Positions 1 to 64,000 of a DNA stretch of 64,000 nt are shown one piece after another. The notes beneath the pieces are model-generated. The model ran no database searches. It was not told the origin of the DNA and saw only the letters and a list, made by a program, of their open reading frames with translations. The stretch spans positions 79,772 through 143,771 of IMG/VR virus record IMGVR_UViG_3300042879_003909, one strand, 5' to 3'. Numbering within the stretch: position 1 is the first letter of the stretch; each line of letters begins with the position of its first letter. Source of the stretch: a virus (taxonomy: Duplodnaviria > Heunggongvirae > Uroviricota > Caudoviricetes). A program made the position numbers and the translations under genes.

Positions 1-16
1 GCAAATTGGTTTTAAT

Positions 17-1243
17 TTGATATTAAAAGAGACAGAAGTAATAGAAGAAGGTATATATAAAAATGTCGGTTTTTTAAATGAAGTAGAGCAGTTTTCTCAG
101 TGCTATCCTCAGTCTGGCCCGGCTAGAGTTTGTCCAGATCAAAATCAGCAGCCTTGTGAAACAATTGTTGTAAAAGCTAAAAAAAGATGCAGGAGCCCAA
201 TATATAATGGCTCATATCCCACTCAATATTTTGGTTCACAATTTGGACTTCATCACGATATATCAGAAAAATTATTTTTTCCTTATAAATGTCAGGGCGG
301 TAGATGTGCTCCGCCGCCTAATGGTGGGGGGGTAGCTACAAGGAAATGGGGACGCTGTAGACAATTTATTAATCATTATAATTTTGATCCATTTCCAGCA
401 TGGGCATACATGTCCTTAATTGATTCTAATGCAACCGGCAATCGAGTAAATAGTGATGAACTTATGTCCTTTAGGGAATCCTGTGACATATCTGTCTTTT
501 CAGATATATCTAGATATTTTCCTTTTGTTTTTAATTTCGGATATCAAAATGATTGTTATTCAAATTTTATTAGCGATGATCCATGTAATTTTTGCGCTTC
601 GTATGATGATGCTACCAAACAAATAATACAAAAATATAAAGTAATAAATACAGAAAGTGGCAGATTTTTTCCGCCAGAAGAAGTTATAAATAAAACTAAT
701 TATAAAAAAGTTTTTAGTCCATGTGATTTTACGCATTATTTACTTGATGGATATTCTTGTGATCTTTCAGATACTTCTGGTATAGGTATTAGAAGCAGAA
801 AATATACCGTTTTCTCTAGTATTCCGTCTACTAATGGATTAGATTGGTTAACATATATATTTGGTAAGCAATTAGGTATTCCTGTTACAGGACTTGGTCT
901 TGGAACAATAAGAGGGACAGTTGTTAATGGGTGTCCATCATATGCTATATATCCACCTTCGCCGTTTTATAATCTAATATCTGGCGGATGGGGCAACGCA
1001 AATTTAAACTTTATTAAGTTTCAAGATCGCCCACCTCCTTGGCCAACTGTTAGTTGTCAAAATGAAAATACAATTTGCACTAAAACTTTTGCAGAATTTC
1101 CTAATTTAGATTGGCAACCAATTGAAAAAAGTAATGGAGCAATAACTACTGGTTTAACTTGGACAATAACTCCTGTTCAAATTAATCCTATCGAAATACC
1201 AATACCTCCGCCTACATTTATAGAGGTTATATATGAAAAATAA
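17..1243 (+). CDS. Cys-rich hypothetical protein (408 aa), possibly a virion or fibre protein; may be 5'-truncated by the window edge
   Basis: Long plus-strand ORF with many Cys, a PPPNGGG stretch and several GGW/PPW motifs; no catalytic motif recognised. It leads the plus-strand module that ends at the bidirectional terminator at ~2.6 kb. Confidence 0.4.
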   Translation: MILKETEVIEEGIYKNVGFLNEVEQFSQCYPQSGPARVCPDQNQQPCETIVVKAKKRCRSPIYNGSYPTQYFGSQFGLHHDISEKLFFPYKCQGGRCAPPPNGGGVATRKWGRCRQFINHYNFDPFPAWAYMSLIDSNATGNRVNSDELMSFRESCDISVFSDISRYFPFVFNFGYQNDCYSNFISDDPCNFCASYDDATKQIIQKYKVINTESGRFFPPEEVINKTNYKKVFSPCDFTHYLLDGYSCDLSDTSGIGIRSRKYTVFSSIPSTNGLDWLTYIFGKQLGIPVTGLGLGTIRGTVVNGCPSYAIYPPSPFYNLISGGWGNANLNFIKFQDRPPPWPTVSCQNENTICTKTFAEFPNLDWQPIEKSNGAITTGLTWTITPVQINPIEIPIPPPTFIEVIYEK

Positions 1244-1619
1244 TTGTAAGTTTTGTTATGCCGAGAATAGTATAAATGATTGCAGATGTAATATGTGCGG
1301 AACAATAGTTTGTCATGAAGAACCTAAAAATAGCCCTGCTCCATCATTGCTTAAAAAAGTTCAAAATTTTACTAAATCTGTAGTCAATCATGTAGCTAAC
1401 GGAATGGAAAATGTTTCTAGCTCGGTTAAAGAAGAGCGAATGTCTATTTGCCGGGCTTGTCCATTTTTTAATCAAACAGACCCTAAAAATCCTACCTGTA
1501 ATAAGTGTGGCTGCTATTTAGAGATAAAAACCGGCTGGGCTAGCGAAAAGTGCCCAGAAGGCAAGTGGCATGACATAAAAACGGCGTCTGCTGGTGGTTG
1601 TGGCTGTAATAAATCTTAA
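1233..1619 (+). CDS. zinc-ribbon protein (128 aa)
   Basis: Multiple CxxC pairs (CKFCY..CRCNMCG; CRACPF..CNKCGC; CPEGKWH...CGC); start overlaps the upstream stop (ATGA-type coupling). Confidence 0.4.
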   Translation: MKNNCKFCYAENSINDCRCNMCGTIVCHEEPKNSPAPSLLKKVQNFTKSVVNHVANGMENVSSSVKEERMSICRACPFFNQTDPKNPTCNKCGCYLEIKTGWASEKCPEGKWHDIKTASAGGCGCNKS

Positions 1620-1663
1620 TTTGTGTATAATAATATGACTTTTCCCTATAGGAGATAAAATAA

Positions 1664-2572
1664 ATGGCAGAAATTACATTTGGAACATATTCTACAGCAA
1701 ACTTGGCGGGGTCAGGACTAGGATTCTATGGCTCTACCTTTGGCAGTTCTGTACAAATTGGTGCATATAATCAGTCTACTTTCATTACTAATGCTAATGG
1801 TACGACTAACGGCGGAAATACCTTTAATAACCGATATACAGCAGCGGCTTCCGGCGAGCCACACGGTACTGGTAGTGGAATTCCCTTAATTCGTATTAAT
1901 GGGTATCATCGTACTTTGGATATTAATTTTGATCATACTACACCCGTAAATGTTCAAAATGTCCAGTTTAGAGTTTATGACCGTACCAATATTAATAACC
2001 CGGCCTCTGGGGTAAATACAAAAGTGGCTGAATTGGTTAATTTTAATGGGCAATCCTATAGTTCTTGGCTATCTACACCGGGCGATGCTAATACGGCTAA
2101 TGACGCTGTTGGCGGCTCTCCTAGAGGCTCTGGCGACCTAGTATGGTGGGGCGATCCTTGGCCTACTTCTCATGTATCTCAGGGCTATTACGAAAACAGT
2201 TCAGGGATTAGATTTTTGAATGGTAGAGTTGCTGACTCTGTTACCAATGGAGACTCTAGATTAGCTGGCGTTGCTGGCGCTGACGATACTGTTGGAGGAA
2301 CTGGTGTTATTGTACCTCTATTAAACAGCCCCGGTTCTGGGCAGAGATTCTTGAGTCCAGAATATGATACTGCATTTAAGCCAAAGTGGTTACAGTACTA
2401 TAATACATCTAATCCAGATGTTCCAAATATTGGGGTAAATACTACCACTAGAACCTTCGGCGGTACTGGCGTAGACAGAAGACACACTTGGAGACTGGCT
2501 TTAAGTGCTACTCCATTGAGTGTCGGAAGCAAGGAACAGTTCGCAGCTTATGTGAGCCTAGAATATCTTTGA
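1664..2572 (+). CDS. Gly/Asn/Thr-rich hypothetical protein, putative structural (302 aa)
   Basis: AGGAGA RBS 8-9 nt upstream of ATG; TATAAT-like box (gtataataat) ~35 nt upstream; composition G/N/T/S-rich with C-ending codons typical of abundant virion proteins; followed by a hairpin terminator. Confidence 0.45.
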   Translation: MAEITFGTYSTANLAGSGLGFYGSTFGSSVQIGAYNQSTFITNANGTTNGGNTFNNRYTAAASGEPHGTGSGIPLIRINGYHRTLDINFDHTTPVNVQNVQFRVYDRTNINNPASGVNTKVAELVNFNGQSYSSWLSTPGDANTANDAVGGSPRGSGDLVWWGDPWPTSHVSQGYYENSSGIRFLNGRVADSVTNGDSRLAGVAGADDTVGGTGVIVPLLNSPGSGQRFLSPEYDTAFKPKWLQYYNTSNPDVPNIGVNTTTRTFGGTGVDRRHTWRLALSATPLSVGSKEQFAAYVSLEYL

Positions 2573-2595
2573 TCCATATTCGTCTTTAGTGCCAT

Positions 2596-2635
2596 AAAAA
2601 AGGGGGGATTTTTAAGTCCCCCCTTTCCTTTTATA
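2596..2635. terminator. bidirectional rho-independent terminator between convergent genes
   Basis: Hairpin AAAGGGGGG(2599-2607) / CCCCCCTTT(2618-2626) with a 10-nt loop, flanked by an A-run on the left and TTTCCTTTT on the right; sits between the plus ORF ending at 2572 and the minus ORF ending at 2637. Confidence 0.7.
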
Positions 2636-2636
2636 T

Positions 2637-3035
2637 TTATTGCTGCTTCTTATACTTGTGCCAGCCGTTAAATCCTCGTTCTACATCCTTGTCTTCTTCA
2701 CTAGGACGCTTTGGGAACAGGTTATCGGTGCCATCATCAAGAACACCAAAGCTCTTCTTATACCACATAAGTTCGCCAGAAGTGACTACCTTTTCGAAGT
2801 ATTCGGCTTCCTTTTCCTTGCCCTTTTCATCAACATACTTAGCTTTACGCACTCGGTATGTTACATCTCCGCCAGACACTACCTTTTCTCCAATCTTGGC
2901 GGCAGGAGTATCTTCATAAATTTCTTGAAACCGGGCCAGTTTGCGAAACATTTCCTTGTCATTAGCCGCATCAAATTCAACAGTCATTCTTCCATCTTTG
3001 GTTGTGTAACTCAATTTCATTCTACATTTCTCCAA
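2637..3035 (-). CDS. hypothetical K/E-rich protein in a locally GC-elevated segment
   Basis: ORF with ~45% GC (hand count on 2640-2760) and AAG-preferring Lys codons, unlike the AT-rich glycosyltransferase genes; no motif recognised. Confidence 0.45.
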   Translation of the reverse strand: MEKCRMKLSYTTKDGRMTVEFDAANDKEMFRKLARFQEIYEDTPAAKIGEKVVSGGDVTYRVRKAKYVDEKGKEKEAEYFEKVVTSGELMWYKKSFGVLDDGTDNLFPKRPSEEDKDVERGFNGWHKYKKQQ

Positions 3036-3769
3036 TTCTTGTCATAACCCTTAAAACTATCAGGAGTAGGCTTGCTATTATTTTGAAAATCATTAATCAT
3101 AGTCAAAATATTAGAAGCTTCCTTCTTACTTACCTCATTAATATTTGTATATTTCTTAGATCCATTATTTAAAATAGACCAGACATTTAAATTTAGCTCT
3201 AGACATTTCTTATCCAAGAAATTAATCTGAGCGCTCGTAATCTTATCTTTGTCGCTAATTTCTCCGGTAGTAGCCACATCGACCTTAACGGTCGCTTTTA
3301 CTACTGCTTCTACGTCTTTCTTGCGGGTTAATTCTTCAGCAGCCAAGCATCGAATTTTTAGAGCTTTACGAAGGGCTCTACCTTCGGCCCTAGTAGACGC
3401 TGTAGCAACTGGATGGGCACAGAATAGATCGTCCGTGTTTCCGTGCCATACGTCGGCTACTTCCTTGTATGTTCTAGTTTGCTCTGTTCCAAGCCATTTA
3501 TCGAAAACAACTTCAAACACTACGGTAGCACGGCCGGGGCCATTTACATCCGTTGCTGCAAAAACTTGACATGGGCCACTATAAACAATATCGCCCAAGA
3601 TTTCTTCTGCTACACGCCTAAGTCCGGCACATGTAGGACTACCTTCTACAAGCTCGGTAGGATCGAAAAGACTCATTACATACTGGTGCCATTCTTTTGA
3701 TCCGTAGAGAGGACCAGATTGTTCTGACACGATTACATCACCACCAACATCAAACATTGTTTCTTCCAT
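3017..3769 (-). CDS. hypothetical protein with a GC-rich N-terminal domain (~3240-3769) and an AT-rich K/N-rich C-terminal tail
   Basis: 250-aa ORF whose composition changes abruptly mid-gene; no catalytic motif recognised. Confidence 0.45.
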   Translation of the reverse strand: MEETMFDVGGDVIVSEQSGPLYGSKEWHQYVMSLFDPTELVEGSPTCAGLRRVAEEILGDIVYSGPCQVFAATDVNGPGRATVVFEVVFDKWLGTEQTRTYKEVADVWHGNTDDLFCAHPVATASTRAEGRALRKALKIRCLAAEELTRKKDVEAVVKATVKVDVATTGEISDKDKITSAQINFLDKKCLELNLNVWSILNNGSKKYTNINEVSKKEASNILTMINDFQNNSKPTPDSFKGYDKNWRNVE

Positions 3770-3772
3770 TTT

Positions 3773-4516
3773 TTAAACCTCAATTAAACCAGACAACTTA
3801 CCAGACTCGATTTCCTTGATGACCTTACTAAGCTTGTTCCATGTATCTCTTTTGTTTTTTAGAGAACAGCTTTTCGCGCCATACTTAATTCTAACAACAT
3901 GGATGCCTTTTGACAAGAGCAATCCATTTTTTATTGTATCTTGTTTGATTGTCTTTTGCAATTTTTCTTCGCCAAAAATAGGCATAAAATGAAGAGGTCC
4001 ATCTATTTCTATAGCGACTTTTAGATCTTTCAAAAATAAATCGACCTTGTAATCTCCGCCTATATTGTCTTTATAGATAGTAACATTATATCCAGCAGAA
4101 GTCAACATTTTTCTTATATATTTTTCTATTTTGGAGCCATCAATAGAAGCTTTTCTAAGGGCTTCTCCGGCTTTTGTTTGCCTCTCATGTTTTTCATTAT
4201 CCGACAAAGACTCCCATCTTTCTTTCGCCATTTCTGAGAACTTTTCTTTTTTGTTTTTGGGCATCTTTTTCCATGCCGCATGTCTTTTTTCCGAGATTAA
4301 ATTTTTAGTACTTTCTTTAAGATTTTTGCCCCGGGTAGGATGGGCAGACCTGCCTCTAGCAATAGCTAGTGATTGAGACTCTTGATAGCTTCTTCTTTGA
4401 ATATTATGTTTTTTTAATATACGATAAATTTTAATCGGATATGTAGAAAATTCTTCCGCGATTTCCGGGACGCTTTTTCCAGATTCATATGCTTTAATTA
4501 TTTTAAGCTCATCCAT
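3773..4516 (-). CDS. free-standing endonuclease-like protein: N-terminal HTH plus C-terminal DUF559/Vsr-like endonuclease domain (putative homing endonuclease)
   Basis: C-terminal module DYKVDLFLKDLKVAIEIDGPLHF...GIHVVRIKYG matches the D-F/Y...IEIDG..H...RF pattern shared with ORFs 22185-23072 and 34862-35365; N-terminal helix-turn-helix-like segment (SVPEIAEEF..IYRILKK). Confidence 0.5.
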   Translation of the reverse strand: MDELKIIKAYESGKSVPEIAEEFSTYPIKIYRILKKHNIQRRSYQESQSLAIARGRSAHPTRGKNLKESTKNLISEKRHAAWKKMPKNKKEKFSEMAKERWESLSDNEKHERQTKAGEALRKASIDGSKIEKYIRKMLTSAGYNVTIYKDNIGGDYKVDLFLKDLKVAIEIDGPLHFMPIFGEEKLQKTIKQDTIKNGLLLSKGIHVVRIKYGAKSCSLKNKRDTWNKLSKVIKEIESGKLSGLIEV

Positions 4517-4964
4517 TTACTATCTCCAATAATTTACTTGATTGCCAGTCTGACATAATATCTTTTACTTTAATATTTGCATAGTTCTGTATCATATCTG
4601 CATGATCTATGCTTCTAGCCACAATTCTTATGGATGGGTCTCTTAGTATCCTCATATTTTCTTCAAAGTCTTGAGCAGACCTCAGCCATTCTAGATCGTA
4701 GAGATACAAATATTTCTTTGCTACGCTATTAATCTTCTTTAGCGTATTGGCTGTTTGTAAACTAGTGGCAAATATATGACCATCCCAATACGGCAAATAG
4801 TAGGAATTAATAATCGCAAAATTCATATTAATCGGGGGCGGTGCTAAATTGTGGTAAAAACAGCACGTAGACACCTTATTACTGGATAGTTTATTAAACT
4901 CTCTAATCATGAAATAAGAATTTTGAGAAATAGAAATGTCATCTAAAAATGAAGCTATTTTCAT
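4509..4964 (-). CDS. hypothetical protein (first gene of the glycan cluster)
   Basis: ORF only; co-oriented and overlapping its neighbours. Confidence 0.3.
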   Translation of the reverse strand: MKIASFLDDISISQNSYFMIREFNKLSSNKVSTCCFYHNLAPPPINMNFAIINSYYLPYWDGHIFATSLQTANTLKKINSVAKKYLYLYDLEWLRSAQDFEENMRILRDPSIRIVARSIDHADMIQNYANIKVKDIMSDWQSSKLLEIVNG

Positions 4965-4965
4965 T

Positions 4966-5823
4966 TTATTCTCCTAGTATTTTATTTATTATAAAATTTG
5001 CTGTAGCCGATGGGCTTAAATTGTTTTCCCAAAACTTCCTATGGCTAGTAGATAGTTCTTGCAGCGTAGGAGATAATAACAATTTATCGATATATTTGCT
5101 AGACCATGTAGGCACACAAAAATGAGGACTGTCCTTCATAAATTCATAGTTGTTTTGATATATACACATTACTATACATCCGCACTGCATGGCTTCGTAA
5201 AATCTAAAAGTATCTAGGCTAGCAGACCCCCAAGGAACTAATGCAATTTTTGTATCGCTCATTACGCTAGAATAAACCTCCGGGCCTAATCCCTTATTCC
5301 AGCCTTCATAGAAATGAATAAAAGAGCCGGGCCTATCTTTGTACGAACTAGCAAATTGAAAAAATTCCTGTCTAGTGTATGGATCATATTGTCCAATAAA
5401 AGAAACATCATACTTACGTTCTTTGATAGGTTTTTCTGCCGTACCAGTAAACCAAGACGTTGAACCTAGTTGTAGCTCAACAAGCTTAGGATGCTGTATA
5501 AAATGGCCGGGCGAAAATATTACGCTTAAATCCTTGCTTTTCTTTGGTAAATAATTCATGAATACGGCGGCTACTTCTGAAAAAGAGGTTTCCGGCGGAA
5601 AATATGAATGTCCTTCGGCAGATAGTATAACAACAATAGCATATTTTGTTACGATATTAAAAACTGGCTGTTCATGTCTTCTAACATAAAGTCCCCAGCT
5701 ATCATCGAAAGTTTGAGTTAATTTTTCATATATTTCCGACACATGTTTCGATTCACACGTATCGGGCGTTTGATTAAAAATTTTCATTAAAATATTCCTT
5801 TCGCCATTTTCTTCCGCCAGCAA
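4966..5823 (-). CDS. exostosin-like (GT47-like) glycosyltransferase
   Basis: C-terminal motif LVPWGSASLDTFRFYEAMQCGCIVM resembles the exostosin/GT-B signature (S..R..EAL..GCIPV). Confidence 0.5.
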   Translation of the reverse strand: MLAEENGERNILMKIFNQTPDTCESKHVSEIYEKLTQTFDDSWGLYVRRHEQPVFNIVTKYAIVVILSAEGHSYFPPETSFSEVAAVFMNYLPKKSKDLSVIFSPGHFIQHPKLVELQLGSTSWFTGTAEKPIKERKYDVSFIGQYDPYTRQEFFQFASSYKDRPGSFIHFYEGWNKGLGPEVYSSVMSDTKIALVPWGSASLDTFRFYEAMQCGCIVMCIYQNNYEFMKDSPHFCVPTWSSKYIDKLLLSPTLQELSTSHRKFWENNLSPSATANFIINKILGE

Positions 5824-6535
5824 AGTGTCTAATTACGGTATCTATCGACCTAGTTGGAATCATGTAAAACTTATCTTCCCCATCTTCTGATGGAACGTGT
5901 GTTACATTCCATACCGAGGGCAAGATTTCTACATTATGGTATAGCTCTTGTAGACTGTATATAGTATCTTCATCGACCGAAGAATGCCAGCCCCAATGCT
6001 TCATTAAAATAAAAGGTGTCCAGCTATGCCTTTGAATTCCTGCTAAACTATACCATGATGCCTGTTCTGTAAAAATATGCCAAAAAGAGCTTTGTTCTCC
6101 CATTGAGCCAGTAGTAATTTTATCGTTGAGTTTCTGATATCTTTTTTCCGATAAAATGTTTTCTATTAAGTCATAGCTCCAGTCATTTAGTGACAATGTA
6201 TAGGCTCCCATACAATGCGTATTACATGAATCTATGGCATAAGCAAAGCTTTTACATGTTTGAAATGGTACAGAATGATCTACTATAGCCATATCTGCAT
6301 CTATTTGTGTTACAATATCTCCTTCTTTTAAAAATTCATTTTTTACCATTTGTTGAATATTATAAAATTTATTCCATACAAACGATCCCCTAAAAGGTTT
6401 TTCTGTGTGGCCATATTCTATATATTCAAAATTATGTTTTAAGCAATATTTTTTGTTATTATTACGAGTATACTTTTCATAAAAATCTTGTCGCCAATCA
6501 TTATATGCAGCTACTACAATTAGGTATTTTTTCAT
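5774..6535 (-). CDS. GT-A fold nucleotide-sugar transferase (GMA12/MNN10- or GT34-like)
   Basis: YCLKHNFEYIEY and a DxD-type motif IDADMAIVD; N-terminal hydrophobic start. Confidence 0.4.
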   Translation of the reverse strand: MKKYLIVVAAYNDWRQDFYEKYTRNNNKKYCLKHNFEYIEYGHTEKPFRGSFVWNKFYNIQQMVKNEFLKEGDIVTQIDADMAIVDHSVPFQTCKSFAYAIDSCNTHCMGAYTLSLNDWSYDLIENILSEKRYQKLNDKITTGSMGEQSSFWHIFTEQASWYSLAGIQRHSWTPFILMKHWGWHSSVDEDTIYSLQELYHNVEILPSVWNVTHVPSEDGEDKFYMIPTRSIDTVIRHFAGGRKWRKEYFNENF

Positions 6536-6539
6536 ATTA

Positions 6540-7211
6540 TTAGTCTTGTATAGATGTTTTAAAGTTATTTTGCTTACATATGTATGGGATAGTATGATAT
6601 ACTTTAAAATTATTTACATAAAATATGTGGTTTAATTGCCAATCCCAAGATAAATGAAATTTCTTAAATGTATTTAATATTTTTATGGCTGTTTCTTTTT
6701 TGAAGATCATTGAGGAGGTCGTGTTAGTTGCTGGATGCTTAGCTAATAAAAAATTATCAATCATACATTCGTATTTACATAAAGAATGATCAAACGCCCC
6801 GCCTATTACGATAACATCCCAGTCGAATGGACATGATTTAGCTAATGATTCTATCATTTTTTCAGATGTGCCATTTAAAAACAAACAGTCATCCTCTAAA
6901 ATCATAGCATATTCATTATCTGAAGCAGCTAATTTTTTTAAAATTTCTACATGTTTAATCATCAAAGATATTTCTGAATCTTTTAGTATTCTATATTCAC
7001 CGCCTCCACACTTATTTTTTGTTATCTTAGCTGTTTCTTCAAATTTTTGTCGATCTGCCTCATAATACTCGCTTATAATTTCTTTAGTTAAATCTTCTCT
7101 ATCATAATTTTCAATTAATTCTATATCGCTAGCACCTATTTTACTTAACTCCTGTAGTATATATTGTTTTCTTTCTTTTAGTTTTGTATAGTGGGCTACA
7201 TATATTTTCAT
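6540..7211 (-). CDS. glycosyltransferase family 25-like
   Basis: N-terminus MKIYVAHYTKLKERKQYILQEL resembles the GT25 start (IYVINL..s.eRr); DDC acidic motif (ILEDDCLF). Confidence 0.45.
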   Translation of the reverse strand: MKIYVAHYTKLKERKQYILQELSKIGASDIELIENYDREDLTKEIISEYYEADRQKFEETAKITKNKCGGGEYRILKDSEISLMIKHVEILKKLAASDNEYAMILEDDCLFLNGTSEKMIESLAKSCPFDWDVIVIGGAFDHSLCKYECMIDNFLLAKHPATNTTSSMIFKKETAIKILNTFKKFHLSWDWQLNHIFYVNNFKVYHTIPYICKQNNFKTSIQD

Positions 7212-7843
7212 TATTTTTCCTGCTTTGTAAATAGAACATTTCCCATGTCCATGTATTGTAAATCTTCAAAGATCACTTTAAATCCATTATCCAGTAACCA
7301 ATTTTTATATTCTGGATATTTTACTACTCCATCATATGTATCAATTAAAGAAACTTCGGTATACAAGAATTTTATTTTAGACATAGCTAATGGAGAGTTT
7401 TTTAACAATATTGGCTCATATCCCTGCATATCTAGCCAAGCTAAGTCGATATGATCAATATTATTTGATTTAATCCAGTCGTCTAAACACAAAGTTTTAA
7501 CTTTTTCTGTTGATTTAAATGTTATTTCTTTATGAAACCATAAATGATCTTTTGGTGGCAATAAAGACGAAGATCCCCAGCTTTCATTAAATCTATCGCT
7601 AATATGTAGCTCTTCATATCCATCTATATAACTAAGAGCAGCTTTTTTTAAAGTTACATTTTTGTAATTTTTTGTTTTTGCTAATGCTTGCAAGTACAAA
7701 TTATCCAATGGCTCAAAACCATATATTTTACCTAGTGGAAAATTTTCAGCAAAAAATAAAGTATCACTACCATCCGCTACGCCAGCTTCTAGTATTGTAC
7801 AGTTTTCTACAAGACTTCTTAAAATCCAATGTTGAATATTCAT
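7211..7843 (-). CDS. FkbM-family SAM-dependent methyltransferase
   Basis: ILEAGVADGSDTLFF (GANDG-like) and LAWLDMQGYEPILL (DxEGxE-like) motifs. Confidence 0.55.
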   Translation of the reverse strand: MNIQHWILRSLVENCTILEAGVADGSDTLFFAENFPLGKIYGFEPLDNLYLQALAKTKNYKNVTLKKAALSYIDGYEELHISDRFNESWGSSSLLPPKDHLWFHKEITFKSTEKVKTLCLDDWIKSNNIDHIDLAWLDMQGYEPILLKNSPLAMSKIKFLYTEVSLIDTYDGVVKYPEYKNWLLDNGFKVIFEDLQYMDMGNVLFTKQEK

Positions 7844-7855
7844 TAAAATTCCTTA

Positions 7856-8521
7856 TCAAATAATATTATCATAATCCATATATAAAGCATCATTTATTGA
7901 TAATCTATCTATCAATTTATAATTTTTAGACTTCATATATTCTTCAGTAAAACACCTATAATATTCCAGAGATGTTGTTTCCATTAATATAAATTTTGGT
8001 CTTACGCGATCAAAATCAAGCCCATTTAAAACTTCTATCTCGTATCCTTCTACGTCTAAACTAAAAAAATCAACGGTTTGTATGTTATGTTTATTTAATA
8101 AATATTGTAGCGTACAACAATTTATACTGACTGCATTAGATATATTTTCTGACTTAAACTTATTGTGCCAGAAAATCATTTCTTCATCAAAATATTCAGG
8201 AATATCGTTAATAGAATTCATTAAACCGTTATGTGATGGATTATCAAAATTTCCTTTAACAGTAGAATCTTTATAATTTGAGTTTACTAATGCATAATTT
8301 TCATGAATACATTTTGGTCTATTTGTTTTACATTTTAAATAATTTGTTGTTCCAGCTTCAATTAAAAGCCCTCGCCAATTTAATTTCTGTTCTAATAATA
8401 AAGTGTTAGATTGAGTGATGCCATCATTTGCTCCACATTCAATAAAAAAACCATCCTTGTAATTTAAATATTTTAATAATTTTTCGTCTATTTCGTGCAA
8501 GCTATGCATATTGTTCACCAT
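7856..8521 (-). CDS. FkbM-family methyltransferase
   Basis: FFIECGANDGITQSN and FFSLDVEGYEIEVLNG motifs. Confidence 0.6.
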   Translation of the reverse strand: MVNNMHSLHEIDEKLLKYLNYKDGFFIECGANDGITQSNTLLLEQKLNWRGLLIEAGTTNYLKCKTNRPKCIHENYALVNSNYKDSTVKGNFDNPSHNGLMNSINDIPEYFDEEMIFWHNKFKSENISNAVSINCCTLQYLLNKHNIQTVDFFSLDVEGYEIEVLNGLDFDRVRPKFILMETTSLEYYRCFTEEYMKSKNYKLIDRLSINDALYMDYDNII

Positions 8522-8525
8522 TCAA

Positions 8526-9374
8526 TTATTTGATTAATAAATTTTTAATTTTATTTTTGATTGATTGTAAATTAAAATCTGTATTTACTAGTGGTTCATT
8601 TATAATCTCATTATATAATTCATTATCATTATCTATCTTTATAACAAAATTTTTAAGATCTTCTAAAGATTCAAAGTCTCTAACATCTATAAAGCATTTT
8701 TTATTAAAATCTAAATGAACTTTTTGGTCAGCCCAGTATATCGGAATTGTACCGGCAGTTTTAGCGTGTAGTAATTTTTCTGTATAATATCCGTCATAGA
8801 TTGAGTTTTCTGGACATATAGAAAATTTATACATAGATAGTTTTTGATATTTGTCTAATTCTCCTTCTGTATGATTGCCAAAAGGTCTACCGTATCCATC
8901 CACTTTTTTATATGCTGACAAAGTATTGAATAAGTCATATCTTAATTGTCTAGGAGAACTAAATACTGTTGCGCAAAACTTAGTTTTAGGCGTTCTTATA
9001 AATTCGTTATCGTTTATTTTTGATGGGTGTATTAGATATTGCGGATTAGTATACGTCTCTACATTAAACCAATCTATATACAGATGATATAAAGGTATCC
9101 TAATGTTTTTTCCACCATATGAATCAAAATCAAATGTAAAAGAATAATCACATTCATCAAAGTTTGGCCTAATATTTTCTCCAGTATAAAAAATTTTTTT
9201 AGTATTGTTTCTATTGATAGCATGATGATTATTACCAAAACAAGAATATATAATATAATTGCATTGCTGCACGGGAGCTAGTTGTACATCTCCAAATATT
9301 TCTCTGAACAGATTTATGAAAAAATTATTATTAACATCAAATCCGCCCCAAAAATCTAAAAAATTAATTTTCAT
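8526..9374 (-). CDS. GT10 alpha-1,3-fucosyltransferase-like glycosyltransferase
   Basis: Canonical GT10 motif YKFSICPENSIYDGYYTEKLLHAKTAGTIPIY (compare YKFYLAFENS..GYVTEKfw). Confidence 0.6.
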   Translation of the reverse strand: MKINFLDFWGGFDVNNNFFINLFREIFGDVQLAPVQQCNYIIYSCFGNNHHAINRNNTKKIFYTGENIRPNFDECDYSFTFDFDSYGGKNIRIPLYHLYIDWFNVETYTNPQYLIHPSKINDNEFIRTPKTKFCATVFSSPRQLRYDLFNTLSAYKKVDGYGRPFGNHTEGELDKYQKLSMYKFSICPENSIYDGYYTEKLLHAKTAGTIPIYWADQKVHLDFNKKCFIDVRDFESLEDLKNFVIKIDNDNELYNEIINEPLVNTDFNLQSIKNKIKNLLIK

Positions 9375-10183
9375 TATTTCTCCATCATTTTGATTATATA
9401 ATCCGTAGTAGCTTCATAAGTATATTTTTCTATAAAAGTTTTAATTCCGTTATTTATTTTATTATTTATCTCTTTCTCGGTCATATTAGCTAATTTGTCA
9501 TATAGATTAAATATATCTTTCACATGACACAAAACACCATATTCTTCGAAATTATCAAAATATGGAACCCAAGGATGATCGTAAATATAAACTGGTATAG
9601 AGTGGCACATCAGAGCTTCATAAATTCTAAAAGATGTTTTTCCATAGCCTCTGGGACATAATGAAAATACGGTTTGATTCATTATATTTAAGTACGAATT
9701 ATAATCATATCTTTTATCAGTAATCACTACATTTGGTTTATCTTTTAATTCATTTGTCATTATTTCTCTAACAGAATGTCTACCATAAATAGCCCCCACA
9801 AAGCTGCACAAAAAGCGTCTTTTTTCAATAGATATATTTGGCGCATTGCAATAAAAATAACTATTTAAAGGTATCGGATAATCCCCCATGCCCCCACTAG
9901 AAAAAATTAACAAATCTAAATCATGAATTTTATTAAGTATACCGTCGTCCCATTGAACTATTGTAAAGTATCTTTTGGATCTATCTAAAGAGTCTAGATA
10001 TCTTTGTAAATCAGATGTATCATCTTGTCCATAGTTTTTAGATATATAATAATTTGTCCAATAAATTGGTAGATATTCTCTTTTAAGTTTTGGTTTATTT
10101 AAAGAAATATATTTTCCAAAATACTCTTCAAAAATCATAATATTTTTAGGCGGATTTTCGTGATTTGTCGAGATATCAAACAT
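9374..10183 (-). CDS. exostosin-like (GT47-like) glycosyltransferase
   Basis: FSLCPRGYGKTSFRIYEALMCHSIPVYIYD exostosin-type C-terminal motif. Confidence 0.5.
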   Translation of the reverse strand: MFDISTNHENPPKNIMIFEEYFGKYISLNKPKLKREYLPIYWTNYYISKNYGQDDTSDLQRYLDSLDRSKRYFTIVQWDDGILNKIHDLDLLIFSSGGMGDYPIPLNSYFYCNAPNISIEKRRFLCSFVGAIYGRHSVREIMTNELKDKPNVVITDKRYDYNSYLNIMNQTVFSLCPRGYGKTSFRIYEALMCHSIPVYIYDHPWVPYFDNFEEYGVLCHVKDIFNLYDKLANMTEKEINNKINNGIKTFIEKYTYEATTDYIIKMMEK

Positions 10184-11066
10184 TAGAAGATCCTATAAAA
10201 AATTTAGATTTTGGTTGCCAGCTAGAATGCCATAAATGACAGGCCATGCTATAAGGTTCTATAAATTGATTTATAAATTCTAAAGATTGATTTTCTCTAT
10301 ATGCTGCCGGAAATGGATGAAAAATTTTTGATGGAAAAATCAATATGTCTTCAGTGCTTTTATTTTTTAAATGATAAAGTATAGCGGCTGTTAATAACCA
10401 AGGCCCGGTCTGATATAGAACTCTTGTTTGATCACACGATATTTCATTTATGTATTTAGTATCATCTACGTTATAAATGCATATTTTTAGTATATGATGA
10501 TTTGGTACAGATGCCATAATGCCATTATTTATTTGAACTGGTTTTTCTAAGCATATACCAGCATAAAATGAAGTAGATTCATGAAGCTTTGCAAAATCGG
10601 TAGAACAGCACAAAAAATCTGTGTCTACGTATAATCCGCCCATTGAATGAAGTATTTCATATCTTAAAACGTCTGATTTTATACCAAAACTTTTGGATCT
10701 TTCAAATATTGCTAAAGATGGCCGATTTAATAAAAATTTTTTAGCTTTATAATCGTCCCATATTTCTACATCAAATCCTGTTTTTTGCTTCCAGTCATCT
10801 ATAATTTCGCAGTACGCTTCTGGCAGTTTACTACCTAGCCATATAAAATGTATAACTTTTGGTATAGGATTCGATGTTTTACTATTTTGATTTTTATAAA
10901 AAATGTTTTTAATTAATTGCCAATCTAAATCTAATTCGGCAAGGTTTATATCAAATAAAGAAGTTTCAACTTGACATCTTTCAAAAAAATTATCTTCATG
11001 ATTTAACATACAGAGCATCTCCCCATGACGCACTTTGCCAAAAAGTATATACATTAGTAAAGCCAA
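10176..11066 (-). CDS. GT32 (Gly_transf_sug / OCH1-like) glycosyltransferase
   Basis: IHFIWLGSKLP and MGGLYVDTDF (DxD) motifs typical of GT32; the true start is probably an internal Met, which reduces the overlap with the upstream gene. Confidence 0.55.
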   Translation of the reverse strand: MALLMYILFGKVRHGEMLCMLNHEDNFFERCQVETSLFDINLAELDLDWQLIKNIFYKNQNSKTSNPIPKVIHFIWLGSKLPEAYCEIIDDWKQKTGFDVEIWDDYKAKKFLLNRPSLAIFERSKSFGIKSDVLRYEILHSMGGLYVDTDFLCCSTDFAKLHESTSFYAGICLEKPVQINNGIMASVPNHHILKICIYNVDDTKYINEISCDQTRVLYQTGPWLLTAAILYHLKNKSTEDILIFPSKIFHPFPAAYRENQSLEFINQFIEPYSMACHLWHSSWQPKSKFFIGSSNV

Positions 11067-11637
11067 AGTTTTTTAAAAATTCATCAATTTCATTAATCAT
11101 AGGGCACCCTTCATAGACCTCATTTCTATTAACTTCTGCAACTATAAAGTCTATGTGCTTTAAATTATTAATGGCACCTTTTAGGACTTTTAACTCATAT
11201 CCCTGAACATCTATAGCTAAAAAGTTGTATTGACTCATGTTTATTTGTTCTTGCTCAACTACGTCGTCTAATTTTTTAATTTGGCATTTTTCTATAGTTC
11301 CATCAAAAATTACAGAAGGATGTTCGGTCAAATGAACTTTGGGCTTTAAAAAAGAGCTAGATGCACCAGAGCCATTTACTATTCCTCCCTCTGTTTGAGA
11401 TATATTAAGCTCTAGTTCTGTTTCCTCGTCTCCCAGTCCAATATTATAGACCTTTTCTGCTGGTAGTAATTTAGATTTAATGATATTGTATAGATGTTCT
11501 TGTGGCTCAAACAAAATTGTATTTGTTAAACCTTCTTTTCTATATTCTTTAATTTCTGATCCGCAAAATGCTCCAACATGAATGATACCACGAACTGGGC
11601 CAAAAGAGTTTGAAATTTGTTCTATGCTAAATATCAT
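10996..11637 (-). CDS. FkbM-family methyltransferase
   Basis: IIHVGAFCGSE and FLAIDVQGYELKVLKGA motifs. Confidence 0.55.
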   Translation of the reverse strand: MIFSIEQISNSFGPVRGIIHVGAFCGSEIKEYRKEGLTNTILFEPQEHLYNIIKSKLLPAEKVYNIGLGDEETELELNISQTEGGIVNGSGASSSFLKPKVHLTEHPSVIFDGTIEKCQIKKLDDVVEQEQINMSQYNFLAIDVQGYELKVLKGAINNLKHIDFIVAEVNRNEVYEGCPMINEIDEFLKNFGFTNVYTFWQSASWGDALYVKS

Positions 11638-12458
11638 ATTAATTTTATCTCCGTATGTGGCGAAAAAACTTGACTAAAATCTAAGTTGTTTAAATTAATC
11701 CTAAGTCCATTAAGATATAGCTGATTCAAATGATCTTCGCAGTATGAATACTGATCGCCCGATCTATTCTGATACTCTAATTGTACTCTATTGTTTGGAC
11801 TATTAACAACACAGCTATACTTTGGGCATGCTTTTATGGCCCCGACCTCAAAGAAGTATCTTTGTAAAAGTCCCTCTAGTTTGTTTGGTGTTTGCGTTAC
11901 TTTTCGTATATTATTTCCTTGATATATTTCATATAAAATATTGTATATCTTTTGTTTATTAAAAATGTGGCCATCAACAGACAAGGGATAATTCCAATAA
12001 CTTTGTGGCAATATATTCATTCTATTCCAAAATAATGAATTATCCGCCTCGGCAAATGCTGGCTGGGGATCATTATACCAAACATCTCCCATTTGTCTTT
12101 TTGCTATATTTAGACCCAGTCTTAACGAATGACAAGCATAACTGTCGTCATCTAGATAAGATAGATCTAAAGATGGAGCACTTCTATAAAATATGTCATC
12201 GTCCGTAAAAAATACAATATATTTATTTTTAGAATTTCTACATGATTCCCAAGTATCTTTATAAAATTCTATTTGTTCTATGGATATAACTTTAGATCTG
12301 TATTCCTTGAATAAATTATTGTATGACTCTTTGTGTTCTTCATCAGCTTTCCATATGATTCTTATCTGATCGCATTGTTTGAAGTTTTGTTCTATGCTTC
12401 TTAGCAATAAATCTAGCTGTAGGGCCCTATTTTTACTAAACACTATAGCAGATATCAT
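11634..12458 (-). CDS. putative GT-A-like glycosyltransferase
   Basis: N-terminus MISAIVFSKNRALQLDLLLRS resembles a GT2/GT-A start; otherwise only weakly supported. Confidence 0.3.
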   Translation of the reverse strand: MISAIVFSKNRALQLDLLLRSIEQNFKQCDQIRIIWKADEEHKESYNNLFKEYRSKVISIEQIEFYKDTWESCRNSKNKYIVFFTDDDIFYRSAPSLDLSYLDDDSYACHSLRLGLNIAKRQMGDVWYNDPQPAFAEADNSLFWNRMNILPQSYWNYPLSVDGHIFNKQKIYNILYEIYQGNNIRKVTQTPNKLEGLLQRYFFEVGAIKACPKYSCVVNSPNNRVQLEYQNRSGDQYSYCEDHLNQLYLNGLRINLNNLDFSQVFSPHTEIKLI

Positions 12459-13443
12459 TCATTTTTTCCTTATTGTCGTAAAACCAATTTAGAGTTAAGT
12501 CCAAGCCTTCGCTAAGCCTATATAGCGGCCTGTAATCTAGCAATGTCTCTGCCCTTGCTATAGATAAGCTTCTTCTGGGTTGACCCTCTAATTTATCGCC
12601 CCTGAATATAAAACCACCATTGTAGCCCATCTTTTTAGCTAATAAGTGAACCAGTTCTCTAATTGTTGTTTCATCTCCCGTGCCTACATTTATTGGACTA
12701 GCTCCAGTTCTTTTATCCATAGATAAAATCAAAGCATTTACGCAATCATCTACGTATAGAAATTCTCTAGTAGCTTTTCCTGAGCCCCAAACTTCTATAG
12801 AGTTTAGCTTATTATTTATGGCATTATCGATTTTTAATATCAGGGCCGGGATAACATGGCTCGTTGTAAGATTGAAATGATCTTCTGGCCCATACATATT
12901 AGCTGGGATAATAACGGTTGAGTTAAATTCATATTCTTTTTCATACGCTATTAACATTTCGTTGATTGTTTTTTTAGCTATGCCGTATGGAGCATTGGTT
13001 TCTTCTGGATATCCATTCCACATATCTTCTTCAGAAAAAGGTGGTGCTGTATACTTTGGATAACTGCATACTGTTCCAACCATAATAAACTTTTTTAATT
13101 TGCCATACTTTCTGCACGATTCAATCAGATTAATCCCCATAGCAAGATTTTCATAAATAAACATTCCCGGGTGTTGTGAGTTAGCTAATATTCCTCCTAC
13201 TCTAGCTGCTGTGTGGATCACTATGTCCGGCTGAGTATGATTGATTAGATAATCGACATATCTTTGATTGGTTAAATCGCATTCTGTCTTTCCAGACAGT
13301 TTTACTATATTGTCATATCCAAGATATTCAAGTTTATTGATTAAATTCTTTCCAAGAAACCCCTGTGCTCCACTAACTAAGATTTTCATCATAATATTTA
13401 TTCCATGAAGATAAAATTGTTTCAGACAAATCTTTATAACCAA
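12436..13443 (-). CDS. fcl: GDP-L-fucose synthase (GDP-4-keto-6-deoxymannose 3,5-epimerase/4-reductase)
   Basis: Rossmann motif VSGAQGFLG; SDR catalytic YGIAKK (YxxxK); extended similarity to Fcl/GMER (HTAARVGGILAN..FIYENL..GTVCSYPK..PYGIAKK..PANMYGPEDHF..HVIPAL). Confidence 0.75.
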   Translation of the reverse strand: MVIKICLKQFYLHGINIMMKILVSGAQGFLGKNLINKLEYLGYDNIVKLSGKTECDLTNQRYVDYLINHTQPDIVIHTAARVGGILANSQHPGMFIYENLAMGINLIESCRKYGKLKKFIMVGTVCSYPKYTAPPFSEEDMWNGYPEETNAPYGIAKKTINEMLIAYEKEYEFNSTVIIPANMYGPEDHFNLTTSHVIPALILKIDNAINNKLNSIEVWGSGKATREFLYVDDCVNALILSMDKRTGASPINVGTGDETTIRELVHLLAKKMGYNGGFIFRGDKLEGQPRRSLSIARAETLLDYRPLYRLSEGLDLTLNWFYDNKEKMNDICYSV

Positions 13444-14425
13444 ATAGAGATAAAAATTGTGCCGCTCTATGATAGTTTGTATGATTTTTTAGAACAATAG
13501 CTTGTCCAGTCTTTGATATAATATTAGCCTGATCCCTGTTTTGTAAGAAATAATCTATTTTTTGTTTAAAGTCTTCTTCGTTATCAGCAAAAACCATTCC
13601 ATCTTGAAATATTCTTTTGTGGGAGGCTACATTATCACCTATACAAAATCCCCCGGCGGCTAATACTTTAAAACTTCTTTCATTTATTTCTATACCGTAT
13701 TCATGAGCATGTGGCTCGCTCAAATTGGGGCATATTTTTGCCGAAACAAAAAGATCTTTAACTTTATTTTCATTAATGTGTCCGCAATATTGGTTTACCC
13801 CAGTCCATCCCTGATTTCCGAAAATTTTAATATTGTATTTATTAACAGGATAACATAGTGGAAGCAAATACCTGTTGATAGTTTGGGCCTTATACGACCA
13901 ATATCCTCCAACAAATCCTATGTCGCACTCTAAAGATGGATCGTAAGAGCCTCCTAAATAAGAGTGAACATCGGCACACAGCATAATTCCGGCCACTGGT
14001 ATACCCGCTTGTATAAAGCGAGAATGTGTCATATTAGCCTGATCTTGTTCATAATGAATGTAAACAAAATTGGGCTGCCCGGTGGTCCTATGTAGTTCTT
14101 CTACGGCCTTAAACTCCGCTTCTGATGTCTGCAAAATGTTAAATCTTGGATCAGTTTTAAAATCTCCACAGTCACCAGCCCTTAATGCCACTTGAAGATG
14201 TGGTCTATTTTTGATACATTTGACGGTAGCCCTATCTAGATTATAAAGCTGGCCAATAAATATGTCTGGCTCAAATTCGTCAAAAACCCTGAAAGCTGGA
14301 TCTTTTACATTATACATCTTTGCTTCAATAGAGGCAATACTGTTAAAAGCATTTATCCAAGCCATTCTTTCAAAATAGTGTGCATGGTAGCCATCATTAG
14401 CTATCAATATTTTTAATTTTTTCAT
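13373..14425 (-). CDS. CgeB-like (DUF3880/Glyco_trans_1_2) GT-B glycosyltransferase
   Basis: C-terminal FKVLAAGGFCIGDN...FADNEEDFKQKIDYFLQN...LKNHTNYHRAAQFL resembles the CgeB family. Confidence 0.4.
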   Translation of the reverse strand: MKKLKILIANDGYHAHYFERMAWINAFNSIASIEAKMYNVKDPAFRVFDEFEPDIFIGQLYNLDRATVKCIKNRPHLQVALRAGDCGDFKTDPRFNILQTSEAEFKAVEELHRTTGQPNFVYIHYEQDQANMTHSRFIQAGIPVAGIMLCADVHSYLGGSYDPSLECDIGFVGGYWSYKAQTINRYLLPLCYPVNKYNIKIFGNQGWTGVNQYCGHINENKVKDLFVSAKICPNLSEPHAHEYGIEINERSFKVLAAGGFCIGDNVASHKRIFQDGMVFADNEEDFKQKIDYFLQNRDQANIISKTGQAIVLKNHTNYHRAAQFLSLFGYKDLSETILSSWNKYYDENLS

Positions 14426-15068
14426 TTTTTAAATCCTTGACAGAGTCTATTTCTACTATTTGCATATTGTGTGGTTCATAACAATGAAAAGTTCCGCCTC
14501 TTTCGATTACCATATTAATAATTTCAAAAACAAATTTTTCATCAATTTTTTCCCAAATAATTTCTTTTAGTATTTTTAATTCTTTGCCAGTAAAAAAAGC
14601 TATTTGACACCATTTCTTTTTTAACCCATAGGATAGATTTGCAACTATATCACCATTAGTAACGATTCCTACCTCTTTATCATGTATTTGATTTTTTGTA
14701 TCAACTATTATGAACGATTTTTCTTTTGGTACATCAATTGTATCAACGTTAAACAATAGGTCGCCATGCATTACCAAAACAGAATCTACAGAATTTTTTA
14801 AGGCTAGTTTGATACCATGACTCGGATTTGTATTTATAAAATCTTTATTTTCTATAAATTTAATCTTGCTATCAGATAGTTTTTTGTTTAATTTACAGGA
14901 CTTATATCCTGTAACAACAGTGATATCTTTTCCAAAAGTTTTATGAACATTACTAATTTGGTAGTCTATTAATGTTTTTTCTTTTATTTTTAATAAAGAT
15001 CTAGGCTCATGGCTTTTCATGCGGGCGCAGACGCCAGCCGCTAAAATGATTGTTTGATTTTTTTTCAT
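14397..15068 (-). CDS. sugar-phosphate nucleotidyltransferase
   Basis: N-terminal TIILAAGVCARMKSHEPRSLLKI matches the NTP_transferase G-loop (ILAAGxGxRx..PK.L). Confidence 0.5.
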   Translation of the reverse strand: MKKNQTIILAAGVCARMKSHEPRSLLKIKEKTLIDYQISNVHKTFGKDITVVTGYKSCKLNKKLSDSKIKFIENKDFINTNPSHGIKLALKNSVDSVLVMHGDLLFNVDTIDVPKEKSFIIVDTKNQIHDKEVGIVTNGDIVANLSYGLKKKWCQIAFFTGKELKILKEIIWEKIDEKFVFEIINMVIERGGTFHCYEPHNMQIVEIDSVKDLKNEKIKNIDS

Positions 15069-15871
15069 ATTCTTTGCTGTAAAATCTTTGCATTTTCGTT
15101 AAAAATTTCCGTAGTCATTTTTAAAGATTGATTTTTTCCCGTCATTCTTACTAGTGATAACGACTCTGGAACGTGTTTCATTATACATACTTTCGAAAGC
15201 CTAAGCCATAAGTCATAGTCTTCGGTGCATCCAATAAAGCCTTTGCTTAATGGGCCATGTAGTCTAACATCATATGCATCTCCATTTTCCAGCAATACTT
15301 TTTCTAGATAGGACTTTCTTATTAGGGCCCCGGAATGAACTATGCATCTTTGCATCAATACGGAAGGACTGTATGGCTCCTTATATTCTCTTTTAATATA
15401 TCCGTCCTGAAATATATCATAGTCTCCATAAACCACCCCAACATTTGGATCACTCATTTGTGCTAGTAGTTTTTCTACCTTGTTGGGATAATAAATATCA
15501 TCTGCATCCAGTATGGCAAAAAAATCAGACGATGACCACAGTCGTTTAATCAATGTATTTCGGGCAGCAGAAGCGCCCTGATTTTCTGTATTTATATATG
15601 TAAAATTTGCGTTTGATATTATGTTAGGCTTTATAGACGTAGCTTGAGATAAAGAATAAATATAGCTCACTATCTCATTATGAGAATTATCTGTTGACCC
15701 ATCGTTAATAATCCCAACATGACAGCGATATGTTTGATTAAGGGCGCTTTTTATAGCATCAACCACCATGTCTCCATAATTGTAGTTAGCTATTATAATA
15801 GAAACTTTATTCATTAAAAATATCCTTCCAGTCTGATATACAATCTGGGTCTTCAGCCCGAAGTGACTCAA
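15065..15871 (-). CDS. glycosyltransferase family 2
   Basis: VSIIIANYNYGDMVVDAIKSALNQTY, INDGSTDNS and ILDADDIYY (DxD) motifs. Confidence 0.65.
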   Translation of the reverse strand: MSHFGLKTQIVYQTGRIFLMNKVSIIIANYNYGDMVVDAIKSALNQTYRCHVGIINDGSTDNSHNEIVSYIYSLSQATSIKPNIISNANFTYINTENQGASAARNTLIKRLWSSSDFFAILDADDIYYPNKVEKLLAQMSDPNVGVVYGDYDIFQDGYIKREYKEPYSPSVLMQRCIVHSGALIRKSYLEKVLLENGDAYDVRLHGPLSKGFIGCTEDYDLWLRLSKVCIMKHVPESLSLVRMTGKNQSLKMTTEIFNENAKILQQRI

Positions 15872-16610
15872 TTCTTTCTAGGAATGTTCTATTGTCTACT
15901 TCTCCATCTTCCATCATCTTGGGGCTATTTCCACCAATCAGCTTGTATAGTGCGGCCTGAATAAGAAATGTCCTGTTGTCTTTTTTGCTACAGTATACCA
16001 ATCGTTTCATTTGATTATTTATTCTATCATTTACTTTGGTAGTCAAGCTCTTAGATGGTATATCCGCTTCATCAAAAAATACTATCCAGCCATTTTTGCA
16101 AAAGCCAAGAGAATCATCTATTGCTTGATAGATATCATAGTCTGCGTCTGGTGGCATCAATATATTGTATTCAACAATCTTTTCATTTTTCGATAACGAT
16201 TCTAGTAGTTCAAAAATTTCTAAATTATATTCGGGCCTGTCATTTACCACAATAATAAATTTTCTAGAATAGTCTTGTTCATATAATGATTCAACTATTG
16301 ACTTAAAGGTATCCATATTATAATTAAATTTAATAATAATAGATAGCCTTGGCGAAACTTCTTTATTTACTACTTCTACAGCCTTTTGAATATCGTTTTC
16401 GCAATATTTTTCTAGCCATTCTACTGGCCTTCTTGCGTTACAAAATCTATTAAATGTAAAATAAGATATACCATCTTCTACTTCGGAATTATTATCTGGA
16501 TTTAATTTTTGTACACGCTTTAGCCTACAATCATACTGTGTATCTATGCCTTTAAAGCTAACATATTCGGCAAAAACACAGTCTTTACAAGAAAATTTAA
16601 TTTCGCTCAT
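15807..16610 (-). CDS. putative GT2-like glycosyltransferase with an N-terminal Cys-containing extension
   Basis: LSIIIKFNYNMDTF...IIVVNDRPE resembles a GT-A N-terminus; the rest is unassigned. Confidence 0.3.
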   Translation of the reverse strand: MSEIKFSCKDCVFAEYVSFKGIDTQYDCRLKRVQKLNPDNNSEVEDGISYFTFNRFCNARRPVEWLEKYCENDIQKAVEVVNKEVSPRLSIIIKFNYNMDTFKSIVESLYEQDYSRKFIIVVNDRPEYNLEIFELLESLSKNEKIVEYNILMPPDADYDIYQAIDDSLGFCKNGWIVFFDEADIPSKSLTTKVNDRINNQMKRLVYCSKKDNRTFLIQAALYKLIGGNSPKMMEDGEVDNRTFLERIESLRAEDPDCISDWKDIFNE

Positions 16611-17023
16611 TCCAATGTGCCCACTATAATTAAAGTAAAGTTTTTAATTTGCTTTTGATTAATTTTAAATCCGAGTCTATTTAATATATCAAAAATAAAA
16701 TCAGAACTAATAAAACTCTTTATTGATTGACCGCTGTGGAAAAAACAATCATTGAAGTCATTAAATGTTATAGAGCCCGTAGTCAACATATGAGATAATA
16801 GCTCGATATCTGTCAAATATAGTATCAATTTGCCGCCCTTTTTGATTTTAGAAGCGATTAATTGTAAAATATTTTCAATTTCTTTTAATGAAAATGAATG
16901 AAGTATATCGTCTACCATTATTTCTGTAGCTTCACCGTCATCAGCTATGATATTAAGTGAATTTGGACTATTTACCCATAGGCTATCTTCGTGGTCGTTG
17001 GTGTTACTAAAAGCTATTTTCAT
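16607..17023 (-). CDS. hypothetical protein
   Basis: ORF only. Confidence 0.3.
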   Translation of the reverse strand: MKIAFSNTNDHEDSLWVNSPNSLNIIADDGEATEIMVDDILHSFSLKEIENILQLIASKIKKGGKLILYLTDIELLSHMLTTGSITFNDFNDCFFHSGQSIKSFISSDFIFDILNRLGFKINQKQIKNFTLIIVGTLE

Positions 17024-18006
17024 GAATACAAAACCTCCTCAAAAACTGTGTTCCATTTATTTATAAACTGATTTAAATTATATTTTTCTTTAATTGTTTT
17101 TTGTGCATTTAAGCCAAGCTCTCTTGCACGACTCGGATTGTCTAGTAATTCTTGGCAGTATTTTTTTAACTCATTAGGGTTATTGCTAATTAGTCCGTTT
17201 TCTCCATGCTGTATAATTTCTGGTATCATACATGTAGCTGTAGATACAATAGCACAACCACACGCCATAGCTTCCATCATAGACATTGGTACGGGCGAAT
17301 GAATCGAAGTATTCAGAAATATGCTTGATTTATTATAAATATCTTTTAGTTCATCCAATGTTGTCGCCGCCTCCGAAAGCCCGGGATTTTTTCCCGCTAC
17401 TCTGATTGGTTTTTGTTGACTGGAATTAAAACTAACTACATCTTTCCATAGCTCCCATCCACAGGCCCAGTCTCGACTTGACCAATAATTCACAACAGAT
17501 AACAGCACATTATCTCTTTCTTTTTGTTCGTCTAGCCAAAAATCGGTATCCATACCATGATTAATAAACCTAGAATTATTTTTATTATAGCCCCAGCTAT
17601 TCATATTAAATTCTGAGATAAATGTAGTTAAATCTACTTTTACAGACTGAAACGCATATTTTTGCTGATCTAAATTGTATCTGATATCGGGCAAGACATG
17701 ACAGTGTCTAATGATTGGTATATTACAATACTCTTGAATATCTTGAGCTACATTAATTCTTTCATCAGACGTATGCACCAATATAAGGTCAAACTCTTGA
17801 TGATATGGTATTTGATTAATAATGTGATAATTTTCTGGCACTGGGGCGTATGAAGAATCCCACTCCTTTCCATTTTTTAAACAAAAGAAATTATGCCCGG
17901 TTTTACATAGATTGGATTCATATCTTTCGTGGGTTGCTCCAACAACTATAATATTTAGGGGTTTTTCTCTAGTTGCCTGTCTAATCAAAGATTTAAGTAA
18001 GTCCAT
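17020..18006 (-). CDS. GT4-family (GT-B) glycosyltransferase
   Basis: SMMEAMACGCAIVST...GENGLI (E-x7-E type motif). Confidence 0.6.
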   Translation of the reverse strand: MDLLKSLIRQATREKPLNIIVVGATHERYESNLCKTGHNFFCLKNGKEWDSSYAPVPENYHIINQIPYHQEFDLILVHTSDERINVAQDIQEYCNIPIIRHCHVLPDIRYNLDQQKYAFQSVKVDLTTFISEFNMNSWGYNKNNSRFINHGMDTDFWLDEQKERDNVLLSVVNYWSSRDWACGWELWKDVVSFNSSQQKPIRVAGKNPGLSEAATTLDELKDIYNKSSIFLNTSIHSPVPMSMMEAMACGCAIVSTATCMIPEIIQHGENGLISNNPNELKKYCQELLDNPSRARELGLNAQKTIKEKYNLNQFINKWNTVFEEVLYS

Positions 18007-19102
18007 TCAATATCTCCCGAATAATTTTCCCTACTGACTGATGACTAAATTTTTCTTTAGTTTCTTTAGAAAGTTTTTCTTTATTGCTTATAAGATAATC
18101 TTTATTTTCATAAACCGATCTCATGGTTGATCTTAAAGACTGTACATTGATATCTTCCCACATTTCTGCGGAACTTTGAATTTCTGGGAGGGCTTGCTGC
18201 ATACCAAAACAATCATCTATGCTAGACTGAATTCCGCAAGAGTTACTCATCGCATAAGTAGCTGTACCAGTATTATTGGTATAAATTAAATTTAATCCTA
18301 GAGCCTGCGCCTCTAATGCAGGAATGCAACAGGCTTCTCCGTGACTGGAACAAACAAAAGTATGACATTGATTAAGGATAGATATATAATCATCATTTTT
18401 CATATGTCCACAAATAACAGAAATGTTTTGGTATTTTTTTCTTATTTTAAGCCCGGACTTTATATATTCATTTAGTTTATTAAATTCTGCCATACAATGA
18501 TCGCTATTCATGTTTGAACTTAGTTTAATAAATAAATTAACCGGTTCTGCTGGATGAAACTCTGTATAGAATGCCCTTAGTAAGGCCGACAGATTCTTTC
18601 TATTATTCCACTCTCCAATAAAGCAAAAATTAAACACATTTTCTAGCTCGGATATCGACGCTGTTCTTTTGTTAATATTGTACTTTTCTGGATCAATGCT
18701 GTATGTTACAACATCAATAGGTATTGATACTTGGCTACGTATGGATGCTTCTTTGTTTTGATCGCACATTACCCAAGCTCTGTCTAGTAAATTTATATAT
18801 TTATGCCATTTACTAAAATAAAAATCTTGTGATTCAACACAATAAAACCCAACATTTTTAATTTTGGAATTATAGTAATAATGCTTTGGTAAACAGTGCT
18901 GAATACAAATACTTGCCCCTGTTACTTGTTTTTTTTCAAGGCTTTCTATGATTGGGTTAGTGCCTCTTTGTGGTCCGAAAGAAATAGCTCTTGGTACAAC
19001 ATCAATACCAACAGAGTGCATAGCTAAAATATTTGCTTCAGCCGCAGACCCCCAGCCCCCTACATCTTTATAATTCCCTATGTATAAAACTTTCATAAAC
19101 AA
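17993..19102 (-). CDS. GT4-family glycosyltransferase
   Basis: CSSHGEACCIPALEAQALGLNLIYTNNTG motif; N-terminus MKVLYIGNY...GGWG. Confidence 0.55.
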   Translation of the reverse strand: MFMKVLYIGNYKDVGGWGSAAEANILAMHSVGIDVVPRAISFGPQRGTNPIIESLEKKQVTGASICIQHCLPKHYYYNSKIKNVGFYCVESQDFYFSKWHKYINLLDRAWVMCDQNKEASIRSQVSIPIDVVTYSIDPEKYNINKRTASISELENVFNFCFIGEWNNRKNLSALLRAFYTEFHPAEPVNLFIKLSSNMNSDHCMAEFNKLNEYIKSGLKIRKKYQNISVICGHMKNDDYISILNQCHTFVCSSHGEACCIPALEAQALGLNLIYTNNTGTATYAMSNSCGIQSSIDDCFGMQQALPEIQSSAEMWEDINVQSLRSTMRSVYENKDYLISNKEKLSKETKEKFSHQSVGKIIREILNGLT

Positions 19103-20757
19103 TTCATCCTATGAGATTCCCATGTATTATAATATTCTCTTAGACTTACTATCTGCTTATAAGCATCTTGGTAGCTAAAAGCTTTCATTTTTAAAGCATC
19201 TTTATTATGGCTTTCATTAATATAATAAGAGCTTAAATTTTCTACTGTTGCCTTATATGTTAATTCTTTAAGCAGTCTTCTCCATAAAAAGCTGCCTAGC
19301 AATTCTGGCTTACATAAAACTTCGCATATTAAAAAATTAGCTTGATCGAGCGGTGACTTTAGCGATTCGTCTATTGCTTTTGGCTTTCTTATATCTGCCG
19401 GGGACTTCCATGTTTTACTATCTTCTTTTATATCACAAGACTTGAAATAGTCTATCCATCTAGAGGCGGTTTTATCCCAATTATAGCAAGATAATGTTTT
19501 TATGTACGTGTCTCTACCCATCTTTGTCAATTCTTCTTTTGTTTTTGACGTAAGATTATGTAAGATGCTAATAAAGTCCTCATTATCCGGCACTGCTCTT
19601 TTACATCCTGTCTCTGGCTCTAGAACAAATTCTTTGACCTTTATAGGAATAGCATTGATATTTTTAATAACAGAAGACATGGCCGAATAATCGATAGAGC
19701 ACAATACATTGCCACATTGGGCCGCTTCTAGTTGAGGCATACCAAAGCCTTCGCTGTTGGCGTATTGTACATAGATATCGAATACATTGTAGACTTTAGC
19801 TAATTCAGTTTCAGACAAAGGGTTATTAATGCCGCAAATACCAGCGGTGAAATTATTACATTTATTACAATATTTTACAATATCGCTAAAAAATGAACAT
19901 GTGATGTCGCTACATTTTGAACACTTGTAAGTAAATAAAACCTTATTAGTAAGACCGTTCTGTATTAATAAATTAGGTATATCCCATCCCACATCGGGGA
20001 AAGATGTATGACAATAAAGATAAACATCCTCTCTAGATGATTGGTCCAAGAATTTTCTAAACGAATAAAATAAATCTGGGTATAATTTGCGGCGCTGATT
20101 ACGCATGACTGTGCCAATAATATATGGGGCACCGTCCATACCAAAAGCACTTCTTAGTCTTGCCTTATCTTTAATTGGATAAAAATTATTAGAAGCACAC
20201 GGAGAAGCCACGGTAACAAAATTATTAAACTGCCCCTGTTTTCTTAATGTCTCTATACCAAACTCTGAATATGTAAAAATAGCATCGGCTTTAGAGTAAG
20301 TATCTATCCATTCTATGTTTTGTGGTTCGGCATCTACCGTAGGCATTAATGCTAGGTTATAAAAATTTCTAAATGGAGAACTTTGCTCAAATGAAACCAT
20401 CCAAAAATCTCTAATATCAAAAACAAAATTTGGCTTATAGGATAATAAGATAGAATTAAAAGAAAACTCCCCAAATTCTGCTGTGGGCGATTTTTTGTAT
20501 GCTTCAAATTCCGGCGTATTATTCTTCGGCTTATTAGCAAAAACCGTCCAAGGAACATTTTTGATCTTTGGATCATCTTCGCTACAATAGCATGCCAGCT
20601 CGGCAATTTCAAAGTCTTCAACTTGATTTAGTCTACTTAATACTTCTTTAGAATAAACAGAGTATCCAGTCGGTAGCTGTGAAAATTCTGTTACCATTAG
20701 TATCTTTTTTTTGGCCATAAAGTCTCCAATAAATAAAGGCCCGCTTTCACGGGCCAA
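19093..20757 (-). CDS. GT4-family glycosyltransferase with an inserted Cys-rich (zinc-ribbon-like) segment and a long C-terminal extension
   Basis: KKILMVTEF N-terminus; EGFGMPQLEAAQCGNVLCSIDYSAM motif; Cys cluster CSKCSDITCSFF..YCNKCNNF. Confidence 0.55.
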   Translation of the reverse strand: MARESGPLFIGDFMAKKKILMVTEFSQLPTGYSVYSKEVLSRLNQVEDFEIAELACYCSEDDPKIKNVPWTVFANKPKNNTPEFEAYKKSPTAEFGEFSFNSILLSYKPNFVFDIRDFWMVSFEQSSPFRNFYNLALMPTVDAEPQNIEWIDTYSKADAIFTYSEFGIETLRKQGQFNNFVTVASPCASNNFYPIKDKARLRSAFGMDGAPYIIGTVMRNQRRKLYPDLFYSFRKFLDQSSREDVYLYCHTSFPDVGWDIPNLLIQNGLTNKVLFTYKCSKCSDITCSFFSDIVKYCNKCNNFTAGICGINNPLSETELAKVYNVFDIYVQYANSEGFGMPQLEAAQCGNVLCSIDYSAMSSVIKNINAIPIKVKEFVLEPETGCKRAVPDNEDFISILHNLTSKTKEELTKMGRDTYIKTLSCYNWDKTASRWIDYFKSCDIKEDSKTWKSPADIRKPKAIDESLKSPLDQANFLICEVLCKPELLGSFLWRRLLKELTYKATVENLSSYYINESHNKDALKMKAFSYQDAYKQIVSLREYYNTWESHRMNCL

Positions 20758-20760
20758 GCT

Positions 20761-21090
20761 TTAATCTTCTTTATTAGAAGGAAAAATCTTAAAGTGGTTT
20801 ACTCTAAAACTTATTTTTTGTTTTCTATCGCCTTCCGGCGTATTCCACTTTTGTTGCCGGGCAGATGCATTTACTACTAAGTAGTCGCCCTTTTTGGCAT
20901 GCTTATAAATTGTTTCTGCTCCAGAATCCCAGATTTCAAAATCAAGATAATCATATCTCTTTTTATTTACTCCGTCATTATCTTTCCATGTTTCTTCTAC
21001 ACTCAATGTAAAAGTTACCAATTTTGTTCCGTTTAAATCTTTAGAAATTGGCTCTTGTGCTAATCTACCTAAAAATTGACAATTGTTCAT
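20761..21090 (-). CDS. ssb: single-stranded DNA-binding protein (OB fold)
   Basis: N-terminus MNNCQFLGRLAQEPISKDL...KLVTFTLSVEETWKDNDG...DYLDFEIWDSGAE parallels bacterial/phage SSB (MN.v.liGRLtrDPE...va.f.lAv...w.d..G..e.t.f....wg). Confidence 0.7.
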   Translation of the reverse strand: MNNCQFLGRLAQEPISKDLNGTKLVTFTLSVEETWKDNDGVNKKRYDYLDFEIWDSGAETIYKHAKKGDYLVVNASARQQKWNTPEGDRKQKISFRVNHFKIFPSNKED

Positions 21091-21099
21091 GACACTCTC

Positions 21100-22221
21100 C
21101 TAAATTTGACAAACTTTATCTACAATAAAACCATCTTTGCTATCTGAAGGTTTTCCAATAAGTATCACAGTATTTCCTTCGTATAGCATTTTTTTATACT
21201 GATCATAAGAATCTGGAAAAACAATAACGGAATCTAAAATAGCACTATGGTCTGAAACAGACAAGAATGCCATTTTTTTACCCTTATTCTTTCCCTCTTT
21301 CTTAATAACATACTCTCTCAATCCATTAATAGTAACACCAAGGTTAGCCGGGCCTTTAACAATTCCCTGATAAATTTCCTTACATTCTGCATTGATTATA
21401 TCAGTATCACCCATATCGCTAGCTGCACATGTCATCGGAATGCCCATATAGTATTCTTCTTTCTCTGCTATCCAAGAAGCGTGATCATTTAGATCTGTTG
21501 GAGGATTATCAAGTAGCTTTTTTATGCCCATTAGTATGTCTAATCTCGGTTTATTAACTTTAAAATTATGTATCAAAACGTTAATATGGTGAGATAAAGA
21601 TTCTGTATACTCAACATTATTCTTAATAAAATCTACCTCTCTTTGCGTGAGTTTTTTCCATGCATCATACTCAAATAACATCCTGTTTCTAGAAACAGTG
21701 TTTAGTTTATTATTAAAAATACCACACGATATCATGGCTATAAAAGCCCGCTTATTTATTTTATTAGCAAAATTACATAGTACCGATATCCAATCTAGCT
21801 CTTTAATAGTATTAGGCAGTAGAGACAATATTTTCTCTGATTCGGACTCGCCAATATCTTTCACTAAAGAAATACCAAAATAGATTTTATCTTTATGTAT
21901 AGTAAAATCTTTATATAAATTACCAAGCCTCGGTGGCAATACATCTACATTATGTATCTTGCTATCATATATCAAGCCCCGAATTTCTTCTTGAGTATCG
22001 GGCTTACGTCTAGCATGATTTAAATAAACTTCATAGAACTTGTGAATACTTTTTGCCTTACATAAAGCGCTCCAATAAGCGTTGAGTCCATAAGATACAG
22101 AATGTGAATTAGATACAGCTATGCCATCACCATAAAATATATGGTCTTCTGATCGCACCTCTATATCCATAGTTGGAATTATTCCTATTTTATTACATCT
22201 AATAATTTTTGCAGTATGCAT
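21100..22221 (-). CDS. dnaE: DNA polymerase III alpha subunit, C-terminal fragment, beginning with a 38-aa C-intein
   Basis: Begins MHTAKIIRCNKIGIIPTMDIEVRSEDHIFYGDGIAVSN / SHSVSYGLNAYWSALCKAKS, i.e. a C-intein (..HNF..GI.VSN) followed by the conserved DnaE (FNK)SHSxAY..YQTAWLK region; the rest resembles DnaE C-terminal/OB domains. Confidence 0.75.
   Translation of the reverse strand: MHTAKIIRCNKIGIIPTMDIEVRSEDHIFYGDGIAVSNSHSVSYGLNAYWSALCKAKSIHKFYEVYLNHARRKPDTQEEIRGLIYDSKIHNVDVLPPRLGNLYKDFTIHKDKIYFGISLVKDIGESESEKILSLLPNTIKELDWISVLCNFANKINKRAFIAMISCGIFNNKLNTVSRNRMLFEYDAWKKLTQREVDFIKNNVEYTESLSHHINVLIHNFKVNKPRLDILMGIKKLLDNPPTDLNDHASWIAEKEEYYMGIPMTCAASDMGDTDIINAECKEIYQGIVKGPANLGVTINGLREYVIKKEGKNKGKKMAFLSVSDHSAILDSVIVFPDSYDQYKKMLYEGNTVILIGKPSDSKDGFIVDKVCQI
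22108..22221 (-). mobile_element. split intein, C-terminal half (Int-C) of the fractured dnaE
   Basis: 38 codons ending ..GIAVSN with a +1 Ser; pairs with the N-intein at 23105-23389. Confidence 0.7.
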
Positions 22222-23072
22222 TCAATATCTCCTAGAATGTCTGATTCCCAAAATCTTATCAATTTTATATTATTATTTTTACAAAATTTATTTTTCTTAA
22301 TATCTCTAATGGCATTTCTTTTTTGCGTAGATGTTTTCGGTCCATCTTTGTATATCTTGGGATTACTGTGCCAATAATCTCCATCTATTTCTATACATAT
22401 ATTATAGTCAATGAGATAAAAATCAAAAGACCAATATTCGATTCTTTTTTCTTGTTCGTAGTTTATGTTATTGGCTTCTAATAAATCTTTAAATTTTCGA
22501 CATGGTAAAGTATCATTTTGTTTAAAAATGCCTTCTTTGATTAATCTTAATGTATTCTCTCTTAATTTCTGTTTAGTTTCTTCGGTATGTTTATGTCCAG
22601 TATGTCCATGTACAGATCTTTTTTTAGCTGACTCGCTTTGTTTTTGTTTAGTTTCTACTGACGGCTTTCTACCTATGGCTTTATCTGATATTCTTTTCAT
22701 TAAGTCAGAATTTTCTTTATTCAATCCGTTGTTCCAAGGTATTTTTCCAAACATCGGATTATTGCTTCCGACCCTATTGGTTTTTGCTTCTTGTGACCAT
22801 TTTTTTACACCTTCATTTAAACCACATGCTATCTTTTTATATCTAATATTAGAGCCATCTAATATGACCGTTAGTTTTTTATTGCACGCACCGCAAGGAC
22901 AGCTTGGGCCATATCCAAAATAGTCTGTTAAGGATAACTCATGACATTCTTCTATATGCTTTTTAAAACATTGAGATTTATAAACCCCTGTCCCTCCATA
23001 TTGTTTTACCATTTCTGATAAAGAATAATTACATATTTTACAAAACTCCCATTCTTTCTTTTCTATAATCAT
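22185..23072 (-). CDS. free-standing homing-endonuclease-like protein between the dnaE halves (zinc finger + NUMOD-like repeat + DUF559/Vsr-like endonuclease domain)
   Basis: CKICN...CFKKHIEECH zinc finger; GHTGHKHTEETKQKLRENT (NUMOD3-like GxxHSEETKxKIS); C-terminal DFYLIDYNICIEIDGDYWHSNP...IKLIRFWE (DUF559-type). It lies exactly between the Int-N and Int-C ends. Confidence 0.6.
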   Translation of the reverse strand: MIIEKKEWEFCKICNYSLSEMVKQYGGTGVYKSQCFKKHIEECHELSLTDYFGYGPSCPCGACNKKLTVILDGSNIRYKKIACGLNEGVKKWSQEAKTNRVGSNNPMFGKIPWNNGLNKENSDLMKRISDKAIGRKPSVETKQKQSESAKKRSVHGHTGHKHTEETKQKLRENTLRLIKEGIFKQNDTLPCRKFKDLLEANNINYEQEKRIEYWSFDFYLIDYNICIEIDGDYWHSNPKIYKDGPKTSTQKRNAIRDIKKNKFCKNNNIKLIRFWESDILGDIECILQKLLDVIK

Positions 23073-23101
23073 TAGTATGCCTCCTGTTAATAAAACCCAT
23101 A

Positions 23102-25786
23102 CTAATTATTATACACAATAATTTCATAACCTTGGTCTAAAATTTCATACAATGGCCGTGTTATAAAATCAGAGCATAGAAATTTATGATCTAGGGTACA
23201 TTTAATACTATGGCCCGAATCTGTTTCTATTTCATATACTTCTTTTTCGCCATTATGTATTATGTCTATTACTTCAACATAATGATCTTGTCCATTTTTA
23301 TTTGGTGCTAATATCATATCTCCTAGATTTAATTCGCACAACATCTTAATTTCATCTTTAGTATTAACCGTTGTCGTCGGGTCCAAGCATCGATTAAACG
23401 AATATCTGTTTGATGCTTCAATCCATTCAAAGATTTGTTCTGCCTCTTCTTTAGTTACAATGCCCTTTTTTTCAGCACCTTCAATAAAAGATATTTTAAC
23501 TTTAGCCATAAGATCAGCAAGTTTTTTACCCATAGCTTTACGCAAGTTATCGGCTTCTTGCTCTGTAAATCCAGCTATTTCTCTAGCTATCATCATACTT
23601 TGTTCTTGATAAACTAAAACGCCGTAAGTATCTTTCAGAATAGGCTCTAGGGCCGGATGAAAATACTTTACCTCATCCTTACCAGACTTGCGATCAATAT
23701 AGTGTTGTGTCATAGACTTGCCTTCAAAATAGGCATTCAGTGTGCCCGGCCTAATTAAAGCTACAAGGGCCGATCCTTCTTCCAGCATATGTGGCTGTAA
23801 TTTTTTAGTCCATGTTTTACCAAGCTGTGACTCAAGCTGAAAAACTCCTCTTGTATCGCCTTCGCACAATAATCTCCAAGTCTCTACGTCTTCCCAGTTG
23901 TCCAAGTCTATATTGGCATACTTAGCTATTTTATCAATCTTGCTTAAAATATCAACACCAAGAATATCAAACTTTACCTGACCAATAGATTCAAGATCGC
24001 CCATTTCAAAACCGGCTACCGGATTGCCTTCACTGTCGCGTACCATCGGACAAATATCCGCTAATGGAGAAGCGGCAATAATAATACCGGCAGCATGCTT
24101 GCCCTGCGATTTGTAGGTGCCTTCAACCTTAATTGCTTTTTCAAAAACATCTGCTAGATCGCCAATTAGTTTACCGTCTACTAAAGAGCACCACTTCTCT
24201 AATTTTTTAGGATTATTAATAAGCGCCCATCTAATAATAGACTTATCTTCCATTTCTTCTAATTCGTCAGAGATTTCAGCCTCGTCTGGAATATACTTTG
24301 TTATTTCATTCATTTCAGTAAATGAAACGATATCTTCTACTCTTAATACTTCCTTGACTGCTGATCTGCCCTGAAGTCTACCAAATGTAGCCATTTGAGA
24401 AACATTTTCATGTCCATATGTTTGTTTGATATATTCGATAACTTCGTCTCTATGTTCGGCTGGAACATCTACGTCAATGTCCGGCAAGCTACCCTTTCTA
24501 GAGCTATTATAAAATCTAGAGAACAAAAGCTTAAACGGAATAGGATCAATAGAAGTAATACCAACTAAATAAGATATTAAACAGCCAGCAGCACTTCCAC
24601 GGCCCGGGCCCGGTAGCCAGCCTTGTTTTCTTACCCAGTTGACAATATCTTGAACAATTAGAAAATAGCCAGATAGTCCAGCGTCTTTAATAATTTCCAA
24701 TTCTTCTTTGATTCTGTTTTCATATATGCTTTTAGATTCTTGTGTAGAGACTTTACCCTTTTTCACCAGTAGTTCTTGCCATCCTTTACGGCAAAGATGT
24801 TTTAAATATTCAAACTCGCTCATTCCATCGGGACAACTAAAATGCGGCAAAATAGGACTATTTAGAATGTTATATTCTTCGCACTTATCAACAATCTTTC
24901 CAGCATTATCTATCTCTTCCTGTGTATGCAAAGCTAATATTTCGCCCGGCGAAGGTATGTGATAATTGTCTGAAATAAAAAATCCTTTCAGTGGGACCTT
25001 TTCTTTCTTTTGTATCGCCCTGTTGATTTGTGGCATAGTCTTTTTTAACGCAGAACACAATAGAATTCTTTGATATACTGCGTCCGACTTATCTACATAA
25101 TGACTATCCGCAGTAGCTACAGTTTGAATATTATACTCGGCTGCTATTTCTCTCAAGCATTGGCCTATTACTTTTGCTGCATGTAGAACTTCTTGATCTA
25201 TTAGCTGAATCTCTAGATAAAAATCATTTCCAAAGATTTCTTGATGCAGCTTTATAACCTCATAACAAGACTCTTTCCAGTCTGGCCTTAAATAAGCCCG
25301 GGCTTCTTCATATGATTCTGCATCAAAAACATTATTAGAAAAGAATAAAGATTCAGATATAGCCGTGCCCGGATGACCACTAATGCAAATATGATTTCCA
25401 TTGCCAAGATTTTTCTTCATGATTGAATAGTCAATACGTGGCTTATAATAAAAATTATCTGGGTGATAACTTTCTGAAACACAGCGAATTAATTCCTTCC
25501 ATCCTTGTAGGTTTTTAGCTAATATAACAACGTGATTTAAGCCTTTATTTTCGGATGATCTATCTTTGGCATCTTTGCTTATATAAAACTCGCAACCCAG
25601 AATGGGTTTAATCCCACCCTTTTTACACTCGGAAAAAAAGTCTACGCAGCCAGATATGGAGCCATGATCGGTCAAAGCACAAGCCTTGTATCCATACTCT
25701 TTACATCGCTTGACCATGTCTTTTGGCTTACTATAACCGTCTAATAACGACAAGTGACTGTGGTTATGGAGAGACGCCCAATTCAT
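23102..25786 (-). CDS. dnaE: DNA polymerase III alpha subunit, N-terminal fragment (PHP + polymerase core), ending in a 95-aa N-intein
   Basis: PHP domain MNWASLHNHSHLSLLDGYSKPKD...ALTDHGSISG; polymerase core; the ORF terminates with ..ASNRYSFNR / CLDPTTTVNTKDE...TLDHKFL...EIIVYNN*, i.e. Hint blocks A (C-LD-T) and B (TLDH) with a stop after the N-intein. Confidence 0.85.
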   Translation of the reverse strand: MNWASLHNHSHLSLLDGYSKPKDMVKRCKEYGYKACALTDHGSISGCVDFFSECKKGGIKPILGCEFYISKDAKDRSSENKGLNHVVILAKNLQGWKELIRCVSESYHPDNFYYKPRIDYSIMKKNLGNGNHICISGHPGTAISESLFFSNNVFDAESYEEARAYLRPDWKESCYEVIKLHQEIFGNDFYLEIQLIDQEVLHAAKVIGQCLREIAAEYNIQTVATADSHYVDKSDAVYQRILLCSALKKTMPQINRAIQKKEKVPLKGFFISDNYHIPSPGEILALHTQEEIDNAGKIVDKCEEYNILNSPILPHFSCPDGMSEFEYLKHLCRKGWQELLVKKGKVSTQESKSIYENRIKEELEIIKDAGLSGYFLIVQDIVNWVRKQGWLPGPGRGSAAGCLISYLVGITSIDPIPFKLLFSRFYNSSRKGSLPDIDVDVPAEHRDEVIEYIKQTYGHENVSQMATFGRLQGRSAVKEVLRVEDIVSFTEMNEITKYIPDEAEISDELEEMEDKSIIRWALINNPKKLEKWCSLVDGKLIGDLADVFEKAIKVEGTYKSQGKHAAGIIIAASPLADICPMVRDSEGNPVAGFEMGDLESIGQVKFDILGVDILSKIDKIAKYANIDLDNWEDVETWRLLCEGDTRGVFQLESQLGKTWTKKLQPHMLEEGSALVALIRPGTLNAYFEGKSMTQHYIDRKSGKDEVKYFHPALEPILKDTYGVLVYQEQSMMIAREIAGFTEQEADNLRKAMGKKLADLMAKVKISFIEGAEKKGIVTKEEAEQIFEWIEASNRYSFNRCLDPTTTVNTKDEIKMLCELNLGDMILAPNKNGQDHYVEVIDIIHNGEKEVYEIETDSGHSIKCTLDHKFLCSDFITRPLYEILDQGYEIIVYNN
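23105..23389 (-). mobile_element. split intein, N-terminal half (Int-N) of the fractured dnaE
   Basis: 95 codons starting at Cys1 (CLDPTT) and containing the block-B TLDHKF motif; the gene stops immediately after it. Confidence 0.75.
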
Positions 25787-26475
25787 TTAATATACAACTC
25801 CTGCCCAGCAAAGGCTTTTTCAAACTTAGTTTTTGTCGCTAGTGTTCTATGATATTTCATAAACTTAATAAAAATATTTGCAGTATTCTTTACGTCTTGC
25901 AACGCATCGTGGGCATTTTCTATATTTGCTGATGGGAGTCCTAGATATTCTGATATCGCGGTTAGACTACGGCTTTTTATCTTATCGTTATCTTCAGTCC
26001 ATGTAAAGACCAAATCCATCAAATCTACTTTGAAAATTTTGTTAAATAGGTTCGGCCTTCCTTCTTTGTCCACTTGGCCATATTCTTTGCACAATCTATG
26101 TACAATAGGTAAGTCAAATCCATTAATGTTATAGCCGCACGGAATAGGTGCCGTAAAATCACTTTTCTTGTAATTAAATCTATTTACAAACTGAACAAAG
26201 CTATCCCAAGCTATTTTTAATGGCGTAGCATTAGCAAGCCCTTCTCTAGTTTTTCTGGTTATTTCTAAAGCTTTATCTTCAACTGGATCAAGGCCCGCAG
26301 CCACAGCTTTTTCGTCATCTAGGATTGGACGAATTTCTATGTTGAATATGCCGTTGGGCTCAATTGTTAATTTTCTGCTATGCAGAGCAATTGCTGCTAT
26401 CTGTGTAGGCTGACATTTATGAGGATTAGCACTTCCTGTTTCAAAGTCAAAAATTATGAATGTATTATAGTTCAT
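25783..26475 (-). CDS. dnaQ: DnaQ-like 3'-5' exonuclease (DEDDh; Pol III epsilon-like proofreading subunit)
   Basis: Exo I FIIFDFETGS; Exo II GYNINGFDLPIV; Exo III HDALQDVKNT. Confidence 0.8.
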   Translation of the reverse strand: MNYNTFIIFDFETGSANPHKCQPTQIAAIALHSRKLTIEPNGIFNIEIRPILDDEKAVAAGLDPVEDKALEITRKTREGLANATPLKIAWDSFVQFVNRFNYKKSDFTAPIPCGYNINGFDLPIVHRLCKEYGQVDKEGRPNLFNKIFKVDLMDLVFTWTEDNDKIKSRSLTAISEYLGLPSANIENAHDALQDVKNTANIFIKFMKYHRTLATKTKFEKAFAGQELYIK

Positions 26476-26723
26476 TCTGTCATCACCTGTAATTTAAGCT
26501 CAATAAATTTATTTACTGCTTCTTCAATATTGTAATATATCTCAGAAAATTTTGCCTTAGAGTTGTCTGAGTGTACCTGATACATTCCGTTAGTTTTATT
26601 TTTTAGATATGGCACATGGTCAGTTAAATCACACAATGTAATATTTTTATATGATACAATACATCCAGCAAAAACAACCGACATATAATCTTTTTTAATA
26701 ATTTCTTCTTTTTCTTTTAGCAT
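26472..26723 (-). CDS. hypothetical protein
   Basis: ORF only; translationally coupled to its neighbours. Confidence 0.3.
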   Translation of the reverse strand: MLKEKEEIIKKDYMSVVFAGCIVSYKNITLCDLTDHVPYLKNKTNGMYQVHSDNSKAKFSEIYYNIEEAVNKFIELKLQVMTE

Positions 26724-27214
26724 TGATCTTCTCCAAATTTATATAATTCATCAATTCTGACGTTGTAGCAATCACTTTTAACTTTAAACCAATTGCTTCC
26801 GTCTCTTTGTCCTTTTGTTAGTTTTTTGGCTTTTTGAAAATATTCTTCTTTTGGCAGATATCCAAGAACCCAAGCCCTACCCCATTTTCCATTTATATTT
26901 TCAATCCTGACAAAAACATATCTGCTACAATTTTGTTTAGTGTTAAAATTAGCCACAGAACATTCGTAATCTGGCTTGGGCTCAGATGTACAGCGTTTTG
27001 TTTTTACATCATAAGTAATACCGCTATCATCAATAATATCATAGTTATAGGTATTTTCTATTTTTCCCTTGATAATAGCATTAGCAACCTCTTCTCCCAA
27101 GAAAGCGGCAATGTTACCATCGCCTTTTGTAATGGAATTTTTTAACTTGCCCATTTCTCTAGCCTTTTTCCAAGCTCGGCGTTTCATTTGTTCGGTAATT
27201 TCTACTTCTATCAT
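26717..27214 (-). CDS. hypothetical protein
   Basis: ORF only. Confidence 0.3.
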   Translation of the reverse strand: MIEVEITEQMKRRAWKKAREMGKLKNSITKGDGNIAAFLGEEVANAIIKGKIENTYNYDIIDDSGITYDVKTKRCTSEPKPDYECSVANFNTKQNCSRYVFVRIENINGKWGRAWVLGYLPKEEYFQKAKKLTKGQRDGSNWFKVKSDCYNVRIDELYKFGEDQC

Positions 27215-28212
27215 TCTGAAGCCCCCGGGGCCTTATAGTTATTTACGTTGAATTTTGGATTTTTGCACTTATTGATAGTTTCTTCTAAGCCGTATACTTT
27301 AATATGATCTTCTACATAGTTGCACATAGTCTTATCTGAATCTGGCCATTTATTTTTATAAAAATGACAAAGTTTAGTGCACCTAAAATCATTACGGTTT
27401 GCCTTGATTGGTTTTGGGTTTATGTCATTTAATATCTGCTTATATCTTTTTTCCAGCTTTGATAAAAATTTAGTACAATCAGATGCGTCAAAACACATGC
27501 TAAAAGGTCCGCCGTCCCGAATAAAAAATATTGTCATAATAATATATTTAAATTCCGGAAACAGTTTAGATATTGCGTAGTAGTAAAGTAAAAGCTGGGC
27601 ATCTTCTTCAAGCTTTTCATATGTTTTCTCTTCTCCGGTCGCCCAATTCTTTCTTTGCCCAGTTTTCCAGTCTACTACCTCAATAGTATCATCTCCAAGC
27701 TGTGTAATAAGGTCGATTGTGCCCTTAATAGCAAGCCTGCCGCCATCATTCATTATAGCCCAATCCTCCATAATTGGAATATTGAACTCTTGTTCTGGGG
27801 CTACAATAGCCCTATTTCTAGGATCAAATTGGCCATTGTTATATTCTAAAGCCATCCAAACCCATTCTTCACAAGTATCATATTCTTTTTTAGAATAATT
27901 ATTAGTTTTATCTGATTGCGAATAATGCTCAAAACTTCTGTCTAACAAACTTAGTACAAACTTTTTAGTACCAAGACTTTTTTTAGTAAAAGAAATTTCT
28001 CCTATGTGTTCATCGTTTACAACTAACTCTTCATTCTTTTGAATTTTTTGTTTGCAAGCAGCTAAGCATTCCATTACCTTATGAACAATTGTGCCAAGCT
28101 GAGCCTTGAGGCCCGAGGGTTCTGACCATCCTAAATTATAATTGAAAAAATACTTTAATGCGCAATACTCATACGCTCCGTAACTTGACGATCTTATATA
28201 TGGACATAGCAT
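27211..28212 (-). CDS. Cas4/RecB-family PD-(D/E)XK exonuclease with a Cys4 cluster
   Basis: Motif TIEVVDWKTGQRK (D..EhhDYKTG); one N-terminal Cys (MLCPY) plus a C-terminal CTKLCHFY...C cluster in the Cas4-like Fe-S arrangement. Confidence 0.55.
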   Translation of the reverse strand: MLCPYIRSSSYGAYEYCALKYFFNYNLGWSEPSGLKAQLGTIVHKVMECLAACKQKIQKNEELVVNDEHIGEISFTKKSLGTKKFVLSLLDRSFEHYSQSDKTNNYSKKEYDTCEEWVWMALEYNNGQFDPRNRAIVAPEQEFNIPIMEDWAIMNDGGRLAIKGTIDLITQLGDDTIEVVDWKTGQRKNWATGEEKTYEKLEEDAQLLLYYYAISKLFPEFKYIIMTIFFIRDGGPFSMCFDASDCTKFLSKLEKRYKQILNDINPKPIKANRNDFRCTKLCHFYKNKWPDSDKTMCNYVEDHIKVYGLEETINKCKNPKFNVNNYKAPGASE

Positions 28213-29120
28213 TATTTAATCTTCTTTATTCCTGTTTCTTTTTTTGGTTCATCTTTAATCCAGCCCCACGATTCAATACCAGATAATAGGGCTCGGCACG
28301 TATCTAGAACACTCATGTTTGAATTATTAATAGTAAGATCAAAATCATCAAAATCATCAAAGCCATTTTCGCTAGCGTGCGAATCGGTATTTGATATTGA
28401 GCGATCCAGATATACCAGCTTTGCACCTATTTGCTTGAGCGCAACAGCCTCGTTCTTAAACCTACAATCTGAAATTACTGCAATTTGCGGATCTTCTGTT
28501 TGAATATCTTTAATAACTTTATTGATCCAAATATTATCATACATTTTACGCATTACTTCAGTACCAAAAAACTGCATAAACTCTCGGGCTGTCATTGGAC
28601 CCGCTGCATGATATGTCATCTGTAAAATAAATTTTTTAACACCATCCCCATAATTATTTTTTGTTGCAGCATTATAAAGATCCTTATCAGAAATGACCCC
28701 GGGCATATTTTCCCAAAGTAAATGAGCGATAGTCTGATTCTTTTGTTCATCTGTTCCGTAAAGACATTCTTTTGGAATATCAAATAGCTTTTCTGCAATT
28801 TCTTTTAAAACAGAAGCAAAAGCATAATGTTTAATGAACGGCCATACATTATACGCCGCCCATTCGCCAAATTCTAAATCTGTTCTAGTTACATCAATCA
28901 ATAGATCAGCCTTGACCTCTTGCATATTTTCATCTAGGGTATTTGTGTTAATAATTAATCCACCTTTATCATCTAGATAAAAATCATTAATAATTTCTAA
29001 AGACTTTAGTTGATACCCGTGCAAAAAATTACAAAGAGTATTTTTACCGCTACCCTTTTTTCCACATAGGGCAATTATGTTTGCCATAAACTTCTCCCAA
29101 AAATTGTTTAGTTTGCTCAA
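28212..29120 (-). CDS. deoxynucleoside monophosphate kinase (T4 gp1-like P-loop kinase)
   Basis: P-loop IIALCGKKGSGKNTL near the N-terminus (compare T4 gp1 FLSGVKRSGKDT); later VISDCRFKNE (gp1-like D-x-R-F-x-N-E); true start probably Met12. Confidence 0.5.
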   Translation of the reverse strand: MSKLNNFWEKFMANIIALCGKKGSGKNTLCNFLHGYQLKSLEIINDFYLDDKGGLIINTNTLDENMQEVKADLLIDVTRTDLEFGEWAAYNVWPFIKHYAFASVLKEIAEKLFDIPKECLYGTDEQKNQTIAHLLWENMPGVISDKDLYNAATKNNYGDGVKKFILQMTYHAAGPMTAREFMQFFGTEVMRKMYDNIWINKVIKDIQTEDPQIAVISDCRFKNEAVALKQIGAKLVYLDRSISNTDSHASENGFDDFDDFDLTINNSNMSVLDTCRALLSGIESWGWIKDEPKKETGIKKIK

Positions 29121-30126
29121 TTGTTAATTCTGCAATATCTTTTGCTGGCATATTAGGTCTAATATAATTAAACCTTCTGCCGCATTTTTTGATAATTTTT
29201 TGTGCAGCTTTATCTCCAGCTTCGTCTGCATCTGTTAAGATAATAACTGTTAAAGCCCCGCTTTTCTCTAATAAAAATACTTGATCGTCACTAATTTCTG
29301 CACCGAATTGACCAACAGAATTAGGAAAATTTGCTTCGTGCAATCTCCATATACAACTCTGTCCTTCGACTATATTAACTACTCCTGTTGATAGAATTGA
29401 TTCTTTGGCAAAATTTAGTCCATATAAAAAAGAAGCTTTTTGAAAACCCTTACTGTTTTTCCATTTAGCATATCCTTCGTTCAATGTTCTTCCTATGCAT
29501 CCAACATAGTTATTATCTTCGTCGTATACAGGTACTACGGCTCGGCAATACATTTCTTTATTCTGTGCGAAGCAATCGCCTACGTCAAATTTATCAAGTA
29601 TTTCTTTTGAAAAATTTCTATCCTGTCTAGAGTTATCCATATAAAATTTAGATGGAATACTTAGGCTTGACCTAATTTTATCTTTTGTTAAAGCTGATTG
29701 TGACCGTACCAATTCTTTATTAAAGGTCTCTAAGAGCTTTAATTCTTTCAATAAGTTAAATTTAGATTCGTTGTTTTCTTCTTCTATCTCTGATAGATTT
29801 AAGAACTTCATGCAATAATCAAGTGTCTCGGACATGCTTGCTTTTTGTCCCTTGATATTAGACAAACAGCCTCTAACAAATCCAAATATTGTATTCTTGA
29901 ATTCTTCGTGGCATAAATTAGTCCAGCATGTCCAATAGCCACTATCTTTTCTTATGCTGCAACCAAGACCATTGTCGCCAGAATGAATAGGGCAACAAAA
30001 AGAAAAAGAACCGTTTGATTCTCTATATTCTATGTTTAATCTATCTAATAAATCTGGTAATCTTTCAACCAGTAGGTTACAAATTTGATATATCTGTATC
30101 TGATTCATCTGTTTCAAATCCATCAT
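29050..30126 (-). CDS. dnaG: DnaG-like DNA primase (zinc finger + TOPRIM)
   Basis: CCPIHSGDNGLGCS..CWTNLCHEEF zinc-binding region; TOPRIM-like VVNIVEGQSCIWRL and IILTDADEAGDKAAQKI. Confidence 0.65.
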   Translation of the reverse strand: MMDLKQMNQIQIYQICNLLVERLPDLLDRLNIEYRESNGSFSFCCPIHSGDNGLGCSIRKDSGYWTCWTNLCHEEFKNTIFGFVRGCLSNIKGQKASMSETLDYCMKFLNLSEIEEENNESKFNLLKELKLLETFNKELVRSQSALTKDKIRSSLSIPSKFYMDNSRQDRNFSKEILDKFDVGDCFAQNKEMYCRAVVPVYDEDNNYVGCIGRTLNEGYAKWKNSKGFQKASFLYGLNFAKESILSTGVVNIVEGQSCIWRLHEANFPNSVGQFGAEISDDQVFLLEKSGALTVIILTDADEAGDKAAQKIIKKCGRRFNYIRPNMPAKDIAELTIEQTKQFLGEVYGKHNCPMWKKG

Positions 30127-31561
30127 CTATAGTTCTTGTGTTAAGCTCGTTTCTGGTAGGGCCTTCGGTTAATTTAGCTATAGCCCCATCCATTCTAATA
30201 TTTATATAGTCGCCGTCTTCTAGACAGCCCCCGTGACGAGCTATTAGCGGAACAAGCTTTCTGTTATAGGCTTTCTTACATCCATTTTCTAAATCTTCTG
30301 CCTGTTCTTCTGATGATTTAACTTTAAAAATAGAAAACGAAGTACATAGCCAAACTAATCTATCTGATCCCGAAACAACGTCTGTAGATTCTTTAGTGAC
30401 ACCGTCTCGATTCAACTGAACAAAACTAAGACATGGAACATCATACTTTACGCAAAAATTATGTAGTTGAGTAATCAAAAAACCAAGCGCCTGATATTCC
30501 TGCATGCTTTCGCTTATGCTATCAGCACTCATTAACTTTAAATAGTCATAAATAATTATACAGTCTTTGGTCTTTCCATTTTCATCAAAGCCAACATGTT
30601 GATATAACCATTTTCTCATAATGGCTAAGATGGACTCAAATGATTGCCCGGCGATGCTAACATAGTGATATGGAATATTTTTTAATAAATTTGCTGACTG
30701 TTTTACTTTATCTAATTTAGCGGGGTCTGAGGCAAACTTGCCCGTAGTAAATTCATCTAGTGTTACTTCACTAAGACTACAAATGATTCTGTTATAGTGA
30801 TCTTCTTTGCTCATTTCGGTATCTAGCATTAGGACAGGTATATCGAGTTTACCAGCCGCATGCATAGCTACGGCGTCAGCAAAAAGACTTTTACCCACTT
30901 TTGCTCTAGCTCCTACAAGAGCGACTCCCTTGCGACGTAGTCCGCCGCCTATACACCTATCAAATTCTGCAAAGCCGGTACTAATACCGATCATATCGGT
31001 TGGATTATTGATTAGATGGTCTATATAGTCATCTACATCTTCTCCTAGAACCACTGTTTTATTTTCATCAGTTCTATAAGTCTGAAAGACTACGTCTAAA
31101 ATAGGCCCTTCTACCAGCCCAAGTAAATCAGATATAGACTCTTCGCCAGTAATCGATGCTAGATTATTATCGCATGATTGTAGTGTCTGCCTTAAATCCC
31201 GGGCTAATTTTAGTTTTGCTAATTTAGCAGCAAAATTGACAATATTATTTTTGTTTATGGGAAAATTAAATAAAGAACGAATAAAGGCAATTTCTTCATT
31301 ATTGCTAAGCAAATGATAAAATCCTAATTCATTCGCTTTAGATAATATTGAAGATAGTTCTATATTGGCTCCAGACATAGCTACTTCTTTTAAGCAAGAA
31401 AATAGGCTGGAGTTTAGCGTATCAGAAAATGATCCTGCATCAATAAAATCTATTTCTAATAAACAGTCTAATCCATATTGGGCAATGCCACTTAGTACCG
31501 CTCTTTCTGCGGCAAAATCTATAATCTCTTTTTGTTTCGGATCTTTTGAAAGTCTTCCCAT
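30077..31561 (-). CDS. dnaB: DnaB-family replicative DNA helicase
   Basis: N-terminal DnaB-like domain (ERAVLSGI..); Walker A GARAKVGKS; LMLDTEMS; RecA-fold motifs (LIIYDYLKLM, NRDGV..). Confidence 0.8.
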   Translation of the reverse strand: MGRLSKDPKQKEIIDFAAERAVLSGIAQYGLDCLLEIDFIDAGSFSDTLNSSLFSCLKEVAMSGANIELSSILSKANELGFYHLLSNNEEIAFIRSLFNFPINKNNIVNFAAKLAKLKLARDLRQTLQSCDNNLASITGEESISDLLGLVEGPILDVVFQTYRTDENKTVVLGEDVDDYIDHLINNPTDMIGISTGFAEFDRCIGGGLRRKGVALVGARAKVGKSLFADAVAMHAAGKLDIPVLMLDTEMSKEDHYNRIICSLSEVTLDEFTTGKFASDPAKLDKVKQSANLLKNIPYHYVSIAGQSFESILAIMRKWLYQHVGFDENGKTKDCIIIYDYLKLMSADSISESMQEYQALGFLITQLHNFCVKYDVPCLSFVQLNRDGVTKESTDVVSGSDRLVWLCTSFSIFKVKSSEEQAEDLENGCKKAYNRKLVPLIARHGGCLEDGDYINIRMDGAIAKLTEGPTRNELNTRTIDDGFETDESDTDISNL

Positions 31562-31731
31562 CTATACGTCAGTCCTGTTAATAATATTTTTATACGTTTT
31601 GGTGGTTTATCATCTACTAGAGACTCGCCATCCCAAAAAATCCAGACAGGGTGTTTTGGTACTTCGCTTAAAAAAGTAATACTAGGGTCTTCTTCTAGCC
31701 AAGAAGCCATATATTTATAATCATTGAGCAT
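31519..31731 (-). CDS. hypothetical small protein
   Basis: ORF only. Confidence 0.3.
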   Translation of the reverse strand: MLNDYKYMASWLEEDPSITFLSEVPKHPVWIFWDGESLVDDKPPKRIKILLTGLTYRWEDFQKIRNKKRL

Positions 31732-32275
31732 TTGGTGGCGTCATCTTAAAATCATTTTGGTCTTGAATTAGTCTAAAAACTTTTACTTGAGAATATGAAA
31801 TTACAAAAGCTTTAATGACTTTTATTCCATATGGGCGCAAAAACGCTCTCACTTTTTTTGTTAATAATTTATCTATCAATGTTTGCTTTCTTTGTAGGTC
31901 ATCAAATGTTTCGGTAATAACAACCCGCTTCACCGCTCCTTGTGCCGTGTCTCTAATAGTATCTTCTAGATTGAAAGTATCAACCAAAGCTTTAAGAATA
32001 TCATCAACTTCGTAGATAACAGCCACATCTATAACTACAGATTTTTTATCAGATGTAGTCAATACTTGTGCCGGAAGATTGATAGTTTGACGTTTAACAG
32101 GATATGTTTCGGGATTAGCCCAAAATGGCAAATATACATGAAGGCCGGGCCCTATTTCTTTAGCCTTATCCCTAATAAACATCACGCCCCTATGGGTCGA
32201 TTTTATGTGTAAAATTCTAGGGATAAAACTCCCTATCCATTCGAATATATGACCTATCCAATCTAAAGCTGCCAT
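31721..32275 (-). CDS. SPFH/band-7 (stomatin/prohibitin-like) domain protein
   Basis: RQTINLPAQVLTTSDKKSVVIDVAVIYEVDD...TAQGAVKRVVITETFDDLQ...PYGIKVIKAFVISYSQV matches the SPFH core (Q.i.lp.Q...TkDnV.v.VdavV.yrv.d). Confidence 0.5.
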   Translation of the reverse strand: MAALDWIGHIFEWIGSFIPRILHIKSTHRGVMFIRDKAKEIGPGLHVYLPFWANPETYPVKRQTINLPAQVLTTSDKKSVVIDVAVIYEVDDILKALVDTFNLEDTIRDTAQGAVKRVVITETFDDLQRKQTLIDKLLTKKVRAFLRPYGIKVIKAFVISYSQVKVFRLIQDQNDFKMTPPNAQ

Positions 32276-32742
32276 TAGTCACCGTTTGTTTTTATATTAA
32301 ATTCATGCATATTATTTATTTCAATAGAATATTTAGAGTCATCTTTTATGTTAACAATATATCCTTCTTTATCTATTGTCACATGAAAGATTTTTTGGCC
32401 CTGATTATACAGATTTAGCTTTTCTTCATTTTTCTTAAAAATAGATTTAAGCTTTTTTAAGCATTGCCTGCTTAATGAATTACTTTCTTTTTCTATTTTT
32501 TTAAGTATATCTATGGCTAATCTATTATCTCGGTCTTCACAAGCTTTTAAAAACGAATACCCTAGATTTTGTAAAGACTTAAAAGAAGGTACGCCACCAA
32601 TAGTCCTTGGTATAATACTGTCTTGGTGGCCAACGGCACATGTGCAAAAGTCCTCAGCCTTTTTTATGAGGCTTTTCCATTGTACTCTTGCCTGTCTCAA
32701 TTCTGTTTTCCAATCTATTCTCTCGTTCGGTGATGTAAACAT
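32275..32742 (-). CDS. hypothetical protein
   Basis: ORF only. Confidence 0.3.
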   Translation of the reverse strand: MFTSPNERIDWKTELRQARVQWKSLIKKAEDFCTCAVGHQDSIIPRTIGGVPSFKSLQNLGYSFLKACEDRDNRLAIDILKKIEKESNSLSRQCLKKLKSIFKKNEEKLNLYNQGQKIFHVTIDKEGYIVNIKDDSKYSIEINNMHEFNIKTNGD

Positions 32743-32845
32743 CGATCTCTTTATTTCCTTTTCTATGGGGCTTGGTGTATGGACAATTTTTACATTTTAA
32801 TCCACAACATTCACCCCTAGATAATAAAAAATCTCTAGTTAGCAT
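32654..32845 (-). CDS. small CxxC protein (GECCGLKCKNCPY)
   Basis: 63-aa ORF with a Cys cluster; overlaps the 32275-32742 ORF in another frame, so only one of the two may be real. Confidence 0.3.
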   Translation of the reverse strand: MLTRDFLLSRGECCGLKCKNCPYTKPHRKGNKEIDVYITERENRLENRIETGKSTMEKPHKKG

Positions 32846-33057
32846 AGTTCGCTTAAATTTCTAATTAGCTTATCTTTTTCTTTATAGAGTTTGCTTTTTA
32901 TTTTTTCTATTTTTCTAATTTCGCTATTAGAAATAGTGGAATCCAGCCTATCATTTAGGTCGTAAATTCTAGACTGGATTTCTCTGATTCTTTTCTCTAT
33001 TTTTTCTTTATTCATTGCTGCTTGCAAATTTAATATTATTGTCTTCGTCAATGCCAT
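32839..33057 (-). CDS. hypothetical coiled-coil protein
   Basis: ORF only. Confidence 0.3.
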   Translation of the reverse strand: MALTKTIILNLQAAMNKEKIEKRIREIQSRIYDLNDRLDSTISNSEIRKIEKIKSKLYKEKDKLIRNLSELC

Positions 33058-33295
33058 CGATTCTTATATGGCCAGATGCAAACCTATCAAATAAAAGTTT
33101 GCTGACTTTTACTAGAACCATTGCTTGAACTACTTTGTGAATATTGTCTACATTAAAATCTGCTGTTGCCCGAACATATTGTAGTATGATTTTGTCTATC
33201 TCTTCTTCGGAAAGAGCTACAAAGTTTTTTTCACTTTCATTCCAATGTAATTCGTCCGTGGGAATCAATGCGTATATATCTTTTCTAGTTGTCAT
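33008..33295 (-). CDS. hypothetical protein
   Basis: ORF only. Confidence 0.3.
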   Translation of the reverse strand: MTTRKDIYALIPTDELHWNESEKNFVALSEEEIDKIILQYVRATADFNVDNIHKVVQAMVLVKVSKLLFDRFASGHIRIDGIDEDNNIKFASSNE

Positions 33296-33545
33296 TTTCT
33301 TGTTTCTTTAAAAAAGCTTCTCTTCTGGAACTGTATCTGTTTGGATCAGCAAGATTAGTATCTAGCCTTTCCGAATATGTAATATAATACCCATCATCAT
33401 CTTGACATATTACTTCATTTTTTTGTAGCTCCACATCAAATAAATCTTTGTTAACAACCATTTTCGCATGAGACCCATAAAAGCTAGGAGTGGTAATTGT
33501 TCTTCCAGAATCATGAGATTTTCTTGATACCACTTTTTTATTCAC
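33285..33545 (-). CDS. hypothetical protein
   Basis: ORF only. Confidence 0.3.
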   Translation of the reverse strand: MNKKVVSRKSHDSGRTITTPSFYGSHAKMVVNKDLFDVELQKNEVICQDDDGYYITYSERLDTNLADPNRYSSRREAFLKKQENDN

Positions 33546-33958
33546 AGTCCAGTACTCCCAAATCCAGATTCGCCTCTATCAGTCTCTTCTAAAGATTCTA
33601 CAGTTTCAAATTCATAAGTCAAGTATTCCTGAAATAAAATTTGAGCAACTTTTGCTCCAGATTCTAGATATACATCTTGGTCTCCGGTATTATGCAGGAT
33701 TACCTTAACTTCTCCTCTGTACGAGCTATCAATAACGCCCGCCAATACGTCTAGTCCAAAGTCTTTAGCATATCCGGAGCGGGGCCAAATTAGACCAACT
33801 ACGCCCTCTGGAATCTCTAAAGATACTCCGGTACTTACCGAAACTCTATCAAAAGCCGGAATCAAAACAGTTTCGCATGAAAACAGATCGTGCCCGGCAT
33901 CGCCTAACTTTGGTGACTTTGGAGTTTTTGCGTTTGGATTTAATAGTTTTACTTTCAT
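33542..33958 (-). CDS. dut: dUTP diphosphatase
   Basis: All five dUTPase motifs: AGHDL, WPRSG, GVIDSSYRGE, KVAQI and RGESGFGSTG. Confidence 0.85.
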   Translation of the reverse strand: MKVKLLNPNAKTPKSPKLGDAGHDLFSCETVLIPAFDRVSVSTGVSLEIPEGVVGLIWPRSGYAKDFGLDVLAGVIDSSYRGEVKVILHNTGDQDVYLESGAKVAQILFQEYLTYEFETVESLEETDRGESGFGSTGL

Positions 33959-34414
33959 TTATCTTCCCTTTCTTCCTAAAATACAGCTATCGCATAAATA
34001 AGATGTTACCGAACCATCTCCCGCAATAACTTTAATTTTGTTATTACAATTTTCGTTTGAACACTTCTTATAAGTCGGTTTATACTTGGGCCTATCCCTT
34101 GGTGACAATTTAATTTTTGGCGTTTGGTCTGCTTTAGACATTGCCTCTGTTTTATCATCAAAGAAAATATTTTTTCTATTTTTAATTTTATTTACCGGCA
34201 CCTTAACTTTACCATCTACTTTTCTTTTCATAGTAAAATCGCCAGAATCTTTTGTAGAAGATACTTGTTTTTTAGGTGCCTTTTTTGTTTTTTTACTGAC
34301 TGGCTCTACAGCTTCAGGCTCTTCCAGCAATTTATTAGCCAATTCTATCAGCTCTTCATCTTGAGTAGCTAAAGCCTTTTTTAATAGTTGTTTTACAATT
34401 TCTGTGTTTTTCAT
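33959..34414 (-). CDS. Lys-rich protein with a C-terminal zinc ribbon
   Basis: CSNENCNN...CDSC Cys4; highly basic middle region. Confidence 0.35.
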   Translation of the reverse strand: MKNTEIVKQLLKKALATQDEELIELANKLLEEPEAVEPVSKKTKKAPKKQVSSTKDSGDFTMKRKVDGKVKVPVNKIKNRKNIFFDDKTEAMSKADQTPKIKLSPRDRPKYKPTYKKCSNENCNNKIKVIAGDGSVTSYLCDSCILGRKGR

Positions 34415-34875
34415 TGCTTCCTCTTAGATAGTTCTAACATAATATCGGACAATCTTTTAATATTTAATGCTTTATTTTCTAAAAGCTGAAATCTTAAAGA
34501 CGCTTCATTCTTTAAATTATATAATTTTTCTGCTAATGGATTTTCTCTGATAGCTAGGTTGTACTTCTTTTCATACTTAACATAGTTATCGCCATAATTA
34601 TCTATTGTTGGTGCCACGATATAGTTTATACTATTTGTAGCGTAATCTATAATTGCTTTTAATCTATTTGATTCTTTATTTATATAATCTGCATAGCTAC
34701 ACAAAACAAAAGATGAAGTAATTAAATCTTGAGAATTCATTTCTTTAATTTCTTCGTATGATAAGTTTATTACTTCTTCGCACTTATCATGATTAATTCT
34801 AGAAATATCTAATTTATTATCAGATATCCAAGAATCAATTTTTTGCATAAAATCAATTACATCATCTGGATTCAA
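34411..34875 (-). CDS. hypothetical protein
   Basis: ORF only. Confidence 0.3.
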   Translation of the reverse strand: MNPDDVIDFMQKIDSWISDNKLDISRINHDKCEEVINLSYEEIKEMNSQDLITSSFVLCSYADYINKESNRLKAIIDYATNSINYIVAPTIDNYGDNYVKYEKKYNLAIRENPLAEKLYNLKNEASLRFQLLENKALNIKRLSDIMLELSKRKQ

Positions 34876-35365
34876 TTTGCTGTCTCCATGTGTCTGGTTT
34901 ATCTTTATGATTTAAAACAATTAGACTTATTTGATTTTGTTCACACCATCTAATTTTGTCACAATCTCTTTTTTTTGCTTTTAAAAAATTAAACTTCTGT
35001 TTGTAGAAAAAGCTGCTATAAGAATAATGCTGTTCTCCATGAGCTTCTACCATTAAATTTCTATTTGGTATGTAAAAATCTACAGATAATTCTTTCTTGC
35101 CTTTCCAATCTCTGCTACCTATTAATTCTACTTCTTCCATAATTATATCAAACGGAAAAATTTCTTTTAGTAAAAGTTTTACATTTTGATGCAAGGAAGA
35201 CTTATTATCTAAGGCACTAGAACCTCTAGGCTTCCAATCATATTCTTTTCCATCTAATCCTATGATTTTCATAACATTAATTTGATTTCTTCCACTAATG
35301 CTTCGTATAGTCGTGGATTTTCTTTGATAAAGAAATATGTTTTTTCCGCCCCCTGAAACTTGCAT
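34862..35365 (-). CDS. DUF559/Vsr-like endonuclease-domain protein (third free-standing endonuclease paralogue); true start probably an internal Met
   Basis: SVDFYIPNRNLMVEAHGEQHY...CDKIRW...ISLIVLNH fits the DUF559 pattern (aDFy.p..kl.iEvDG.qH....d..Rd..L...G..vlRf); abuts the recA-like gene. Confidence 0.45.
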   Translation of the reverse strand: MQVSGGGKNIFLYQRKSTTIRSISGRNQINVMKIIGLDGKEYDWKPRGSSALDNKSSLHQNVKLLLKEIFPFDIIMEEVELIGSRDWKGKKELSVDFYIPNRNLMVEAHGEQHYSYSSFFYKQKFNFLKAKKRDCDKIRWCEQNQISLIVLNHKDKPDTWRQQIESR

Positions 35366-36411
35366 TTCTTGAGTGCTTCATCTGGCTCTTTATATGTATT
35401 ATCAGAATTTAGCTCAATCTCTGGAAAAATACTTTTCAATAATTCTGGTTTGTTGTAAAGAAAAGAACATGTCATCCAAGCCACAGCCTGAGAAATAAGC
35501 CCAGCTTCTTGACCCATGATTAGAATTTCTTGCACCTTATCAACACCATATCCATAGCGTACCCAGCTTTGGCATTCTGCCCCCGGCGGGCCCATAGAAG
35601 AGCACAATACCTTCCAGTTAATCGCCTGACCGATTTGCTGGTCGTCTTGTAGCCAAGGCTGAATAGACTTAACTTCCATTCGCGTATCTGCCTGATATTG
35701 AATCTTAACACCACCATCGGCCATTCTAGCAGCACCATAGCCGCTTGTATTGGTAATCATGTGAGTAATCAAAATCATTAGAGATTTCTGATTTGGTACA
35801 ATCTGTCCCATTTTCTTAGTAAAGTCCGAAAGTATTTTTGGTAAACCGGGCCTTGTCATTCCGTTGATTTCCTGCTCTAAGTCTCTTTGTGGAATTAAAG
35901 AAGAGACAGAGTCAATAATACAAACACAGCCTTCATTTTCTTTTGCTGAAACTAGTTTGGCAGCTATATCTAAAAACTCTTCTGCACTTAGAGGCTTTTC
36001 TTCCGCCCTAATTACAGTTACTTTTGCTGGATCTAATTCGCTTATTTCAAAGTTCATTTCTTTTAATCGGCCCTCAACATCTAAATATATGATATGACGA
36101 CCTTCTTTTTGACAATTTGCTGCAATTTGCATAGCAATTGTAGTTTTTCCAGACTTGCATGCTCCGCTCAACATAACCCAAGAGCCTTCTTTAATACCGC
36201 CGCTTAATGCTACGTCGATTACCGGGCTGACAGAAATAACCTTATAGTCTTTTCTTTTATCAAGTAGCTCTGTACCAGTTCTAATAACATCTCCATACTT
36301 TTTTGCAATTTCGGATAGTGTATTGCCTTCTGTTTTAGATACTTTAGTCTTCGCCATTATTATTCTCCAAATTTTTAAATTTTGCAAACATACTTTTTTT
36401 CTTGCTGGCAA
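35269..36411 (-). CDS. RecA-family recombinase (UvsX/RecA-like)
   Basis: Walker A VMLSGACKSGKTTIAMQIAA (compare RecA GPESSGKTT); Walker B IIYLDVEG; probable true start MAKTKVSK. Confidence 0.6.
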   Translation of the reverse strand: MPARKKVCLQNLKIWRIIMAKTKVSKTEGNTLSEIAKKYGDVIRTGTELLDKRKDYKVISVSPVIDVALSGGIKEGSWVMLSGACKSGKTTIAMQIAANCQKEGRHIIYLDVEGRLKEMNFEISELDPAKVTVIRAEEKPLSAEEFLDIAAKLVSAKENEGCVCIIDSVSSLIPQRDLEQEINGMTRPGLPKILSDFTKKMGQIVPNQKSLMILITHMITNTSGYGAARMADGGVKIQYQADTRMEVKSIQPWLQDDQQIGQAINWKVLCSSMGPPGAECQSWVRYGYGVDKVQEILIMGQEAGLISQAVAWMTCSFLYNKPELLKSIFPEIELNSDNTYKEPDEALKKCKFQGAEKTYFFIKENPRLYEALVEEIKLML

Positions 36412-36817
36412 AAGATGCTCTCGGTTGTTGAGAAGTATCTATCTTTTCTTTTGCTTCGACTATACTAACCTTTTCTAGTTCTTCTCTATATGTAAAAGCA
36501 AAATCTTCAATCATTTTTTTTACGAAATCTAGCGGGTGATAAAAGCCCAAAGAATATATCTTTTTGCCTTTTTCTGAATTAATAAAAGCTATTAAAACTT
36601 TATCTCCAAATTCTTCTATAAGTCTATGCGCGGCAACGATTTGTGCCTGATATGATTTTTTTTGAGACTTGTTCCAAAATTTAAACGCTAGATTGCCTTT
36701 ATTATCTTTTTCTGCTTTTCTAAGGCACATAACCTCAGCAACATATTGTGCGGCATTACACATCACGCCTGTCGAGGGCGACTTGAATACTTTCTCTAGT
36801 TTTTTTTCTTGATCCAT
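36344..36817 (-). CDS. hypothetical protein
   Basis: ORF only. Confidence 0.3.
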   Translation of the reverse strand: MDQEKKLEKVFKSPSTGVMCNAAQYVAEVMCLRKAEKDNKGNLAFKFWNKSQKKSYQAQIVAAHRLIEEFGDKVLIAFINSEKGKKIYSLGFYHPLDFVKKMIEDFAFTYREELEKVSIVEAKEKIDTSQQPRASFASKKKSMFAKFKNLENNNGED

Positions 36818-37274
36818 TTTTAAAAATCATCAACTTTGCATTTTCTGGAGTGATTAGTCTTGTTTGATTGAATGGCTCTATTGAATTTTCCGGCCAACAA
36901 AACTTTTTAACATCAATAATATCTTCATTATCCCTTAAAACACCAACTATTAACTGTTTGTAAGATGGACCCTGTTCTCCAGTTTCTATCTTAATATCTC
37001 TGGATGATCCTCTCAAGATAAAAACACCATCTAGACCATCGCTATTTTCAAACATAACTGTGTGAGGAGCACCAAACATGAGTGCCTCAATTTTTATTAT
37101 AAATTTATTATTGTCTTCGCAGTATTTTTTGAGTCTGTTATAAGGATGATCGCTAACGGTAGGTCTATCATAATCAGAGTAAACTTTAGTTCCGTCGTCT
37201 AAAGTTGCCACCCATAACATTTCTAAATTTCTAATTAATGTTTTTACGTAGCTATCTATTTGTGTACAAATCAT
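36756..37274 (-). CDS. hypothetical protein
   Basis: ORF only. Confidence 0.3.
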   Translation of the reverse strand: MICTQIDSYVKTLIRNLEMLWVATLDDGTKVYSDYDRPTVSDHPYNRLKKYCEDNNKFIIKIEALMFGAPHTVMFENSDGLDGVFILRGSSRDIKIETGEQGPSYKQLIVGVLRDNEDIIDVKKFCWPENSIEPFNQTRLITPENAKLMIFKNGSRKKTRESIQVALDRRDV

Positions 37275-37618
37275 TGTTTATCAGGGTTCATTATAAAAAT
37301 AAATCTGTTGTCTTTTTTATTTGCCGCCGGTCTATTTTTTCTTTTTTCGTCAGAAATCATAGACGCAGTAGGTGTCATAATCACTGCTCCATATTTTTTA
37401 TTTCTAGATAGAGAGCTTGATATTGCACTTTCTTCTTTTACTTCTTTTGGTTCTTCTGGCTTTGTTTCTAGTTTTACTTCCGGCACATTAAATTGATCTA
37501 AGAATTGTTTAATAGATTCTTCTGTTCTTCCAGTCTTCTTAGACAAAAACTTTAAAGTTTTATTCTTGTTTTTTAAAAGAAAATCTTTGTCTGTGCTTGA
37601 CATAGGTCCACGTTTCAT
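37271..37618 (-). CDS. hypothetical basic protein
   Basis: ORF only. Confidence 0.3.
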   Translation of the reverse strand: MKRGPMSSTDKDFLLKNKNKTLKFLSKKTGRTEESIKQFLDQFNVPEVKLETKPEEPKEVKEESAISSSLSRNKKYGAVIMTPTASMISDEKRKNRPAANKKDNRFIFIMNPDKQ

Positions 37619-37905
37619 GTTCGTTGCTCCGTTAATGCTACCCGTTGAGCTTGAATAAAATATAGTTTATTTTTAGTTTTTAGATACTTAAAAAATAAAT
37701 TAAATGCAGATTCGGAAACGGTTTTTAGCTTACATAAATCTTTATCGCCCCTTTTCAATAGATATGGGCCATATGGATCATGTATCGCTCCCTTCCAGAA
37801 TATAATAAAGTAATACGTCTTGTTTTGCAACTCAATTTTTTTAGCGAGGGCACTATTTTCTTCAACTTCTTGTCCCCCAAGACCATAACAAGTTTCACTC
37901 TTCAT
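37615..37905 (-). CDS. hypothetical protein
   Basis: ORF only. Confidence 0.3.
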   Translation of the reverse strand: MKSETCYGLGGQEVEENSALAKKIELQNKTYYFIIFWKGAIHDPYGPYLLKRGDKDLCKLKTVSESAFNLFFKYLKTKNKLYFIQAQRVALTEQRT

Positions 37906-38107
37906 ATTTTAAACTCTCCAAAACTTTCTTGATCTTTTCTATGCAATTTTCTTTATTATATCCAGATATATTAAAAATCGCCTTATCTTTTATTCCAAAT
38001 TTTTCTAACTCTTCATTTGGTAATCTTTCCGGAATTAGGCTTCCGTCTTCAGATATAGGAAAAACATGTATGTTAAAAGAAATCTGAGCATGATGCGGGC
38101 TATTCAA
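37895..38107 (-). CDS. hypothetical protein
   Basis: ORF only. Confidence 0.3.
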   Translation of the reverse strand: MNSPHHAQISFNIHVFPISEDGSLIPERLPNEELEKFGIKDKAIFNISGYNKENCIEKIKKVLESLKYEE

Positions 38108-38108
38108 A

Positions 38109-38462
38109 TCAATCTCCTTCTACTATCCATTTTTGCTTTTGTTCTGGTGTCATTTTATTAATTTTACGCATTAAGTCTTTTTTATCTTTTGCTTCTTTAG
38201 AAATAATTTTATTATCTTTTCTCATTTTTTCTTCTAGGCCATATTTGCCTAGCTTTTTAGTATTTGCTTCGGCAAGCTGTCCTATAGTTTTAATTTCTTT
38301 GACTGTTGCGTGAATGCTATCTAATGAATATTCTCTATTAACTTTTTTGCTTTTACATTGATGACATTTAACTTTTTTCATATTATCATCATACTCTTGA
38401 ACTCGCCAAAACTCTACAGATATAGAGTTACACTTTTCACATTTAAAATTATACTCAGGCAT
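38109..38462 (-). CDS. FmdB-like zinc-ribbon protein
   Basis: N-terminal YNFKCEKCNS...KCHQCKS (CxxC-x~20-CxxC). Confidence 0.4.
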   Translation of the reverse strand: MPEYNFKCEKCNSISVEFWRVQEYDDNMKKVKCHQCKSKKVNREYSLDSIHATVKEIKTIGQLAEANTKKLGKYGLEEKMRKDNKIISKEAKDKKDLMRKINKMTPEQKQKWIVEGD

Positions 38463-40206
38463 CTTTTAACCTACTTAAAATTTTTGGAATCAAGCCGTTT
38501 CTGACAACATCGGTGCCATCTAATTCACAAATGGCTACCTTATCTAAATTATGTAATCTAGAAATAAATTTATCTAATCCGCCCTTAGTGTATTCTGGTA
38601 AATCACTTTGGTCAGTATCGCCATTGATAATAGCTTTTGAGTTCATGCCAATTCTAGTAATAAACATTTTTATTTGTTCAAAAGTGCAATTTTGGGCTTC
38701 GTCAAGAATCATAAAAGCATTATGGAAGTTTCTACCTCGCATGTATTCTAGTGGACAAATTTCTATTATATTGGTTGCTTTGAGATGCATCAAGGCTTCG
38801 CCTAGATATTGTTTCATTTCTTCAAGGATAGGAATCATGTACGGATTAATTTTTTCTAACATAGTGCCGGGCAAAAAGCCTAAGCCTTTTCCTGACTCAA
38901 TTACTGGTCTAGTAATAATAACTTTAGATACATCATTTCTCATTAACGCTTCGCAGGCTAATCCAGTAGCAATTGCGGTGTTATGCGTTTGAACAAATCC
39001 GTCTGTTAAATATAAATGACTATTAGAATCTATTAAAATACACTGACATTCTTTTTCTGATATTTTTTCTATTGAATCTATGTATCTTTTTAGAAAATAT
39101 TTTTCTCTTACTAATAAATTTTCTCTTTTTCTGCTTAGCTTAAATGGCACTAAGTTATTATTAAATCTTATAAAAACCCTATAGTTTTCTTTAGTTATTA
39201 TTTTTTCATTATTTTTTGTGTAATGTCCCATTCTTGCACTAATTTTTGCAAAACCGCCTAAAGATTGAACGATAGTTTGAACATCTAGTGCTAGCTGGTA
39301 AGAAGCCGTAGAAAATTCTATTGTACTGCTTCCACAATATCCATCTGTATCTAGCAAGCCAGACAATATTTCAGTTCTAACCTGTTTAGAGTTATAAATA
39401 TATTCTTTTGGTATAAATTTATTATAAGAAAGCTTATTTAAAATACCAAGTCTTTCTAGTTCTGGTTTTAAAACTAAATATCCTCCTGTAATATTATAGT
39501 CACAATTATTTTGTTTGGAGAGAGAACAAGATATTTCATTTAGTACAGGCGTAAGTAAATCTATCATTTCTTTATCATTTGTGCTAAACCTAAGCATTTG
39601 TTGGCTTAATCCGCCGTCACCAATCAAGCATCCTAGCAAGTATGGATCGATATTAACTTCCTGATGATCAAAATCAACTGCTTCTATAGCGGGCAGATAG
39701 TATTTCCTTTTGCCGGATTTTCTTTTATAAGAATTAATAATTTTTTCTAAGGGCAATGTTTTTGGAGCTTTCCAATTTTCACTACATAATGTCCATAAAT
39801 GCTCTTTACAGCATTCTACAGTTTGTCCATCTGAAAATGTTATTAAATAAACATCTTTTTTGCCTTGCGGAAAAACATTTAGTACTTTAGCTCTTTTACC
39901 ATCTTCAGTAAGAACATATGAGCCTATTTTTACATCGCCCATCGCTATTGGGCCACTAGGAGTCCATATTGTAGAATCAAGCGGCTGCGCCTTGCCGCTA
40001 CCGGCCGGGCCAATACATAAAGTAACATCGTTTTCTACAACGCTTCTAATATAATCAGCCTGATTTTTAGTTTTTGGAACTAAAGTTTTTCTTTCTTGTC
40101 TTGGGGGATCTTTCTTTGGCGTATTATCTTGTCTCTTTTTTTTCATAAGATATCCCTTAATATGATTCAGATGTTTGCGCGAATAACGCCGGATTAAGAG
40201 ATGCAT
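38455..40206 (-). CDS. phoH: PhoH-like ATPase interrupted by a 337-aa LAGLIDADG intein inserted in the Walker-A P-loop
   Basis: Exteins CIGPAGSGK / TAIATGLACEALMRNDVSKVIITRP align with PhoH GPAGTGKTYLAvAaAvdAL...RiVLTRP, followed by the DEAQN and GD..Q PhoH core. The insert runs from AQPLDSTIW to LTDGFVQTHN|T and contains LLGCLIGDGG and LSGLLDTDGY LAGLIDADG motifs. Probable start is Met21 (MKKKRQ). Confidence 0.85.
   Translation of the reverse strand: MHLLIRRYSRKHLNHIKGYLMKKKRQDNTPKKDPPRQERKTLVPKTKNQADYIRSVVENDVTLCIGPAGSGKAQPLDSTIWTPSGPIAMGDVKIGSYVLTEDGKRAKVLNVFPQGKKDVYLITFSDGQTVECCKEHLWTLCSENWKAPKTLPLEKIINSYKRKSGKRKYYLPAIEAVDFDHQEVNIDPYLLGCLIGDGGLSQQMLRFSTNDKEMIDLLTPVLNEISCSLSKQNNCDYNITGGYLVLKPELERLGILNKLSYNKFIPKEYIYNSKQVRTEILSGLLDTDGYCGSSTIEFSTASYQLALDVQTIVQSLGGFAKISARMGHYTKNNEKIITKENYRVFIRFNNNLVPFKLSRKRENLLVREKYFLKRYIDSIEKISEKECQCILIDSNSHLYLTDGFVQTHNTAIATGLACEALMRNDVSKVIITRPVIESGKGLGFLPGTMLEKINPYMIPILEEMKQYLGEALMHLKATNIIEICPLEYMRGRNFHNAFMILDEAQNCTFEQIKMFITRIGMNSKAIINGDTDQSDLPEYTKGGLDKFISRLHNLDKVAICELDGTDVVRNGLIPKILSRLKDA
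38980..39990 (-). mobile_element. intein (Ala1-type, with a double-motif LAGLIDADG homing endonuclease) within phoH
   Basis: Block A A-QPLDST (Ala in place of Cys1); block B GQTVECCKEHLW; two LAGLIDADG motifs; C-terminal block G VQTHN followed by +1 Thr, which is the Thr of the GKT P-loop. Confidence 0.75.
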
Positions 40207-41344
40207 TACTTGCCTGTATCTGAGTGTATGTTAAAAAATCATTATTATTGTTTTGATAACTAATTTCGTACTCTACTATGCTCCCATCCGCACTACCTCC
40301 TGTCTGGTTAAAAGAAATCATTTTGTTTTTATTGCCCAAGTTCCATATGAAAAACTTAGTTTGTCCGCTGGGCAATGGTATGCCAGCAACTATACAAATT
40401 CTTTCATTATGATTCGTAATAAAATCGCTATTGACTGGATCAATATCTACTTGAGGCAATCTCCGGGCCGAAATAGTAAACGAGCATGTTACGCCAACTG
40501 GAAGTGCCAGCGTTTTATGCCAATTAACCTTATCGCCCTGCTGAATTTGTCCAGTAGTTAAATAATCCATATATTCTAAAGATAAATCAATCTTTATATT
40601 TTTTATTCCAAATATTTCTTGTCCATTAAAAAAATTATTAAAATCGGTCAAAGCTTTTATAGACTCTGGTAATACGCAAAAATGATTGTATACTGATCCT
40701 CTTTTTAAAATGATAGGATCGTTAATTGGATTGTCTATTGTTAAAGAATCTAAATTAAAGCTATTTGATGCTTGTTTAGTTTTAATTTTATTACTTAAAG
40801 ATATATTTTCTGTAAAGAATCCAGACACATCTAGGTTATATGACAAGTTTGTTAGTAAGCACTTAGGCATACTAATGATATCTTGTGCCGTTCCAGAGTT
40901 TCCAGACACTTCGCCCAATAAAGATGTTTCGTCTGTAGCAACAAGAGTTAAATCATACTCTGGTATATTCTTTGCCTTAACATTATTAGCTTGACCGACA
41001 TCCCATCCATTGATGGAGGAGCCAAATATTTCTGGCTTTAAGAAAAAAGTATTAGCATAAGTTAAAGAATTTCTGGCTGTATTACATAAAAAATTAGACC
41101 CAAGTTCTGCCCAAAATATATCCTTATTAGACAAAACTCTTTCGATGGTAATCTCATTATTGGGAGGTAATCTTAAACTATCATATAGCTGTGTCTTTCC
41201 GACATTAGAAATATTAGCCATTTCCATTCCTGTATCTATTCCTATAGACTGTACCCCGGAAAGGAAATAGTTAGTGATTGAGCTATTTTTGCTTATGCTG
41301 TTTAAGAATACGGCTAAAGAGCCATAAAATATTCTATTTGCCAT
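40157..41344 (-). CDS. hypothetical N/S/T-rich protein, possibly a virion protein
   Basis: 395-aa ORF with low-complexity N/S/T composition; no motif recognised. Confidence 0.3.
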   Translation of the reverse strand: MANRIFYGSLAVFLNSISKNSSITNYFLSGVQSIGIDTGMEMANISNVGKTQLYDSLRLPPNNEITIERVLSNKDIFWAELGSNFLCNTARNSLTYANTFFLKPEIFGSSINGWDVGQANNVKAKNIPEYDLTLVATDETSLLGEVSGNSGTAQDIISMPKCLLTNLSYNLDVSGFFTENISLSNKIKTKQASNSFNLDSLTIDNPINDPIILKRGSVYNHFCVLPESIKALTDFNNFFNGQEIFGIKNIKIDLSLEYMDYLTTGQIQQGDKVNWHKTLALPVGVTCSFTISARRLPQVDIDPVNSDFITNHNERICIVAGIPLPSGQTKFFIWNLGNKNKMISFNQTGGSADGSIVEYEISYQNNNNDFLTYTQIQASNASLNPALFAQTSESY

Positions 41345-41362
41345 TGTTACTCGCGTGTTCTT

Positions 41363-43570
41363 TTAAAATAGATCGCATTTTCCGCCGCCACAGGCTATTT
41401 CTTCCTGAAGTTTTGTATTGTCCTTTTCCTCTTGTAGGAGAGTATAGTCAACCTCAACATATTCTCTTTGAAGCTCTGTCCACAGCTTATAGTTATACAC
41501 ATCTTTCATGGCATGGGTTAGTTTCTTGATATCTCCCTCAAAGTATTTGACTGCATATTTATTGCATCTTTTGATCCAGTCTGTTTTTGCCGTACCTCTG
41601 CTTCTTGATCCGTTTCCTAGTAATGCTGAGCATGCTTCCCATAGATTATCTTCCCAGAGTGTTAGTGCTGTTTCGATAAGGCCGCTAACAAATACCACTC
41701 CATCGCCGTAATGAGATAGCATCTCGCTAGGTAGATATATGGTAGTAAAAGGAGCTTGTGGGTAGTCTTTATCGCCGGTCGATGCCAATAGACTAATTCC
41801 GCAGAAAAATTCTCTATTTTCATAAATAAAATCTTCAACCTGCACCCATTCGCTGGGCTTAATATTGATCGTATTACTCACATTATGATTTAGCCAAGGC
41901 TGCGTACATAAATCTTTATTTAATCCAGACATGACCCAATTCTTTTGTGTTGACTTAACAATTTCTAATAAATTGATAGCACTAGTCTGATTTTTTGTCT
42001 TTGATCCATCCGGAACCTCTACACAAAAACTAATTACATCATCCGTATCATTTGCCGACCAAACCGATCTTTCGCAAGCTCTTGGATTCATTGTACTAAA
42101 ATATTTATATACATTTTCCATTTTATTAGCCTGAACTCTTCTGATATATCTTTTGGCATGGTGCGGATGGATGCCGCTAGCAGTACCTAAAACACATGAA
42201 GATGAACCTTCTGGTTTAACGCATGTAGTTCTAGCCGCTGGATTAATATTTATTAGTTTTGATATTTGATTGTTTGTTTCTTTTACTACCTCTGCTCCCT
42301 TTTGCTGTACTGTGGGGTCTAGGCAAACTTCAGGGTTTTCTAGCCATCCAGTGCCACTAACGCCTAATAGGGCCTCTCTAGCAAAGATTCTCTCTGATAC
42401 TTCGCCCAAATAAGGAAAGCTTGTGAAACCAGCTTGTAAAGTTCCGATTATTGCAGCAGCCTTACATGCCTCATAAAAGTCTTCTTCGGTTTTTACTTTG
42501 GCACAATTAATGGTTGATAAATTACAACCCTGCCAGCCAGAAATTCCAGTTTTTTCATCCACTGGCCACATGCCAATTTCCACACAGGGATTCACAATTA
42601 ATTCAGTCGAATCAGACCATACAAAGCCCGGTTCTCCAAATTCTTTTACGGATTTCATCAATTCTGCAAACTGTTCTTTTGTTGTAGAATCCCGCAATAG
42701 CAATGCTGAATTATTGGATCGGCCTCTTTGCGGATTATCCGTAAACCAATTACCTGTTTTTGCTTTAGCCATTTCTGCGTCATCGGGCGAAAAAACACAA
42801 ATCGTAGCGGACCTTCTCACGCCACCCGAGATAACAGCATCAGAAGCATGCATGATAATATCATATGCCTCAATAGGCTTTATTTTTCTTAAATCATCTG
42901 AACAAAATTCTGTCCGGCTAATTGAATTGTCTAGAATTTTTTTAATATTTTTTAGAGCCTTTTTTAGTGGCTCTGGGCCGGGCGCTTTGCCGACCCCGCC
43001 AGCTACGGGCGATCCAGCGGGTCTAATTTGCGTGTAATCAAAAGTTACATTATATCCCACATACTCTGCAAAAAGCTCGTCCTGATCAAAATACGAGGCA
43101 ACTAAGACGCCTACCGCATCTGACCATCCTTCGATACTATCCTCGATAACAAATTTCTTATTCTTCTCTGGCGCAACTGAAATAAGGGCCGGAAGTTTAT
43201 CTATGTGATGTTTCTGTACTGAGAACCCAGTACCACAACCACACAGCAATAAATACATACATTCTTGAAAGAATCTTAATCGGTCTACATATGAGCTAAC
43301 ACAATTATAAATCCGGGCATGCTTGTTTAAAATAGGCTCTCCGCCAAATTGGAGCGCTCTTTGGCTTCCTAATACCTTCTTCTTATACATCATATCATAC
43401 GCCCAGTCTATTTGGTCGTGTAGTTCTTGAGATGCATTGCTGTACTTCGTATGCATCATGCTTCTGACACGATCATTTGCCTCTTTCCATGTTTCTCTTC
43501 TTTTCTTTTCTGGCAAATACCTTGCATATTTTGAAGTAAAGGTATAGTCCTGTAGCGATTTCAAACTCAT
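41363..43570 (-). CDS. ribonucleotide reductase catalytic subunit (probably class II, monomeric NrdJ-like)
   Basis: 735-aa ORF with the active-site region VNPCVEIG (NPCGE-type) and Cys pairs (LLCGCGTGF); AGGAG RBS 6 nt upstream; no small-subunit gene adjacent; class assignment is an inference from length and the absence of nrdB. Confidence 0.7.
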   Translation of the reverse strand: MSLKSLQDYTFTSKYARYLPEKKRRETWKEANDRVRSMMHTKYSNASQELHDQIDWAYDMMYKKKVLGSQRALQFGGEPILNKHARIYNCVSSYVDRLRFFQECMYLLLCGCGTGFSVQKHHIDKLPALISVAPEKNKKFVIEDSIEGWSDAVGVLVASYFDQDELFAEYVGYNVTFDYTQIRPAGSPVAGGVGKAPGPEPLKKALKNIKKILDNSISRTEFCSDDLRKIKPIEAYDIIMHASDAVISGGVRRSATICVFSPDDAEMAKAKTGNWFTDNPQRGRSNNSALLLRDSTTKEQFAELMKSVKEFGEPGFVWSDSTELIVNPCVEIGMWPVDEKTGISGWQGCNLSTINCAKVKTEEDFYEACKAAAIIGTLQAGFTSFPYLGEVSERIFAREALLGVSGTGWLENPEVCLDPTVQQKGAEVVKETNNQISKLININPAARTTCVKPEGSSSCVLGTASGIHPHHAKRYIRRVQANKMENVYKYFSTMNPRACERSVWSANDTDDVISFCVEVPDGSKTKNQTSAINLLEIVKSTQKNWVMSGLNKDLCTQPWLNHNVSNTINIKPSEWVQVEDFIYENREFFCGISLLASTGDKDYPQAPFTTIYLPSEMLSHYGDGVVFVSGLIETALTLWEDNLWEACSALLGNGSRSRGTAKTDWIKRCNKYAVKYFEGDIKKLTHAMKDVYNYKLWTELQREYVEVDYTLLQEEKDNTKLQEEIACGGGKCDLF

Positions 43571-43595
43571 AGCTGCTCCTATATTTTATTGAAAG

Positions 43596-43621
43596 AAAAA
43601 GCGCTCTGACGAGCGCTTTTA
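43596..43621 (-). terminator. rho-independent terminator upstream of the RNR gene
   Basis: Hairpin GCGCTC-TGAC-GAGCGC (43601-43616) followed on the minus strand by TTTTTCTTTC. Confidence 0.6.
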
Positions 43622-43643
43622 TTGAATGTTAATTAATTAAATT

Positions 43644-43821
43644 ATTTTTTAATAATCAACTTAACTCGATCATTGATACTAACAGTGATTTCATCTTCTG
43701 TTACTTCTATAGTATCAAGAATGAATTTGATTTTGTCAACATGATCTTTAGAAAATCCCATCATTTGCAAAATTTTATCCATTACTCCGTCCATCATTCC
43801 GCCATAATTTTTTTCACTCAT
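43644..43821 (-). CDS. small hypothetical protein (59 aa; below the ORF-track cutoff)
   Basis: ATG overlapping the stop of the upstream ORF (ATGA-type junction), translating MSEKNYGGMMDGVMDKILQMMGF...KLIIKK; hand-translated. Confidence 0.3.
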
Positions 43822-44113
43822 GTTCTTTATCCATTTTTTTAATGATATAAGTGACGTTTTGGTTTAAATGGTCCAGTATAGCATTGTTCTTAGCAATGTT
43901 AACATGGACAGATTCTAGCTTGGTTTCAAAAGCATTGATTTTTGTTTCAAGAGACTGTAGTCTAATAGAAACTGAATCATTTACTTTTTGTTCCAGTAGG
44001 GACAATTTACTGCTATGATCAATAACTGTTTTTAGTAACCAAATTGTAAAAGGAATTAATATAATAGCTACAATTTGCAAAATAAAATTTATTATATCCC
44101 AGCTCCATATCAT
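43814..44113 (-). CDS. membrane-anchored coiled-coil protein
   Basis: N-terminal TM helix (IINFILQIVAIILIPFTIWLL) followed by a heptad-like region. Confidence 0.4.
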   Translation of the reverse strand: MIWSWDIINFILQIVAIILIPFTIWLLKTVIDHSSKLSLLEQKVNDSVSIRLQSLETKINAFETKLESVHVNIAKNNAILDHLNQNVTYIIKKMDKEHE

Positions 44114-44169
44114 AGTAATACCCCTTCATAAAAAGGGGGCGTTTCCGCCCCCAGATTGTGTGATCAATC

Positions 44170-44865
44170 TTACATACCGGTAATCGGTTTGTAATTGAAG
44201 AAGTTGCCACCTGCAATGGTCTTAGTTACAAAATCAACTTGCATAACGAATTCGCCCGGAACTGCTCTTGTTGGTGTTGCTGCATCATCAACAGCTTTAT
44301 CCGTTGTATTCTTGTCAGTCAAGTCAAACATGTTAACATTGGTTAGGGTTGATGGAGCAGAGCCACCCACCGTATTACGGCTACCGCTGGTGAGCCATAG
44401 TCTACGAGACTTGATTTTATTGCCATTATCCAAGGTGCCAGTCCATGTGAATAGATTAGCTCTCCATGCTGTCAATAGTCTAGCGCCAAATCCATGAACA
44501 AAATCCAAGATTGGCTTTCTTCTTGATCCTTGGCTCATGAATAGCAAATTAGTTTTCGCTACGCCAGCTAGGCTAGTAGCAATTCTACTGATTACCCATG
44601 TTCTATTTTTTGCTGCATTATAAGCAAAAGCACCGCCAGACAAGATTTTTCTAGCGTTGTAGGTTCTACCAGTAGCGGTTATTTCTTTTGGACTTGCGTC
44701 GTAGCCAAAAAGAGCATTGTCTTCGAGGGCGTCTACTAGGCTAAAAGCCTTGGTGATAACGGCATTTGTTGTGCCATTACCCAGAATTACACCGCCGTAA
44801 GTTTGTTTAACAAATGTAGCATTAGCTGTGGTCTTTAAATGACCTCTTTTGCCGGGAACTGCCAT
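44170..44865 (-). CDS. putative abundant structural (virion) protein
   Basis: G/A/T/N-rich 231-aa protein with C-ending 'optimal' codons (ttc, aac, acc, ggc) and locally higher GC; a T4-late-promoter-like TATAAATT lies ~45 nt upstream on the coding strand. Confidence 0.4.
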   Translation of the reverse strand: MAVPGKRGHLKTTANATFVKQTYGGVILGNGTTNAVITKAFSLVDALEDNALFGYDASPKEITATGRTYNARKILSGGAFAYNAAKNRTWVISRIATSLAGVAKTNLLFMSQGSRRKPILDFVHGFGARLLTAWRANLFTWTGTLDNGNKIKSRRLWLTSGSRNTVGGSAPSTLTNVNMFDLTDKNTTDKAVDDAATPTRAVPGEFVMQVDFVTKTIAGGNFFNYKPITGM

Positions 44866-44946
44866 GATAATATCTCCAAATAGATATTCTATCCTAAATT
44901 ATCCTAAAAATTTATATCCTGTTATCCAAGTATAAATACACAAATA

Positions 44947-45411
44947 TTAGGAAGTAATTTGATAGTAGGAGGCTATTTTCTGCTTGATTTTATTTAGCCT
45001 ATTTTTCATAGATTGTCGGGATATATTATTCTTGTCTGCAATTTCTTGCACGGAATAATTATATATGTATTTTTGTTCAAATAGCTCTTTTTCCGGCTGG
45101 GTTAGGCAATCTAGCATATCTATGATTCCTGTATACTGCCTAGAATCAGCCACATCTTTCATTGGCTTAATGGCCTTAATTTTTTGTGATCTAATGTATA
45201 AAAGGATTTTAAACTTTAGACAATTACCAAGAAAAGTCGTAAACTTCATTTTGCTGGGATGATTGGGATCGTATTTTTCACAAGCTTCCCAAGCAGCCTC
45301 TAGTTTAAATGATTTAATTTCATCTTTACTAATGAATGCTTTATACCGTTTTGCAATAGAGGTCATTATACTAACACAATCTTCATCTTTCAATACTTCT
45401 TCAAATTTCAT
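44947..45411 (-). CDS. sigma-70-family-like transcription factor (regions 2 and 4)
   Basis: FTTFLGNCLKFKILLYIR (region-2-like) and LTQPEKELFEQKYIYNYSVQEIADKNNISRQSMKNRLNKIKQKI (region-4 HTH-like). Confidence 0.45.
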   Translation of the reverse strand: MKFEEVLKDEDCVSIMTSIAKRYKAFISKDEIKSFKLEAAWEACEKYDPNHPSKMKFTTFLGNCLKFKILLYIRSQKIKAIKPMKDVADSRQYTGIIDMLDCLTQPEKELFEQKYIYNYSVQEIADKNNISRQSMKNRLNKIKQKIASYYQITS

Positions 45412-45413
45412 TT

Positions 45414-46067
45414 TTATTCCTCGTTTTTACCTTTTAATAAATAGCCGCCATGATCTTTTTTAATTTTCTCGAAAGAAAATGTATTCAATTCAAAATCTTC
45501 TAGTGAGTCTGTGTGATAAGAATAAATGTTATTATTGGAATCTACAAAAATAGACCAATATTTATTTACATTTATATTTTGTTTAATCTTTTCTACCTCC
45601 TCCAAAATATCGTCTGGTAAATTTTCAATTAGCTCCTCCTCCTTCGCAGAACACAATAATCTTCCTATCTCGGCTGCAACATGCTTAAAGTTAAACATCT
45701 TTCCTACGCCAATACAAAAAGAATATCTATCCATGATTTTTATAGCAGATATGCCCTCTACATTTACCAAAAGCGAGACTATATCTGTAGTTAGTCTAAA
45801 ATTAGTGTGGGCTATCCAGCAATCCCATCTTTGAGCCGGGCGAAAATAGCTTTCTGGATCATAATTTCCAAAAGGTGTTGTAACAAAAGATGGGTTCATT
45901 TGAGGAAAAGCAATTAATTCTTGTTTATCTAATGACAAGGAATCGTCGTCTTCGTCAGAAACAAGCTCAATCTTGTTTTTATTTTTGTGTTTTTGACAAA
46001 GCTCATCTTCCACAACATTCCAGCTTTCCCAACTAATCTTATTCATCGCTATCTCCATTGTCATCAA
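45414..46067 (-). CDS. hypothetical protein
   Basis: ORF only. Confidence 0.3.
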   Translation of the reverse strand: MMTMEIAMNKISWESWNVVEDELCQKHKNKNKIELVSDEDDDSLSLDKQELIAFPQMNPSFVTTPFGNYDPESYFRPAQRWDCWIAHTNFRLTTDIVSLLVNVEGISAIKIMDRYSFCIGVGKMFNFKHVAAEIGRLLCSAKEEELIENLPDDILEEVEKIKQNINVNKYWSIFVDSNNNIYSYHTDSLEDFELNTFSFEKIKKDHGGYLLKGKNEE

Positions 46068-46380
46068 ATAAAGGAGAAATATAATCCCTATTGCCCGGAT
46101 TAATTTCTGTACTTAATTCTATTACCTGCATAATCTCACTAATTTTACTTGCATCATCTGGATTATTTTCTATGTATTCTAAATAAGCTGATTGTAAGCT
46201 TTGCATGATGATTTGAGTATATTTTATTGCCATTAGTAGCTGTGCCAGCGTGACCACATCATCGTCATCCCTCCAGCCGAAGTCGTGCATTACGTTATCA
46301 TCTTCGTCGATATAAAATAGAGACCAGCATTTAGTCTTATCGAATCGACGGCTGTCCGAACTTGAAGAAGAGTTCTCCAT
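46039..46380 (-). CDS. hypothetical acidic protein
   Basis: ORF only. Confidence 0.3.
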   Translation of the reverse strand: MENSSSSSDSRRFDKTKCWSLFYIDEDDNVMHDFGWRDDDDVVTLAQLLMAIKYTQIIMQSLQSAYLEYIENNPDDASKISEIMQVIELSTEINPGNRDYISPLFDDNGDSDE

Positions 46381-46729
46381 AGTATTCCTCTAGTAAAATA
46401 TTTTTTTCTTGAATTTGGTCCAGTGTATATAGTGACCCGTTCTGAATAGAGTCTGACATATACTTTATCGTTGTCAAGTAAGAAATCTCACATTTGTCGT
46501 GATCCAAAACCCTAAATCCGCATAGTATTTTTGGATAAAAATTAAAATCATATTTTATGTAAGATTCATGAATTTGTCTTAATATATCATATTCATTCTT
46601 TTCAAATTTATCTACCGTAATAGATGGTATCTCATTATCTTTTGTAAAGAATAAATATAAGTACTTTTGATCATTTGCTTTTCTATTTTTATCAATAGCA
46701 GCAACTAGGTAAGATATTTTTATTTGCAT
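46337..46729 (-). CDS. hypothetical protein
   Basis: ORF only. Confidence 0.3.
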   Translation of the reverse strand: MQIKISYLVAAIDKNRKANDQKYLYLFFTKDNEIPSITVDKFEKNEYDILRQIHESYIKYDFNFYPKILCGFRVLDHDKCEISYLTTIKYMSDSIQNGSLYTLDQIQEKNILLEEYYGELFFKFGQPSIR

Positions 46730-46760
46730 TTTAAATAGGGCCTATTTCTAGGCCCTCAAA

Positions 46761-47231
46761 TTATCGTGATAGATTCCAAGAGAGACCAACTAGGCATTGT
46801 TTCAGGCTATCTATTTCATCTTTTGATAAAATATGATCCTCGTCACCCATAATGCCCTCTAGAAGTTTTTTCATTTCATCCGATAAACCTGTATACTTAC
46901 CGGCCAAAGAATCTTTAAATTGTTCTTTGACAGAATTAGCGTATAAATCTACCAACTGCTGACTTGTTATATTAGCCCCAAGATATTTGTCTAACCTGCT
47001 GGCAAACTGATCATTCAGCAGAGATAAATATAATCTGTCGTTTTTATCGGTAATTAAAGATGATACCGCTTTGGTTTTTTCAATTATATCATCTGAAGGT
47101 TTTTCTTCAACCACGATTGCATTGTTTTGGCTATTTTTTATAACAGAGCTAAAATTGTTATATATTTTTTCACCAAATAATGCCAGAAATATAATTCCTA
47201 CACCAATAATAGCTCTATACTGCTGGTTCAT
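46761..47231 (-). CDS. membrane-anchored protein (N-terminal TM)
   Basis: Hydrophobic N-terminus AIIGVGIIFLALFG. Confidence 0.35.
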   Translation of the reverse strand: MNQQYRAIIGVGIIFLALFGEKIYNNFSSVIKNSQNNAIVVEEKPSDDIIEKTKAVSSLITDKNDRLYLSLLNDQFASRLDKYLGANITSQQLVDLYANSVKEQFKDSLAGKYTGLSDEMKKLLEGIMGDEDHILSKDEIDSLKQCLVGLSWNLSR

Positions 47232-47511
47232 CTGGTTTATCCTTTTTTACTAGAAGTGGAAAAATTTCCTCTAGTTTTTTTTCAGCTTCCGATAGATTAT
47301 TTTGTTTACATATATTTTTTAATTTTTCCCAACTAGAGACAATATCAGATAAGCTATCTTTTTTAGTACTATTGTCTAGTTCTATTACTTCATCAGAATT
47401 AGCCAAATTTTCTTTAACTGTATTTTGATTAAGCAATTTCTTAAAATCTATAAAATTGCTTGCGATAAATAAAGCCCCAAGAGCAATCGCTATGATTTGA
47501 ATCCAAGACAT
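47215..47511 (-). CDS. small membrane protein (holin or spanin candidate)
   Basis: N-terminal TM IQIIAIALGALFIASNFI followed by a charged tail. Confidence 0.35.
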   Translation of the reverse strand: MSWIQIIAIALGALFIASNFIDFKKLLNQNTVKENLANSDEVIELDNSTKKDSLSDIVSSWEKLKNICKQNNLSEAEKKLEEIFPLLVKKDKPDEPAV

Positions 47512-47687
47512 ATTTCACCTATTCTGTTTTACGTAAAGAGTCGCCAACGATCCAAGCGGATAGTGTTACCACTGCAAATTCTACTTGTTCTTGTGAAAGT
47601 TTGAATCCAAGCCCCTCATTTCCGATGGCTACAACCAATGCTGCAACAGCAGCCCAAAAACGTCTAGATTGCAATAATTGTTGTGTC

Positions 47688-48023
47688 TTAATCATTTGTC
47701 TTTACCTCTTTAAAAAGTTTATTAGCCTCGTCAGATGACACATTCCATCTAACAAGCTCTCTGTATAAGTCCGAAGGCTTAATATCCGTGCCCAAACAAG
47801 CTTTTCCAACGTGTCTTCTTAATATAATTTTTTCAAGCAAATTAGGTTTTTGAAGCGTAGCTACTCTTTCTTCGCTAGAATTTTTGCATTCATAGATTAA
47901 GCGAACTACATTTAAAATAAGTCCGGCAATCATAATCAGTGTTAACGGATCAAAAGAATATCCGTAGTTATTGGTTAGTTTAGCCGATATCTTATTAGCT
48001 ATAGAATTACTTTTATTTTGCAT
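47688..48023 (-). CDS. small membrane protein (holin candidate)
   Basis: TM segment LTLIMIAGLILNVV followed by a charged C-terminus. Confidence 0.35.
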   Translation of the reverse strand: MQNKSNSIANKISAKLTNNYGYSFDPLTLIMIAGLILNVVRLIYECKNSSEERVATLQKPNLLEKIILRRHVGKACLGTDIKPSDLYRELVRWNVSSDEANKLFKEVKTND

Positions 48024-48537
48024 TTTTTACTATCTCTTTAAAAGATTCCTTAGACATAAAACCCGTATATGTATATTGTTTATTATTTATCCATACTTCA
48101 AACCAAGGCGCTATTGTTTGTGATCCAACTTCTACTACGCTCCAGCCAGAAGCTTCTACCCAAGGTTTAATTTCATTTTTCCATCTTTGGCAAGGAGCAC
48201 AGCCGGGCAATGTATAAAAATTAATTATTCCGTTTTTTTGTTCGTCGGAATACATTGTTGTTAGCTTAGTACACTTGCAATTTTCCCCACATGGACACGG
48301 TGTTCTATGGCCGTCTCCATGAATAATATATTTATTACCCCCACATTCACAATCTTTTTTCTCGTCTGGTAACAAATTTTCTAAAACTTTTTTCTCTGCT
48401 GCGTCAATAGATAGGTTTATTTCTATTTTCTTTTTTTCAATATCTTCCGGCAAGGCGGCGCTTCTGGTTTTTGGTATAAAATTAATTACTGCCGCTAATG
48501 CCAAAATTGCAAATATTATTTTATCTTCATTTTTCAT
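48013..48537 (-). CDS. secreted Cys-rich thioredoxin-fold-like protein
   Basis: Signal-peptide-like IIFAILALAAVINFIP; Cys cluster DCECGG...PCPCGENCKC; CxxC PGCAPCQRW. Confidence 0.4.
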   Translation of the reverse strand: MKNEDKIIFAILALAAVINFIPKTRSAALPEDIEKKKIEINLSIDAAEKKVLENLLPDEKKDCECGGNKYIIHGDGHRTPCPCGENCKCTKLTTMYSDEQKNGIINFYTLPGCAPCQRWKNEIKPWVEASGWSVVEVGSQTIAPWFEVWINNKQYTYTGFMSKESFKEIVKNAK

Positions 48538-48538
48538 A

Positions 48539-49459
48539 TTATAATACCTCGTCTAAGGACCATTTGATCTTTTGTGCAGGAAAACCGTCTACGCTACTCA
48601 ATGCCCAAGTGCTTCCGACTTCTATGATATCCTCGGCAACTGATTGTCTCACCCAAAAAGAACCGTCTGGCTGATTAAATCTTTTCGGCCCACTGTTCCA
48701 AGGTCCCCAGCTATTTTGTATTAAAAATAATGTTTCATTGAAAATTTCTCTGGTATCGTCCATAGCTATCCAAGCCATTGCATGGGCCCAATTACCAGAC
48801 CTTTGTGCTATTCCATTTTTATCTCTTTTTTCAGAAAAGCCTAAATTACTGCATGCAAAAATACCATAGCCATTAAATAAGGCATCTCTTGCTTCATCTA
48901 TGCTCCTGATATTAGATGCGGTTTTTACCTGATTTTTCTTTGCTTCTTCTACTAGCGCTCTAGGTGTTCCGGATCGGCCCCAAGAAGCTGCCATTCTACC
49001 ATTATAAACCGAAAGATCATGAGATCCATATTTTTTTCTTAATAAGATGCCACCGTCTTGCGTTAAGAATCTGACCGCTCTTTCGCATGTCATTCCTTGG
49101 CCCGTGTGTCCACGAACGCCATAAATGCCCTCCGTGGCAGAACGAACTATAAAAGACTCTTTATCGCCATTGATAATTTCGGTCGATCTTGTGGTATCTA
49201 CGGCGTTTCTAGCGGCGTGACTTACACAATCCCCGGTGGTCTGTCTTTCATTAAATGCTTTTGGGTCAAATTTTAATAAATTTTTGAATAATAAAGCTGT
49301 TTTACCCTTGCCAGAGCCAGCTATGGACTGAGCCGCAAGTCCAAAGTAAGGATATTTAGACTCGGCCAATAATCTTTCTTGCCCCTCTTTATCACAAACA
49401 GAACCAATAAAACCATTTTTGTATGCGTTTAAAAGCTGAAGAGGGGTATTAAAGATCAT
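48539..49459 (-). CDS. papain-like cysteine peptidase (candidate endolysin or peptidase)
   Basis: Putative catalytic Cys in TTGDCVSHAARNA, His in NWAHAMAWIAM, and an NSWGPWN motif reminiscent of papain-family NSWG. Confidence 0.4.
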   Translation of the reverse strand: MIFNTPLQLLNAYKNGFIGSVCDKEGQERLLAESKYPYFGLAAQSIAGSGKGKTALLFKNLLKFDPKAFNERQTTGDCVSHAARNAVDTTRSTEIINGDKESFIVRSATEGIYGVRGHTGQGMTCERAVRFLTQDGGILLRKKYGSHDLSVYNGRMAASWGRSGTPRALVEEAKKNQVKTASNIRSIDEARDALFNGYGIFACSNLGFSEKRDKNGIAQRSGNWAHAMAWIAMDDTREIFNETLFLIQNSWGPWNSGPKRFNQPDGSFWVRQSVAEDIIEVGSTWALSSVDGFPAQKIKWSLDEVL

Positions 49460-49460
49460 A

Positions 49461-50507
49461 TTAGTCTCCTATTTTATCCAGTATGGATTTCGCGGTATTT
49501 TTCCACGTAAATTTTTGAGAGGTATTAATGCCGGAATCATTATTTAAAAATCCTGCTGACTGTTTAATCTTGTGAACTTCTTTCATGTGATGTATTACGG
49601 CTTCTTTTTGTTTTTCTGTGATCTTAGCCCATAAGCCTTGACCATGAAACCAAATGCCATCTTGAGCTAATTCTAAGCTATCTATTTCGATTAGCCTAGC
49701 ATTATTTTTATCACAAAATTCAGTATGGGCAGAATAATTTGTGGTTATAACTTGCTTTCCGCATGCTAGAACCTCTAATAATTCTAAATTCCAGCCTTCG
49801 GCCCTAGCTGGAAACACCCCGCAGTCAATTTGTCGCATTATATTATACACATTTTTTTGGGTGGCTTGTCTTGGTATAATCTTGATTTTATTTGATAAAT
49901 GCGAGCTTTTGCATAAATTAACCCAAGATTCTCCCCTATCCATAAGGAAAGGATTATCGCACATAAGCCACAATTCTACGTTATCTTTTTGTGTAAATGC
50001 CCTGTTAAAGCATTCTATCAGAATATCATGACCCTTACGTTTTTCCCATTTTCCGCAGTTAAAAAAGATAGTTTCTGGCCTAGATATATTATTTAATCCA
50101 TTAAATATAACATTATCTACGCCCAAAGGTATTACAGAGGTTGGCACACTAACATGCTGATGAACTATATCTTGAGCCCACTTACTAGTGGTAAAAATAT
50201 GGTCGCAATGATTTAAGCTGGCGACTTCTTGCTGGGTAAAATGGGTTAATTCAAAAATGGGAAATCCTACGCGCCTTCCTTTTGTTATCCAAGTTGTTAG
50301 TTCGTGCTGGTGCCATATTTTAATTTCTGTATCTTTACTATTAATTTTTTTATTTATCCAAAATAAACTTTTGATATCCTCTGACAAATCTTTATCTGGG
50401 GAGCTTATAGGATACAAGCATACATCTGTTAGTAAGCTAAGCTCTTTCGAGATATGGTATCCAGTATAGCCATACCCGGTAGTATTTATTGGGGCTTGAA
50501 TAATCAT
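49461..50507 (-). CDS. GT4-family glycosyltransferase
   Basis: VFPARAEGWNLELLEVLACGKQVITTNYSAHTEF (E-x7-E). Confidence 0.6.
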   Translation of the reverse strand: MIIQAPINTTGYGYTGYHISKELSLLTDVCLYPISSPDKDLSEDIKSLFWINKKINSKDTEIKIWHQHELTTWITKGRRVGFPIFELTHFTQQEVASLNHCDHIFTTSKWAQDIVHQHVSVPTSVIPLGVDNVIFNGLNNISRPETIFFNCGKWEKRKGHDILIECFNRAFTQKDNVELWLMCDNPFLMDRGESWVNLCKSSHLSNKIKIIPRQATQKNVYNIMRQIDCGVFPARAEGWNLELLEVLACGKQVITTNYSAHTEFCDKNNARLIEIDSLELAQDGIWFHGQGLWAKITEKQKEAVIHHMKEVHKIKQSAGFLNNDSGINTSQKFTWKNTAKSILDKIGD

Positions 50508-51319
50508 TTAACTTCCTCTTGTGCTTTTAAAAATTCTGGTATGTATTTTTTATCTTCTCCAAAAAAATGTACAGCCATGTCTATTTTAGTTTTTAGGACA
50601 TTTTCGCCATTTTGTTTAATTAAATCAAAACTAGCCGCGATTTCTATAGGTGGATGTACTATAATTTTTGTTATATTAACAAAAGAATCATAAATACATT
50701 CATCGCATATAAATTCATATCTTTGTTTACCGTATATTTCTTCATGTTTCAGTAATAATTCTTTGATATGATTATCATCCCTTATGTCCAATCTGTAATC
50801 TTTGCAAAAGTTTTCTAGGCTATTTCTTACTCCTTCTGTCATTTTGATTAGTCCTGCGTTTGTATCATAAAGATATAGATCATTTAAATTCATAATCTTT
50901 TGTAAAAAATCTGTTTTTCTTTTAACGTGAAAAAAAGATATCTCATTTTCTCTATTCAATAAGTTATGCATTATGTGACAATCATTTTTCATTAACTCAA
51001 ATATATTTTTTGATTTATCTAAAATTAAATCTAAATCTACCCACATAATTTCGTCATAATCTTTTGTAGTTAAAAAACCATAAACACTACATAAAGTCGC
51101 GGGGGCCCATATACATGGATAATAATGTCCATAAGATCTTATCTTGTTGTAAATAGTATTAAATGGGGTAGAGTTGTCGATTACTGATAGATCGCAATTA
51201 ATGTATTCACAATATCTATCTAAATTATTAAGAGATCTTATTTGCCATCTAGACAGTCCTTTAAAATATGGAGTATATCCATTTGAGAAACATCCAGTAA
51301 TTATAATTCTTTTTGTCAT
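50504..51319 (-). CDS. putative GT-A-like nucleotide-sugar transferase
   Basis: DxD-like MWVDLDLIL; only weakly supported. Confidence 0.3.
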   Translation of the reverse strand: MTKRIIITGCFSNGYTPYFKGLSRWQIRSLNNLDRYCEYINCDLSVIDNSTPFNTIYNKIRSYGHYYPCIWAPATLCSVYGFLTTKDYDEIMWVDLDLILDKSKNIFELMKNDCHIMHNLLNRENEISFFHVKRKTDFLQKIMNLNDLYLYDTNAGLIKMTEGVRNSLENFCKDYRLDIRDDNHIKELLLKHEEIYGKQRYEFICDECIYDSFVNITKIIVHPPIEIAASFDLIKQNGENVLKTKIDMAVHFFGEDKKYIPEFLKAQEEVK

Positions 51320-52248
51320 AATATATTCTTTAATTTAGTAATAAAATCATATACAAAGTATTCTCCTGTCAAAAAATACTTATCCATGTTTTTTATATAT
51401 TCATGTGCTTCTATTATTTTGTTTATATTTAATAAATCTTCCGGGCCATTGTAATATAGAGGATAATCATTCCCTAAATATTCAACGGTCGCATCGAGTT
51501 TATTGGTTAAAATAGGTGTGTTTCTTATCATTGGCTCTATTATACCATTATTAGCCGAAGTAGCCCAAAGGCAAGCATATACTAATGTTTTACTTAGATG
51601 TTCGTCATACTGATTATTTTCAAGTCGGCTAGGGGCATGTACCTCGTAATCTTTTCCGGTAAAACAGCTTAACCTATTCCATATCTTATTGTATTCCTCA
51701 ACAAAGCCCGGCAGACAATATGTTTCGTAATTAAGGTTATTATTTTTTATAAAGCTACATATATTGCTAAATTCTTCAAAGTTTCTTAACCAATATCCCA
51801 ATTGCGAAATAGATGGAGACTTTAAAAATTCAAAGGGGCTCCAAGTTTTGTGCACTTTTTCAGTTGGATGCTTTACAGAAAATGTCGGAATTTTAAGTCC
51901 CCATATTTTTAACAAATTATTTACATCTTTTAATAAAGAATTAGATAAGGTTATCAGACATAAACATTTTTCTAAAGATTTATAAAAGTTGGGCTGACTA
52001 AATAAAAAATGCAATGAATTTTTTTTATCAAACTCGGGCTTATCATGAACTGGCACATGAATAATTCCAATCCAAGGAAAATTATAATAAGAGTTATCCG
52101 TTTTCCTGCCCCATATAAACTTTCTTTCTACAAAATCATCTAAAAATATTCCATTATTAGAATGGAATGGTTTTAAACAATTTATAACATAGCTCCAGCC
52201 AGACCTGTGCATGCTAAAGCCTTCGCATTTAGATAAGTTTAGTCTCAT
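51316..52248 (-). CDS. hypothetical protein (possibly glycosyltransferase-related)
   Basis: ORF in the glycosyltransferase/methyltransferase island; no firm motif. Confidence 0.3.
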   Translation of the reverse strand: MRLNLSKCEGFSMHRSGWSYVINCLKPFHSNNGIFLDDFVERKFIWGRKTDNSYYNFPWIGIIHVPVHDKPEFDKKNSLHFLFSQPNFYKSLEKCLCLITLSNSLLKDVNNLLKIWGLKIPTFSVKHPTEKVHKTWSPFEFLKSPSISQLGYWLRNFEEFSNICSFIKNNNLNYETYCLPGFVEEYNKIWNRLSCFTGKDYEVHAPSRLENNQYDEHLSKTLVYACLWATSANNGIIEPMIRNTPILTNKLDATVEYLGNDYPLYYNGPEDLLNINKIIEAHEYIKNMDKYFLTGEYFVYDFITKLKNIL

Positions 52249-53054
52249 CCTATCTTTTCGCCTATAAAAGATTCATAACATCCAGCATCATATATCCATT
52301 TAAAAAAATTAATTCTTTTTTTGTAATCTTCGTCTTTAAATTTACAGCCAAACAAAAGCATGTCTGGATTATCGCTCCATTTTTCTTGATTAAAATAGCC
52401 CAAATCATAAAACCATTTTGAAAAAAATTTATCATCAAAGTCTGATAGCGGTATGTACTCAAATATATTTAATCTTCTAGACCAAATTAATTGATTATTT
52501 TTATTTATTAAAGATGGTGCCATTGCAGACATTGTTCTTGGCGTTAACACCGGCTTAAATCCACCATTAGAATTATAGTAATAACCATTAAAAATACAGC
52601 CATAAATTAGAGGCTGGTGAATTTCATCAGTTAGCTCCATTAATGAATTTTTATTCCATTCTCCCCCAATCTTTCTGGCATGATATATGCTAGCTAATTC
52701 ATTATTAAACTCACTACTTTTTGTATTGTTGTAAACACACGAATGATCGCCCAAAAACCCATAGGCCGACCTATATAAATTATTCAAAGACATAACTCTT
52801 GCTAAATAATCGTCTGGTATAAGATTGTTTTCGCATAAAAATCCTACCAATAAAGATTTGGTTGAAGATGGAACTTCATTTAAATCTAGTTTTTTAATGT
52901 TTATCTTTACCCCAAGCTCCTTAGCCTGATTTTCAAGAGATTCTGAGCATGGTCTATAGGCAATACCTCGGTCGTCTTTGCTTGATGTAGAAAAAATACC
53001 GGGCACTTTTGTTTCATTATTTATTATAAAAAAGTCTATCATACTAGCTTCCAA
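52245..53054 (-). CDS. hypothetical protein
   Basis: ORF only. Confidence 0.3.
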   Translation of the reverse strand: MEASMIDFFIINNETKVPGIFSTSSKDDRGIAYRPCSESLENQAKELGVKINIKKLDLNEVPSSTKSLLVGFLCENNLIPDDYLARVMSLNNLYRSAYGFLGDHSCVYNNTKSSEFNNELASIYHARKIGGEWNKNSLMELTDEIHQPLIYGCIFNGYYYNSNGGFKPVLTPRTMSAMAPSLINKNNQLIWSRRLNIFEYIPLSDFDDKFFSKWFYDLGYFNQEKWSDNPDMLLFGCKFKDEDYKKRINFFKWIYDAGCYESFIGEKIG

Positions 53055-53590
53055 GAGTTTCCATAGTTTTTAATGGTTAAATTTTTGTTTAAAGCAAATT
53101 CGTCTACGGCCTGCTTAACGCTTTCCCATCCGTAGTCGTGACCAGCAATAGTTCCGCTAACTTTAATCTTTGTAAACCAGATATTTAAGTCTTGCTTTAC
53201 AGATTCATAGTCGTGGGACGCATCGATATAAACAAAGTCTATTGTTTTATCTTCAAAAAATCCTGCCGAATGCTCTGATGGCTGTGGAATAATATAAAAA
53301 TAATTATGATATTCTTTTGTATTTTCTAGAAAAATTTTAAAAAGATTTTTTATGGTTGGATCGTCTTGATGCTCCCAAGAACCTTTAAAGTGATCAACGG
53401 CTACAAATTTTATTTTCTTATTATGTTTTTCAATAATCTCACACATCGCAACGGTACTTCGTCCTTTAAAACATCCAATTTCTACAAATATTGATGAATC
53501 ATTTGCAGAGGCCACTATTTCTTCATAAAGATTAACATCGTTATGGTCAAACCAGCCCTCGATTGATTCGTATTTCATATTGTCTCCCAT
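53039..53590 (-). CDS. class I SAM-dependent methyltransferase (Methyltransf_24 / sugar O-methyltransferase-like)
   Basis: SIFVEIGCFKGRST (motif I), FVYIDASHDYESV, and a divalent-cation-dependent O-methyltransferase-like layout. Confidence 0.55.
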   Translation of the reverse strand: MGDNMKYESIEGWFDHNDVNLYEEIVASANDSSIFVEIGCFKGRSTVAMCEIIEKHNKKIKFVAVDHFKGSWEHQDDPTIKNLFKIFLENTKEYHNYFYIIPQPSEHSAGFFEDKTIDFVYIDASHDYESVKQDLNIWFTKIKVSGTIAGHDYGWESVKQAVDEFALNKNLTIKNYGNSWKLV

Positions 53591-53660
53591 ATTTATAAAA
53601 ATTCCTCCATCATATTATATACAACGGAGGAATAAAATGTATAGCTATATATAAAAAATA

Positions 53661-54578
53661 CTAATCTTCTACTGGCGCATTAGATCGCCATTGCCTACAG
53701 CTCCAGTACCGCGCTTTCCATTTTGGCCCCGGGCTTGTATCACACTTATGCCTTGCTCTAAACGATTTTCTGCGTTCTGGATCATCTCTCTTAATAGATA
53801 AATTTTTATCGCCAAATCTTACAACTACAACGTTGCCGCTTTCATTCTTAGTGTATACGGCAAACTTCTTTGGGCCCTTCGGAGTACGGAATGGTTTATT
53901 TAAAGTTACTTTACGGCCCTGATATTCGGCTGAATAAGACTCTTCTGGGCTTTCTGTCTCATCTTCTTCATCGGTTTCTGGCTTGTAATATGAAACAAAG
54001 TCAAAGATATTTTGAATGTAGATTTCTGCCTTGGAAACCATATCAGTTGTCCATTCTTCAAGCTCTATATCCATCATTTCCATTTTTTGCACAACCATCA
54101 TTAGCTGATCGTGCATCTTTTTGATTTGCTCCTTGGCCATATCTGAACCAGACTGAGCCTTCTTCCAAGCCTCTGGGTCTGGACGATCTTTGTCGCCCGG
54201 CTTAGCTGGCTTGTACTTTTTGCCCATTCTTTCTTTTTTCTTACGAATATTTTCCCAAAGACTAGCGACTGATACTTCTTCGGTTTTTTCGCCAAAATCC
54301 TCATATTCACTATCTTCCGGAATATAAAGATTTGCTTCAGTAAGTTCTTCCTCAAACCCCAATTCAATATCTTCTAAATGTTTTTGGCAGCAATGGGCAA
54401 AGTCTGCTTTTTCTAAAAGGCTTTCTTCTGATCCTTCTGCTTTATCTTTATTTCTAAAAGTTGATAGACACATGGCCACTTTTTGCTCATTTGGACGATC
54501 TTCATTCGCCAAAAAGGTCATGCACCTGCTCATATACTCTGGTTCTTTTTCATTTTTTTTAGGGCTTGGTAATGGCAT
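53661..54578 (-). CDS. highly charged acidic protein with a basic Cys-containing C-terminal tail
   Basis: E/D/K-rich 305-aa ORF in a locally GC-elevated segment; C-terminal RRKSFRARHKCDTSPGPKWKARYWSCRQWR. Confidence 0.35.
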   Translation of the reverse strand: MPLPSPKKNEKEPEYMSRCMTFLANEDRPNEQKVAMCLSTFRNKDKAEGSEESLLEKADFAHCCQKHLEDIELGFEEELTEANLYIPEDSEYEDFGEKTEEVSVASLWENIRKKKERMGKKYKPAKPGDKDRPDPEAWKKAQSGSDMAKEQIKKMHDQLMMVVQKMEMMDIELEEWTTDMVSKAEIYIQNIFDFVSYYKPETDEEDETESPEESYSAEYQGRKVTLNKPFRTPKGPKKFAVYTKNESGNVVVVRFGDKNLSIKRDDPERRKSFRARHKCDTSPGPKWKARYWSCRQWRSNAPVED

Positions 54579-54747
54579 ATAAGTCTTCCTCTACATCTAA
54601 TTCTAAGGGTTTTGTTTGTATAAAATCACAATCAGGACATTTAAAAAGAAAAAGCCTACCATCTATAGTATCAAAAATATCATAGATTTTGCAATTGTTT
54701 TCTTCTTTATATTGTTTACACACTTCACAATAAAAACCATAACACAT
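54559..54747 (-). CDS. small zinc-ribbon protein
   Basis: CEVCKQ...CPDCDF (CxxC-x~30-CxxC). Confidence 0.35.
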   Translation of the reverse strand: MCYGFYCEVCKQYKEENNCKIYDIFDTIDGRLFLFKCPDCDFIQTKPLELDVEEDLYAITKP

Positions 54748-54748
54748 C

Positions 54749-55183
54749 CTATAGCTCCTTAATACAATCTATTAACATAGCGCCCGGGTCTGTATACTTA
54801 CTTCTTTTTGCGAGTTTGATGACTACCTTTTTAGCATCTTCTTTTTTATATTTAATTTTTACTAAACCATCTAAAACATCCTGCATAACTTTTTTATCAG
54901 TCAAGAATTGTACTGACTGCTTTTGGATCTTTTTAGCTTTTTTCTGTGGCTCTAAGACATTTTTTGTGACCCAAGTTCTGGCTGAGCTATTTCCTTGCAT
55001 TGCCTGCGAAATCGCTGTCTGCTTGATTGATTCGTAGATATCTTGTTCATAGTAAGTATTATCTTCGGCGGTAGAATATAAAGATCTAACTATTTCCATG
55101 AAAAAATGAATAAACAAAGGTAGTAACATAAGTAAAACTAATAATACTACAAAGTTGTTATCGTAAGTGTTAGTGTGTTCCAT
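54749..55183 (-). CDS. membrane-anchored hypothetical protein
   Basis: N-terminal TM FVVLLVLLMLLPLFIHFFM. Confidence 0.35.
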   Translation of the reverse strand: MEHTNTYDNNFVVLLVLLMLLPLFIHFFMEIVRSLYSTAEDNTYYEQDIYESIKQTAISQAMQGNSSARTWVTKNVLEPQKKAKKIQKQSVQFLTDKKVMQDVLDGLVKIKYKKEDAKKVVIKLAKRSKYTDPGAMLIDCIKEL

Positions 55184-55189
55184 ATTACC

Positions 55190-55225
55190 TCAAAAAATAA
55201 GGGGCGATTTCTCACCCCTTATTAT
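55190..55225 (-). terminator. rho-independent terminator
   Basis: 9-bp stem AATAAGGGG (55196-55204) / CCCCTTATT (55215-55223) with a 10-nt loop; the minus strand reads hairpin then TTTTTTG. Confidence 0.6.
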
Positions 55226-55244
55226 ACTATGTCAAGAAAGAAAG

Positions 55245-55613
55245 TCAAATCTTTTTTAGACGCCTGTTCTTAAAACTACAAGATATAGCATTTACAGATT
55301 CGTCTGTATTGGTAGGATCAATTTCAAATACGCTAAATAATGCTGAATTTGTCCTACGTTCAATAAGCCGGGCATATCTAGTCCAATCCTTAAATTTGTA
55401 TTTTACTACAACATCTTCATCAAAATCATCATCTAGCTCAATTTCGATAATCTCTCCGATAAGATGTTTTGGATTTTTGATTGGCTTTAAAGGATTCGTA
55501 ATTTTCTCCGCTTCTTTGCTTAAAAAGTAAGATTCTCTTTCTAATTTCCGATTCTGAATCCTCTTGGCCCGAATCTTTTTCATTTGGGCTTCTACTCTCT
55601 TGGCTCGCTCCAT
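55245..55613 (-). CDS. hypothetical basic protein
   Basis: ORF only. Confidence 0.3.
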   Translation of the reverse strand: MERAKRVEAQMKKIRAKRIQNRKLERESYFLSKEAEKITNPLKPIKNPKHLIGEIIEIELDDDFDEDVVVKYKFKDWTRYARLIERRTNSALFSVFEIDPTNTDESVNAISCSFKNRRLKKI

Positions 55614-55855
55614 TATGCCTTGATACTCCTGCGTTCTAGGGCTCGTCTAGCAAGCCTACGTGCATCCTCAACACCCTTGTCTCGCAACAATCCTCGTACC
55701 AATCCTCCGTGTGCAGTATTCTTATAGACGGCATAAAGCTGTCTACCACTAACTGCCCCGTTGGCAAATTGCCTAAGAAGATTTACCTGAGTATTGTTGC
55801 CAGTCAAATCGTTCCAGTTCATAACATATCCCCTTTCAAAGAAACAAAAAAACAC
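55613..55855 (-). CDS. hypothetical small protein (Arg-rich C-terminus)
   Basis: ORF only; locally GC-elevated. Confidence 0.3.
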   Translation of the reverse strand: MFFCFFERGYVMNWNDLTGNNTQVNLLRQFANGAVSGRQLYAVYKNTAHGGLVRGLLRDKGVEDARRLARRALERRSIKA

Positions 55856-55857
55856 AG

Positions 55858-55933
55858 TATGGCGTGTTGGAATCGAACCAACCTATGAGCGCCTTATAAG
55901 AGCGCCGGATGCTACCAGCTTACCTTACACCAC
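55858..55933 (-). tRNA. tRNA-like element with a UAU anticodon arm (tRNA-Ile(UAU)-like, possibly a pseudo or partial tRNA)
   Basis: Minus-strand sequence GTGGTGTAAGGTAAGCTGGTAGCATCCG GCGCT CTTATAA GGCGC TCATAG GTTGG TTCGATT CCAAC ACGCCAT A. It has a perfect T arm (GTTGG/TTCGATT/CCAAC). The anticodon arm has a 5-bp stem with loop CUUAUAA, anticodon UAU. The 7-bp acceptor stem has 5 Watson-Crick and 2 G.U pairs. The D arm is poor (only 2 clean pairs) and position 8 is A. A T-run follows the 3' end. Folded by hand only. Confidence 0.45.
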
Positions 55934-56105
55934 ATGTTCTACTTATATTTTAACATCTTCTTGAAGAAAGTCAATACCTTTTCCCAAAAACTTTCAGGTT
56001 TTTCTTCTTGTTTTATATTTTTTACAAAATTATTATATGATGAATGATGTTTCTGAAAGCTCTTTTGGGCTTCCATAAACTGACTATCGCTCATGCCGGA
56101 ATCTT

Positions 56106-56543
56106 TCATAGTTTAACTAGCTCCGGGTTTTGAAAAATGTTTCCAACTACAATAAAGCCTTTGTTATTAAAAGTTACGATATTACAGTCGTTATGTCCCC
56201 AATAAAGAGCGAGTCCACCAGCTTTCCACTTTACTTCACACTGAATCCAATGTACCCTTTCCTCGTTGATACTAAACCCTCCACCGGACTTATATGGATA
56301 TAAAACAATATCGCCTTCATAAATATCTTTTCCATCACGATCTTTAAGGCCGGTATATTGCTGAATAACAATGTCTTTCATTTGACAGTTTAAATTACTA
56401 TGATTTTTTGTTTCTCTGTCATAAATATAAACTTCACACCCTTCTCCAAAATCTTTTAAAGAAAGAATCGGGTCTTCTTCGGCCCAAGGGTCTAGCCAGC
56501 GGTTTTCTTTTTTGTGCCAGATTCTAAATTTAAATTCTCTCAT
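56106..56543 (-). CDS. YopX-family phage protein
   Basis: MREFKFRIWHKKENRW ... GNIFQNPELV, matching the YopX N- and C-terminal signatures (MREIKFRaW ... GNIyeNPELL). Confidence 0.55.
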   Translation of the reverse strand: MREFKFRIWHKKENRWLDPWAEEDPILSLKDFGEGCEVYIYDRETKNHSNLNCQMKDIVIQQYTGLKDRDGKDIYEGDIVLYPYKSGGGFSINEERVHWIQCEVKWKAGGLALYWGHNDCNIVTFNNKGFIVVGNIFQNPELVKL

Positions 56544-56823
56544 TTATTATAACCTTTCCTTTGACCCAGTATTTTCCGTCATTATCATAGTACATGATAT
56601 AAAATATATCATCAGAATCTGGCTTTAAAGCTATTCTAGTTTTATCTGAAGAACTATTCATTTTTGGATATGCCTTATCTAAAAACTCATACATTTCCAT
56701 TAATGAATTTATTCCTTGATGGCATCCATCATCTTTACTGCGTCGATCAAAAATGCTATATTTATAACCCTGTTTTGCATATTCTTTTGCAATCGTTTCT
56801 GTCCAATGTTCATATAATATCAT
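56530..56823 (-). CDS. hypothetical protein
   Basis: ORF only. Confidence 0.3.
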   Translation of the reverse strand: MILYEHWTETIAKEYAKQGYKYSIFDRRSKDDGCHQGINSLMEMYEFLDKAYPKMNSSSDKTRIALKPDSDDIFYIMYYDNDGKYWVKGKVIINERI

Positions 56824-57145
56824 CTAAATCCCAAGCCTCTATAGTCTTTAATATTTTTTTACCCATAGCAATTCCTAGTTTATTGGGCTCAAATCTTGCT
56901 ATTACAACATGATCTTTTCCAAGTAAATGCGGGTCTAATTTTGTTAATTTTTTAACTTCTTTACGGCTTCCTTTTAACAGCATTAATTTTTTGCCATTAA
57001 ATGTAGTACATCCATAATATTTTGCTAATACGAGGCAAAAGTTTTTTAAAGGAGATTCAGTAATAGACTCAATAACAAACTTATATGGATCTGGATTGGG
57101 CGACTGAGTATTTGTAGCTGTATCACTAAATATTTTAATTCCCAT
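56810..57145 (-). CDS. hypothetical protein
   Basis: ORF only. Confidence 0.3.
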   Translation of the reverse strand: MGIKIFSDTATNTQSPNPDPYKFVIESITESPLKNFCLVLAKYYGCTTFNGKKLMLLKGSRKEVKKLTKLDPHLLGKDHVVIARFEPNKLGIAMGKKILKTIEAWDLDDII

Positions 57146-57146
57146 C

Positions 57147-57845
57147 TTAATATCCCCACGCCTCTAGCGTGTATTTAAATGGATTGCCCTCGATATTCTT
57201 AACGCACTCTAGCATTTTAGCAGCAATTTCGCGGATTTCAAGTTGTGCCGCCTCATCCATGCGTAATTTTAGAAAATTTTCAAAACACGACATATTAGAC
57301 ATAATGCTTAGGGTTATTTGAGAGTTGTAAGTTTTAAAATATCTTGCCGACTCTTTGGCTCGCTTGCGACCAAGAACTGGCGTTAAATCTTCAAGGCATT
57401 TATGATACAAGCTATTGCCTAAAGCTGTATAGTCATTTAGTATATCTTCCCAAGTGTCATTTGTATAGTCATAACTAAAATCTCCAGAATATAAAGTATC
57501 TGGAAGTGAAGATGGTTTAATACTCCCCCAATCTTCCGGCAAATAATACTTATCTTCTTTCAACTCTTTATATCTTGCGCTTTCGCCGTTTACATTAAGT
57601 AGCCTGTGTTTTACGATATGAATGTGACTTGCCACGCAGCAAGTAATATTAAATTCTACTATGCCTCTCTCAAAAGGGGTCTTATGGGGCTTGCCAGTTC
57701 CGTTATTCCAAAGTTTATTAACAAGCAAATCACGAATTTGCCCATCTGTTTTTTTATCAACATCGGCTTGTGTAGAAGTCCATGCTGCTCTAGCTATAGC
57801 TCTATCGCCGCCATACCACCCAATTAATTCTACGCTATTATTCAT
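57147..57845 (-). CDS. thyX: flavin-dependent thymidylate synthase
   Basis: ThyX signature HRLLNVNGESARY (RHR-x7-S) plus other ThyX-like segments (GWYGGDRAIARAAWTS). Confidence 0.75.
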   Translation of the reverse strand: MNNSVELIGWYGGDRAIARAAWTSTQADVDKKTDGQIRDLLVNKLWNNGTGKPHKTPFERGIVEFNITCCVASHIHIVKHRLLNVNGESARYKELKEDKYYLPEDWGSIKPSSLPDTLYSGDFSYDYTNDTWEDILNDYTALGNSLYHKCLEDLTPVLGRKRAKESARYFKTYNSQITLSIMSNMSCFENFLKLRMDEAAQLEIREIAAKMLECVKNIEGNPFKYTLEAWGY

Positions 57846-58092
57846 TATCGCTCCATTGTTTTTCTTTTAATACAACAATTATTAAATTTTTGACACACTG
57901 ATCAAAATCGCCCGTTGGATTTTTCCAATTTTCAAGCACATGATTCAAAACTTTTTTATCTAGTTTTTGAGATTCGGCATCTCTATCATATGAGCCCGTA
58001 TTAGTCATATGTACATCTAAGGCACAGTCTAATATAGATCGCCCGTCTAAAGCTTTTTCAACCCACTGTGGTCTATACATCGTAATACCCAT
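57838..58092 (-). CDS. hypothetical protein
   Basis: ORF only. Confidence 0.3.
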   Translation of the reverse strand: MGITMYRPQWVEKALDGRSILDCALDVHMTNTGSYDRDAESQKLDKKVLNHVLENWKNPTGDFDQCVKNLIIVVLKEKQWSDNE

Positions 58093-58543
58093 TCAAAAAA
58101 TAATCTTCTACTTTATTTTTATATAAATTTATTTGAATATTAGCTTCATGAAACATTTTTGTAGAAATTACAAACTCGTCATACCATCTTGTCTCTGGGA
58201 CATAATAGGATACCACTCTTTTTATGCCAGCCTGAATAATCATACCAGCACAAACAGGACACGGCATAAATGGATAAGTATAAATTGTACAATCTTTCAG
58301 AGATTGCTTAGCAAATAATAAACTATTTCTTTCTGCATGTACAATATATTTGTACTTAATATCTCGGTTATTAAGTTTTTCAGGATCATCTTCAACCCCG
58401 CGAGGAAATCCGTTATATCCTAAAGATACAACAGTCCTATCGCTATCTATAATAACAGCCCCGACCTTAGTTGACGGATCTTTTGAGGCAGTTGAGACAT
58501 ATTCTGCCATGCCTAAGAACCATTTGTCCCACTTATAATCCAT
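58073..58543 (-). CDS. dCMP deaminase (cytidine/deoxycytidylate deaminase family)
   Basis: Zinc-binding HAERNS (H-A-E) and PCPVCAGMI (PCxxC) motifs. Confidence 0.8.
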   Translation of the reverse strand: MDYKWDKWFLGMAEYVSTASKDPSTKVGAVIIDSDRTVVSLGYNGFPRGVEDDPEKLNNRDIKYKYIVHAERNSLLFAKQSLKDCTIYTYPFMPCPVCAGMIIQAGIKRVVSYYVPETRWYDEFVISTKMFHEANIQINLYKNKVEDYFLNGYYDV

Positions 58544-59199
58544 AGTAAATTTCCATTGCTAATTAAATTTCCAGTCCTGTCTTCAATACATGAACCATTA
58601 CTAAAAAAAGTATTAATCCCAGCCAACTGTAGCATACCAGAATTTAGTACATGTGAAGAGTTATGAATGTGTCCAAATAGGTGTAACTGTGGTCTAATTT
58701 GGCCTATTCTTTTTAATAAATTTTTACATCCAGCCCTCTCTAATTCCATATGCATGGTCAAGTCCAATATTCCCATTGGTGGCCCGTGTGTAATTATAAT
58801 ATCTGTATCATCAGGAATCAAGTCCCAATATTTATGAATTTTTGCTCTATCTACATTCCATGCCCAGTCTTTTCCAAATGTTGGTGTTTGTGGCGCTCCG
58901 TAAAATTTCACGCCATCAATTATAGCTTCTTGGTTCTCTAAATAAATAATTCCACTCGGTATTTGCTCGGGGAGAATTCTTTTATGAAAAATAGAAACAT
59001 CATGATTGCCCGGCACCAAAATCTTATATTGAATATTTAGTGCCGAAAACCAATCCAGAAAAGACATAGTTTCATTATAGTTAATGTCTATGTTTCTAGA
59101 ATTTGAAAAATCGCCCGAATGAACAACAGCATCTACCTCATGTGGAATTTTTAACTCCCCATGTTTACAATGCGTATCGCTAATATGCCAAATTTTCAT
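58513..59199 (-). CDS. calcineurin-like metallophosphoesterase
   Basis: ISDTHCKHG, VHSGDFSN, VPGNHDVS and ITHGPP metal-binding motifs. Confidence 0.65.
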   Translation of the reverse strand: MKIWHISDTHCKHGELKIPHEVDAVVHSGDFSNSRNIDINYNETMSFLDWFSALNIQYKILVPGNHDVSIFHKRILPEQIPSGIIYLENQEAIIDGVKFYGAPQTPTFGKDWAWNVDRAKIHKYWDLIPDDTDIIITHGPPMGILDLTMHMELERAGCKNLLKRIGQIRPQLHLFGHIHNSSHVLNSGMLQLAGINTFFSNGSCIEDRTGNLISNGNLLWIISGTNGS

Positions 59200-59849
59200 T
59201 TTATAATCTTTTTAATACTAAAAATATGACCCATTCTGCCCGGCCATGTAGATACTCTAAACTCTTTTTCTGAATTTGGAAGGACATTTTTTCTTATTTC
59301 AAATTTCTTATCTTTAAACCAAGTATTACCACCCGATACAACCCCTATAACTTCTTTTTTACTATTTAAAACTGGGGAGCCTGATTCGCCAGATACGAAA
59401 AATACATCTGCAAAAATCTCGTTTTCATCCATCGCAGAAACTTTGGTTCTTCTTATTCCTCTCGGAGAACATATAAAAATTTCTTCTTCTTCCTGTATTG
59501 TTTCTCCTAAAGAAATAGGGCTAATTTTATTGGGTGTCCATGATTTTAAAATAGCTACATCGGCTTTTTCATCTTTAGACACTAATGTAGAATTTGATAC
59601 TGGTTGTCCATTTGTATATAATATGCTGTATGTTGAGCTACCTTCAACAACATGAGCAGCAGTCAATATAAGTGATCTATAGCCCTCGCCCAAAGCATGG
59701 GGTGCATCTTCAAGCTTTTTAATTACTACCCCAGTTCCTTGCGCAACTCCCCCGCCCGGCATGTTAACACTAATTGTAACAAGAGATTCTTCTTGTGCAA
59801 TTAAATTAAAAGCAAAAAGACTAAAAAATAAAAATAGAATATACTTCAT
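59196..59849 (-). CDS. secreted trypsin-like (S1) serine protease
   Basis: Signal peptide MKYILFLFFSLFAFNLIAQ; catalytic His (LTAAHVVEG) and Ser (SGESGSPVLN). Confidence 0.6.
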   Translation of the reverse strand: MKYILFLFFSLFAFNLIAQEESLVTISVNMPGGGVAQGTGVVIKKLEDAPHALGEGYRSLILTAAHVVEGSSTYSILYTNGQPVSNSTLVSKDEKADVAILKSWTPNKISPISLGETIQEEEEIFICSPRGIRRTKVSAMDENEIFADVFFVSGESGSPVLNSKKEVIGVVSGGNTWFKDKKFEIRKNVLPNSEKEFRVSTWPGRMGHIFSIKKIIK

Positions 59850-59860
59850 AATACATTTCC

Positions 59861-61123
59861 TTAAATAAGAATATCTTTAATTAATTTTCCATTATCAACA
59901 ATTTCGATAGGTCTCGGGCCCGGGGCCAATAATTCTTTTTCTCCAACAATTCCTAATAAATGATACATCGTGTAAGCTAAATCTTCTGGGCTTGTTGGAT
60001 TCATATCAGGGTCAGATGCAGTAGGATCAGAAGAGCCATAAACCATTCCCTGCTTTATTCCGCCACCAGCAAGTAATACGCTAAAAACTTTTGGCCAATG
60101 ATCGCGTCCAGCATCTTTGTTTACTTTTGGCGTTCTACCAAATTCGCTGGAGACCATTATCAATGTTTTACCTAGCATACCACGCTCCTCTAAATCTAAT
60201 AGTAGAGTCGAAATAGCTTTATCTAAAGGAGGAAGTTGATTATTCATTCCGCCGGAGATGCCTGTGTGCATATCCCAGCCACCATATGTAACAGTCACCA
60301 TTCTTACGCCAGCTTCAACTAGTCTTCTAGCTATTAGAAGTCTTTGACCCGCTTCATTTTTGCCATATCTTTCTTTAGTTTGATCATTTTCTAATTCTAG
60401 ATTAAAAGCATCTCTTGCTTGAGCAGAACTAATTAAATTATAAGCCTGTTCATAAAATTTGTCCATAGCCACGATTTTATCTGAATTGTGTTTAGATGAA
60501 AATTCTTTATTTAATAAATCAAGAGCCTCTCTTTTTTTGTTGAATCTATTAACTTCGTCTTGAGAATTTAAATCTAAAACTTTAAAATCCTTGCTTGCAG
60601 GATCGGAATTTAAGCTAAATGGCTTATAAGAAGAGCTTAGATATCCATTATTAGCAAACTCATTTGGAGTATTTGGTACACAAACATATGGAGGCAAATT
60701 GTTTCTTGAGCCATATTCGTGACTAATTACACTTCCGAAACTAGGATATGATAAAGCCGGGCTTGGCTTATACCCAGTAAACATATTATGGGTGCCTCGC
60801 TCATGAGCGGCTTCGCCGTGAGTCATTGACCTAATAAGAGTAAATTTGTCAGAAATATTAGCTAGCTGTGGCAATCGGCTTGAGAGTATATCGCCCGTTT
60901 TTGTTTTAATAACATTAACATCGCCCCTGTATTCTATTGGAGCAAATGGCTTAGGGTCAAAAGATTCTTGATGAGCTATTCCGCCCGGCAAAAAGATATG
61001 AATTACGCTTTCGGCTTTAGCTGGAATAAAATCATATTTTTGTTGCTCTGATTTTAAATATAGTGCCTGAGCTAGATTAATACCGAAAAAACTACCAATC
61101 TGTAGAAAATTTCTTCTATACAT
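59861..61123 (-). CDS. DUF1501-family (sulfatase-like) protein
   Basis: TYGGWDMHTG, VSSEFGRTPKVNKDAGRDHW and LLAGGGIKQG motifs recalled for DUF1501; paralogous to the next gene. Confidence 0.6.
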   Translation of the reverse strand: MYRRNFLQIGSFFGINLAQALYLKSEQQKYDFIPAKAESVIHIFLPGGIAHQESFDPKPFAPIEYRGDVNVIKTKTGDILSSRLPQLANISDKFTLIRSMTHGEAAHERGTHNMFTGYKPSPALSYPSFGSVISHEYGSRNNLPPYVCVPNTPNEFANNGYLSSSYKPFSLNSDPASKDFKVLDLNSQDEVNRFNKKREALDLLNKEFSSKHNSDKIVAMDKFYEQAYNLISSAQARDAFNLELENDQTKERYGKNEAGQRLLIARRLVEAGVRMVTVTYGGWDMHTGISGGMNNQLPPLDKAISTLLLDLEERGMLGKTLIMVSSEFGRTPKVNKDAGRDHWPKVFSVLLAGGGIKQGMVYGSSDPTASDPDMNPTSPEDLAYTMYHLLGIVGEKELLAPGPRPIEIVDNGKLIKDILI

Positions 61124-61209
61124 AAAAGTCCTAATTAAAAGAGCTGTCTGCGGCTAATTCGCCCTTAATATCTTGGGCAAAACAAACTAATTATACTATA
61201 ATAAATACA

Positions 61210-62487
61210 CTAATCAACTAATTCTGTGATTATTTTGCCACTATTTGCTATTTTCATAGGTCTTCCATCATTGGAAGTAAAATTTGTTTCTAGAGAAATA
61301 TCAAGCGATTTAAGAACTGTCGCCATTATATCTTGGGCAGAATAGGGTTCAGTGGCTACCGATGTTCCATCTTCGTTTGTAGAGCCGATTACTTGTCCGC
61401 CCTTAACTCCGCCGCCACCAAGCACTACGCTCCAAGCTTTTGCATAGTGATCGCGTCCGGCATCGGTGTTAATGTTTGGAGTACGCCCAAACTCGCCCAT
61501 CCACAAGATTGTGGTGTCTTGATAAAGACCACGTTGATTTAAATCTTCTATTAAAGCACTCATGGCCTGATCCATGATTGGTAGCTTTTCTTCTAGTGTA
61601 TTAAAAATATCCGCATGATTATCCCAGCCACCAAAATCTACCTCGATAAAAGGAGTACCGACTTCAACCAGACGGCGGGCCATCAAGCATCCTCGCCCAA
61701 AAGAATTATCGCCATATCTCTGTTTAATTTTTTCTGGCTCTTTATCTATTTTGAATAGATTCATTTGATCGCTGGCAACAACTTTAACGGCACGGCCTAA
61801 AGTCTTTGAATGATCTTGAGGAAGAGAGCCTCTATTTTCTTTTATAAATCCTTTTTCTATAACCTCCAAAGCCCTTAGTCTCTGGATCATCCTTAATTCA
61901 TCTACATTAAATTTTAAATCTCTAATATTTCCATTTGAACCAACTACAAATGGAGAATAGCTAGCTCCTAAAAATCCCGGGCCAATACTGGCTCCTCCAA
62001 TAGAAACAAATTGCGGTATTTCTAGTGCTGGATTATTTAACTGATTAGAAATTACAGAGCCATAACTTGGATGCTCCATAGTTGGAGAAGGTGCATATCC
62101 AGTATGTAAATAATATCTGCCCCTTGTATGGTCGGCTTCTCTGGTGCTCATGCTTCTAACTATGCTTAGATTATGCATCTGTTTTGATAGAAGGGGCAAA
62201 TGTTCGCAGATTTGAATGCCATCTGCCGATGTTGAAATAGGTTTAAACTTTCCTCCAGTCGGAGCATTTGGCTTCAAGTCCCATATGTCGATAGTGCTAG
62301 GCCCACCATTCATCCAAAGCAAAATACATGATTTATTTTTTTTCTTTATTTCATCCGCTTTTGCAAAAAGTCCAGAACCAACAAAACCAGAAGCCAAAAT
62401 TAAATTATTTACAAATTCTCTTCTATTCATTTTTATTACCCTTGTTTTTTGTAGCATAACCCTTTTCGACCATAACATTTGATACAT
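61210..62487 (-). CDS. DUF1501-family protein with a twin-arginine (Tat) signal
   Basis: MNRREFVNNLILASGFVGSG Tat-like N-terminus (probable true start); FGGWDNHAD, MGEFGRTPNINTDAGRDHY and VLGGGGVKGG motifs. Confidence 0.65.
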   Translation of the reverse strand: MYQMLWSKRVMLQKTRVIKMNRREFVNNLILASGFVGSGLFAKADEIKKKNKSCILLWMNGGPSTIDIWDLKPNAPTGGKFKPISTSADGIQICEHLPLLSKQMHNLSIVRSMSTREADHTRGRYYLHTGYAPSPTMEHPSYGSVISNQLNNPALEIPQFVSIGGASIGPGFLGASYSPFVVGSNGNIRDLKFNVDELRMIQRLRALEVIEKGFIKENRGSLPQDHSKTLGRAVKVVASDQMNLFKIDKEPEKIKQRYGDNSFGRGCLMARRLVEVGTPFIEVDFGGWDNHADIFNTLEEKLPIMDQAMSALIEDLNQRGLYQDTTILWMGEFGRTPNINTDAGRDHYAKAWSVVLGGGGVKGGQVIGSTNEDGTSVATEPYSAQDIMATVLKSLDISLETNFTSNDGRPMKIANSGKIITELVD

Positions 62488-62902
62488 CGTCTAAAGAGCC
62501 ATCTCCATCAACATCTTTATAAATATATCCTAGTACTCTAGACATATTAACAGAATTTGAAATATTTCCATCAAAAGGCACTCTTACATGCACTTCATCA
62601 TTTGGTTTTAATATTTTTTGTAAATATTCTTTCGATTCTAATCCTCTGGCTTTTTCTTGCTGGTTTTTTGTTTTTATTTCAGGCGCCCAACAATCTACCA
62701 TTCTTATATTTGCTCGGATTTTAAATTCTACTGTTACAGTATCTCCATCATAAACAGAAATTATTTTAGCCGGGGCATCAATAAATGTTTCTGTCTTAGA
62801 ATAAGCTAATGTAAACCTTGTAGCTACTACAAATAGCATAAACATAGCGCAATAACTAGAAATAATATTTAAGATTTGAGCAGCTACAAGTTTATATTTC
62901 AT
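62423..62902 (-). CDS. membrane-anchored staphylococcal-nuclease (SNase/thermonuclease)-like protein
   Basis: N-terminal TM; SVYDGDTVTVEF..NIRMVDCWAPE...RVLGYIY...MVEKGYA matches the SNase fold (ViDGDTi.v......vRL.gIDaPE...yGR.lAyv...G). Confidence 0.55.
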   Translation of the reverse strand: MKYKLVAAQILNIISSYCAMFMLFVVATRFTLAYSKTETFIDAPAKIISVYDGDTVTVEFKIRANIRMVDCWAPEIKTKNQQEKARGLESKEYLQKILKPNDEVHVRVPFDGNISNSVNMSRVLGYIYKDVDGDGSLDDVSNVMVEKGYATKNKGNKNE

Positions 62903-62904
62903 AT

Positions 62905-63885
62905 TTATTCCTCTTGAAAGATATCCGAGTTTGCCCGGGTCATTAGGGCTATAATATTTTGTCCGCTAGAAGTTTCCGATATAAAATGCACAGAGCCATC
63001 ACATCTTAGGCTCATTATACCACCATTATGAAAACTGTAAAGCTCACTATCGTTTGTACAATTCATGTTGCACTGTCCTACTATAGTAACAGCACCACTA
63101 GAAGAAGTGCCATTTTGTACGCCAATTTCGTTAGAACCATCTAAACTAAATCCATTGTTAATATCGGCCCAGCCCCATCCATCTCCAACAAAAGGCGTAT
63201 TAAAAACTAAACCAGATTTTGGATTCTGTGATATTCTACTGCCTCTTCCATAGAAACTTGGTCTTCCGGAGCCCTCTGCCACAATTACTGTTTGGCTTGT
63301 TCCATCTAGAATCTGGCTCATTTTAACGCCTTGAGGCCCTCTTGCAAGAGCACCAAAGACTTCTCTGGTATTTATTGATGGAAGCCCATTAGACACAAAG
63401 AATGAGTTTCTAACAGCATTCACGGAACCATAATCGCTATAACCAAAAACCGGCTGACCATAAGTAATTCCTAAAGCAACATATAGGCTTTGAAAAGGAA
63501 CTTCTCTGGTCGCTGGTGCTGTTGGGCACAAATATGTAGGGATAGACTTAGTTGTAATTGGGGTATTTAAAGAATCAAACCAATTTACGCCATGATAATA
63601 ATTGTTATATGCAGATGTTTGTTCAATAAAAGGAAGAACCATTTTTTGCCAAGATTGCTGAAAAACCGGAGGCGAAACACTAATCCGGCTTGGCGGAAAT
63701 AGTTTATATGTACTTTCGTAATTCAATAAAGCTAATCCAATTTGCTTTAAGTTGTTGGAACATTGCATTCTGCGGGCTGCTTCTCTGGCTGCTTGAACTG
63801 CCGGAAGCAATAATCCCACTAAAACGCCAATAATTGCAATAACAACTAGAAGTTCAATCAATGTAAAACCATTCTTTTTTTTCAT
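62905..63885 (-). CDS. DUF1559 protein: type-IV-pilin-like N-terminal methylation domain plus C-terminal H-X9-DG motif (a Planctomycetes/Verrucomicrobia signature family)
   Basis: N-terminus [56 protein letters not shown]; C-terminal [20 protein letters not shown] (H-x9-DG). Confidence 0.75.
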
Positions 63886-64000
63886 TTTTTTTCTCCATAT
63901 AAAAATAGTAAAGCGATATCTATAATTACACTTTACAAATCATATGTTAAGAACTTAACCAAATCTTAACTTACTATCTTTATATGATCTTTAATCCAGT

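Follow-up and report, generated by a model that had tools for sequence, protein, structure and literature searches.

An intein within the phoH gene

The window analysed in this study, which is the whole 64,000-nucleotide stretch of DNA from a Caudoviricetes virus, carries on its minus strand a phoH gene that is interrupted in frame by a 1011-nt insert. The features of the gene and its insert are collected in Table 1. The longest open reading frame called mechanically at this locus (38455..40206, minus strand) reaches a farther upstream ATG at position 40206. The true start of phoH is probably the ATG at 40146, which is preceded by a Shine-Dalgarno-like motif (AAGGGA) and lies 10 nt past the stop codon (40157-40159) of the upstream gene. 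A homologous intein-bearing precursor, P0001, is 562 aa in length. No annotation was returned by a PHROGs search for either immediate neighbour (a 395-aa upstream gene and a 117-aa downstream gene).

Table 1. Features of the interrupted phoH gene, ordered along the minus strand. Residue numbers refer to the intein unless the extein or precursor is named.
Feature	Position	Strand	Basis
phoH precursor coding sequence, 563 aa + stop	38455..40146	minus	ORF list; Pfam PhoH and LAGLIDADG_3
N-extein, residues 1-52, ending ...LCIGPAGSGK (Walker A through the invariant Lys)	39991..40146	minus	alignment to PDB 3B85 PhoH and intein-free relatives
Class 3 intein, 337 aa, Ala1-Asn337: HINT splicing domain with embedded LAGLIDADG homing endonuclease	38980..39990	minus	translation, PDB sequence matches, relatives, AlphaFold, Foldseek
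Ala1 codon (GCG), non-nucleophilic first residue	39988..39990	minus	Ala in 110/116 relatives
Block B, GQTVECCKEHLWTL: Cys60 and Cys61 (B:6, B:7), His64 (B:10), Trp66 (B:12)	39787..39828	minus	aligned to Trp of Msm DnaBi1 (6BS8) and gp41-1_WCT (6RIZ)
Trp66 codon, W of the WCT triplet	39793-39795	minus	
First LAGLIDADG motif, LLGCLIGDGG, acidic Asp125	39610..39639	minus	weak I-DmoI alignment, intein residues 113-142; helix in model
Second LAGLIDADG motif, LSGLLDTDGY, acidic Asp216	39337..39366	minus	Pfam LAGLIDADG_3, E = 2.5e-12, intein residues 205-274
Block F, ECQCILIDSNSHLYLT: Cys315 (F:2), Cys317 (F:4), His325 (F:13)	39004..39051	minus	aligned to Msm DnaBi1 catalytic Cys118 region and gp41-1_WCT D107C position
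Cys317 codon, putative initiating nucleophile	39040-39042	minus	
Block G, GFVQTHN: Thr335 (G:5, T of WCT), His336, Asn337 (cyclising)	38980..39000	minus	
Thr+1 codon (ACC), putative C-extein nucleophile; Walker A GKT Thr once spliced	38977..38979	minus	
C-extein, 174 aa, beginning TAIATGLACEAL... and running to the PhoH end	38458..38979	minus	Pfam PhoH, precursor residues 387-558
phoH stop codon	38455-38457	minus	

The insert separates Lys52 from the Thr that completes the Walker A motif GPAGSGK/T (the slash marks the insertion point), and its translation reads AQPLDSTIW...GFVQTHN before this Thr. Pfam matches the precursor to PhoH in two separate stretches and to LAGLIDADG_3 (6e-12). When the exteins are joined, the resulting 226-aa protein yields a single unbroken match to the PhoH family (PF02562; 1.3e-67, profile positions 3-202 of 205), Walker A motif included, and aligns with PDB 3B85 (5e-51) free of gaps at GPAGSGKT. 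Precise removal of the insert thus restores a conserved host protein. The NCBIfam model PRK10536 gives only a partial match that falls under its cut-off.

An earlier note, made from the letters of this DNA, had proposed that phoH is split at this point inside the Walker A loop by a 337-aa element, with the P-loop Thr as the +1 residue. The coordinates, the translation and the gap-free alignment of the spliced protein all bear this out, and each of the motifs it listed is present in the translation (the Ala-first block A AQPLDSTIW, block B GQTVECCKEHLW, LLGCLIGDGG, LSGLLDTDGY and VQTHN/T).

Precisely these 1011 nt are missing from syntenic relatives. Aligning the exteins with intein-free phoH genes, as had been proposed, leaves the boundary unambiguous. 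Four of the five closest PhoH relatives read GPAGSGKTAIAT at the insertion site, and P0123 reads GPAGSGKSCIAT. Given the GPAGSGKTAIAT reading of the intein-free relatives, no neighbouring Cys or Ser can serve as the true residue 1. A start at Ser(-3) was considered and rejected, as it would remove the P-loop G-K that intein-free alleles keep. Note that the boundaries were set by a junction-anchored comparison of intein-plus and intein-minus alleles, and that a global MAFFT alignment of the DNA put the gap of 1011 nt wrongly at the start of the gene.

Identification of the insert as an intein

The generic Pfam models Hint and Intein_splicing did not match the HINT domain of the insert, for which only Hom_end_hint was reported (E = 0.035), and therefore searches by PDB sequence and by fold were required. 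Among sequences of solved structures, the insert matches the gp41-1 intein (1.2e-12) and the class 3 intein Msm DnaBi1 (1.1e-7). It is also matched by NCBIfam models for intein-containing proteins, and its database relatives number 338, with E values down to 8e-192. At the level of sequence, a chance resemblance to inteins is excluded.

Blocks A, B, F and G occur in order (AQPLDS..., ...CKEHLW, ...CQCILID...H..., ...THN/T), and the insert terminates in His-Asn followed by Thr. The earlier note had held that a nearby Cys or Ser start, or a lack of blocks F and G, would count against an intein, and neither was found. A HINT fold is evident in the predicted structure (AlphaFold pLDDT 96, pTM 0.93). 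Foldseek places the whole model closest to TliVMA, PI-SceI and PI-PfuI (E = 2e-17 to 1e-11), with probability 1.00 to solved inteins, and places the HINT part closest to the class 3 DnaB1 inteins of Mch and Msm (target TM-score 0.74-0.80).

Splicing residues and class assignment

Conservation was assessed in 121 sequences, with denominators of 115 to 121 depending on the position. The residue aligned with His64 is His in all 121 sequences, and that aligned with Trp66 is Trp in 120 of them. In block F, the position of Cys317 is Cys in 117 of 117 relatives, and the three block G residues are nearly as constant (Thr 115/116, His 116/116, Asn 115/116). The +1 residue is Thr in 107 and Ser in 8 of 115 relatives, and the full combination of Ala, Trp, Cys, Thr and a +1 Thr or Ser is carried by 104 of the 121 sequences.

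The element therefore exhibits the attributes by which class 3 inteins are defined and their blocks numbered (PMC2807308), namely a non-nucleophilic residue 1, the Trp-Cys-Thr (WCT) triplet at B:12, F:4 and G:5, and Ser or Thr at +1. Its WCT positions are in register with those of crystallised class 3 inteins (6BS8, 6RIZ). A search for the class 3 triplet and an internal block F Cys had been suggested beforehand, and Trp66, Cys317 and Thr335 are its outcome.

Given that the triplet is invariant in the family and that the +1 residue is Thr rather than Cys, the first nucleophile is likely to be the internal Cys317, unlike the +1 attack of KlbA-type inteins. This nucleophilic role of the block F Cys has been established for Cys320 of the MP-Be DnaB intein (PMC2807308). 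However, grafting a WCT triplet onto gp41-1 was insufficient for class 3 splicing (Beyer et al., PMC7664689), and therefore the triplet by itself is no proof of mechanism.

The endonuclease domain and its distribution among relatives

The element carries two helices that each end in a catalytic acidic residue, as expected for a LAGLIDADG protein. The search with LAGLIDADG profiles that the earlier note called for returned the LAGLIDADG_3 match given in Table 1. The position of Asp125 is Asp or Glu in 119 of 121 relatives, and that of Asp216 is Asp in 119 of 121. By fold, this domain matches I-DmoI, I-Tsp061I and PI-SceI.

All five of the closest PhoH relatives (83-88% amino acid identity, 225-226 aa) are intein-free. 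Two of these five, L002 and L011, were checked for gene order, and both keep that of the window in the absence of the insert (class II RNR, a 389-397-aa gene, phoH and a 116-117-aa gene). The empty site in L011 reads TTATGTATTGGGCCAGCCGGTAGTGGCAAG/ACGGCCATTGCAACTGGATTAGCTTGCGAA, and L002 is a GKS-C variant. In the nearest alleles that carry an intein (P0001-P0003), the intein is 73-82% identical to that of the window and the exteins are 71-75% identical, the latter being lower than the extein identity of intein-free alleles. In the comparison with P0001, the intein is 82.5% and the extein 71.7% identical in amino acid sequence. This incongruence between intein and extein identity comes from a handful of sequences. 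The presence or absence of the intein among syntenic relatives, together with an intein identity that exceeds extein identity, fits recent mobility.

Proposed mechanism and alternative explanations

On the basis of these characteristics, we judge with a probability of roughly 0.87 that the element is a class 3 intein, mobile and equipped with a double-motif LAGLIDADG homing endonuclease, and that it interrupts a phage phoH gene at the Walker A loop. From homology we infer splicing, a branched intermediate on Cys317 and cleavage by the endonuclease, as follows. The 563-aa precursor would form no P-loop, because GPAGSGK and T sit 337 residues apart. The thiol of Cys317 would attack the Lys52-Ala1 bond, which the block B residues His64 and Trp66 would activate, to yield a thioester branched intermediate on block F. 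A transesterification would then move the N-extein to the hydroxyl of Thr+1, after which cyclisation of Asn337, aided by His336, would free the intein. Finally, an O-to-N acyl shift would create a native Lys-Thr bond, restoring GPAGSGKT in a PhoH protein of 226 aa. The endonuclease of the freed intein is predicted to cut the P-loop codons of intein-less phoH genes in co-infecting related phages, and repair would copy the intein. Such homing would account for the patchy distribution of the intein among otherwise syntenic relatives.

This scheme requires some revision of the earlier view, which described the mechanism as class-3-like or KlbA-like and had the C-extein nucleophile attacking without a Cys1 thioester. 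Only the class 3 part of that description is retained, on account of the WCT triplet and Thr+1. The wording on the attack fits class 2 better, and Thr+1 would act only in the second step, on the Cys317 thioester.

Loss of cleavage activity is frequent in LAGLIDADG inteins, and an intein that splices while its endonuclease is inactive would be a fixed passenger inherited only vertically. We regard this as unlikely for the phoH intein, since both acidic residues of the LAGLIDADG motifs are present and conserved, and since the intein is unevenly distributed among close relatives with a syntenic locus and is more similar to that of P0001 than the exteins are.

A more elaborate reading goes beyond a selfish passenger and treats the element as a conditional intein, i.e. 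a redox- or zinc-gated switch on PhoH. Cys60, Cys61, Cys315 and Cys317 would form a cluster around the active site that traps the precursor through a disulfide or zinc, a bridge to Cys317 holding the P-loop split until the infected cell becomes reducing or metal-poor. Position B:7 is usually occupied by the Thr of TXXH. Among the relatives, Cys is found at B:6 in 103/121, at B:7 in 94/121, at F:2 in 62/117 and at F:4 in 117/117 sequences. There is also precedent in the class 3 intein Msm DnaBi1, for which a Cys48-Cys118 disulfide and zinc act as reversible inhibitors (PMC6195587, PMC7360933), but the Cys48 partner is not conserved in the phoH intein, where the aligned residue is Asp. This proposal is purely inferential and we consider it quite doubtful. 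It adds to the best explanation rather than replacing it. If it were true, the phage would gain conditional control of its auxiliary gene phoH.

Selfish elements decay frequently, and an intein pseudogene is known from Arthrobacter FB24 (Arth_1007), which gives some precedent for viewing the element as a non-splicing remnant in a dead copy of phoH. This is very improbable in light of a frame that is intact across 563 codons, a family consensus residue at every catalytic position of both domains, a confidently folded model, and exteins in which every PhoH motif is retained and whose identity to intein-free alleles is 83-88%. Least credible of all is a class 2 (KlbA-type) intein, with which the element has Ala1 in common. 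The members of class 2 lack a WCT triplet and carry Cys+1 together with an Asp at F:4 (PMC2807308), whereas the phoH intein has Thr+1, a Cys at F:4 in 117 of 117 relatives and a complete triplet. Its nearest solved HINT domains are those of gp41-1 and of class 3 DnaB inteins rather than that of KlbA.

Comparison with known inteins

The class 3 prototype, MP-Be DnaB of mycobacteriophage Bethlehem (Tori et al. 2010, PMC2807308), is likewise phage-borne, begins with a non-nucleophilic residue, has an embedded endonuclease, resides in a P-loop NTPase and is of similar size (341 versus 337 aa). By the residue numbers given in PMC2807308, its His65, Trp67, Cys320, Thr339, His340, Asn341 and Thr+1 correspond to His64, Trp66, Cys317, Thr335, His336, Asn337 and Thr+1 of the phoH intein. 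The two differ in host (a DnaB-like helicase versus PhoH), in residue 1 (Pro versus Ala), in the -1 residue (Gln versus Lys) and at B:7 (Ser versus Cys). As a separate observation, the DnaB-like gp61 in the Bethlehem RefSeq record is only 273 aa, and gp51 of that record is a phosphoesterase with a different, class 1 intein.

The DnaB1 inteins of Mycobacterium smegmatis and M. chimaera (6BS8, 6RIX, 6RIY) are also class 3 and occupy a Walker A P-loop site at which the +1 residue, Ser or Thr, is the splicing nucleophile and also belongs to the P-loop, although they are bacterial mini-inteins in DnaB that have lost the endonuclease. Host family and splicing class are both shared with the PhoH inteins of M. 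fortuitum and M. xenopi (OBK00716, EID13626; Kelley et al. 2018, PMC6195587, Fig. 6a), which are bacterial and of the WCT class. Bacterial PhoH inteins numbered 21 in the count of Novikova et al. (2016, PMC4760082).

From a cultured phage, Vibrio phage 1.161.O._10N.261.48.C5, protein AUR91592.1 contains a homologous LAGLIDADG intein at an identical GSGK/AQPL...THN/T site of a PhoH-type ATPase, with the motifs EDHLW, KCILID and VVTHN/T. It differs in that the host is an 815-aa PIN-PhoH (PhoH2-type) fusion and in that identity is only ~35%, and it is annotated only as 'hedgehog/hint domain protein'.

The class 2 KlbA intein of Methanococcus jannaschii shares Ala1 and operates without an N-terminal thioester, but its +1 residue is a Cys that attacks the N-terminal junction directly, its F:4 residue is Asp, and it lacks the WCT triplet (PMC2807308). 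PI-SceI, TliVMA and PI-PfuI, the best whole-model fold matches (query TM-score 0.6-0.75), share the two-domain architecture, and several reside in ATPase P-loops. They differ from the phoH intein in being class 1 (Cys1 nucleophile), in having an additional DNA-recognition region, and in sequence (12-17% identity).

Distribution and significance

Homologous inteins are found in 824 of 50,697 deposited phage records, including that of the Vibrio phage PIN-PhoH protein, which has an intein at the same site. PhoH proteins host 91 of the best 120 relatives, at two insertion sites. Across the family the sites are GK/T or GK/S of PhoH, DnaA-like, RecA, Snf2 and terminase proteins, as well as a second PhoH site, RGR/T. 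Class 3 inteins at the P-loop K/T site have been known since 2009. Most such inteins are located in ATPase P-loops (PMC2807308), and in a recent survey (bioRxiv 10.1101/2025.01.02.630785) the family accounts for 287 of 784 inteins from actinobacteriophages. The original description of this kind of intein as uncommon is consequently correct relative to all inteins but not within phages. Class 3 PhoH inteins have already been reported from mycobacteria (PMC6195587). PhoH inteins are known from bacteria, but the literature searched contains no description of one from a phage. The phoH intein is an ordinary further case of a described class 3 type that is common in phages.

In the deposited phage collection, a blastn query with the gene yielded nothing beyond short fragments of PhoH or of inteins (69-73%), and a megablast query of 24 kb had no hits. 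By these nucleotide comparisons, the phage is without a close deposited relative. A search for related loci with a single protein found only three loci, in metagenome-assembled bacterial genomes, one of them with an intein-bearing PhoH, which is uninformative regarding the host.

The phoH intein leaves the present understanding of intein mechanisms unchanged. It does provide a clean and apparently intact class 3 intein with an endonuclease, along with a large metagenomic family of relatives, and the catalogue of intein hosts gains phage PhoH. Metagenomic phoH genes appear to harbour many class 3 inteins, a large and undescribed reservoir, at two sites, GK/T and RGR/T. Given that phoH is a marker gene in wide use for phage diversity, a 1-kb insert in its P-loop codons is relevant to gene calling, to length filters and to the design of primers. 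Class 3 inteins whose +1 residue is Thr also have some use as orthogonal tools for protein engineering. Finally, the phoH alleles that carry or lack the intein in syntenic relatives constitute a natural system for the study of homing among uncultured phages.

An intein interrupts the Walker A motif of PhoH

The minus-strand ORF that an earlier note assigned to phoH is present as described and probably begins at ATG 40146, which lies 10 nt past the stop of an upstream gene for a 395-aa protein and is preceded by AAGGGA. Translation from this ATG yields 563 aa, and the closest homologue has 562 aa. The insert (AQPLDSTIW...DGFVQTHN) comes directly after ...LCIGPAGSGK and directly before TAIATGLACEAL, and all of the motifs quoted in the earlier note are found. 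Pfam detects PhoH in two stretches of the precursor with a LAGLIDADG_3 domain in the middle, and NCBIfam models of intein-containing proteins (DnaB PRK07773, GyrA_w_intein, Tes intein and V-ATPase A) match the insert. Removal of the 337 residues leaves a 226-aa protein that covers Pfam PhoH positions 3-202 of 205 (E = 1.3e-67) and matches the solved PhoH 3B85 (E = 5e-51) with GPAGSGKT free of gaps.

A search with this spliced sequence retrieved 7,933 PhoH relatives, and the five closest (P0121-P0125; 83-88% identity, 225-226 aa) show no interruption. Four of them have the P-loop GPAGSGKTAIAT, and P0123 has GPAGSGKSCIAT. A nearby Cys or Ser start for the intein is incompatible with these alleles and is ruled out, and thus the proposed Ala1 boundary stands. 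The intein is slightly richer in AT (GC 0.309, vs 0.354 for the phoH exteins and 0.341 for the whole window), a gap too small to indicate origin.

Features in the window (a slash, here and in the text, marks an intein junction or site)
Feature	Position	Strand	Details
phoH ORF	38455..40206	-	
phoH intein	38980..39990	-	337 residues
Second PhoH site	38755..38775		empty; YMRGRNFHNAF
dnaE, three adjacent ORFs	21100..25786	-	Pol III alpha
dnaE N part + split-intein N fragment	23102..25786	-	894 aa; Pfam Hint E = 2e-7
Free-standing NUMOD3 + DUF559/Vsr-like endonuclease	22185..23072	-	295 aa
Split-intein C fragment + rest of DnaE (HHH, OB domains)	21100..22221	-	373 aa
Class II ribonucleotide reductase	41363..43570	-	
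Ribonucleotide reductase intein site	~43290..43310		empty; ARIYN/CVSSYVDRLRFF

Fold and endonuclease domain

By sequence, the HINT part is related to the cyanophage-like gp41-1 intein (1.2e-12) and, at 1e-7 to 6e-6, to class 3 inteins found in DnaB of M. smegmatis and M. chimaera, and I-DmoI matches the middle part weakly. A highly confident AlphaFold model built from an alignment of 64 sequences (pLDDT 96, pTM 0.93) was compared with the PDB by Foldseek. The whole model retrieves the two-domain intein-endonucleases TliVMA (2e-17), PI-SceI (4e-15) and PI-PfuI (1e-11), while the splicing domain retrieves gp41-1 and class 3 DnaB1 inteins (target TM-score 0.74-0.80). Blocks F and G are present, in agreement with the original identification of the insert as an intein. 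The acidic residue is retained in each LAGLIDADG motif, as Asp125 (Asp or Glu in 119 of 121 family members) and Asp216 (Asp in 119 of 121).

Splicing class

Class 3 inteins, as defined by Tori et al., combine a non-nucleophilic residue 1 with Ser or Thr at +1 and a co-varying WCT triplet of Trp at block B:12, Cys at F:4 and Thr at G:5, and most are located in the ATPase P-loops of proteins of the helicase-like and terminase kinds (PMC2807308). The key residues of the phoH intein are Ala1, His64, Trp66, Cys317, Thr335, His336, Asn337 and Thr+1, a numbering that nearly matches that of the class 3 prototype (His65, Trp67, Cys320, Thr339-Asn341). When the window intein is aligned with its 120 best relatives, conservation is nearly complete for Trp (120/121), Cys (117/117), Thr (115/116), Ala1 (110/116) and Thr or Ser at +1 (115/115), and 104 sequences carry the entire A-W-C-T-(T/S) combination. 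In the HMMER alignments, Trp66 and Cys317 coincide with the Trp and catalytic Cys of 6BS8, and also with the engineered F65W and D107C of gp41-1_WCT (PDB 6RIZ).

The earlier note had offered a class-3-like or KlbA-like mechanism, and only the former agrees with Ala1, the WCT triplet and Thr+1. A class 2 (KlbA) intein lacks the WCT triplet and needs Cys+1 as well as Asp at F:4; given that the phoH intein departs from this pattern, we infer a class 3 pathway from its sequence. Cys317 would attack the Lys52-Ala1 bond, the N-extein would be passed to Thr+1, Asn337 would cyclise, and an O-to-N shift would restore GKT. Transplanting the WCT triplet into a class 1 intein does not suffice for class 3 splicing (PMC7664689).

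Additional cysteines neighbouring the catalytic F:4 Cys are conserved in the subfamily at B:6 (103/121), B:7 (94/121) and F:2 (62/117). Because the class 3 intein Msm DnaBi1 is reversibly blocked by zinc and by disulfide bonding of its catalytic Cys (PMC6195587, PMC7360933), a role for these residues in conditional splicing is conceivable, although the disulfide partner of Msm DnaBi1 is not conserved in the phoH intein.

Insertion sites and mobility

Loci carrying the close intein-free phoH alleles are syntenic with the window and lack exactly the 1011 nt of the intein. Class II ribonucleotide reductase comes first in the shared arrangement, followed by a gene for 389-397 aa, phoH, a zinc-ribbon gene for 116-117 aa, genes of 70, 96, ~110 and 172 aa, and a RecA/UvsX-like gene. 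Locus L004, which carries the intein-bearing allele P0001, is likewise syntenic. Between the window and P0001, identity is 82.5% for the intein vs 71.7% for the exteins, and the window exteins are closer to the intein-free alleles (84-88%). The 11 nt directly 3' of the intein (ACCGCAATTGC) are the same in both intein-bearing alleles and show synonymous differences in the intein-free ones, which, in this small sample, would be consistent with co-conversion upon homing.

Of the 120 best-matching relatives of the intein, 91 reside in PhoH (~66 at GK/ and ~23 at a second site, RGR/T), and the remainder occupy GK/T or GK/S of other P-loop proteins, namely DnaA-like/'DarB-like', RecA, Snf2 and terminase. 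This distribution fits a homing element aimed at conserved nucleotide-binding codons. The second PhoH site follows a conserved MRGR motif and is occupied in P0017, P0023, P0027, P0032 and ~20 others; in the window, Asn replaces the Thr/Ser nucleophile. Of the 120 nearest PhoH alleles without an intein, two, P0123 (locus L002, 6001..6678) and P0128, have GPAGSGKS-CIAT in place of GKT-AIAT at the putative homing site; several nucleotides around the junction are changed, and these alleles might represent a target-site variant resisting the endonuclease.

Other inteins and genomic context

With a profile from the intein family, another Hint signal was detected in the window, at dnaE, which is 'fractured' into three adjacent ORFs. 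The N-terminal ORF ends ...NRYSFNR/CLDPTTTVNTKDEIK...TLDHKF...VYNN before its stop, its intein fragment beginning CLDPTTTV, and the C-terminal ORF opens with MHTAKIIRCNKIGIIPTMDIEVRSEDHIFYGDGIAVSN/SHS..., its intein fragment ending GIAVSN. Once joined, the two parts match gp41-1 as well as solved split inteins of DnaE (7QIL, 1e-7), and by its Cys1, Asp at F:4 and Ser+1 this split intein is assigned to class 1. The layout resembles the 'fractured gene' arrangement reportedly described by Dassa et al. in 2009. At locus L011 (1..2830), which is syntenic and has an intein-free phoH, the class II ribonucleotide reductase bears an intein (...VTGN/CTASYIDRLRFF) at a site where the window has none, and therefore the phage lineage is a mosaic of occupied and empty intein sites.

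The window is AT-rich (GC 34%), its ORFs of 100 aa or longer lie almost exclusively on the minus strand, and its GC skew is steadily negative. It encodes phage-type replication and nucleotide-metabolism proteins (Pol III alpha, a DnaB-like helicase, a UvsX/RecA-like protein and class II ribonucleotide reductase) as well as a glycosyltransferase; relatives encode a dUTPase. Megablast against 50,697 phage records gave no match to the window, which therefore represents an uncultured phage lineage.

Prevalence of related inteins

By tblastn, 824 of the 50,697 deposited phage records contain an intein homologue. Mycobacteriophages account for 295 of these, many others are phages of Salmonella, Vibrio and Klebsiella, and the host proteins are mostly helicases, primase-helicases and terminases. 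In the cultured Vibrio phage 1.161.O, a homologous intein occupies the identical position (GSGK/AQPL...THN/T) of a PIN-PhoH protein annotated solely as 'hedgehog/hint domain protein'. The K/T position in P-loops has been termed the 'classic' intein site (PMC5050341), the known bacterial intein hosts include PhoH in 21 cases (PMC4760082), and class 3 PhoH inteins have been shown for M. fortuitum and M. xenopi (PMC6195587). Class 3 accounts for 287 of 784 actinobacteriophage inteins, none with a PhoH host (bioRxiv 10.1101/2025.01.02.630785), and the phrase 'PhoH intein' was not found in the literature searched. Given the published K/T site, the bacterial PhoH inteins and the phage homologues, an intein of this kind is already known; the mildly new point is that phage phoH appears to be a frequent intein host gene.

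Follow-up and report, generated by a model that had tools for sequence, protein, structure and literature searches.

A phage-borne tRNA-Ile(UAU) gene with a conserved, non-canonical D arm

Genomic setting

In the window, i.e. the whole 64-kb stretch of DNA that was analysed, a single tRNA gene was detected. It encodes a tRNA-Ile with a UAU anticodon and lies on the minus strand at 55858 to 55933, in the 116-nt gap between two co-directional small ORFs (55939-56109 and 55613-55822). The window has a GC content of 34%, holds nearly all of its genes on the minus strand and is read as part of a large uncultured phage; at least three other samples yielded contigs 100% identical to it. The replication genes comprise a DNA polymerase III alpha with a Hint/intein module, a DnaB helicase, a DnaG-like primase and RecA. 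Genes of nucleotide metabolism and other functions include a ribonucleotide reductase, a PhoH with a LAGLIDADG insert, ThyX, a dCMP deaminase and a dNMP kinase, and a PD-(D/E)XK nuclease and YopX are also encoded.

The DNA polymerase III alpha gene is seemingly split over 21100-25786 (minus strand). In detail, the ORF at 23102-25786 (-) holds the PHP domain, the pol3 alpha core and finger, and a terminal Hint/intein N-terminal module, the ORF at 22185-23072 (-) shows NUMOD3/DUF559 endonuclease-like motifs, and the ORF at 21100-22221 (-) carries the HHH_6 and OB-fold C-terminal parts. Either a split gene or an intein that carries a homing endonuclease could explain this arrangement. In the PhoH-like ATPase (38455-40206, minus strand) the LAGLIDADG domain occupies residues 277-346 and is probably an intein, and an HNH homing-endonuclease-like ORF is found at 3773-4516.

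A glycan-synthesis set that is unusually large for a phage extends over 6540-20757 and 49461-53590 (-). Its glycosyltransferases include GT25, a GT10 fucosyltransferase, a GT47 exostosin-like protein, a TcdA/TcdB-type protein, GT2 and several GT1/GT4 members, and three FkbM methyltransferases, an NAD epimerase/dehydratase and a nucleotidyltransferase belong to the same set. At 59196-63885 (-), two DUF1501 genes, a DUF1559 gene with a prepilin-type N-methylation motif, a trypsin-like protease and a metallophosphatase are of the Planctomycete/PVC type. Their GC3 is low and phage-like (0.21-0.29), and thus gives no direct clue to the GC content of the host.

The tRNA gene and its flanks

The sequence-only reading had folded this stretch by hand into a tRNA and had proposed a run of ARAGORN. 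The program called a tRNA-Ile(tat) at 55857-55933 (-), thus with one extra base (55857), as the sole tRNA of the window. When the window was shuffled 60 times with its dinucleotides preserved (3.8 Mb), ARAGORN called no tRNA at all, so the call is not due to chance. From G1 at 55933 to the discriminator A73 at 55858, the minus strand reads GTGGTGT AA GGTAAGCTGGTAGCATCC G GCGCT CTTATAA GGCGC TCATAG GTTGG TTCGATT CCAAC ACGCCAT A, and the 3' 45 nt of the tRNA are GGCGCTCATAGGTTGGTTCGATTCCAACACGCCATA. This tRNA sequence is 100% identical in the independent assemblies L253 to L255.

The acceptor stem (1-72 to 7-66) consists of seven pairs, five of them Watson-Crick and two the wobbles G1.U72 and U5.G68. 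The anticodon stem-loop is GCGCU/CUUAUAA/GGCGC, with a stem lengthened by G26.U44. Its loop CUUAUAA (55894-55900, minus strand) contains the anticodon TAT (U34 A35 U36) at 55896..55898 (-), placed by ARAGORN at position 36, and A37 and A38, which are present here and in most family members. The T arm, GTTGG-TTCGATT-CCAAC, lies at 55866..55882 (-). All three elements, i.e. the 7-bp acceptor stem with its two G.U pairs, the UAU anticodon in its CU-UAU-AA loop and the T arm, agree with the earlier folding by hand, and so does the weakness of the D arm as an observation.

The D arm is part of the block AAGGTAAGCTGGTAGCATCCG at 55906..55926 (-), which comprises A8, A9, a D stem of 2-3 bp, G18G19 and G26. 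A14 and G18G19 are present. Position 8, which is U near-universally in tRNAs, is A, and only two to three pairs are possible, in the register 10-25/11-24/12-23 or in the register 10-25'/11-24'. ARAGORN draws a stem of three pairs (G-C, G.U, U-A) plus an A.C mismatch. In the thermodynamic fold the MFE structure is a cloverleaf, with an MFE of -22.9 kcal/mol that is not significant as an energy (z = -1.08).

The upstream of the two flanking ORFs (55939..56109, minus strand, 56 aa) is contained in the ORF list and is a gene call in L253, a contig 100% identical to the window. The downstream one (55613..55822, minus strand, 69 aa) has its ATG at 55822 after a ribosome-binding site AAAGGGG and is called in L253 at 9120-9329. 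The former is conserved in the related loci L006 and L218 described below and the latter in L006; searched against PHROGs, neither gave a match. At 55947..55974 (-), a promoter scan predicted a promoter of the sigma-70-like type (10/12 matches), which reads TTGACT-16 nt-TAAAAT and has a TG extended -10. The end of this promoter-like site lies 14 nt before the start of the tRNA, and the site falls within the 3' end of the upstream ORF. The pattern TTGAC-N17-19-TAAAAT is unique in the 64-kb window, with 0.35 occurrences expected anywhere, and L218 keeps the motif, as does L006, where it has TTGACA and precedes the orthologous tRNA. Its conservation suggests a dedicated tRNA promoter. On the other side, the 3' trailer CTGTGTTTTTTTGTTTC (55841..55857, minus strand) shows a T run after the acceptor stem, and CCA is not encoded; a terminator scan made no call at the trailer.

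Orthologous tRNAs and a group I intron

The 80-kb IMG/VR contig L006 is syntenic with 43.8-57.8 kb of the window at protein identities of 50-84%, and carries the orthologous tRNA between the same two small ORFs. In comparison with the window, the L006 tRNA has changed from U-A to G-C at 2-71 and from G-C to A-U in the anticodon stem (compensatory). In the case of L218, an intron-less copy, the sole change is from U5.G68 to C5-G68.

The L006 gene (13239-12961, minus strand) is interrupted between U34 and A35 by an intron of ~190 nt, at about 13203-12997, that matches the group I intron model RF00028 at 13214-13031 with 56.2 bits (gathering score 50, E = 1.7e-13). Joining of the exons restores the loop CUUAUAA, and the split gene was overlooked by ARAGORN. 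By hand inspection, the splice-site U of the predicted P1 helix seems to stand opposite A and not G. Group I introns in anticodon loops are known from bacterial and plastid tRNAs, such as tRNA-Leu(UAA) and the Azoarcus tRNA-Ile(CAU), whereas the one in L006 interrupts a phage tRNA-Ile(UAU). The window copy is free of the intron.

The lineage marked by the D block

The 21-nt D block AAGGTAAGCTGGTNGCATCCG marks a lineage of tRNA-Ile(UAU) genes in 13 IMG/VR contigs and 62 metagenome contigs, with a total of 72 copies and 39 distinct sequences. The IMG/VR contigs were obtained with the D-arm motif GGTAAGCTGGTNGCATCC alone, and the 62 further contigs by scanning metagenomes with the D block plus CTTAT. 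In 11 of the 13 IMG/VR contigs, ARAGORN calls a tRNA-Ile(tat) at the motif, mostly within the tRNA arrays of large phages (contigs of up to 446 kb); the remaining two are a contig-edge copy (L009) and the intron-split copy of L006. Within IMG/VR the motif adjoins a UAU anticodon only. An exact search with the anticodon stem-loop gave two IMG/VR contigs that share the D and anticodon arms and differ in the acceptor and T stems.

Among 185,579 prokaryotic species-representative genomes, the motif gave 55 matches, which is the chance level (by our own arithmetic, ~69 are expected for 17 specified bases in 596 Gb). One of these 55 is a tRNA, on a 4.2-kb contig of a Dehalococcoidia MAG (L145). This contig has the tRNA and ORFs in common with a marine phage clade, and looks like binned phage DNA. 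A BLAST of two family tRNAs and the window locus against 50,697 GenBank phages found no relative and returned short T-arm matches and a YopX gene fragment only. Within the collections searched, only uncultured phages carry the lineage, and every copy of its D arm comes with a UAU anticodon. Clustering of the ORFs from 78 family loci found no protein, be it a modification enzyme or an IleRS, that spans the family; the clusters stay within one phage clade. PHROGs gave no functional names for the few family-locus proteins that were compared.

As for the 3' end, an encoded CCA is absent in 29 of 39 family members. In a 41-member alignment of distinct family tRNAs, 28 have the G1.U72 wobble as first acceptor pair. 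CCA is encoded by 0 of 26 checked members of this type and by 10 of 12 checked members with a Watson-Crick 1-72 pair (C-G, G-C and A-U types). This split may reflect two host groups that differ in tRNA 3'-end processing.

The family is also poorly seen by covariance models. Scanned against Rfam at the gathering score, the window gave no match for the tRNA. In E-value mode the best match in clan CL00001 was tRNA-Sec (RF01852) with 28.7 bits (gathering score 47), and the general tRNA model RF00005 scored below this value (gathering score 29). The acceptor, anticodon and T arms are common to both models and the window tRNA; tRNA-Sec comes out best because a long helix of six positions can be drawn in the D region and a stem of 6 bp in the anticodon arm. 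A tRNA-Sec identity was rejected, as the gene lacks a UCA anticodon, a long variable arm and a conserved eighth acceptor pair. At the gathering score the Rfam tRNA model overlooks 11 of the 12 family members tested; more than 90 neighbouring phage tRNAs from the same loci reach 34-77 bits with it. Since the lineage falls below the threshold, pipelines built on the Rfam model would undercount such tRNAs.

Selection on the cloverleaf

The weak D arm and the lack of an Rfam match at the gathering score are what a partial or decaying tRNA would show, and the sequence-only reading had indeed offered, as its alternative, an attP-embedded 3' segment or a pseudogene that is losing its 5' part. This can be judged from an alignment of 34 homologues (A2), on which the figures for pairing, covariation and invariance are based.

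Standard pairs are formed in 98.6% of the stem cells, and 18 of the 21 pairs have changed on both sides. None of 500 column shuffles matched the observed percentage of pairing or the covariation score. In a control in which the 3' partners were slid by 1-3 columns, 34-58% of the cells were paired. The acceptor stem has 97.5% of its cells paired and double changes in 7/7 pairs, the anticodon stem including G26.U44 has 98.5% paired with 5/6 pairs compensatory, and the T stem has 100% paired with 4/5 pairs compensatory. C32, U33, U34, A35, U36 and the discriminator A73 are invariant in all 34 homologues. Altogether this shows purifying selection on the cloverleaf of an intact gene.

Mean pairwise identity is 0.45 over the three long stems (acceptor, anticodon and T), 0.95 in the anticodon loop, 0.92 in the T loop and 0.95 in the 21-nt D block, the last value being partly built in by the search, as the family members were found via this block. 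The acceptor, anticodon and T stems are thus almost wholly turned over while the D block is 95% identical, and in the 39 distinct members it is the same save for one loop position. Two relaxed scans of IMG/VR remove the ascertainment bias only partly. When the D stem was freed and the loop core fixed, only two variants appeared. In the case of L188, GGU...AUCC is replaced by CUC...AGGG, so that the outer two D-stem pairs are compensated, which is compatible with both registers. In the case of L189, A23 has changed to G with U12.G23 retained, which favours 10-25/11-24/12-23 and still leaves room for the second register. With the D stem fixed and the loop freed, the scan gave no new variant.

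A decaying or attP-derived fragment is difficult to reconcile with these data. The cloverleaf is full-length, its 5' and 3' acceptor strands co-vary, and the supposedly degenerate 5' part contains the most conserved element of the family. The same syntenic position is occupied in L006, the promoter motif is conserved, and homologues stand within the tRNA arrays of large phages. An integrase would be expected next to an attP site, but no integrase or recombinase domain was found among the ~60 window ORFs scanned with Pfam or PHROGs. Finally, none of the scanned cellular genomes has a tRNA with this D arm, save for the one contig resembling binned phage DNA. The constrained D region, the covariation, the lack of an integrase among the scanned window ORFs and the lack of a cellular tRNA with such a 5' part in the scanned genomes lead us to reject the fragment explanation, to which we assign a very low probability.

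Codon demand and decoding

In most bacteria, AUA is read only by a scarce tRNA-Ile2 that depends on TilS. The abundance of ATA codons in this phage, as proposed from the sequence alone, could be verified by counting: 588 of the 17,632 window codons are ATA, i.e. 33.3 per 1000 and 41% of all Ile codons. AGA likewise accounts for 23.3 per 1000 codons and 63% of Arg codons in the window. A tRNA-Arg(UCU) gene lies ~300 nt (about 280-350) past window position 64000, on the minus strand upstream of the DUF1559 gene, and was located on contigs 100% identical to the window (L253 590-661, L254 2519-2590, L255 586-657). The pairing of Arg(UCU) with Ile(UAU) recurs in L001 and L002. In arrays of large phages a family member is found beside Ile(GAU) and Met(CAU) genes, and there takes the AUA slot of a complete set. 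The codon supply-and-demand argument covers the demand side of the phage only, and is to this extent half tested.

A recoding tRNA would read AUA with another amino acid, e.g. Met as in mitochondrial codes, or would deliberately read AUG too; UAU-anticodon tRNA can also read AUG on E. coli ribosomes (PMC3575796), and an atypical tRNA body could in principle redirect identity. Codon substitution was evaluated over 3,739 aligned codons between the window and its L006 orthologues. ATA exchanges with ATT 60 times, with ATC 23 times and with ATG 10 times. The partners of ATA are Ile in 62% and Met in 3.8% of cases, those of ATT are Ile in 65% and Met in 3.4%, and those of ATG are Met in 68%. The ATA profile is that of ATT and unlike that of ATG, so ATA means isoleucine in this phage. 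Recoding of AUA to Met is rejected on the basis of these patterns, and there is hardly any probability left for a recoding tRNA in general.

Another explanation is that the RNA is tRNA-shaped and has a main job other than decoding, as a decoy or replacement against a tRNA-cleaving defence nuclease or in regulation or priming, and that what counts in it is the frozen D arm. The D block is indeed frozen, non-canonical and found in phage-type contigs only, the family scores poorly with the general Rfam tRNA model, and there are known cases of phage tRNAs evading anticodon nucleases. Against this, the anticodon loop is canonical and invariant, and the acceptor stem, A73 and T loop are kept as a translating tRNA needs them. 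The demand for AUA decoding is very high, and the array neighbours Ile(GAU) and Met(CAU) leave to the family member exactly the AUA slot. We thus consider a non-decoding role improbable, if somewhat less so than decay or recoding.

Covariation, synteny, codon statistics, the promoter and the tRNA-Arg(UCU) gene instead support the main proposal of the sequence-only reading, i.e. a genuine AUA-decoding tRNA-Ile(UAU) that fits the AT-rich codon usage. With high confidence, we regard the gene as encoding a functional elongator tRNA-Ile(UAU), supplied by the phage to read AUA without the need for TilS, which is dispensable as T34 is written in the gene.

A proposed route to AUA decoding

Firstly, the gene would probably be transcribed from its own sigma-70-type promoter. 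Secondly, host enzymes would trim the transcript, and the CCA-adding enzyme would add the CCA missing from the gene. The host isoleucyl-tRNA synthetase would then charge the tRNA with Ile, and the tRNA, whether or not U34 is modified, would read AUA. The tRNA-Arg(UCU) outside the window would serve AGA, in which case the phage supplies decoders for its two most host-limiting A-ending codons.

For E. coli IleRS, the identity elements described by Nureki et al. in 1994 are reportedly A35, U36, A37, A38, A73, U12-A23, C4-G69 and C29-G41. In comparison with these, A35, U36 and A73 are invariant in the family, U12-A23 is present in one of the D-stem registers only, and the pairs 4-69 and 29-41 vary freely.

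Mycoplasma mobile (PMC3575796) and Bacillus subtilis without tilS (PMC3919564) read AUA with a tRNA-Ile that has a UAU anticodon. Such a tRNA is poorly charged by E. coli IleRS (PMC3575796). Together with the reading of AUG on E. coli ribosomes, this implies that function, in terms of both charging and fidelity, depends on properties or modifications of the host or on the tRNA body. The question is thus raised how a host whose IleRS and ribosome are built around lysidine can use a UAU anticodon and still not misread AUG.

Our preferred guess is that the D arm carries identity or tertiary-structure determinants that would offset the absent G34 or lysidine-34, so that the frozen block would compensate for charging and fidelity. 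A more far-reaching version of this idea is that the D block as a whole (A8, A9, minimal D stem, G26.U44) is an adaptation that lets a UAU tRNA work in lysidine-built hosts, either through IleRS contacts outside the anticodon, by limiting U34 to AUA, or through nuclease escape. This version is speculative and we would not favour it at present, although we hold it to be less remote than a non-decoding RNA. If true, it would describe a phage-restricted, TilS-independent AUA lineage that persists while every helix is rewritten, and that is overlooked by standard covariance-model annotation.

As it is well established that phages carry tRNAs for rare codons, the role of the window gene is in itself ordinary. 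With it, a phage would nevertheless be able to read AUA independently of the essential TilS of the host. The pair of AUA and AGA tRNAs could also be used as a codon-usage handle for host prediction in an uncultured phage with Planctomycete-like genes.

Comparison with known tRNA-Ile systems

The M. mobile tRNA-Ile2(UAU) and the G34U suppressor tRNA-Ile1 of B. subtilis without tilS share with the window tRNA a gene-encoded UAU anticodon (PMC3575796, PMC3919564). Both are elongator tRNA-Ile, as is the window tRNA, and read AUA without lysidine or TilS. They differ in being cellular, whereas the window tRNA is phage-borne and would depend on the IleRS of a foreign host. The M. mobile tRNA has a co-adapted IleRS (Arg865) and ribosome as its partners (PMC3575796). 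The comparison with the two cellular tRNAs covers anticodon, decoding and gene origin, and the frozen non-canonical D arm with A8 and a stem of 2-3 bp is described for the window tRNA by itself.

Phage T4, which is AT-rich and lytic, encodes a tRNA-Arg(tct) and an annotated tRNA-Ile, and thus decoders for AUA and AGA like the window phage. The T4 tRNA-Ile has a canonical D arm, TAGCTCAATGGTTAGC, and a CAT anticodon, in contrast to the TAT of the window gene. With CAT, it is dependent on the TilS of the host. T4 therefore uses the lysidine route, which the window phage does not. T4 had been considered as a precedent for UAU and was dropped, as its record shows the CAT anticodon.

Canonical tRNA-Ile(UAU) genes are present in the Ruminococcus phage phiRgPS_6 and in more than 100 IMG/VR contigs. 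They have the loop CTTATAA and the phage context in common with the window gene, and presumably play the same role. Their D arm is mostly TAGCTCAGTGGTTAGAGC, unlike the block of the window family, which also differs in its G26.U44-extended anticodon stem and its variable region of usually 6 nt. Nothing specific on phage tRNA-Ile(UAU) or Ile-TAT came up in a literature search. Since canonical forms occur in cultured phages and in IMG/VR, this kind of tRNA had been seen before. The novelty lies in the structural variant, with a frozen atypical D arm with A8, occurrence in phage-type contigs only and a score below the Rfam threshold, and also the intron-bearing allele in the sister phage.

In an unbiased sample of phage tRNA-Ile(UAU), most members have ordinary D arms, and the window family is one of several non-canonical types. 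Others that are non-canonical in the D region show, e.g., GG-GAGGTCTTGGTTATCTC or TG-CCTGAATTGGAAAAAGG, often with U8 missing (L023, L046, L048, L064, L091; L031, L044, L116, L120; L019, L037, L085, L100). Of these, L100 (9486-9563) has the core AAGCTGGTAGCA and may be a distant cousin of the window family. In phage tRNA arrays ARAGORN also made 'tRNA-???' calls with two-base anticodons, at L010 5534-5604 (-), L011 9089-9163 (+) and L100 11050-11135 (+), which may be odd anticodon loops or artefacts. In addition, a 162-kb IMG/VR phage contig with a family tRNA-Ile(UAU), L012, carries a tmRNA gene at 1460-1785 (+) (RF00023, 74 bits).

Follow-up and report, generated by a model that had tools for sequence, protein, structure and literature searches.

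The window, i.e., the whole 64,000-nt stretch of DNA analysed, ends with a block of five tightly packed open reading frames on the minus strand (positions 59196-63885). They encode a DUF1559/H-X9-DG protein, an SNase-like nuclease, two DUF1501 proteins and a trypsin-like protease. The original prediction had read them as five consecutive genes for exported proteins: all five ORFs were recovered at the coordinates given then, their export signals can be read from the sequence, and the family assignments hold, since every HMM score exceeds its curated cut-off (Pfam and NCBIfam). The co-directional array extends past the block into a gene for a calcineurin-like metallophosphoesterase of 228 aa without an export signal (58513..59199, minus strand; Pfam Metallophos, 43.7 bits) and further into dCMP deaminase (58073-58543, minus strand) and ThyX (57147-57845, minus strand). 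The metallophosphoesterase gene lies directly downstream of the protease gene, with a 4-nt overlap, and its product matches PADLOC PDC-S10 (2.7e-63). Neighbouring genes of the array overlap by 8, 4, 31, 20 and 8 nt, and a convincing terminator is lacking inside it. At the other end, the last nucleotides of the window (63886..64000, minus strand) are the start of a non-coding leader of ~900 nt in full, upstream of the DUF1559 gene; positions 1-1056 of contig L001 supply the upstream sequence. Beyond the window, the leader holds a tRNA-Arg(TCT) and a tmRNA-like element (46.9 bits against Rfam tmRNA, for a gathering score of 47).

The first gene of the array (62905..63885, minus strand) specifies a DUF1559 (SBP_bac_10) protein of 326 aa (Pfam, 171.6 bits versus a cut-off of 23.3). 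A pilin-type N-methylation domain and an H-x9-DG motif do occur together in this protein, as predicted: N_methyl (Pfam, 35.8 bits versus 21.2), TIGR02532 (NCBIfam, 31.2 versus 16.3) and TIGR04294 (H-X9-DG; NCBIfam, 21.3 versus 19) all score above cut-off. Its prepilin-type class III signal reads MKKKNG before and FTLIELL after the predicted cleavage point, with E+5, and the protein has a long N-terminal alpha-1 helix; helix 9-60 is the sole confident part of the AF2 model, and PDB sequence matches are confined to pilin N-termini. The C-terminal motif is H286-x9-D296G297. Planctomycetes carry many such paralogues, 68 copies in Planctopirus limnophila and 74 in Rhodopirellula baltica (PMC10632474, PMC2754498). 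The protein resembles that family in its full-length match, N-terminal methylation site, E+5 and C-terminal H-X9-DG, but it is phage-encoded, single-copy and of phage composition. The 64 kb window showed no genes for pilus or T2SS assembly.

The two DUF1501 proteins are an A-type of 420 aa (59861..61123, minus strand; Pfam, 357.8 bits versus a cut-off of 27) and a B-type of 406 aa (61210..62430, minus strand; 356.4 bits, same cut-off). The B-type most likely starts at 62430 rather than at the mechanical ORF start, 62487, given that the 406-aa version is called in the independent contigs L001 and L003. One of the pair had been credited with a Tat signal; this is present, but the other copy carries a twin-arginine motif too (MYRRNFLQ, then AQA, in DUF1501_A; MNRREFV, then AKA, in DUF1501_B), and RR motifs occur in all of ~25 phage DUF1501 copies. 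Motifs of the A-type are SFDPKP (D56), RSMTHGEAAHERG (T101, H107), GGWDMH (D284, H286), SEFGRTP and GRDHW (D341, H342); those of the B-type are RSMSTREADHTRG, GGWDNH, GEFGRTP and GRDHY. Nine residues (H107, D284, H286, E327, R330, T331, R340, D341, H342) are invariant in 24 of 24 phage and 83 of 83 bacterial copies. A fold search placed DUF1501 in the alkaline-phosphatase superfamily, at superfamily level only (TM 0.3-0.38, 9-15% identity), with the envelope-lipid enzymes LtaS and YejM/PbgA among the Foldseek neighbours. The two types are only 34% identical, which marks them as old paralogues and rules out a recent duplication as the origin of the pair.

The nuclease gene (62423..62902, minus strand), the final 8 nt of which overlap the DUF1501_B gene, encodes an SNase-like (thermonuclease-fold) endonuclease of 159 aa (Pfam SNase, 29.6 versus 21) with the motifs DGDT (52-55), IRMVDCWAPE (66-75) and SRVLGY (121-126). 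It matches phrog_452 (1.4e-13) and, with alignment, staphylococcal nuclease in the PDB (2e-4). The phrog_452 family comprises 155 phage records, mostly cyanophages, so we rejected this gene as a PVC hallmark: it belongs to an ordinary phage family. With the endonucleases of T4-like cyanophages and other phages it shares the domain, the catalytic motifs and ~29% identity over residues 46-159; unlike the cyanophage enzymes, it has a hydrophobic N-terminal export or anchor segment (residues ~5-27, as read from the sequence). The homologues in L004 and L007 retain both segment and motifs, in agreement with the membrane-anchored nuclease first proposed, and the segment implies action outside the cytoplasm. 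Eleven nt past the DUF1501_A gene begins that of a trypsin-fold serine protease of 217 aa (59196..59849, minus strand; Trypsin_2/HtrA-core-like, without PDZ; Pfam Trypsin_2, 48.5 versus 27.6), which matches phrog_9683 protease. Residues 1-19 read as a Sec signal peptide (MKYILFLFFSLFAFNLIAQ, then EE), and the catalytic motifs are TAAHV (H66), DVAIL (D97) and GESGSP (S156).

The cassette is syntenic, at the same position, in the related phages L004-6 and L007, although the core genes of the lineages that bear it are only 60-80% identical. Protease orthologues directly follow DUF1501 in both groups; in L106/7 and L112, DUF1501 is followed by an unrelated PF00089 trypsin. The metallophosphoesterase is a conserved neighbour, next to the block in L004-6 and adjoining DUF1559 in L108. 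Different phage lineages have different DUF1559 paralogues in this slot (the copy of L004-6 is 36% identical, that of L108 64%), and L007 lacks DUF1559 in its cassette. Cassette dN/dS is 0.04-0.2, with saturated dS; for DUF1501_A it is 0.04-0.14, and dN there is lower than in any other gene of the neighbourhood. Purifying selection thus maintains the cassette in several phage lineages, all with intact export signals and invariant residues. A phage-like element of ~234 kb (GC 0.32) carries the whole host module described below: DUF1501, a 626-aa protein, PSCyt1/2-PSD1, DUF1501, PspC, trypsin and M28. We found no report of the cassette in deposited phage genomes or published papers.

DUF1501_A is orthologous to gene 1 of a Pirellulaceae module, the PVC-specific four-gene cluster DUF1501/PPC/PSCyt2-PSD1/PSCyt1-WD40 (Kamneva et al. 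2012, PMC3542564). It is 64-71% identical to Pirellulaceae chromosomal proteins over the full length, and the bacterial orthologues have the neighbourhood of the published cluster, with a PPC protein at 78 of 81 loci, PSCyt2/PSD1 at 63 and PSCyt1/WD40 at at least 45. The phylogeny against PVC bacteria proposed at the outset joins the window clade to the bacterial orthologues with 99% bootstrap (NJ); the bacterial sequences were chosen by similarity to the query, so the deeper branching of this tree is unreliable. While the phage A-type shares the Tat signal and invariant residues of the host protein, the phage of the window has DUF1501 only, in two anciently diverged versions; PPC, PSCyt and PSD partners are missing from the window, as PSCyt/PSD are from most phage loci, and the trypsin-like protease takes the slot after DUF1501. 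Relatives of DUF1501_B (62-79% identity) all sit on phage-like contigs, and none of the best 120 matches bears a bacterial name.

The phage took DUF1559 and the A-type DUF1501 from Pirellulaceae, and both genes are now fully phage-like in composition. The best cellular matches of both (71% for DUF1501_A, 69% for DUF1559) come from one MAG, Pirellula sp. P_PIRE1, where the DUF1559 homologue lies on a contig with bacterial context; DUF1559 is 55-69% identical to Pirellula/Pirellulaceae proteins generally. As anticipated, GC is AT-rich and phage-like (0.27-0.42 over the whole window, 0.34-0.38 in the block), and the codon usage and GC3 of the block genes (0.18-0.29; 0.25 in DUF1501_A) are those of the phage core, versus a GC3 of 0.53-0.63 in the bacterial orthologues. 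The suggestion that DUF1501 and DUF1559 betray the host range could be narrowed: the best 80 GTDB species-representative loci for DUF1501_A (64-71% identity) are all Planctomycetota where labelled, mostly Pirellulaceae/Pirellula. The phage encodes tRNAs Ile(TAT) and Arg(TCT), whose codons account for 41% of its Ile and 63% of its Arg, as opposed to 6.5% and 5% at Pirellulaceae loci. Against the assignment stands phage GC (0.34), which is lower than that of candidate hosts by 15-20 points. Taken together, the similarity of the genes and codon logic are a strong clue that the host is a freshwater member of Pirellulaceae, close to Pirellula.

Most likely the block is a host-derived auxiliary cassette that acts in the host periplasm, with an inferred biochemical role; auxiliary exported functions, suspected from the start, are supported in outline. 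We lean, on balance, towards a conserved exported cassette by which a large AT-rich Pirellulaceae phage sustains periplasmic scavenging during infection. The block would be transcribed as the front of the array leading into metallophosphoesterase, dCMP deaminase and ThyX, a timing suggested by gene order. The products would leave by host pathways, Tat for both DUF1501 proteins, Sec for protease and nuclease, and the prepilin-peptidase/pseudopilus route for DUF1559, to act in the large planctomycetal periplasm or at the cell surface. There, the two alkaline-phosphatase-superfamily DUF1501 enzymes may replace or augment the host DUF1501 subunit alongside host PSCyt/PSD partners, a cooperation that we assume because PSCyt/PSD are absent from the window and most phage loci. 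With protease and nuclease, they could sustain the breakdown or scavenging of phospho- or sulfo-esters, protein and DNA, feeding phage DNA synthesis, while the DUF1559 pseudopilin may insert into a host fibre. Scavenging is argued by analogy, since DUF1501 and DUF1559 are families without known biochemical function (PMC3542564, PMC10632474); for these two, without assigned function for 20 years, the cassette is a new clue.

The analogy is with large lytic cyanophages. These carry host-derived auxiliary genes for periplasmic proteins of phosphate acquisition, pstS and phoA, the phoA product being an alkaline-phosphatase-superfamily enzyme. In both cases host-derived periplasmic genes would stand beside nucleotide-metabolism genes and presumably supply nutrients in infection. 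The cassette differs in having no sequence relationship to pstS/phoA, in the predicted Tat export of DUF1501, and in its additional protease, nuclease and pseudopilin.

Envelope targeting of all five proteins, as read from their signals, would also suit remodelling for superinfection exclusion or receptor masking, which we regard as possible but rather unlikely. DUF1559 would then poison or cap a host type IV pilus or pseudopilus-like receptor fibre, the exported nuclease would destroy foreign DNA as it enters the large periplasm, and protease and DUF1501 would trim or modify surface receptors. The DUF1559 paralogue turnover is typical of host-interaction genes, and an arms-race role accounts for it no less well than a metabolic one; the nuclease export segment is kept in three lineages, and the LtaS and YejM/PbgA neighbours are envelope-lipid enzymes. 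The Pseudomonas phage proteins Tip and Aqs1 bring about superinfection exclusion by acting against the type IV pili of the host, and the DUF1559 pseudopilin might likewise act on a host pilus-type machine; however, proteins of that type are small cytoplasmic PilB inhibitors, not pilin-like substrates, and share no homology with it. No homology to known exclusion proteins was seen in the block, and the DUF1501 and DUF1559 genes have no PADLOC match. Moreover, DUF1501_A evolves more slowly than its neighbours and is strictly orthologous to a conserved host enzyme, unlike an arms-race gene, and the entire host module, PSCyt/PSD included, on the ~234 kb element suggests that a pathway is provided, not blocked.

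A contribution to lysis and egress is improbable; on that view, the secreted protease and the sulfatase-like hydrolases would attack the protein-rich envelope of the planctomycete from its periplasmic side and so free the virions. A serine protease does follow DUF1501 in two phage groups, from two barely related families, and rIIB, a lysis-timing gene in T4, is nearby; yet it is nucleotide-metabolism genes, not holin/endolysin or structural genes, among which the block lies and to which its translation is coupled, no lysis gene was recognised beside it, and the pilin-like protein and the nuclease would have no obvious part.

The window and adjoining DNA are phage. PHROG matches in the window include DnaE-type polymerase, UvsX, DnaB, RNR, PhoH, ThyX, dCMP deaminase and endonuclease, and inspection beyond 64 kb showed that phage genes continue (tRNA-Arg, a phrog_624 DNA-binding protein, and rIIB, 1e-66, which matches 2,668 phage records). 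On the other side of the balance, the stretches covered yielded no structural gene of a virion. The block has the same arrangement in four independent samples, which, with its phage-like GC3 and codon usage, speaks for one AT-rich phage genome, probably of ~158 kb, and against a chimera. The prophage-host junction entertained originally is thereby contradicted, and host DNA of any kind, be it such a junction, a low-GC chromosome region or a chimeric assembly, is very improbable: three of the five genes do come from families that are otherwise characteristic of planctomycetal chromosomes, and the DUF1501 and DUF1559 body, absent from deposited phages, have no PHROG family, but phage genes lie on both sides, related phages share the synteny, and neither an integrase nor an att-like boundary was seen.

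Random uptake of host DNA by phages does occur, and the SNase gene is truncated in one variant contig (L002), but that the five genes are functionless passengers, recently captured and in decay, is extremely improbable, being already contradicted by the selection data, full-length ORFs, intact signals, retention of every invariant residue, completely ameliorated composition and conservation across the divergent lineages.

Five consecutive minus-strand genes between positions 59196 and 63885, borne out by the ORF listing as originally predicted, form a host-derived cassette for exported proteins in a Pirellulaceae phage, which is maintained by selection. Using ORF and Pfam analysis, we delimited genes for a Trypsin_2 protease (59196-59849), two DUF1501 proteins (DUF1501_A, 59861-61123, 420 aa; DUF1501_B, ORF 61210-62487), an SNase-like nuclease (62423-62902) and, with additional TIGR models, a DUF1559 protein (62905-63885), all on the minus strand. 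The start of DUF1501_B is most likely located at 62430 (406 aa), as supported by independent gene calls on other contigs. Every family assignment, initially made by eye, lies above the curated HMM cut-off: the two DUF1501 proteins score 357.8 and 356.4 bits (PF07394; cut-off 27; profile positions 1-390 and 2-390 of 390), the protease 48.5 bits (PF13365; cut-off 27.6) and the nuclease 29.6 bits (PF00565; cut-off 21) in Pfam. The proposed combination of a pilin-type N-terminal methylation domain and an H-x9-DG motif in the DUF1559 protein was likewise confirmed in searches with SBP_bac_10/DUF1559 (Pfam PF07596; 171.6 bits versus a cut-off of 23.3), N_methyl (Pfam PF07963; 35.8 versus 21.2), the prepilin model TIGR02532 (31.2 versus 16.3) and the H-X9-DG model TIGR04294 (21.3 versus 19).

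On reading of the sequences, each of the five proteins shows an export signal. A clear Tat signal had been attributed to only one of the DUF1501 proteins, while in fact both carry twin-arginine motifs, MYRRNFLQ...AQA in DUF1501_A and MNRREFV...AKA in DUF1501_B, recognised at motif level only; the two proteins share only 34% identity. The N-terminus of the protease is a Sec-type signal peptide and that of the nuclease includes a hydrophobic segment of ~23 residues, while the DUF1559 protein carries the class III signal MKKKNG/FTLIELL (G6/F7 and E11), its other motif reading H286-x9-D296G297.

The block genes are a strong host-range clue, as had been anticipated: DUF1559 and DUF1501_A are closest to Planctomycetota, mostly Pirellulaceae. 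The best non-self match of the DUF1559 protein (69%) is encoded on a contig of the Pirellula sp. MAG P_PIRE1 (GCA_032116775.1), in an ordinary bacterial context, and the next matches (55-63%) include proteins named Pirellula or Pirellulaceae, some of them on Mb-size contigs. An IMG/VR scan with the DUF1559 protein returned the N-terminal pilin match only; the DUF1559-bearing relatives came from a protein-database search instead. DUF1501_A matches proteins of Aureliella helgolandensis, Pirellula sp. SH-Sr6A and Pirellulaceae SH501, among others, at 64-68% over the full length. A scan of one genome per GTDB species yielded 496 relatives of DUF1501_A, of which the best 80 are all from Planctomycetota where labelled, mostly Pirellulaceae/Pirellula and many from lakes, the top match being again P_PIRE1 (71%). 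The GC content of the best bacterial DUF1501_A loci is 0.49-0.63.

In a neighbour-joining tree, with supports obtained by explicit bipartition counting, the window DUF1501_A and the copies of two related phage lineages constitute a 100% clade, which joins the bacterial orthologues at 99% to the exclusion of the remaining A-like copies from phages. A single clade uniting all the phage copies receives 0% support, implying more than one exchange. Provenance is mixed within the block, so that its description as Planctomycetes-type stands for DUF1559 and DUF1501_A and fails for the SNase-like gene, whose family, phrog_452, is an ordinary one in phages (155 phage records, mainly of cyanophages). The protease has weak phage relatives only. 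The cassette has the features of a host-derived phage auxiliary gene: clear cellular origin, a position between viral genes in a viral genome, and maintenance by selection.

The tRNAs provide an independent host clue. The phage encodes a tRNA-Ile(TAT) reading AUA (window 55857-55933, minus strand) and, past the window end, a tRNA-Arg(TCT) reading AGA (590-661 in L001, a contig of the same phage). AUA makes up 41% of the Ile codons in the phage versus 6.5% in Pirellulaceae loci, and AGA 63% of the Arg codons versus 5%; the codons read by the two tRNAs are precisely those that the phage uses 8-12 times more often than Pirellulaceae loci do. The tRNAs are a codon-supply compensation for the 15-20 point GC mismatch with the host, and the pattern is the one expected when the host of an AT-rich phage is richer in GC.

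Neighbour clustering at 81 bacterial DUF1501 orthologue loci revealed a fixed gene order: DUF1501, a ~830-aa PPC-domain protein (78 of 81 loci), a ~850-aa PSCyt2/PSD1 protein (63 of 81) and a PSCyt1/WD40 protein (at least 45 of 81, a lower bound set by the flank length around the loci). This is exactly the order of what has been called the “most complex four-gene cluster” of PVC bacteria, the function of which is unknown (PMC3542564). In contrast, the window phage carries only the first gene, without the module itself, and no PSCyt/PSD homologues were found in the 64 kb window or in the phage loci L004-L024. They do adjoin DUF1501 in a phage-like element of jumbo size and GC 0.32, the endonuclease VII and ATP-dependent ligase of which match PHROGs, recovered as L106 (JGI 3300042366 Ga0453951_0000001; 233,716 bp) and L107 (ENA ERZ27272096 k141_806300; 217 kb). 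Its locus 10001-19310 encodes DUF1501, a 626-aa protein, PSCyt1/PSCyt2/PSD1, DUF1501, PspC, trypsin, an M28 peptidase and thioredoxin; the ~234 kb element thus carries the whole DUF1501/PSCyt1-PSCyt2-PSD1 module. A Sulfotransfer_4 gene occurs 5 kb upstream of this module, and in Aureliella, Sulfotransfer_4 and a sulfatase are also found beside DUF1501.

The cassette is maintained in related phages. Three contigs (L004-6; 74 kb and others) share the order rIIB, phrog_624, SNase, a different DUF1559 paralogue, a small secreted protein, DUF1501_A (82%), protease (64%), metallophosphoesterase and dCMP deaminase, while a 111 kb contig (L007) carries DUF1501_A (75%), SNase, DUF1501_B (79%) and protease. 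One to three DUF1501 genes each are present in 15 IMG/VR contigs of GC 0.29-0.49, several of which share RNR, DnaB, DnaE, UvsX or phrog_624 with the window. The RR-x-[FL] motif is kept in all ~25 phage DUF1501 copies, and residues H107, D284, H286, E327, R330, T331, R340, D341 and H342 are invariant in 24 of 24 phage and 83 of 83 bacterial copies. In all seven contexts examined, the relatives of DUF1501_B (62-79%) reside on low-GC contigs that are phage-like, and a bacterial name is attached to none of its best 120 relatives. A trypsin-fold protease directly follows DUF1501 in two phage groups, and the two protease families are barely alignable, which points to a functional link. No Trypsin_2 or SNase homologues occur beside the bacterial DUF1501 orthologues in 80 loci; the protease pairing is therefore a phage innovation and did not come along with the gene.

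There is turnover in the exported cargo of the island. Where the window has its DUF1559, a sister phage lineage (L004, 8360-9988; also L005 and L006) has a different paralogue of 374-378 aa that shares only 36% identity with it; next comes an additional 144-aa protein, which has a textbook signal peptide and matches no family. In L002, a variant contig of the same phage, the SNase-like gene (3969-4307) is shortened to 112 aa, its retained part being 99% identical, which suggests either that some genomes can do without the nuclease or that this is a variant due to assembly or a frameshift. The metallophosphoesterase gene adjoining the block (58513-59199, minus strand) very strongly matches the PADLOC phage-defence candidate PDC-S10 over nearly its full length (2.7e-63); its counterparts adjoin the cassette in L004-6 and DUF1559 in a further related phage, L108.

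The AF2 model of DUF1501_A (pTM 0.74) solely matches alkaline-phosphatase-superfamily structures in Foldseek (S1 sulfatases, LtaS, YejM, alkaline phosphatase and phosphonate monoester hydrolase (PMH)), with a probability of ~1.0 but a TM of only 0.3-0.38, i.e., similarity at the superfamily level; at sequence level, DUF1501 has no match in the PDB at E<=1. The predicted fold is thus of the alkaline-phosphatase/sulfatase type, superfamily level, with the family's invariant Asp, His and Arg kept. This D/H/R pattern is compatible with a metal-dependent hydrolase using a Thr or Ser nucleophile, in which the invariant residues would be metal ligands. The DUF1559 model (34-sequence alignment; pTM 0.27, pLDDT 46) is confident only for the pilin-type alpha-1 helix (9-60), and PDB sequence matches cover only the N-terminal ~60 residues. 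Its similarity to GspG is below cut-off (38.2 versus 88.85), and no pilus or pseudopilus assembly genes were seen in the window. Aligned to 2sob, the SNase-like protein has DGDT, R, PE and SR-L equivalents of the Ca-binding and catalytic SNase residues D21, R35, D40, E43 and R87, the D40 equivalence being uncertain since VDCWAPE is two residues longer than VDTPE; orthologues keep this motif as DC[WY]APE. The protease has the triad motifs TAAH66V, D97VAIL and GES156GSP. Full HtrA/DegP identity was rejected (TIGR02037, 37.8 versus 416; no PDZ domain). PADLOC gave no match for either DUF1501 or DUF1559, and weak, domain-level ones for the other block proteins (protease: LmuA, 4.5e-9, and RT-protease; SNase: 5e-4).

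Overall, the best explanation, which we hold to be moderately probable, is that this host-derived, exported cassette of a Pirellulaceae phage sustains periplasmic breakdown or scavenging for phage DNA synthesis; what is descriptive in it is much firmer than the scavenging role. The block genes would head a co-directional array with tight overlaps, which continues into the genes for the metallophosphoesterase, dCMP deaminase and ThyX, and the block products would be exported through the Tat, Sec and prepilin pathways of the host. In the periplasm or at the surface, the DUF1501 enzymes might replace or boost the host DUF1501 subunit, while protease and nuclease could contribute extra hydrolytic capacity; by analogy with cyanophage pstS/phoA, the sustained breakdown or scavenging would feed phage DNA synthesis. 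The exported proteins could alternatively remodel the envelope for superinfection exclusion, a possible if rather unlikely role with which the turnover of DUF1559 paralogues is in keeping, and we think it improbable that they serve to help lysis or egress.

That the block is host DNA, or a chimera, is very improbable, since phage genes continue past it, its GC3 is phage-like and it recurs in four independent samples. The window is phage. Nearly all its ORFs are on one strand, and PHROG matches include a split DnaE-type DNA polymerase, UvsX, DnaB, ribonucleotide reductase, PhoH, an exonuclease, ThyX and dCMP deaminase. An exact-protein look-up found the identical DUF1559 gene on contigs from four independent samples, and these contigs extend past the window end, where a ~900-nt non-coding stretch with tRNA-Arg(TCT) is followed by a phrog_624 DNA-binding protein gene and then by a rIIB homologue (1e-66) that matches 2,668 phage records. 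GC is uniform along the window, and the GC3 of the five block genes (0.18-0.29) compares with 0.26-0.33 in phage core genes and 0.53-0.63 in the bacterial orthologues. No integrase was found among the genes scanned. The prophage-host junction suggested in the original prediction is therefore rejected, as is a low-GC bacterial chromosome region, the inspected downstream DNA being that of a phage; the block is internal to the phage genome. For dN/dS, we obtained 0.04-0.2 with dS saturated, the lowest dN of the neighbourhood being that of DUF1501_A, and it is scarcely credible that these are decaying passenger genes.

Host-derived auxiliary genes are a well-known kind in phages; what makes the cassette valuable is the host link, together with the clue to two large families, and not a new category. 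DUF1559 is absent from all 50,697 deposited phage genomes, only two of which have DUF1501 matches, weak and partial, and PHROGs has no family for either. A full-text literature search found no paper tying DUF1501, DUF1559 or PSCyt to phages, and no characterised planctomycete phage was found in the literature under the phrases tried or among the deposited genomes. Planctomycetes are abundant in lakes, oceans and biofilms. Through the cassette, a whole clade of large phages that are uncultured gains a concrete host link with several lines of support (Pirellula-like Pirellulaceae), one to which GC content alone would never point. The cassette also shows DUF1501 and DUF1559, among the largest “function unknown” families of PVC bacteria, to be useful enough in infection to be captured repeatedly; the captured genes have stayed exportable, and their conservation is stricter than that of the nucleotide-metabolism genes of the phage itself. 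The hypotheses on their roles are narrowed to an exported, probably metal-dependent hydrolase with PSCyt/PSD partners for DUF1501 and a fibre subunit for DUF1559, and the compact phage versions are candidates for biochemical work.

More tentatively, and we regard this as rather unlikely, Planctomycetes phages might have domesticated the DUF1501(/PSCyt-PSD) system, which is specific to PVC bacteria, for an auxiliary function that recurs and is in places phage-specific. A broad clade of large, low-GC phages has at least three DUF1501 lineages, of which the B-type lacks bacterial-labelled counterparts among its best 120 relatives, and a complete module with a dedicated protease is present in some elements of jumbo size. 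If so, the DUF1501 system would be rate-limiting for a phage need in the planctomycetal periplasm, e.g., uptake and digestion of macromolecules or envelope energisation, and phage-host gene exchange would provide the first experimental and comparative handle on DUF1501, PSCyt/PSD and DUF1559 function.

In the block leader, just upstream of tRNA-Arg(TCT), a tmRNA-like element (L001 255-588; ~64.35-64.69 kb in window numbering) scores 46.9 bits over the full length of Rfam RF00023 (gathering score 47), and ARAGORN called no tmRNA there. A clear tmRNA is present in L007 (16252-16562; 105.8 bits), and a permuted-tmRNA match directly follows the DUF1559 gene in L108 (8993-9220; 57.7 bits); this phage group thus appears to encode tmRNAs. 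Scans for sigma-70 promoters and terminators gave match numbers close to those in shuffled AT-rich sequence, and the single perfect TTGACA-16-TATAAT (L001 443-470) lies inside the tmRNA-like match, so that we claim no promoter.

Plus-strand genes are confined to 17-2572, the orientation switching near 2.6 kb; there are three ORFs (408, 128 and 302 aa), and scans of the 408-aa and 302-aa ones gave no Pfam or PHROG match. The polymerase is of the DnaE/Pol III-alpha type by tblastn, by which assignment to family B was ruled out; the closest deposited phage polymerase is only 36% identical, implying that there is no close cultured relative. Its 894-aa N part (23102-25786) and 373-aa C part (21100-22221; HHH_6 and OB fold), both on the minus strand, flank a 295-aa ORF (22185-23072) with NUMOD3 and DUF559/Vsr-like endonuclease signatures, which looks like a homing-endonuclease insertion. 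The ~20 consecutive minus-strand genes at 3017-20757 include an NAD-dependent sugar epimerase/dehydratase (12436-13443) and GT1-type glycosyltransferases (13373-14425, 17020-18006, 17993-19102 and 19093-20757), a second glycosyltransferase group being located around 49461-50507 (within 48539-53054, minus strand); this investment in glycan synthesis is unusually large for a phage. Finally, the 583-aa PhoH-like protein (38455-40206, minus strand) is an unusual fusion, with an extra N-terminal P-loop region matching DnaC-like loader, primase and terminase-ATPase PHROGs.
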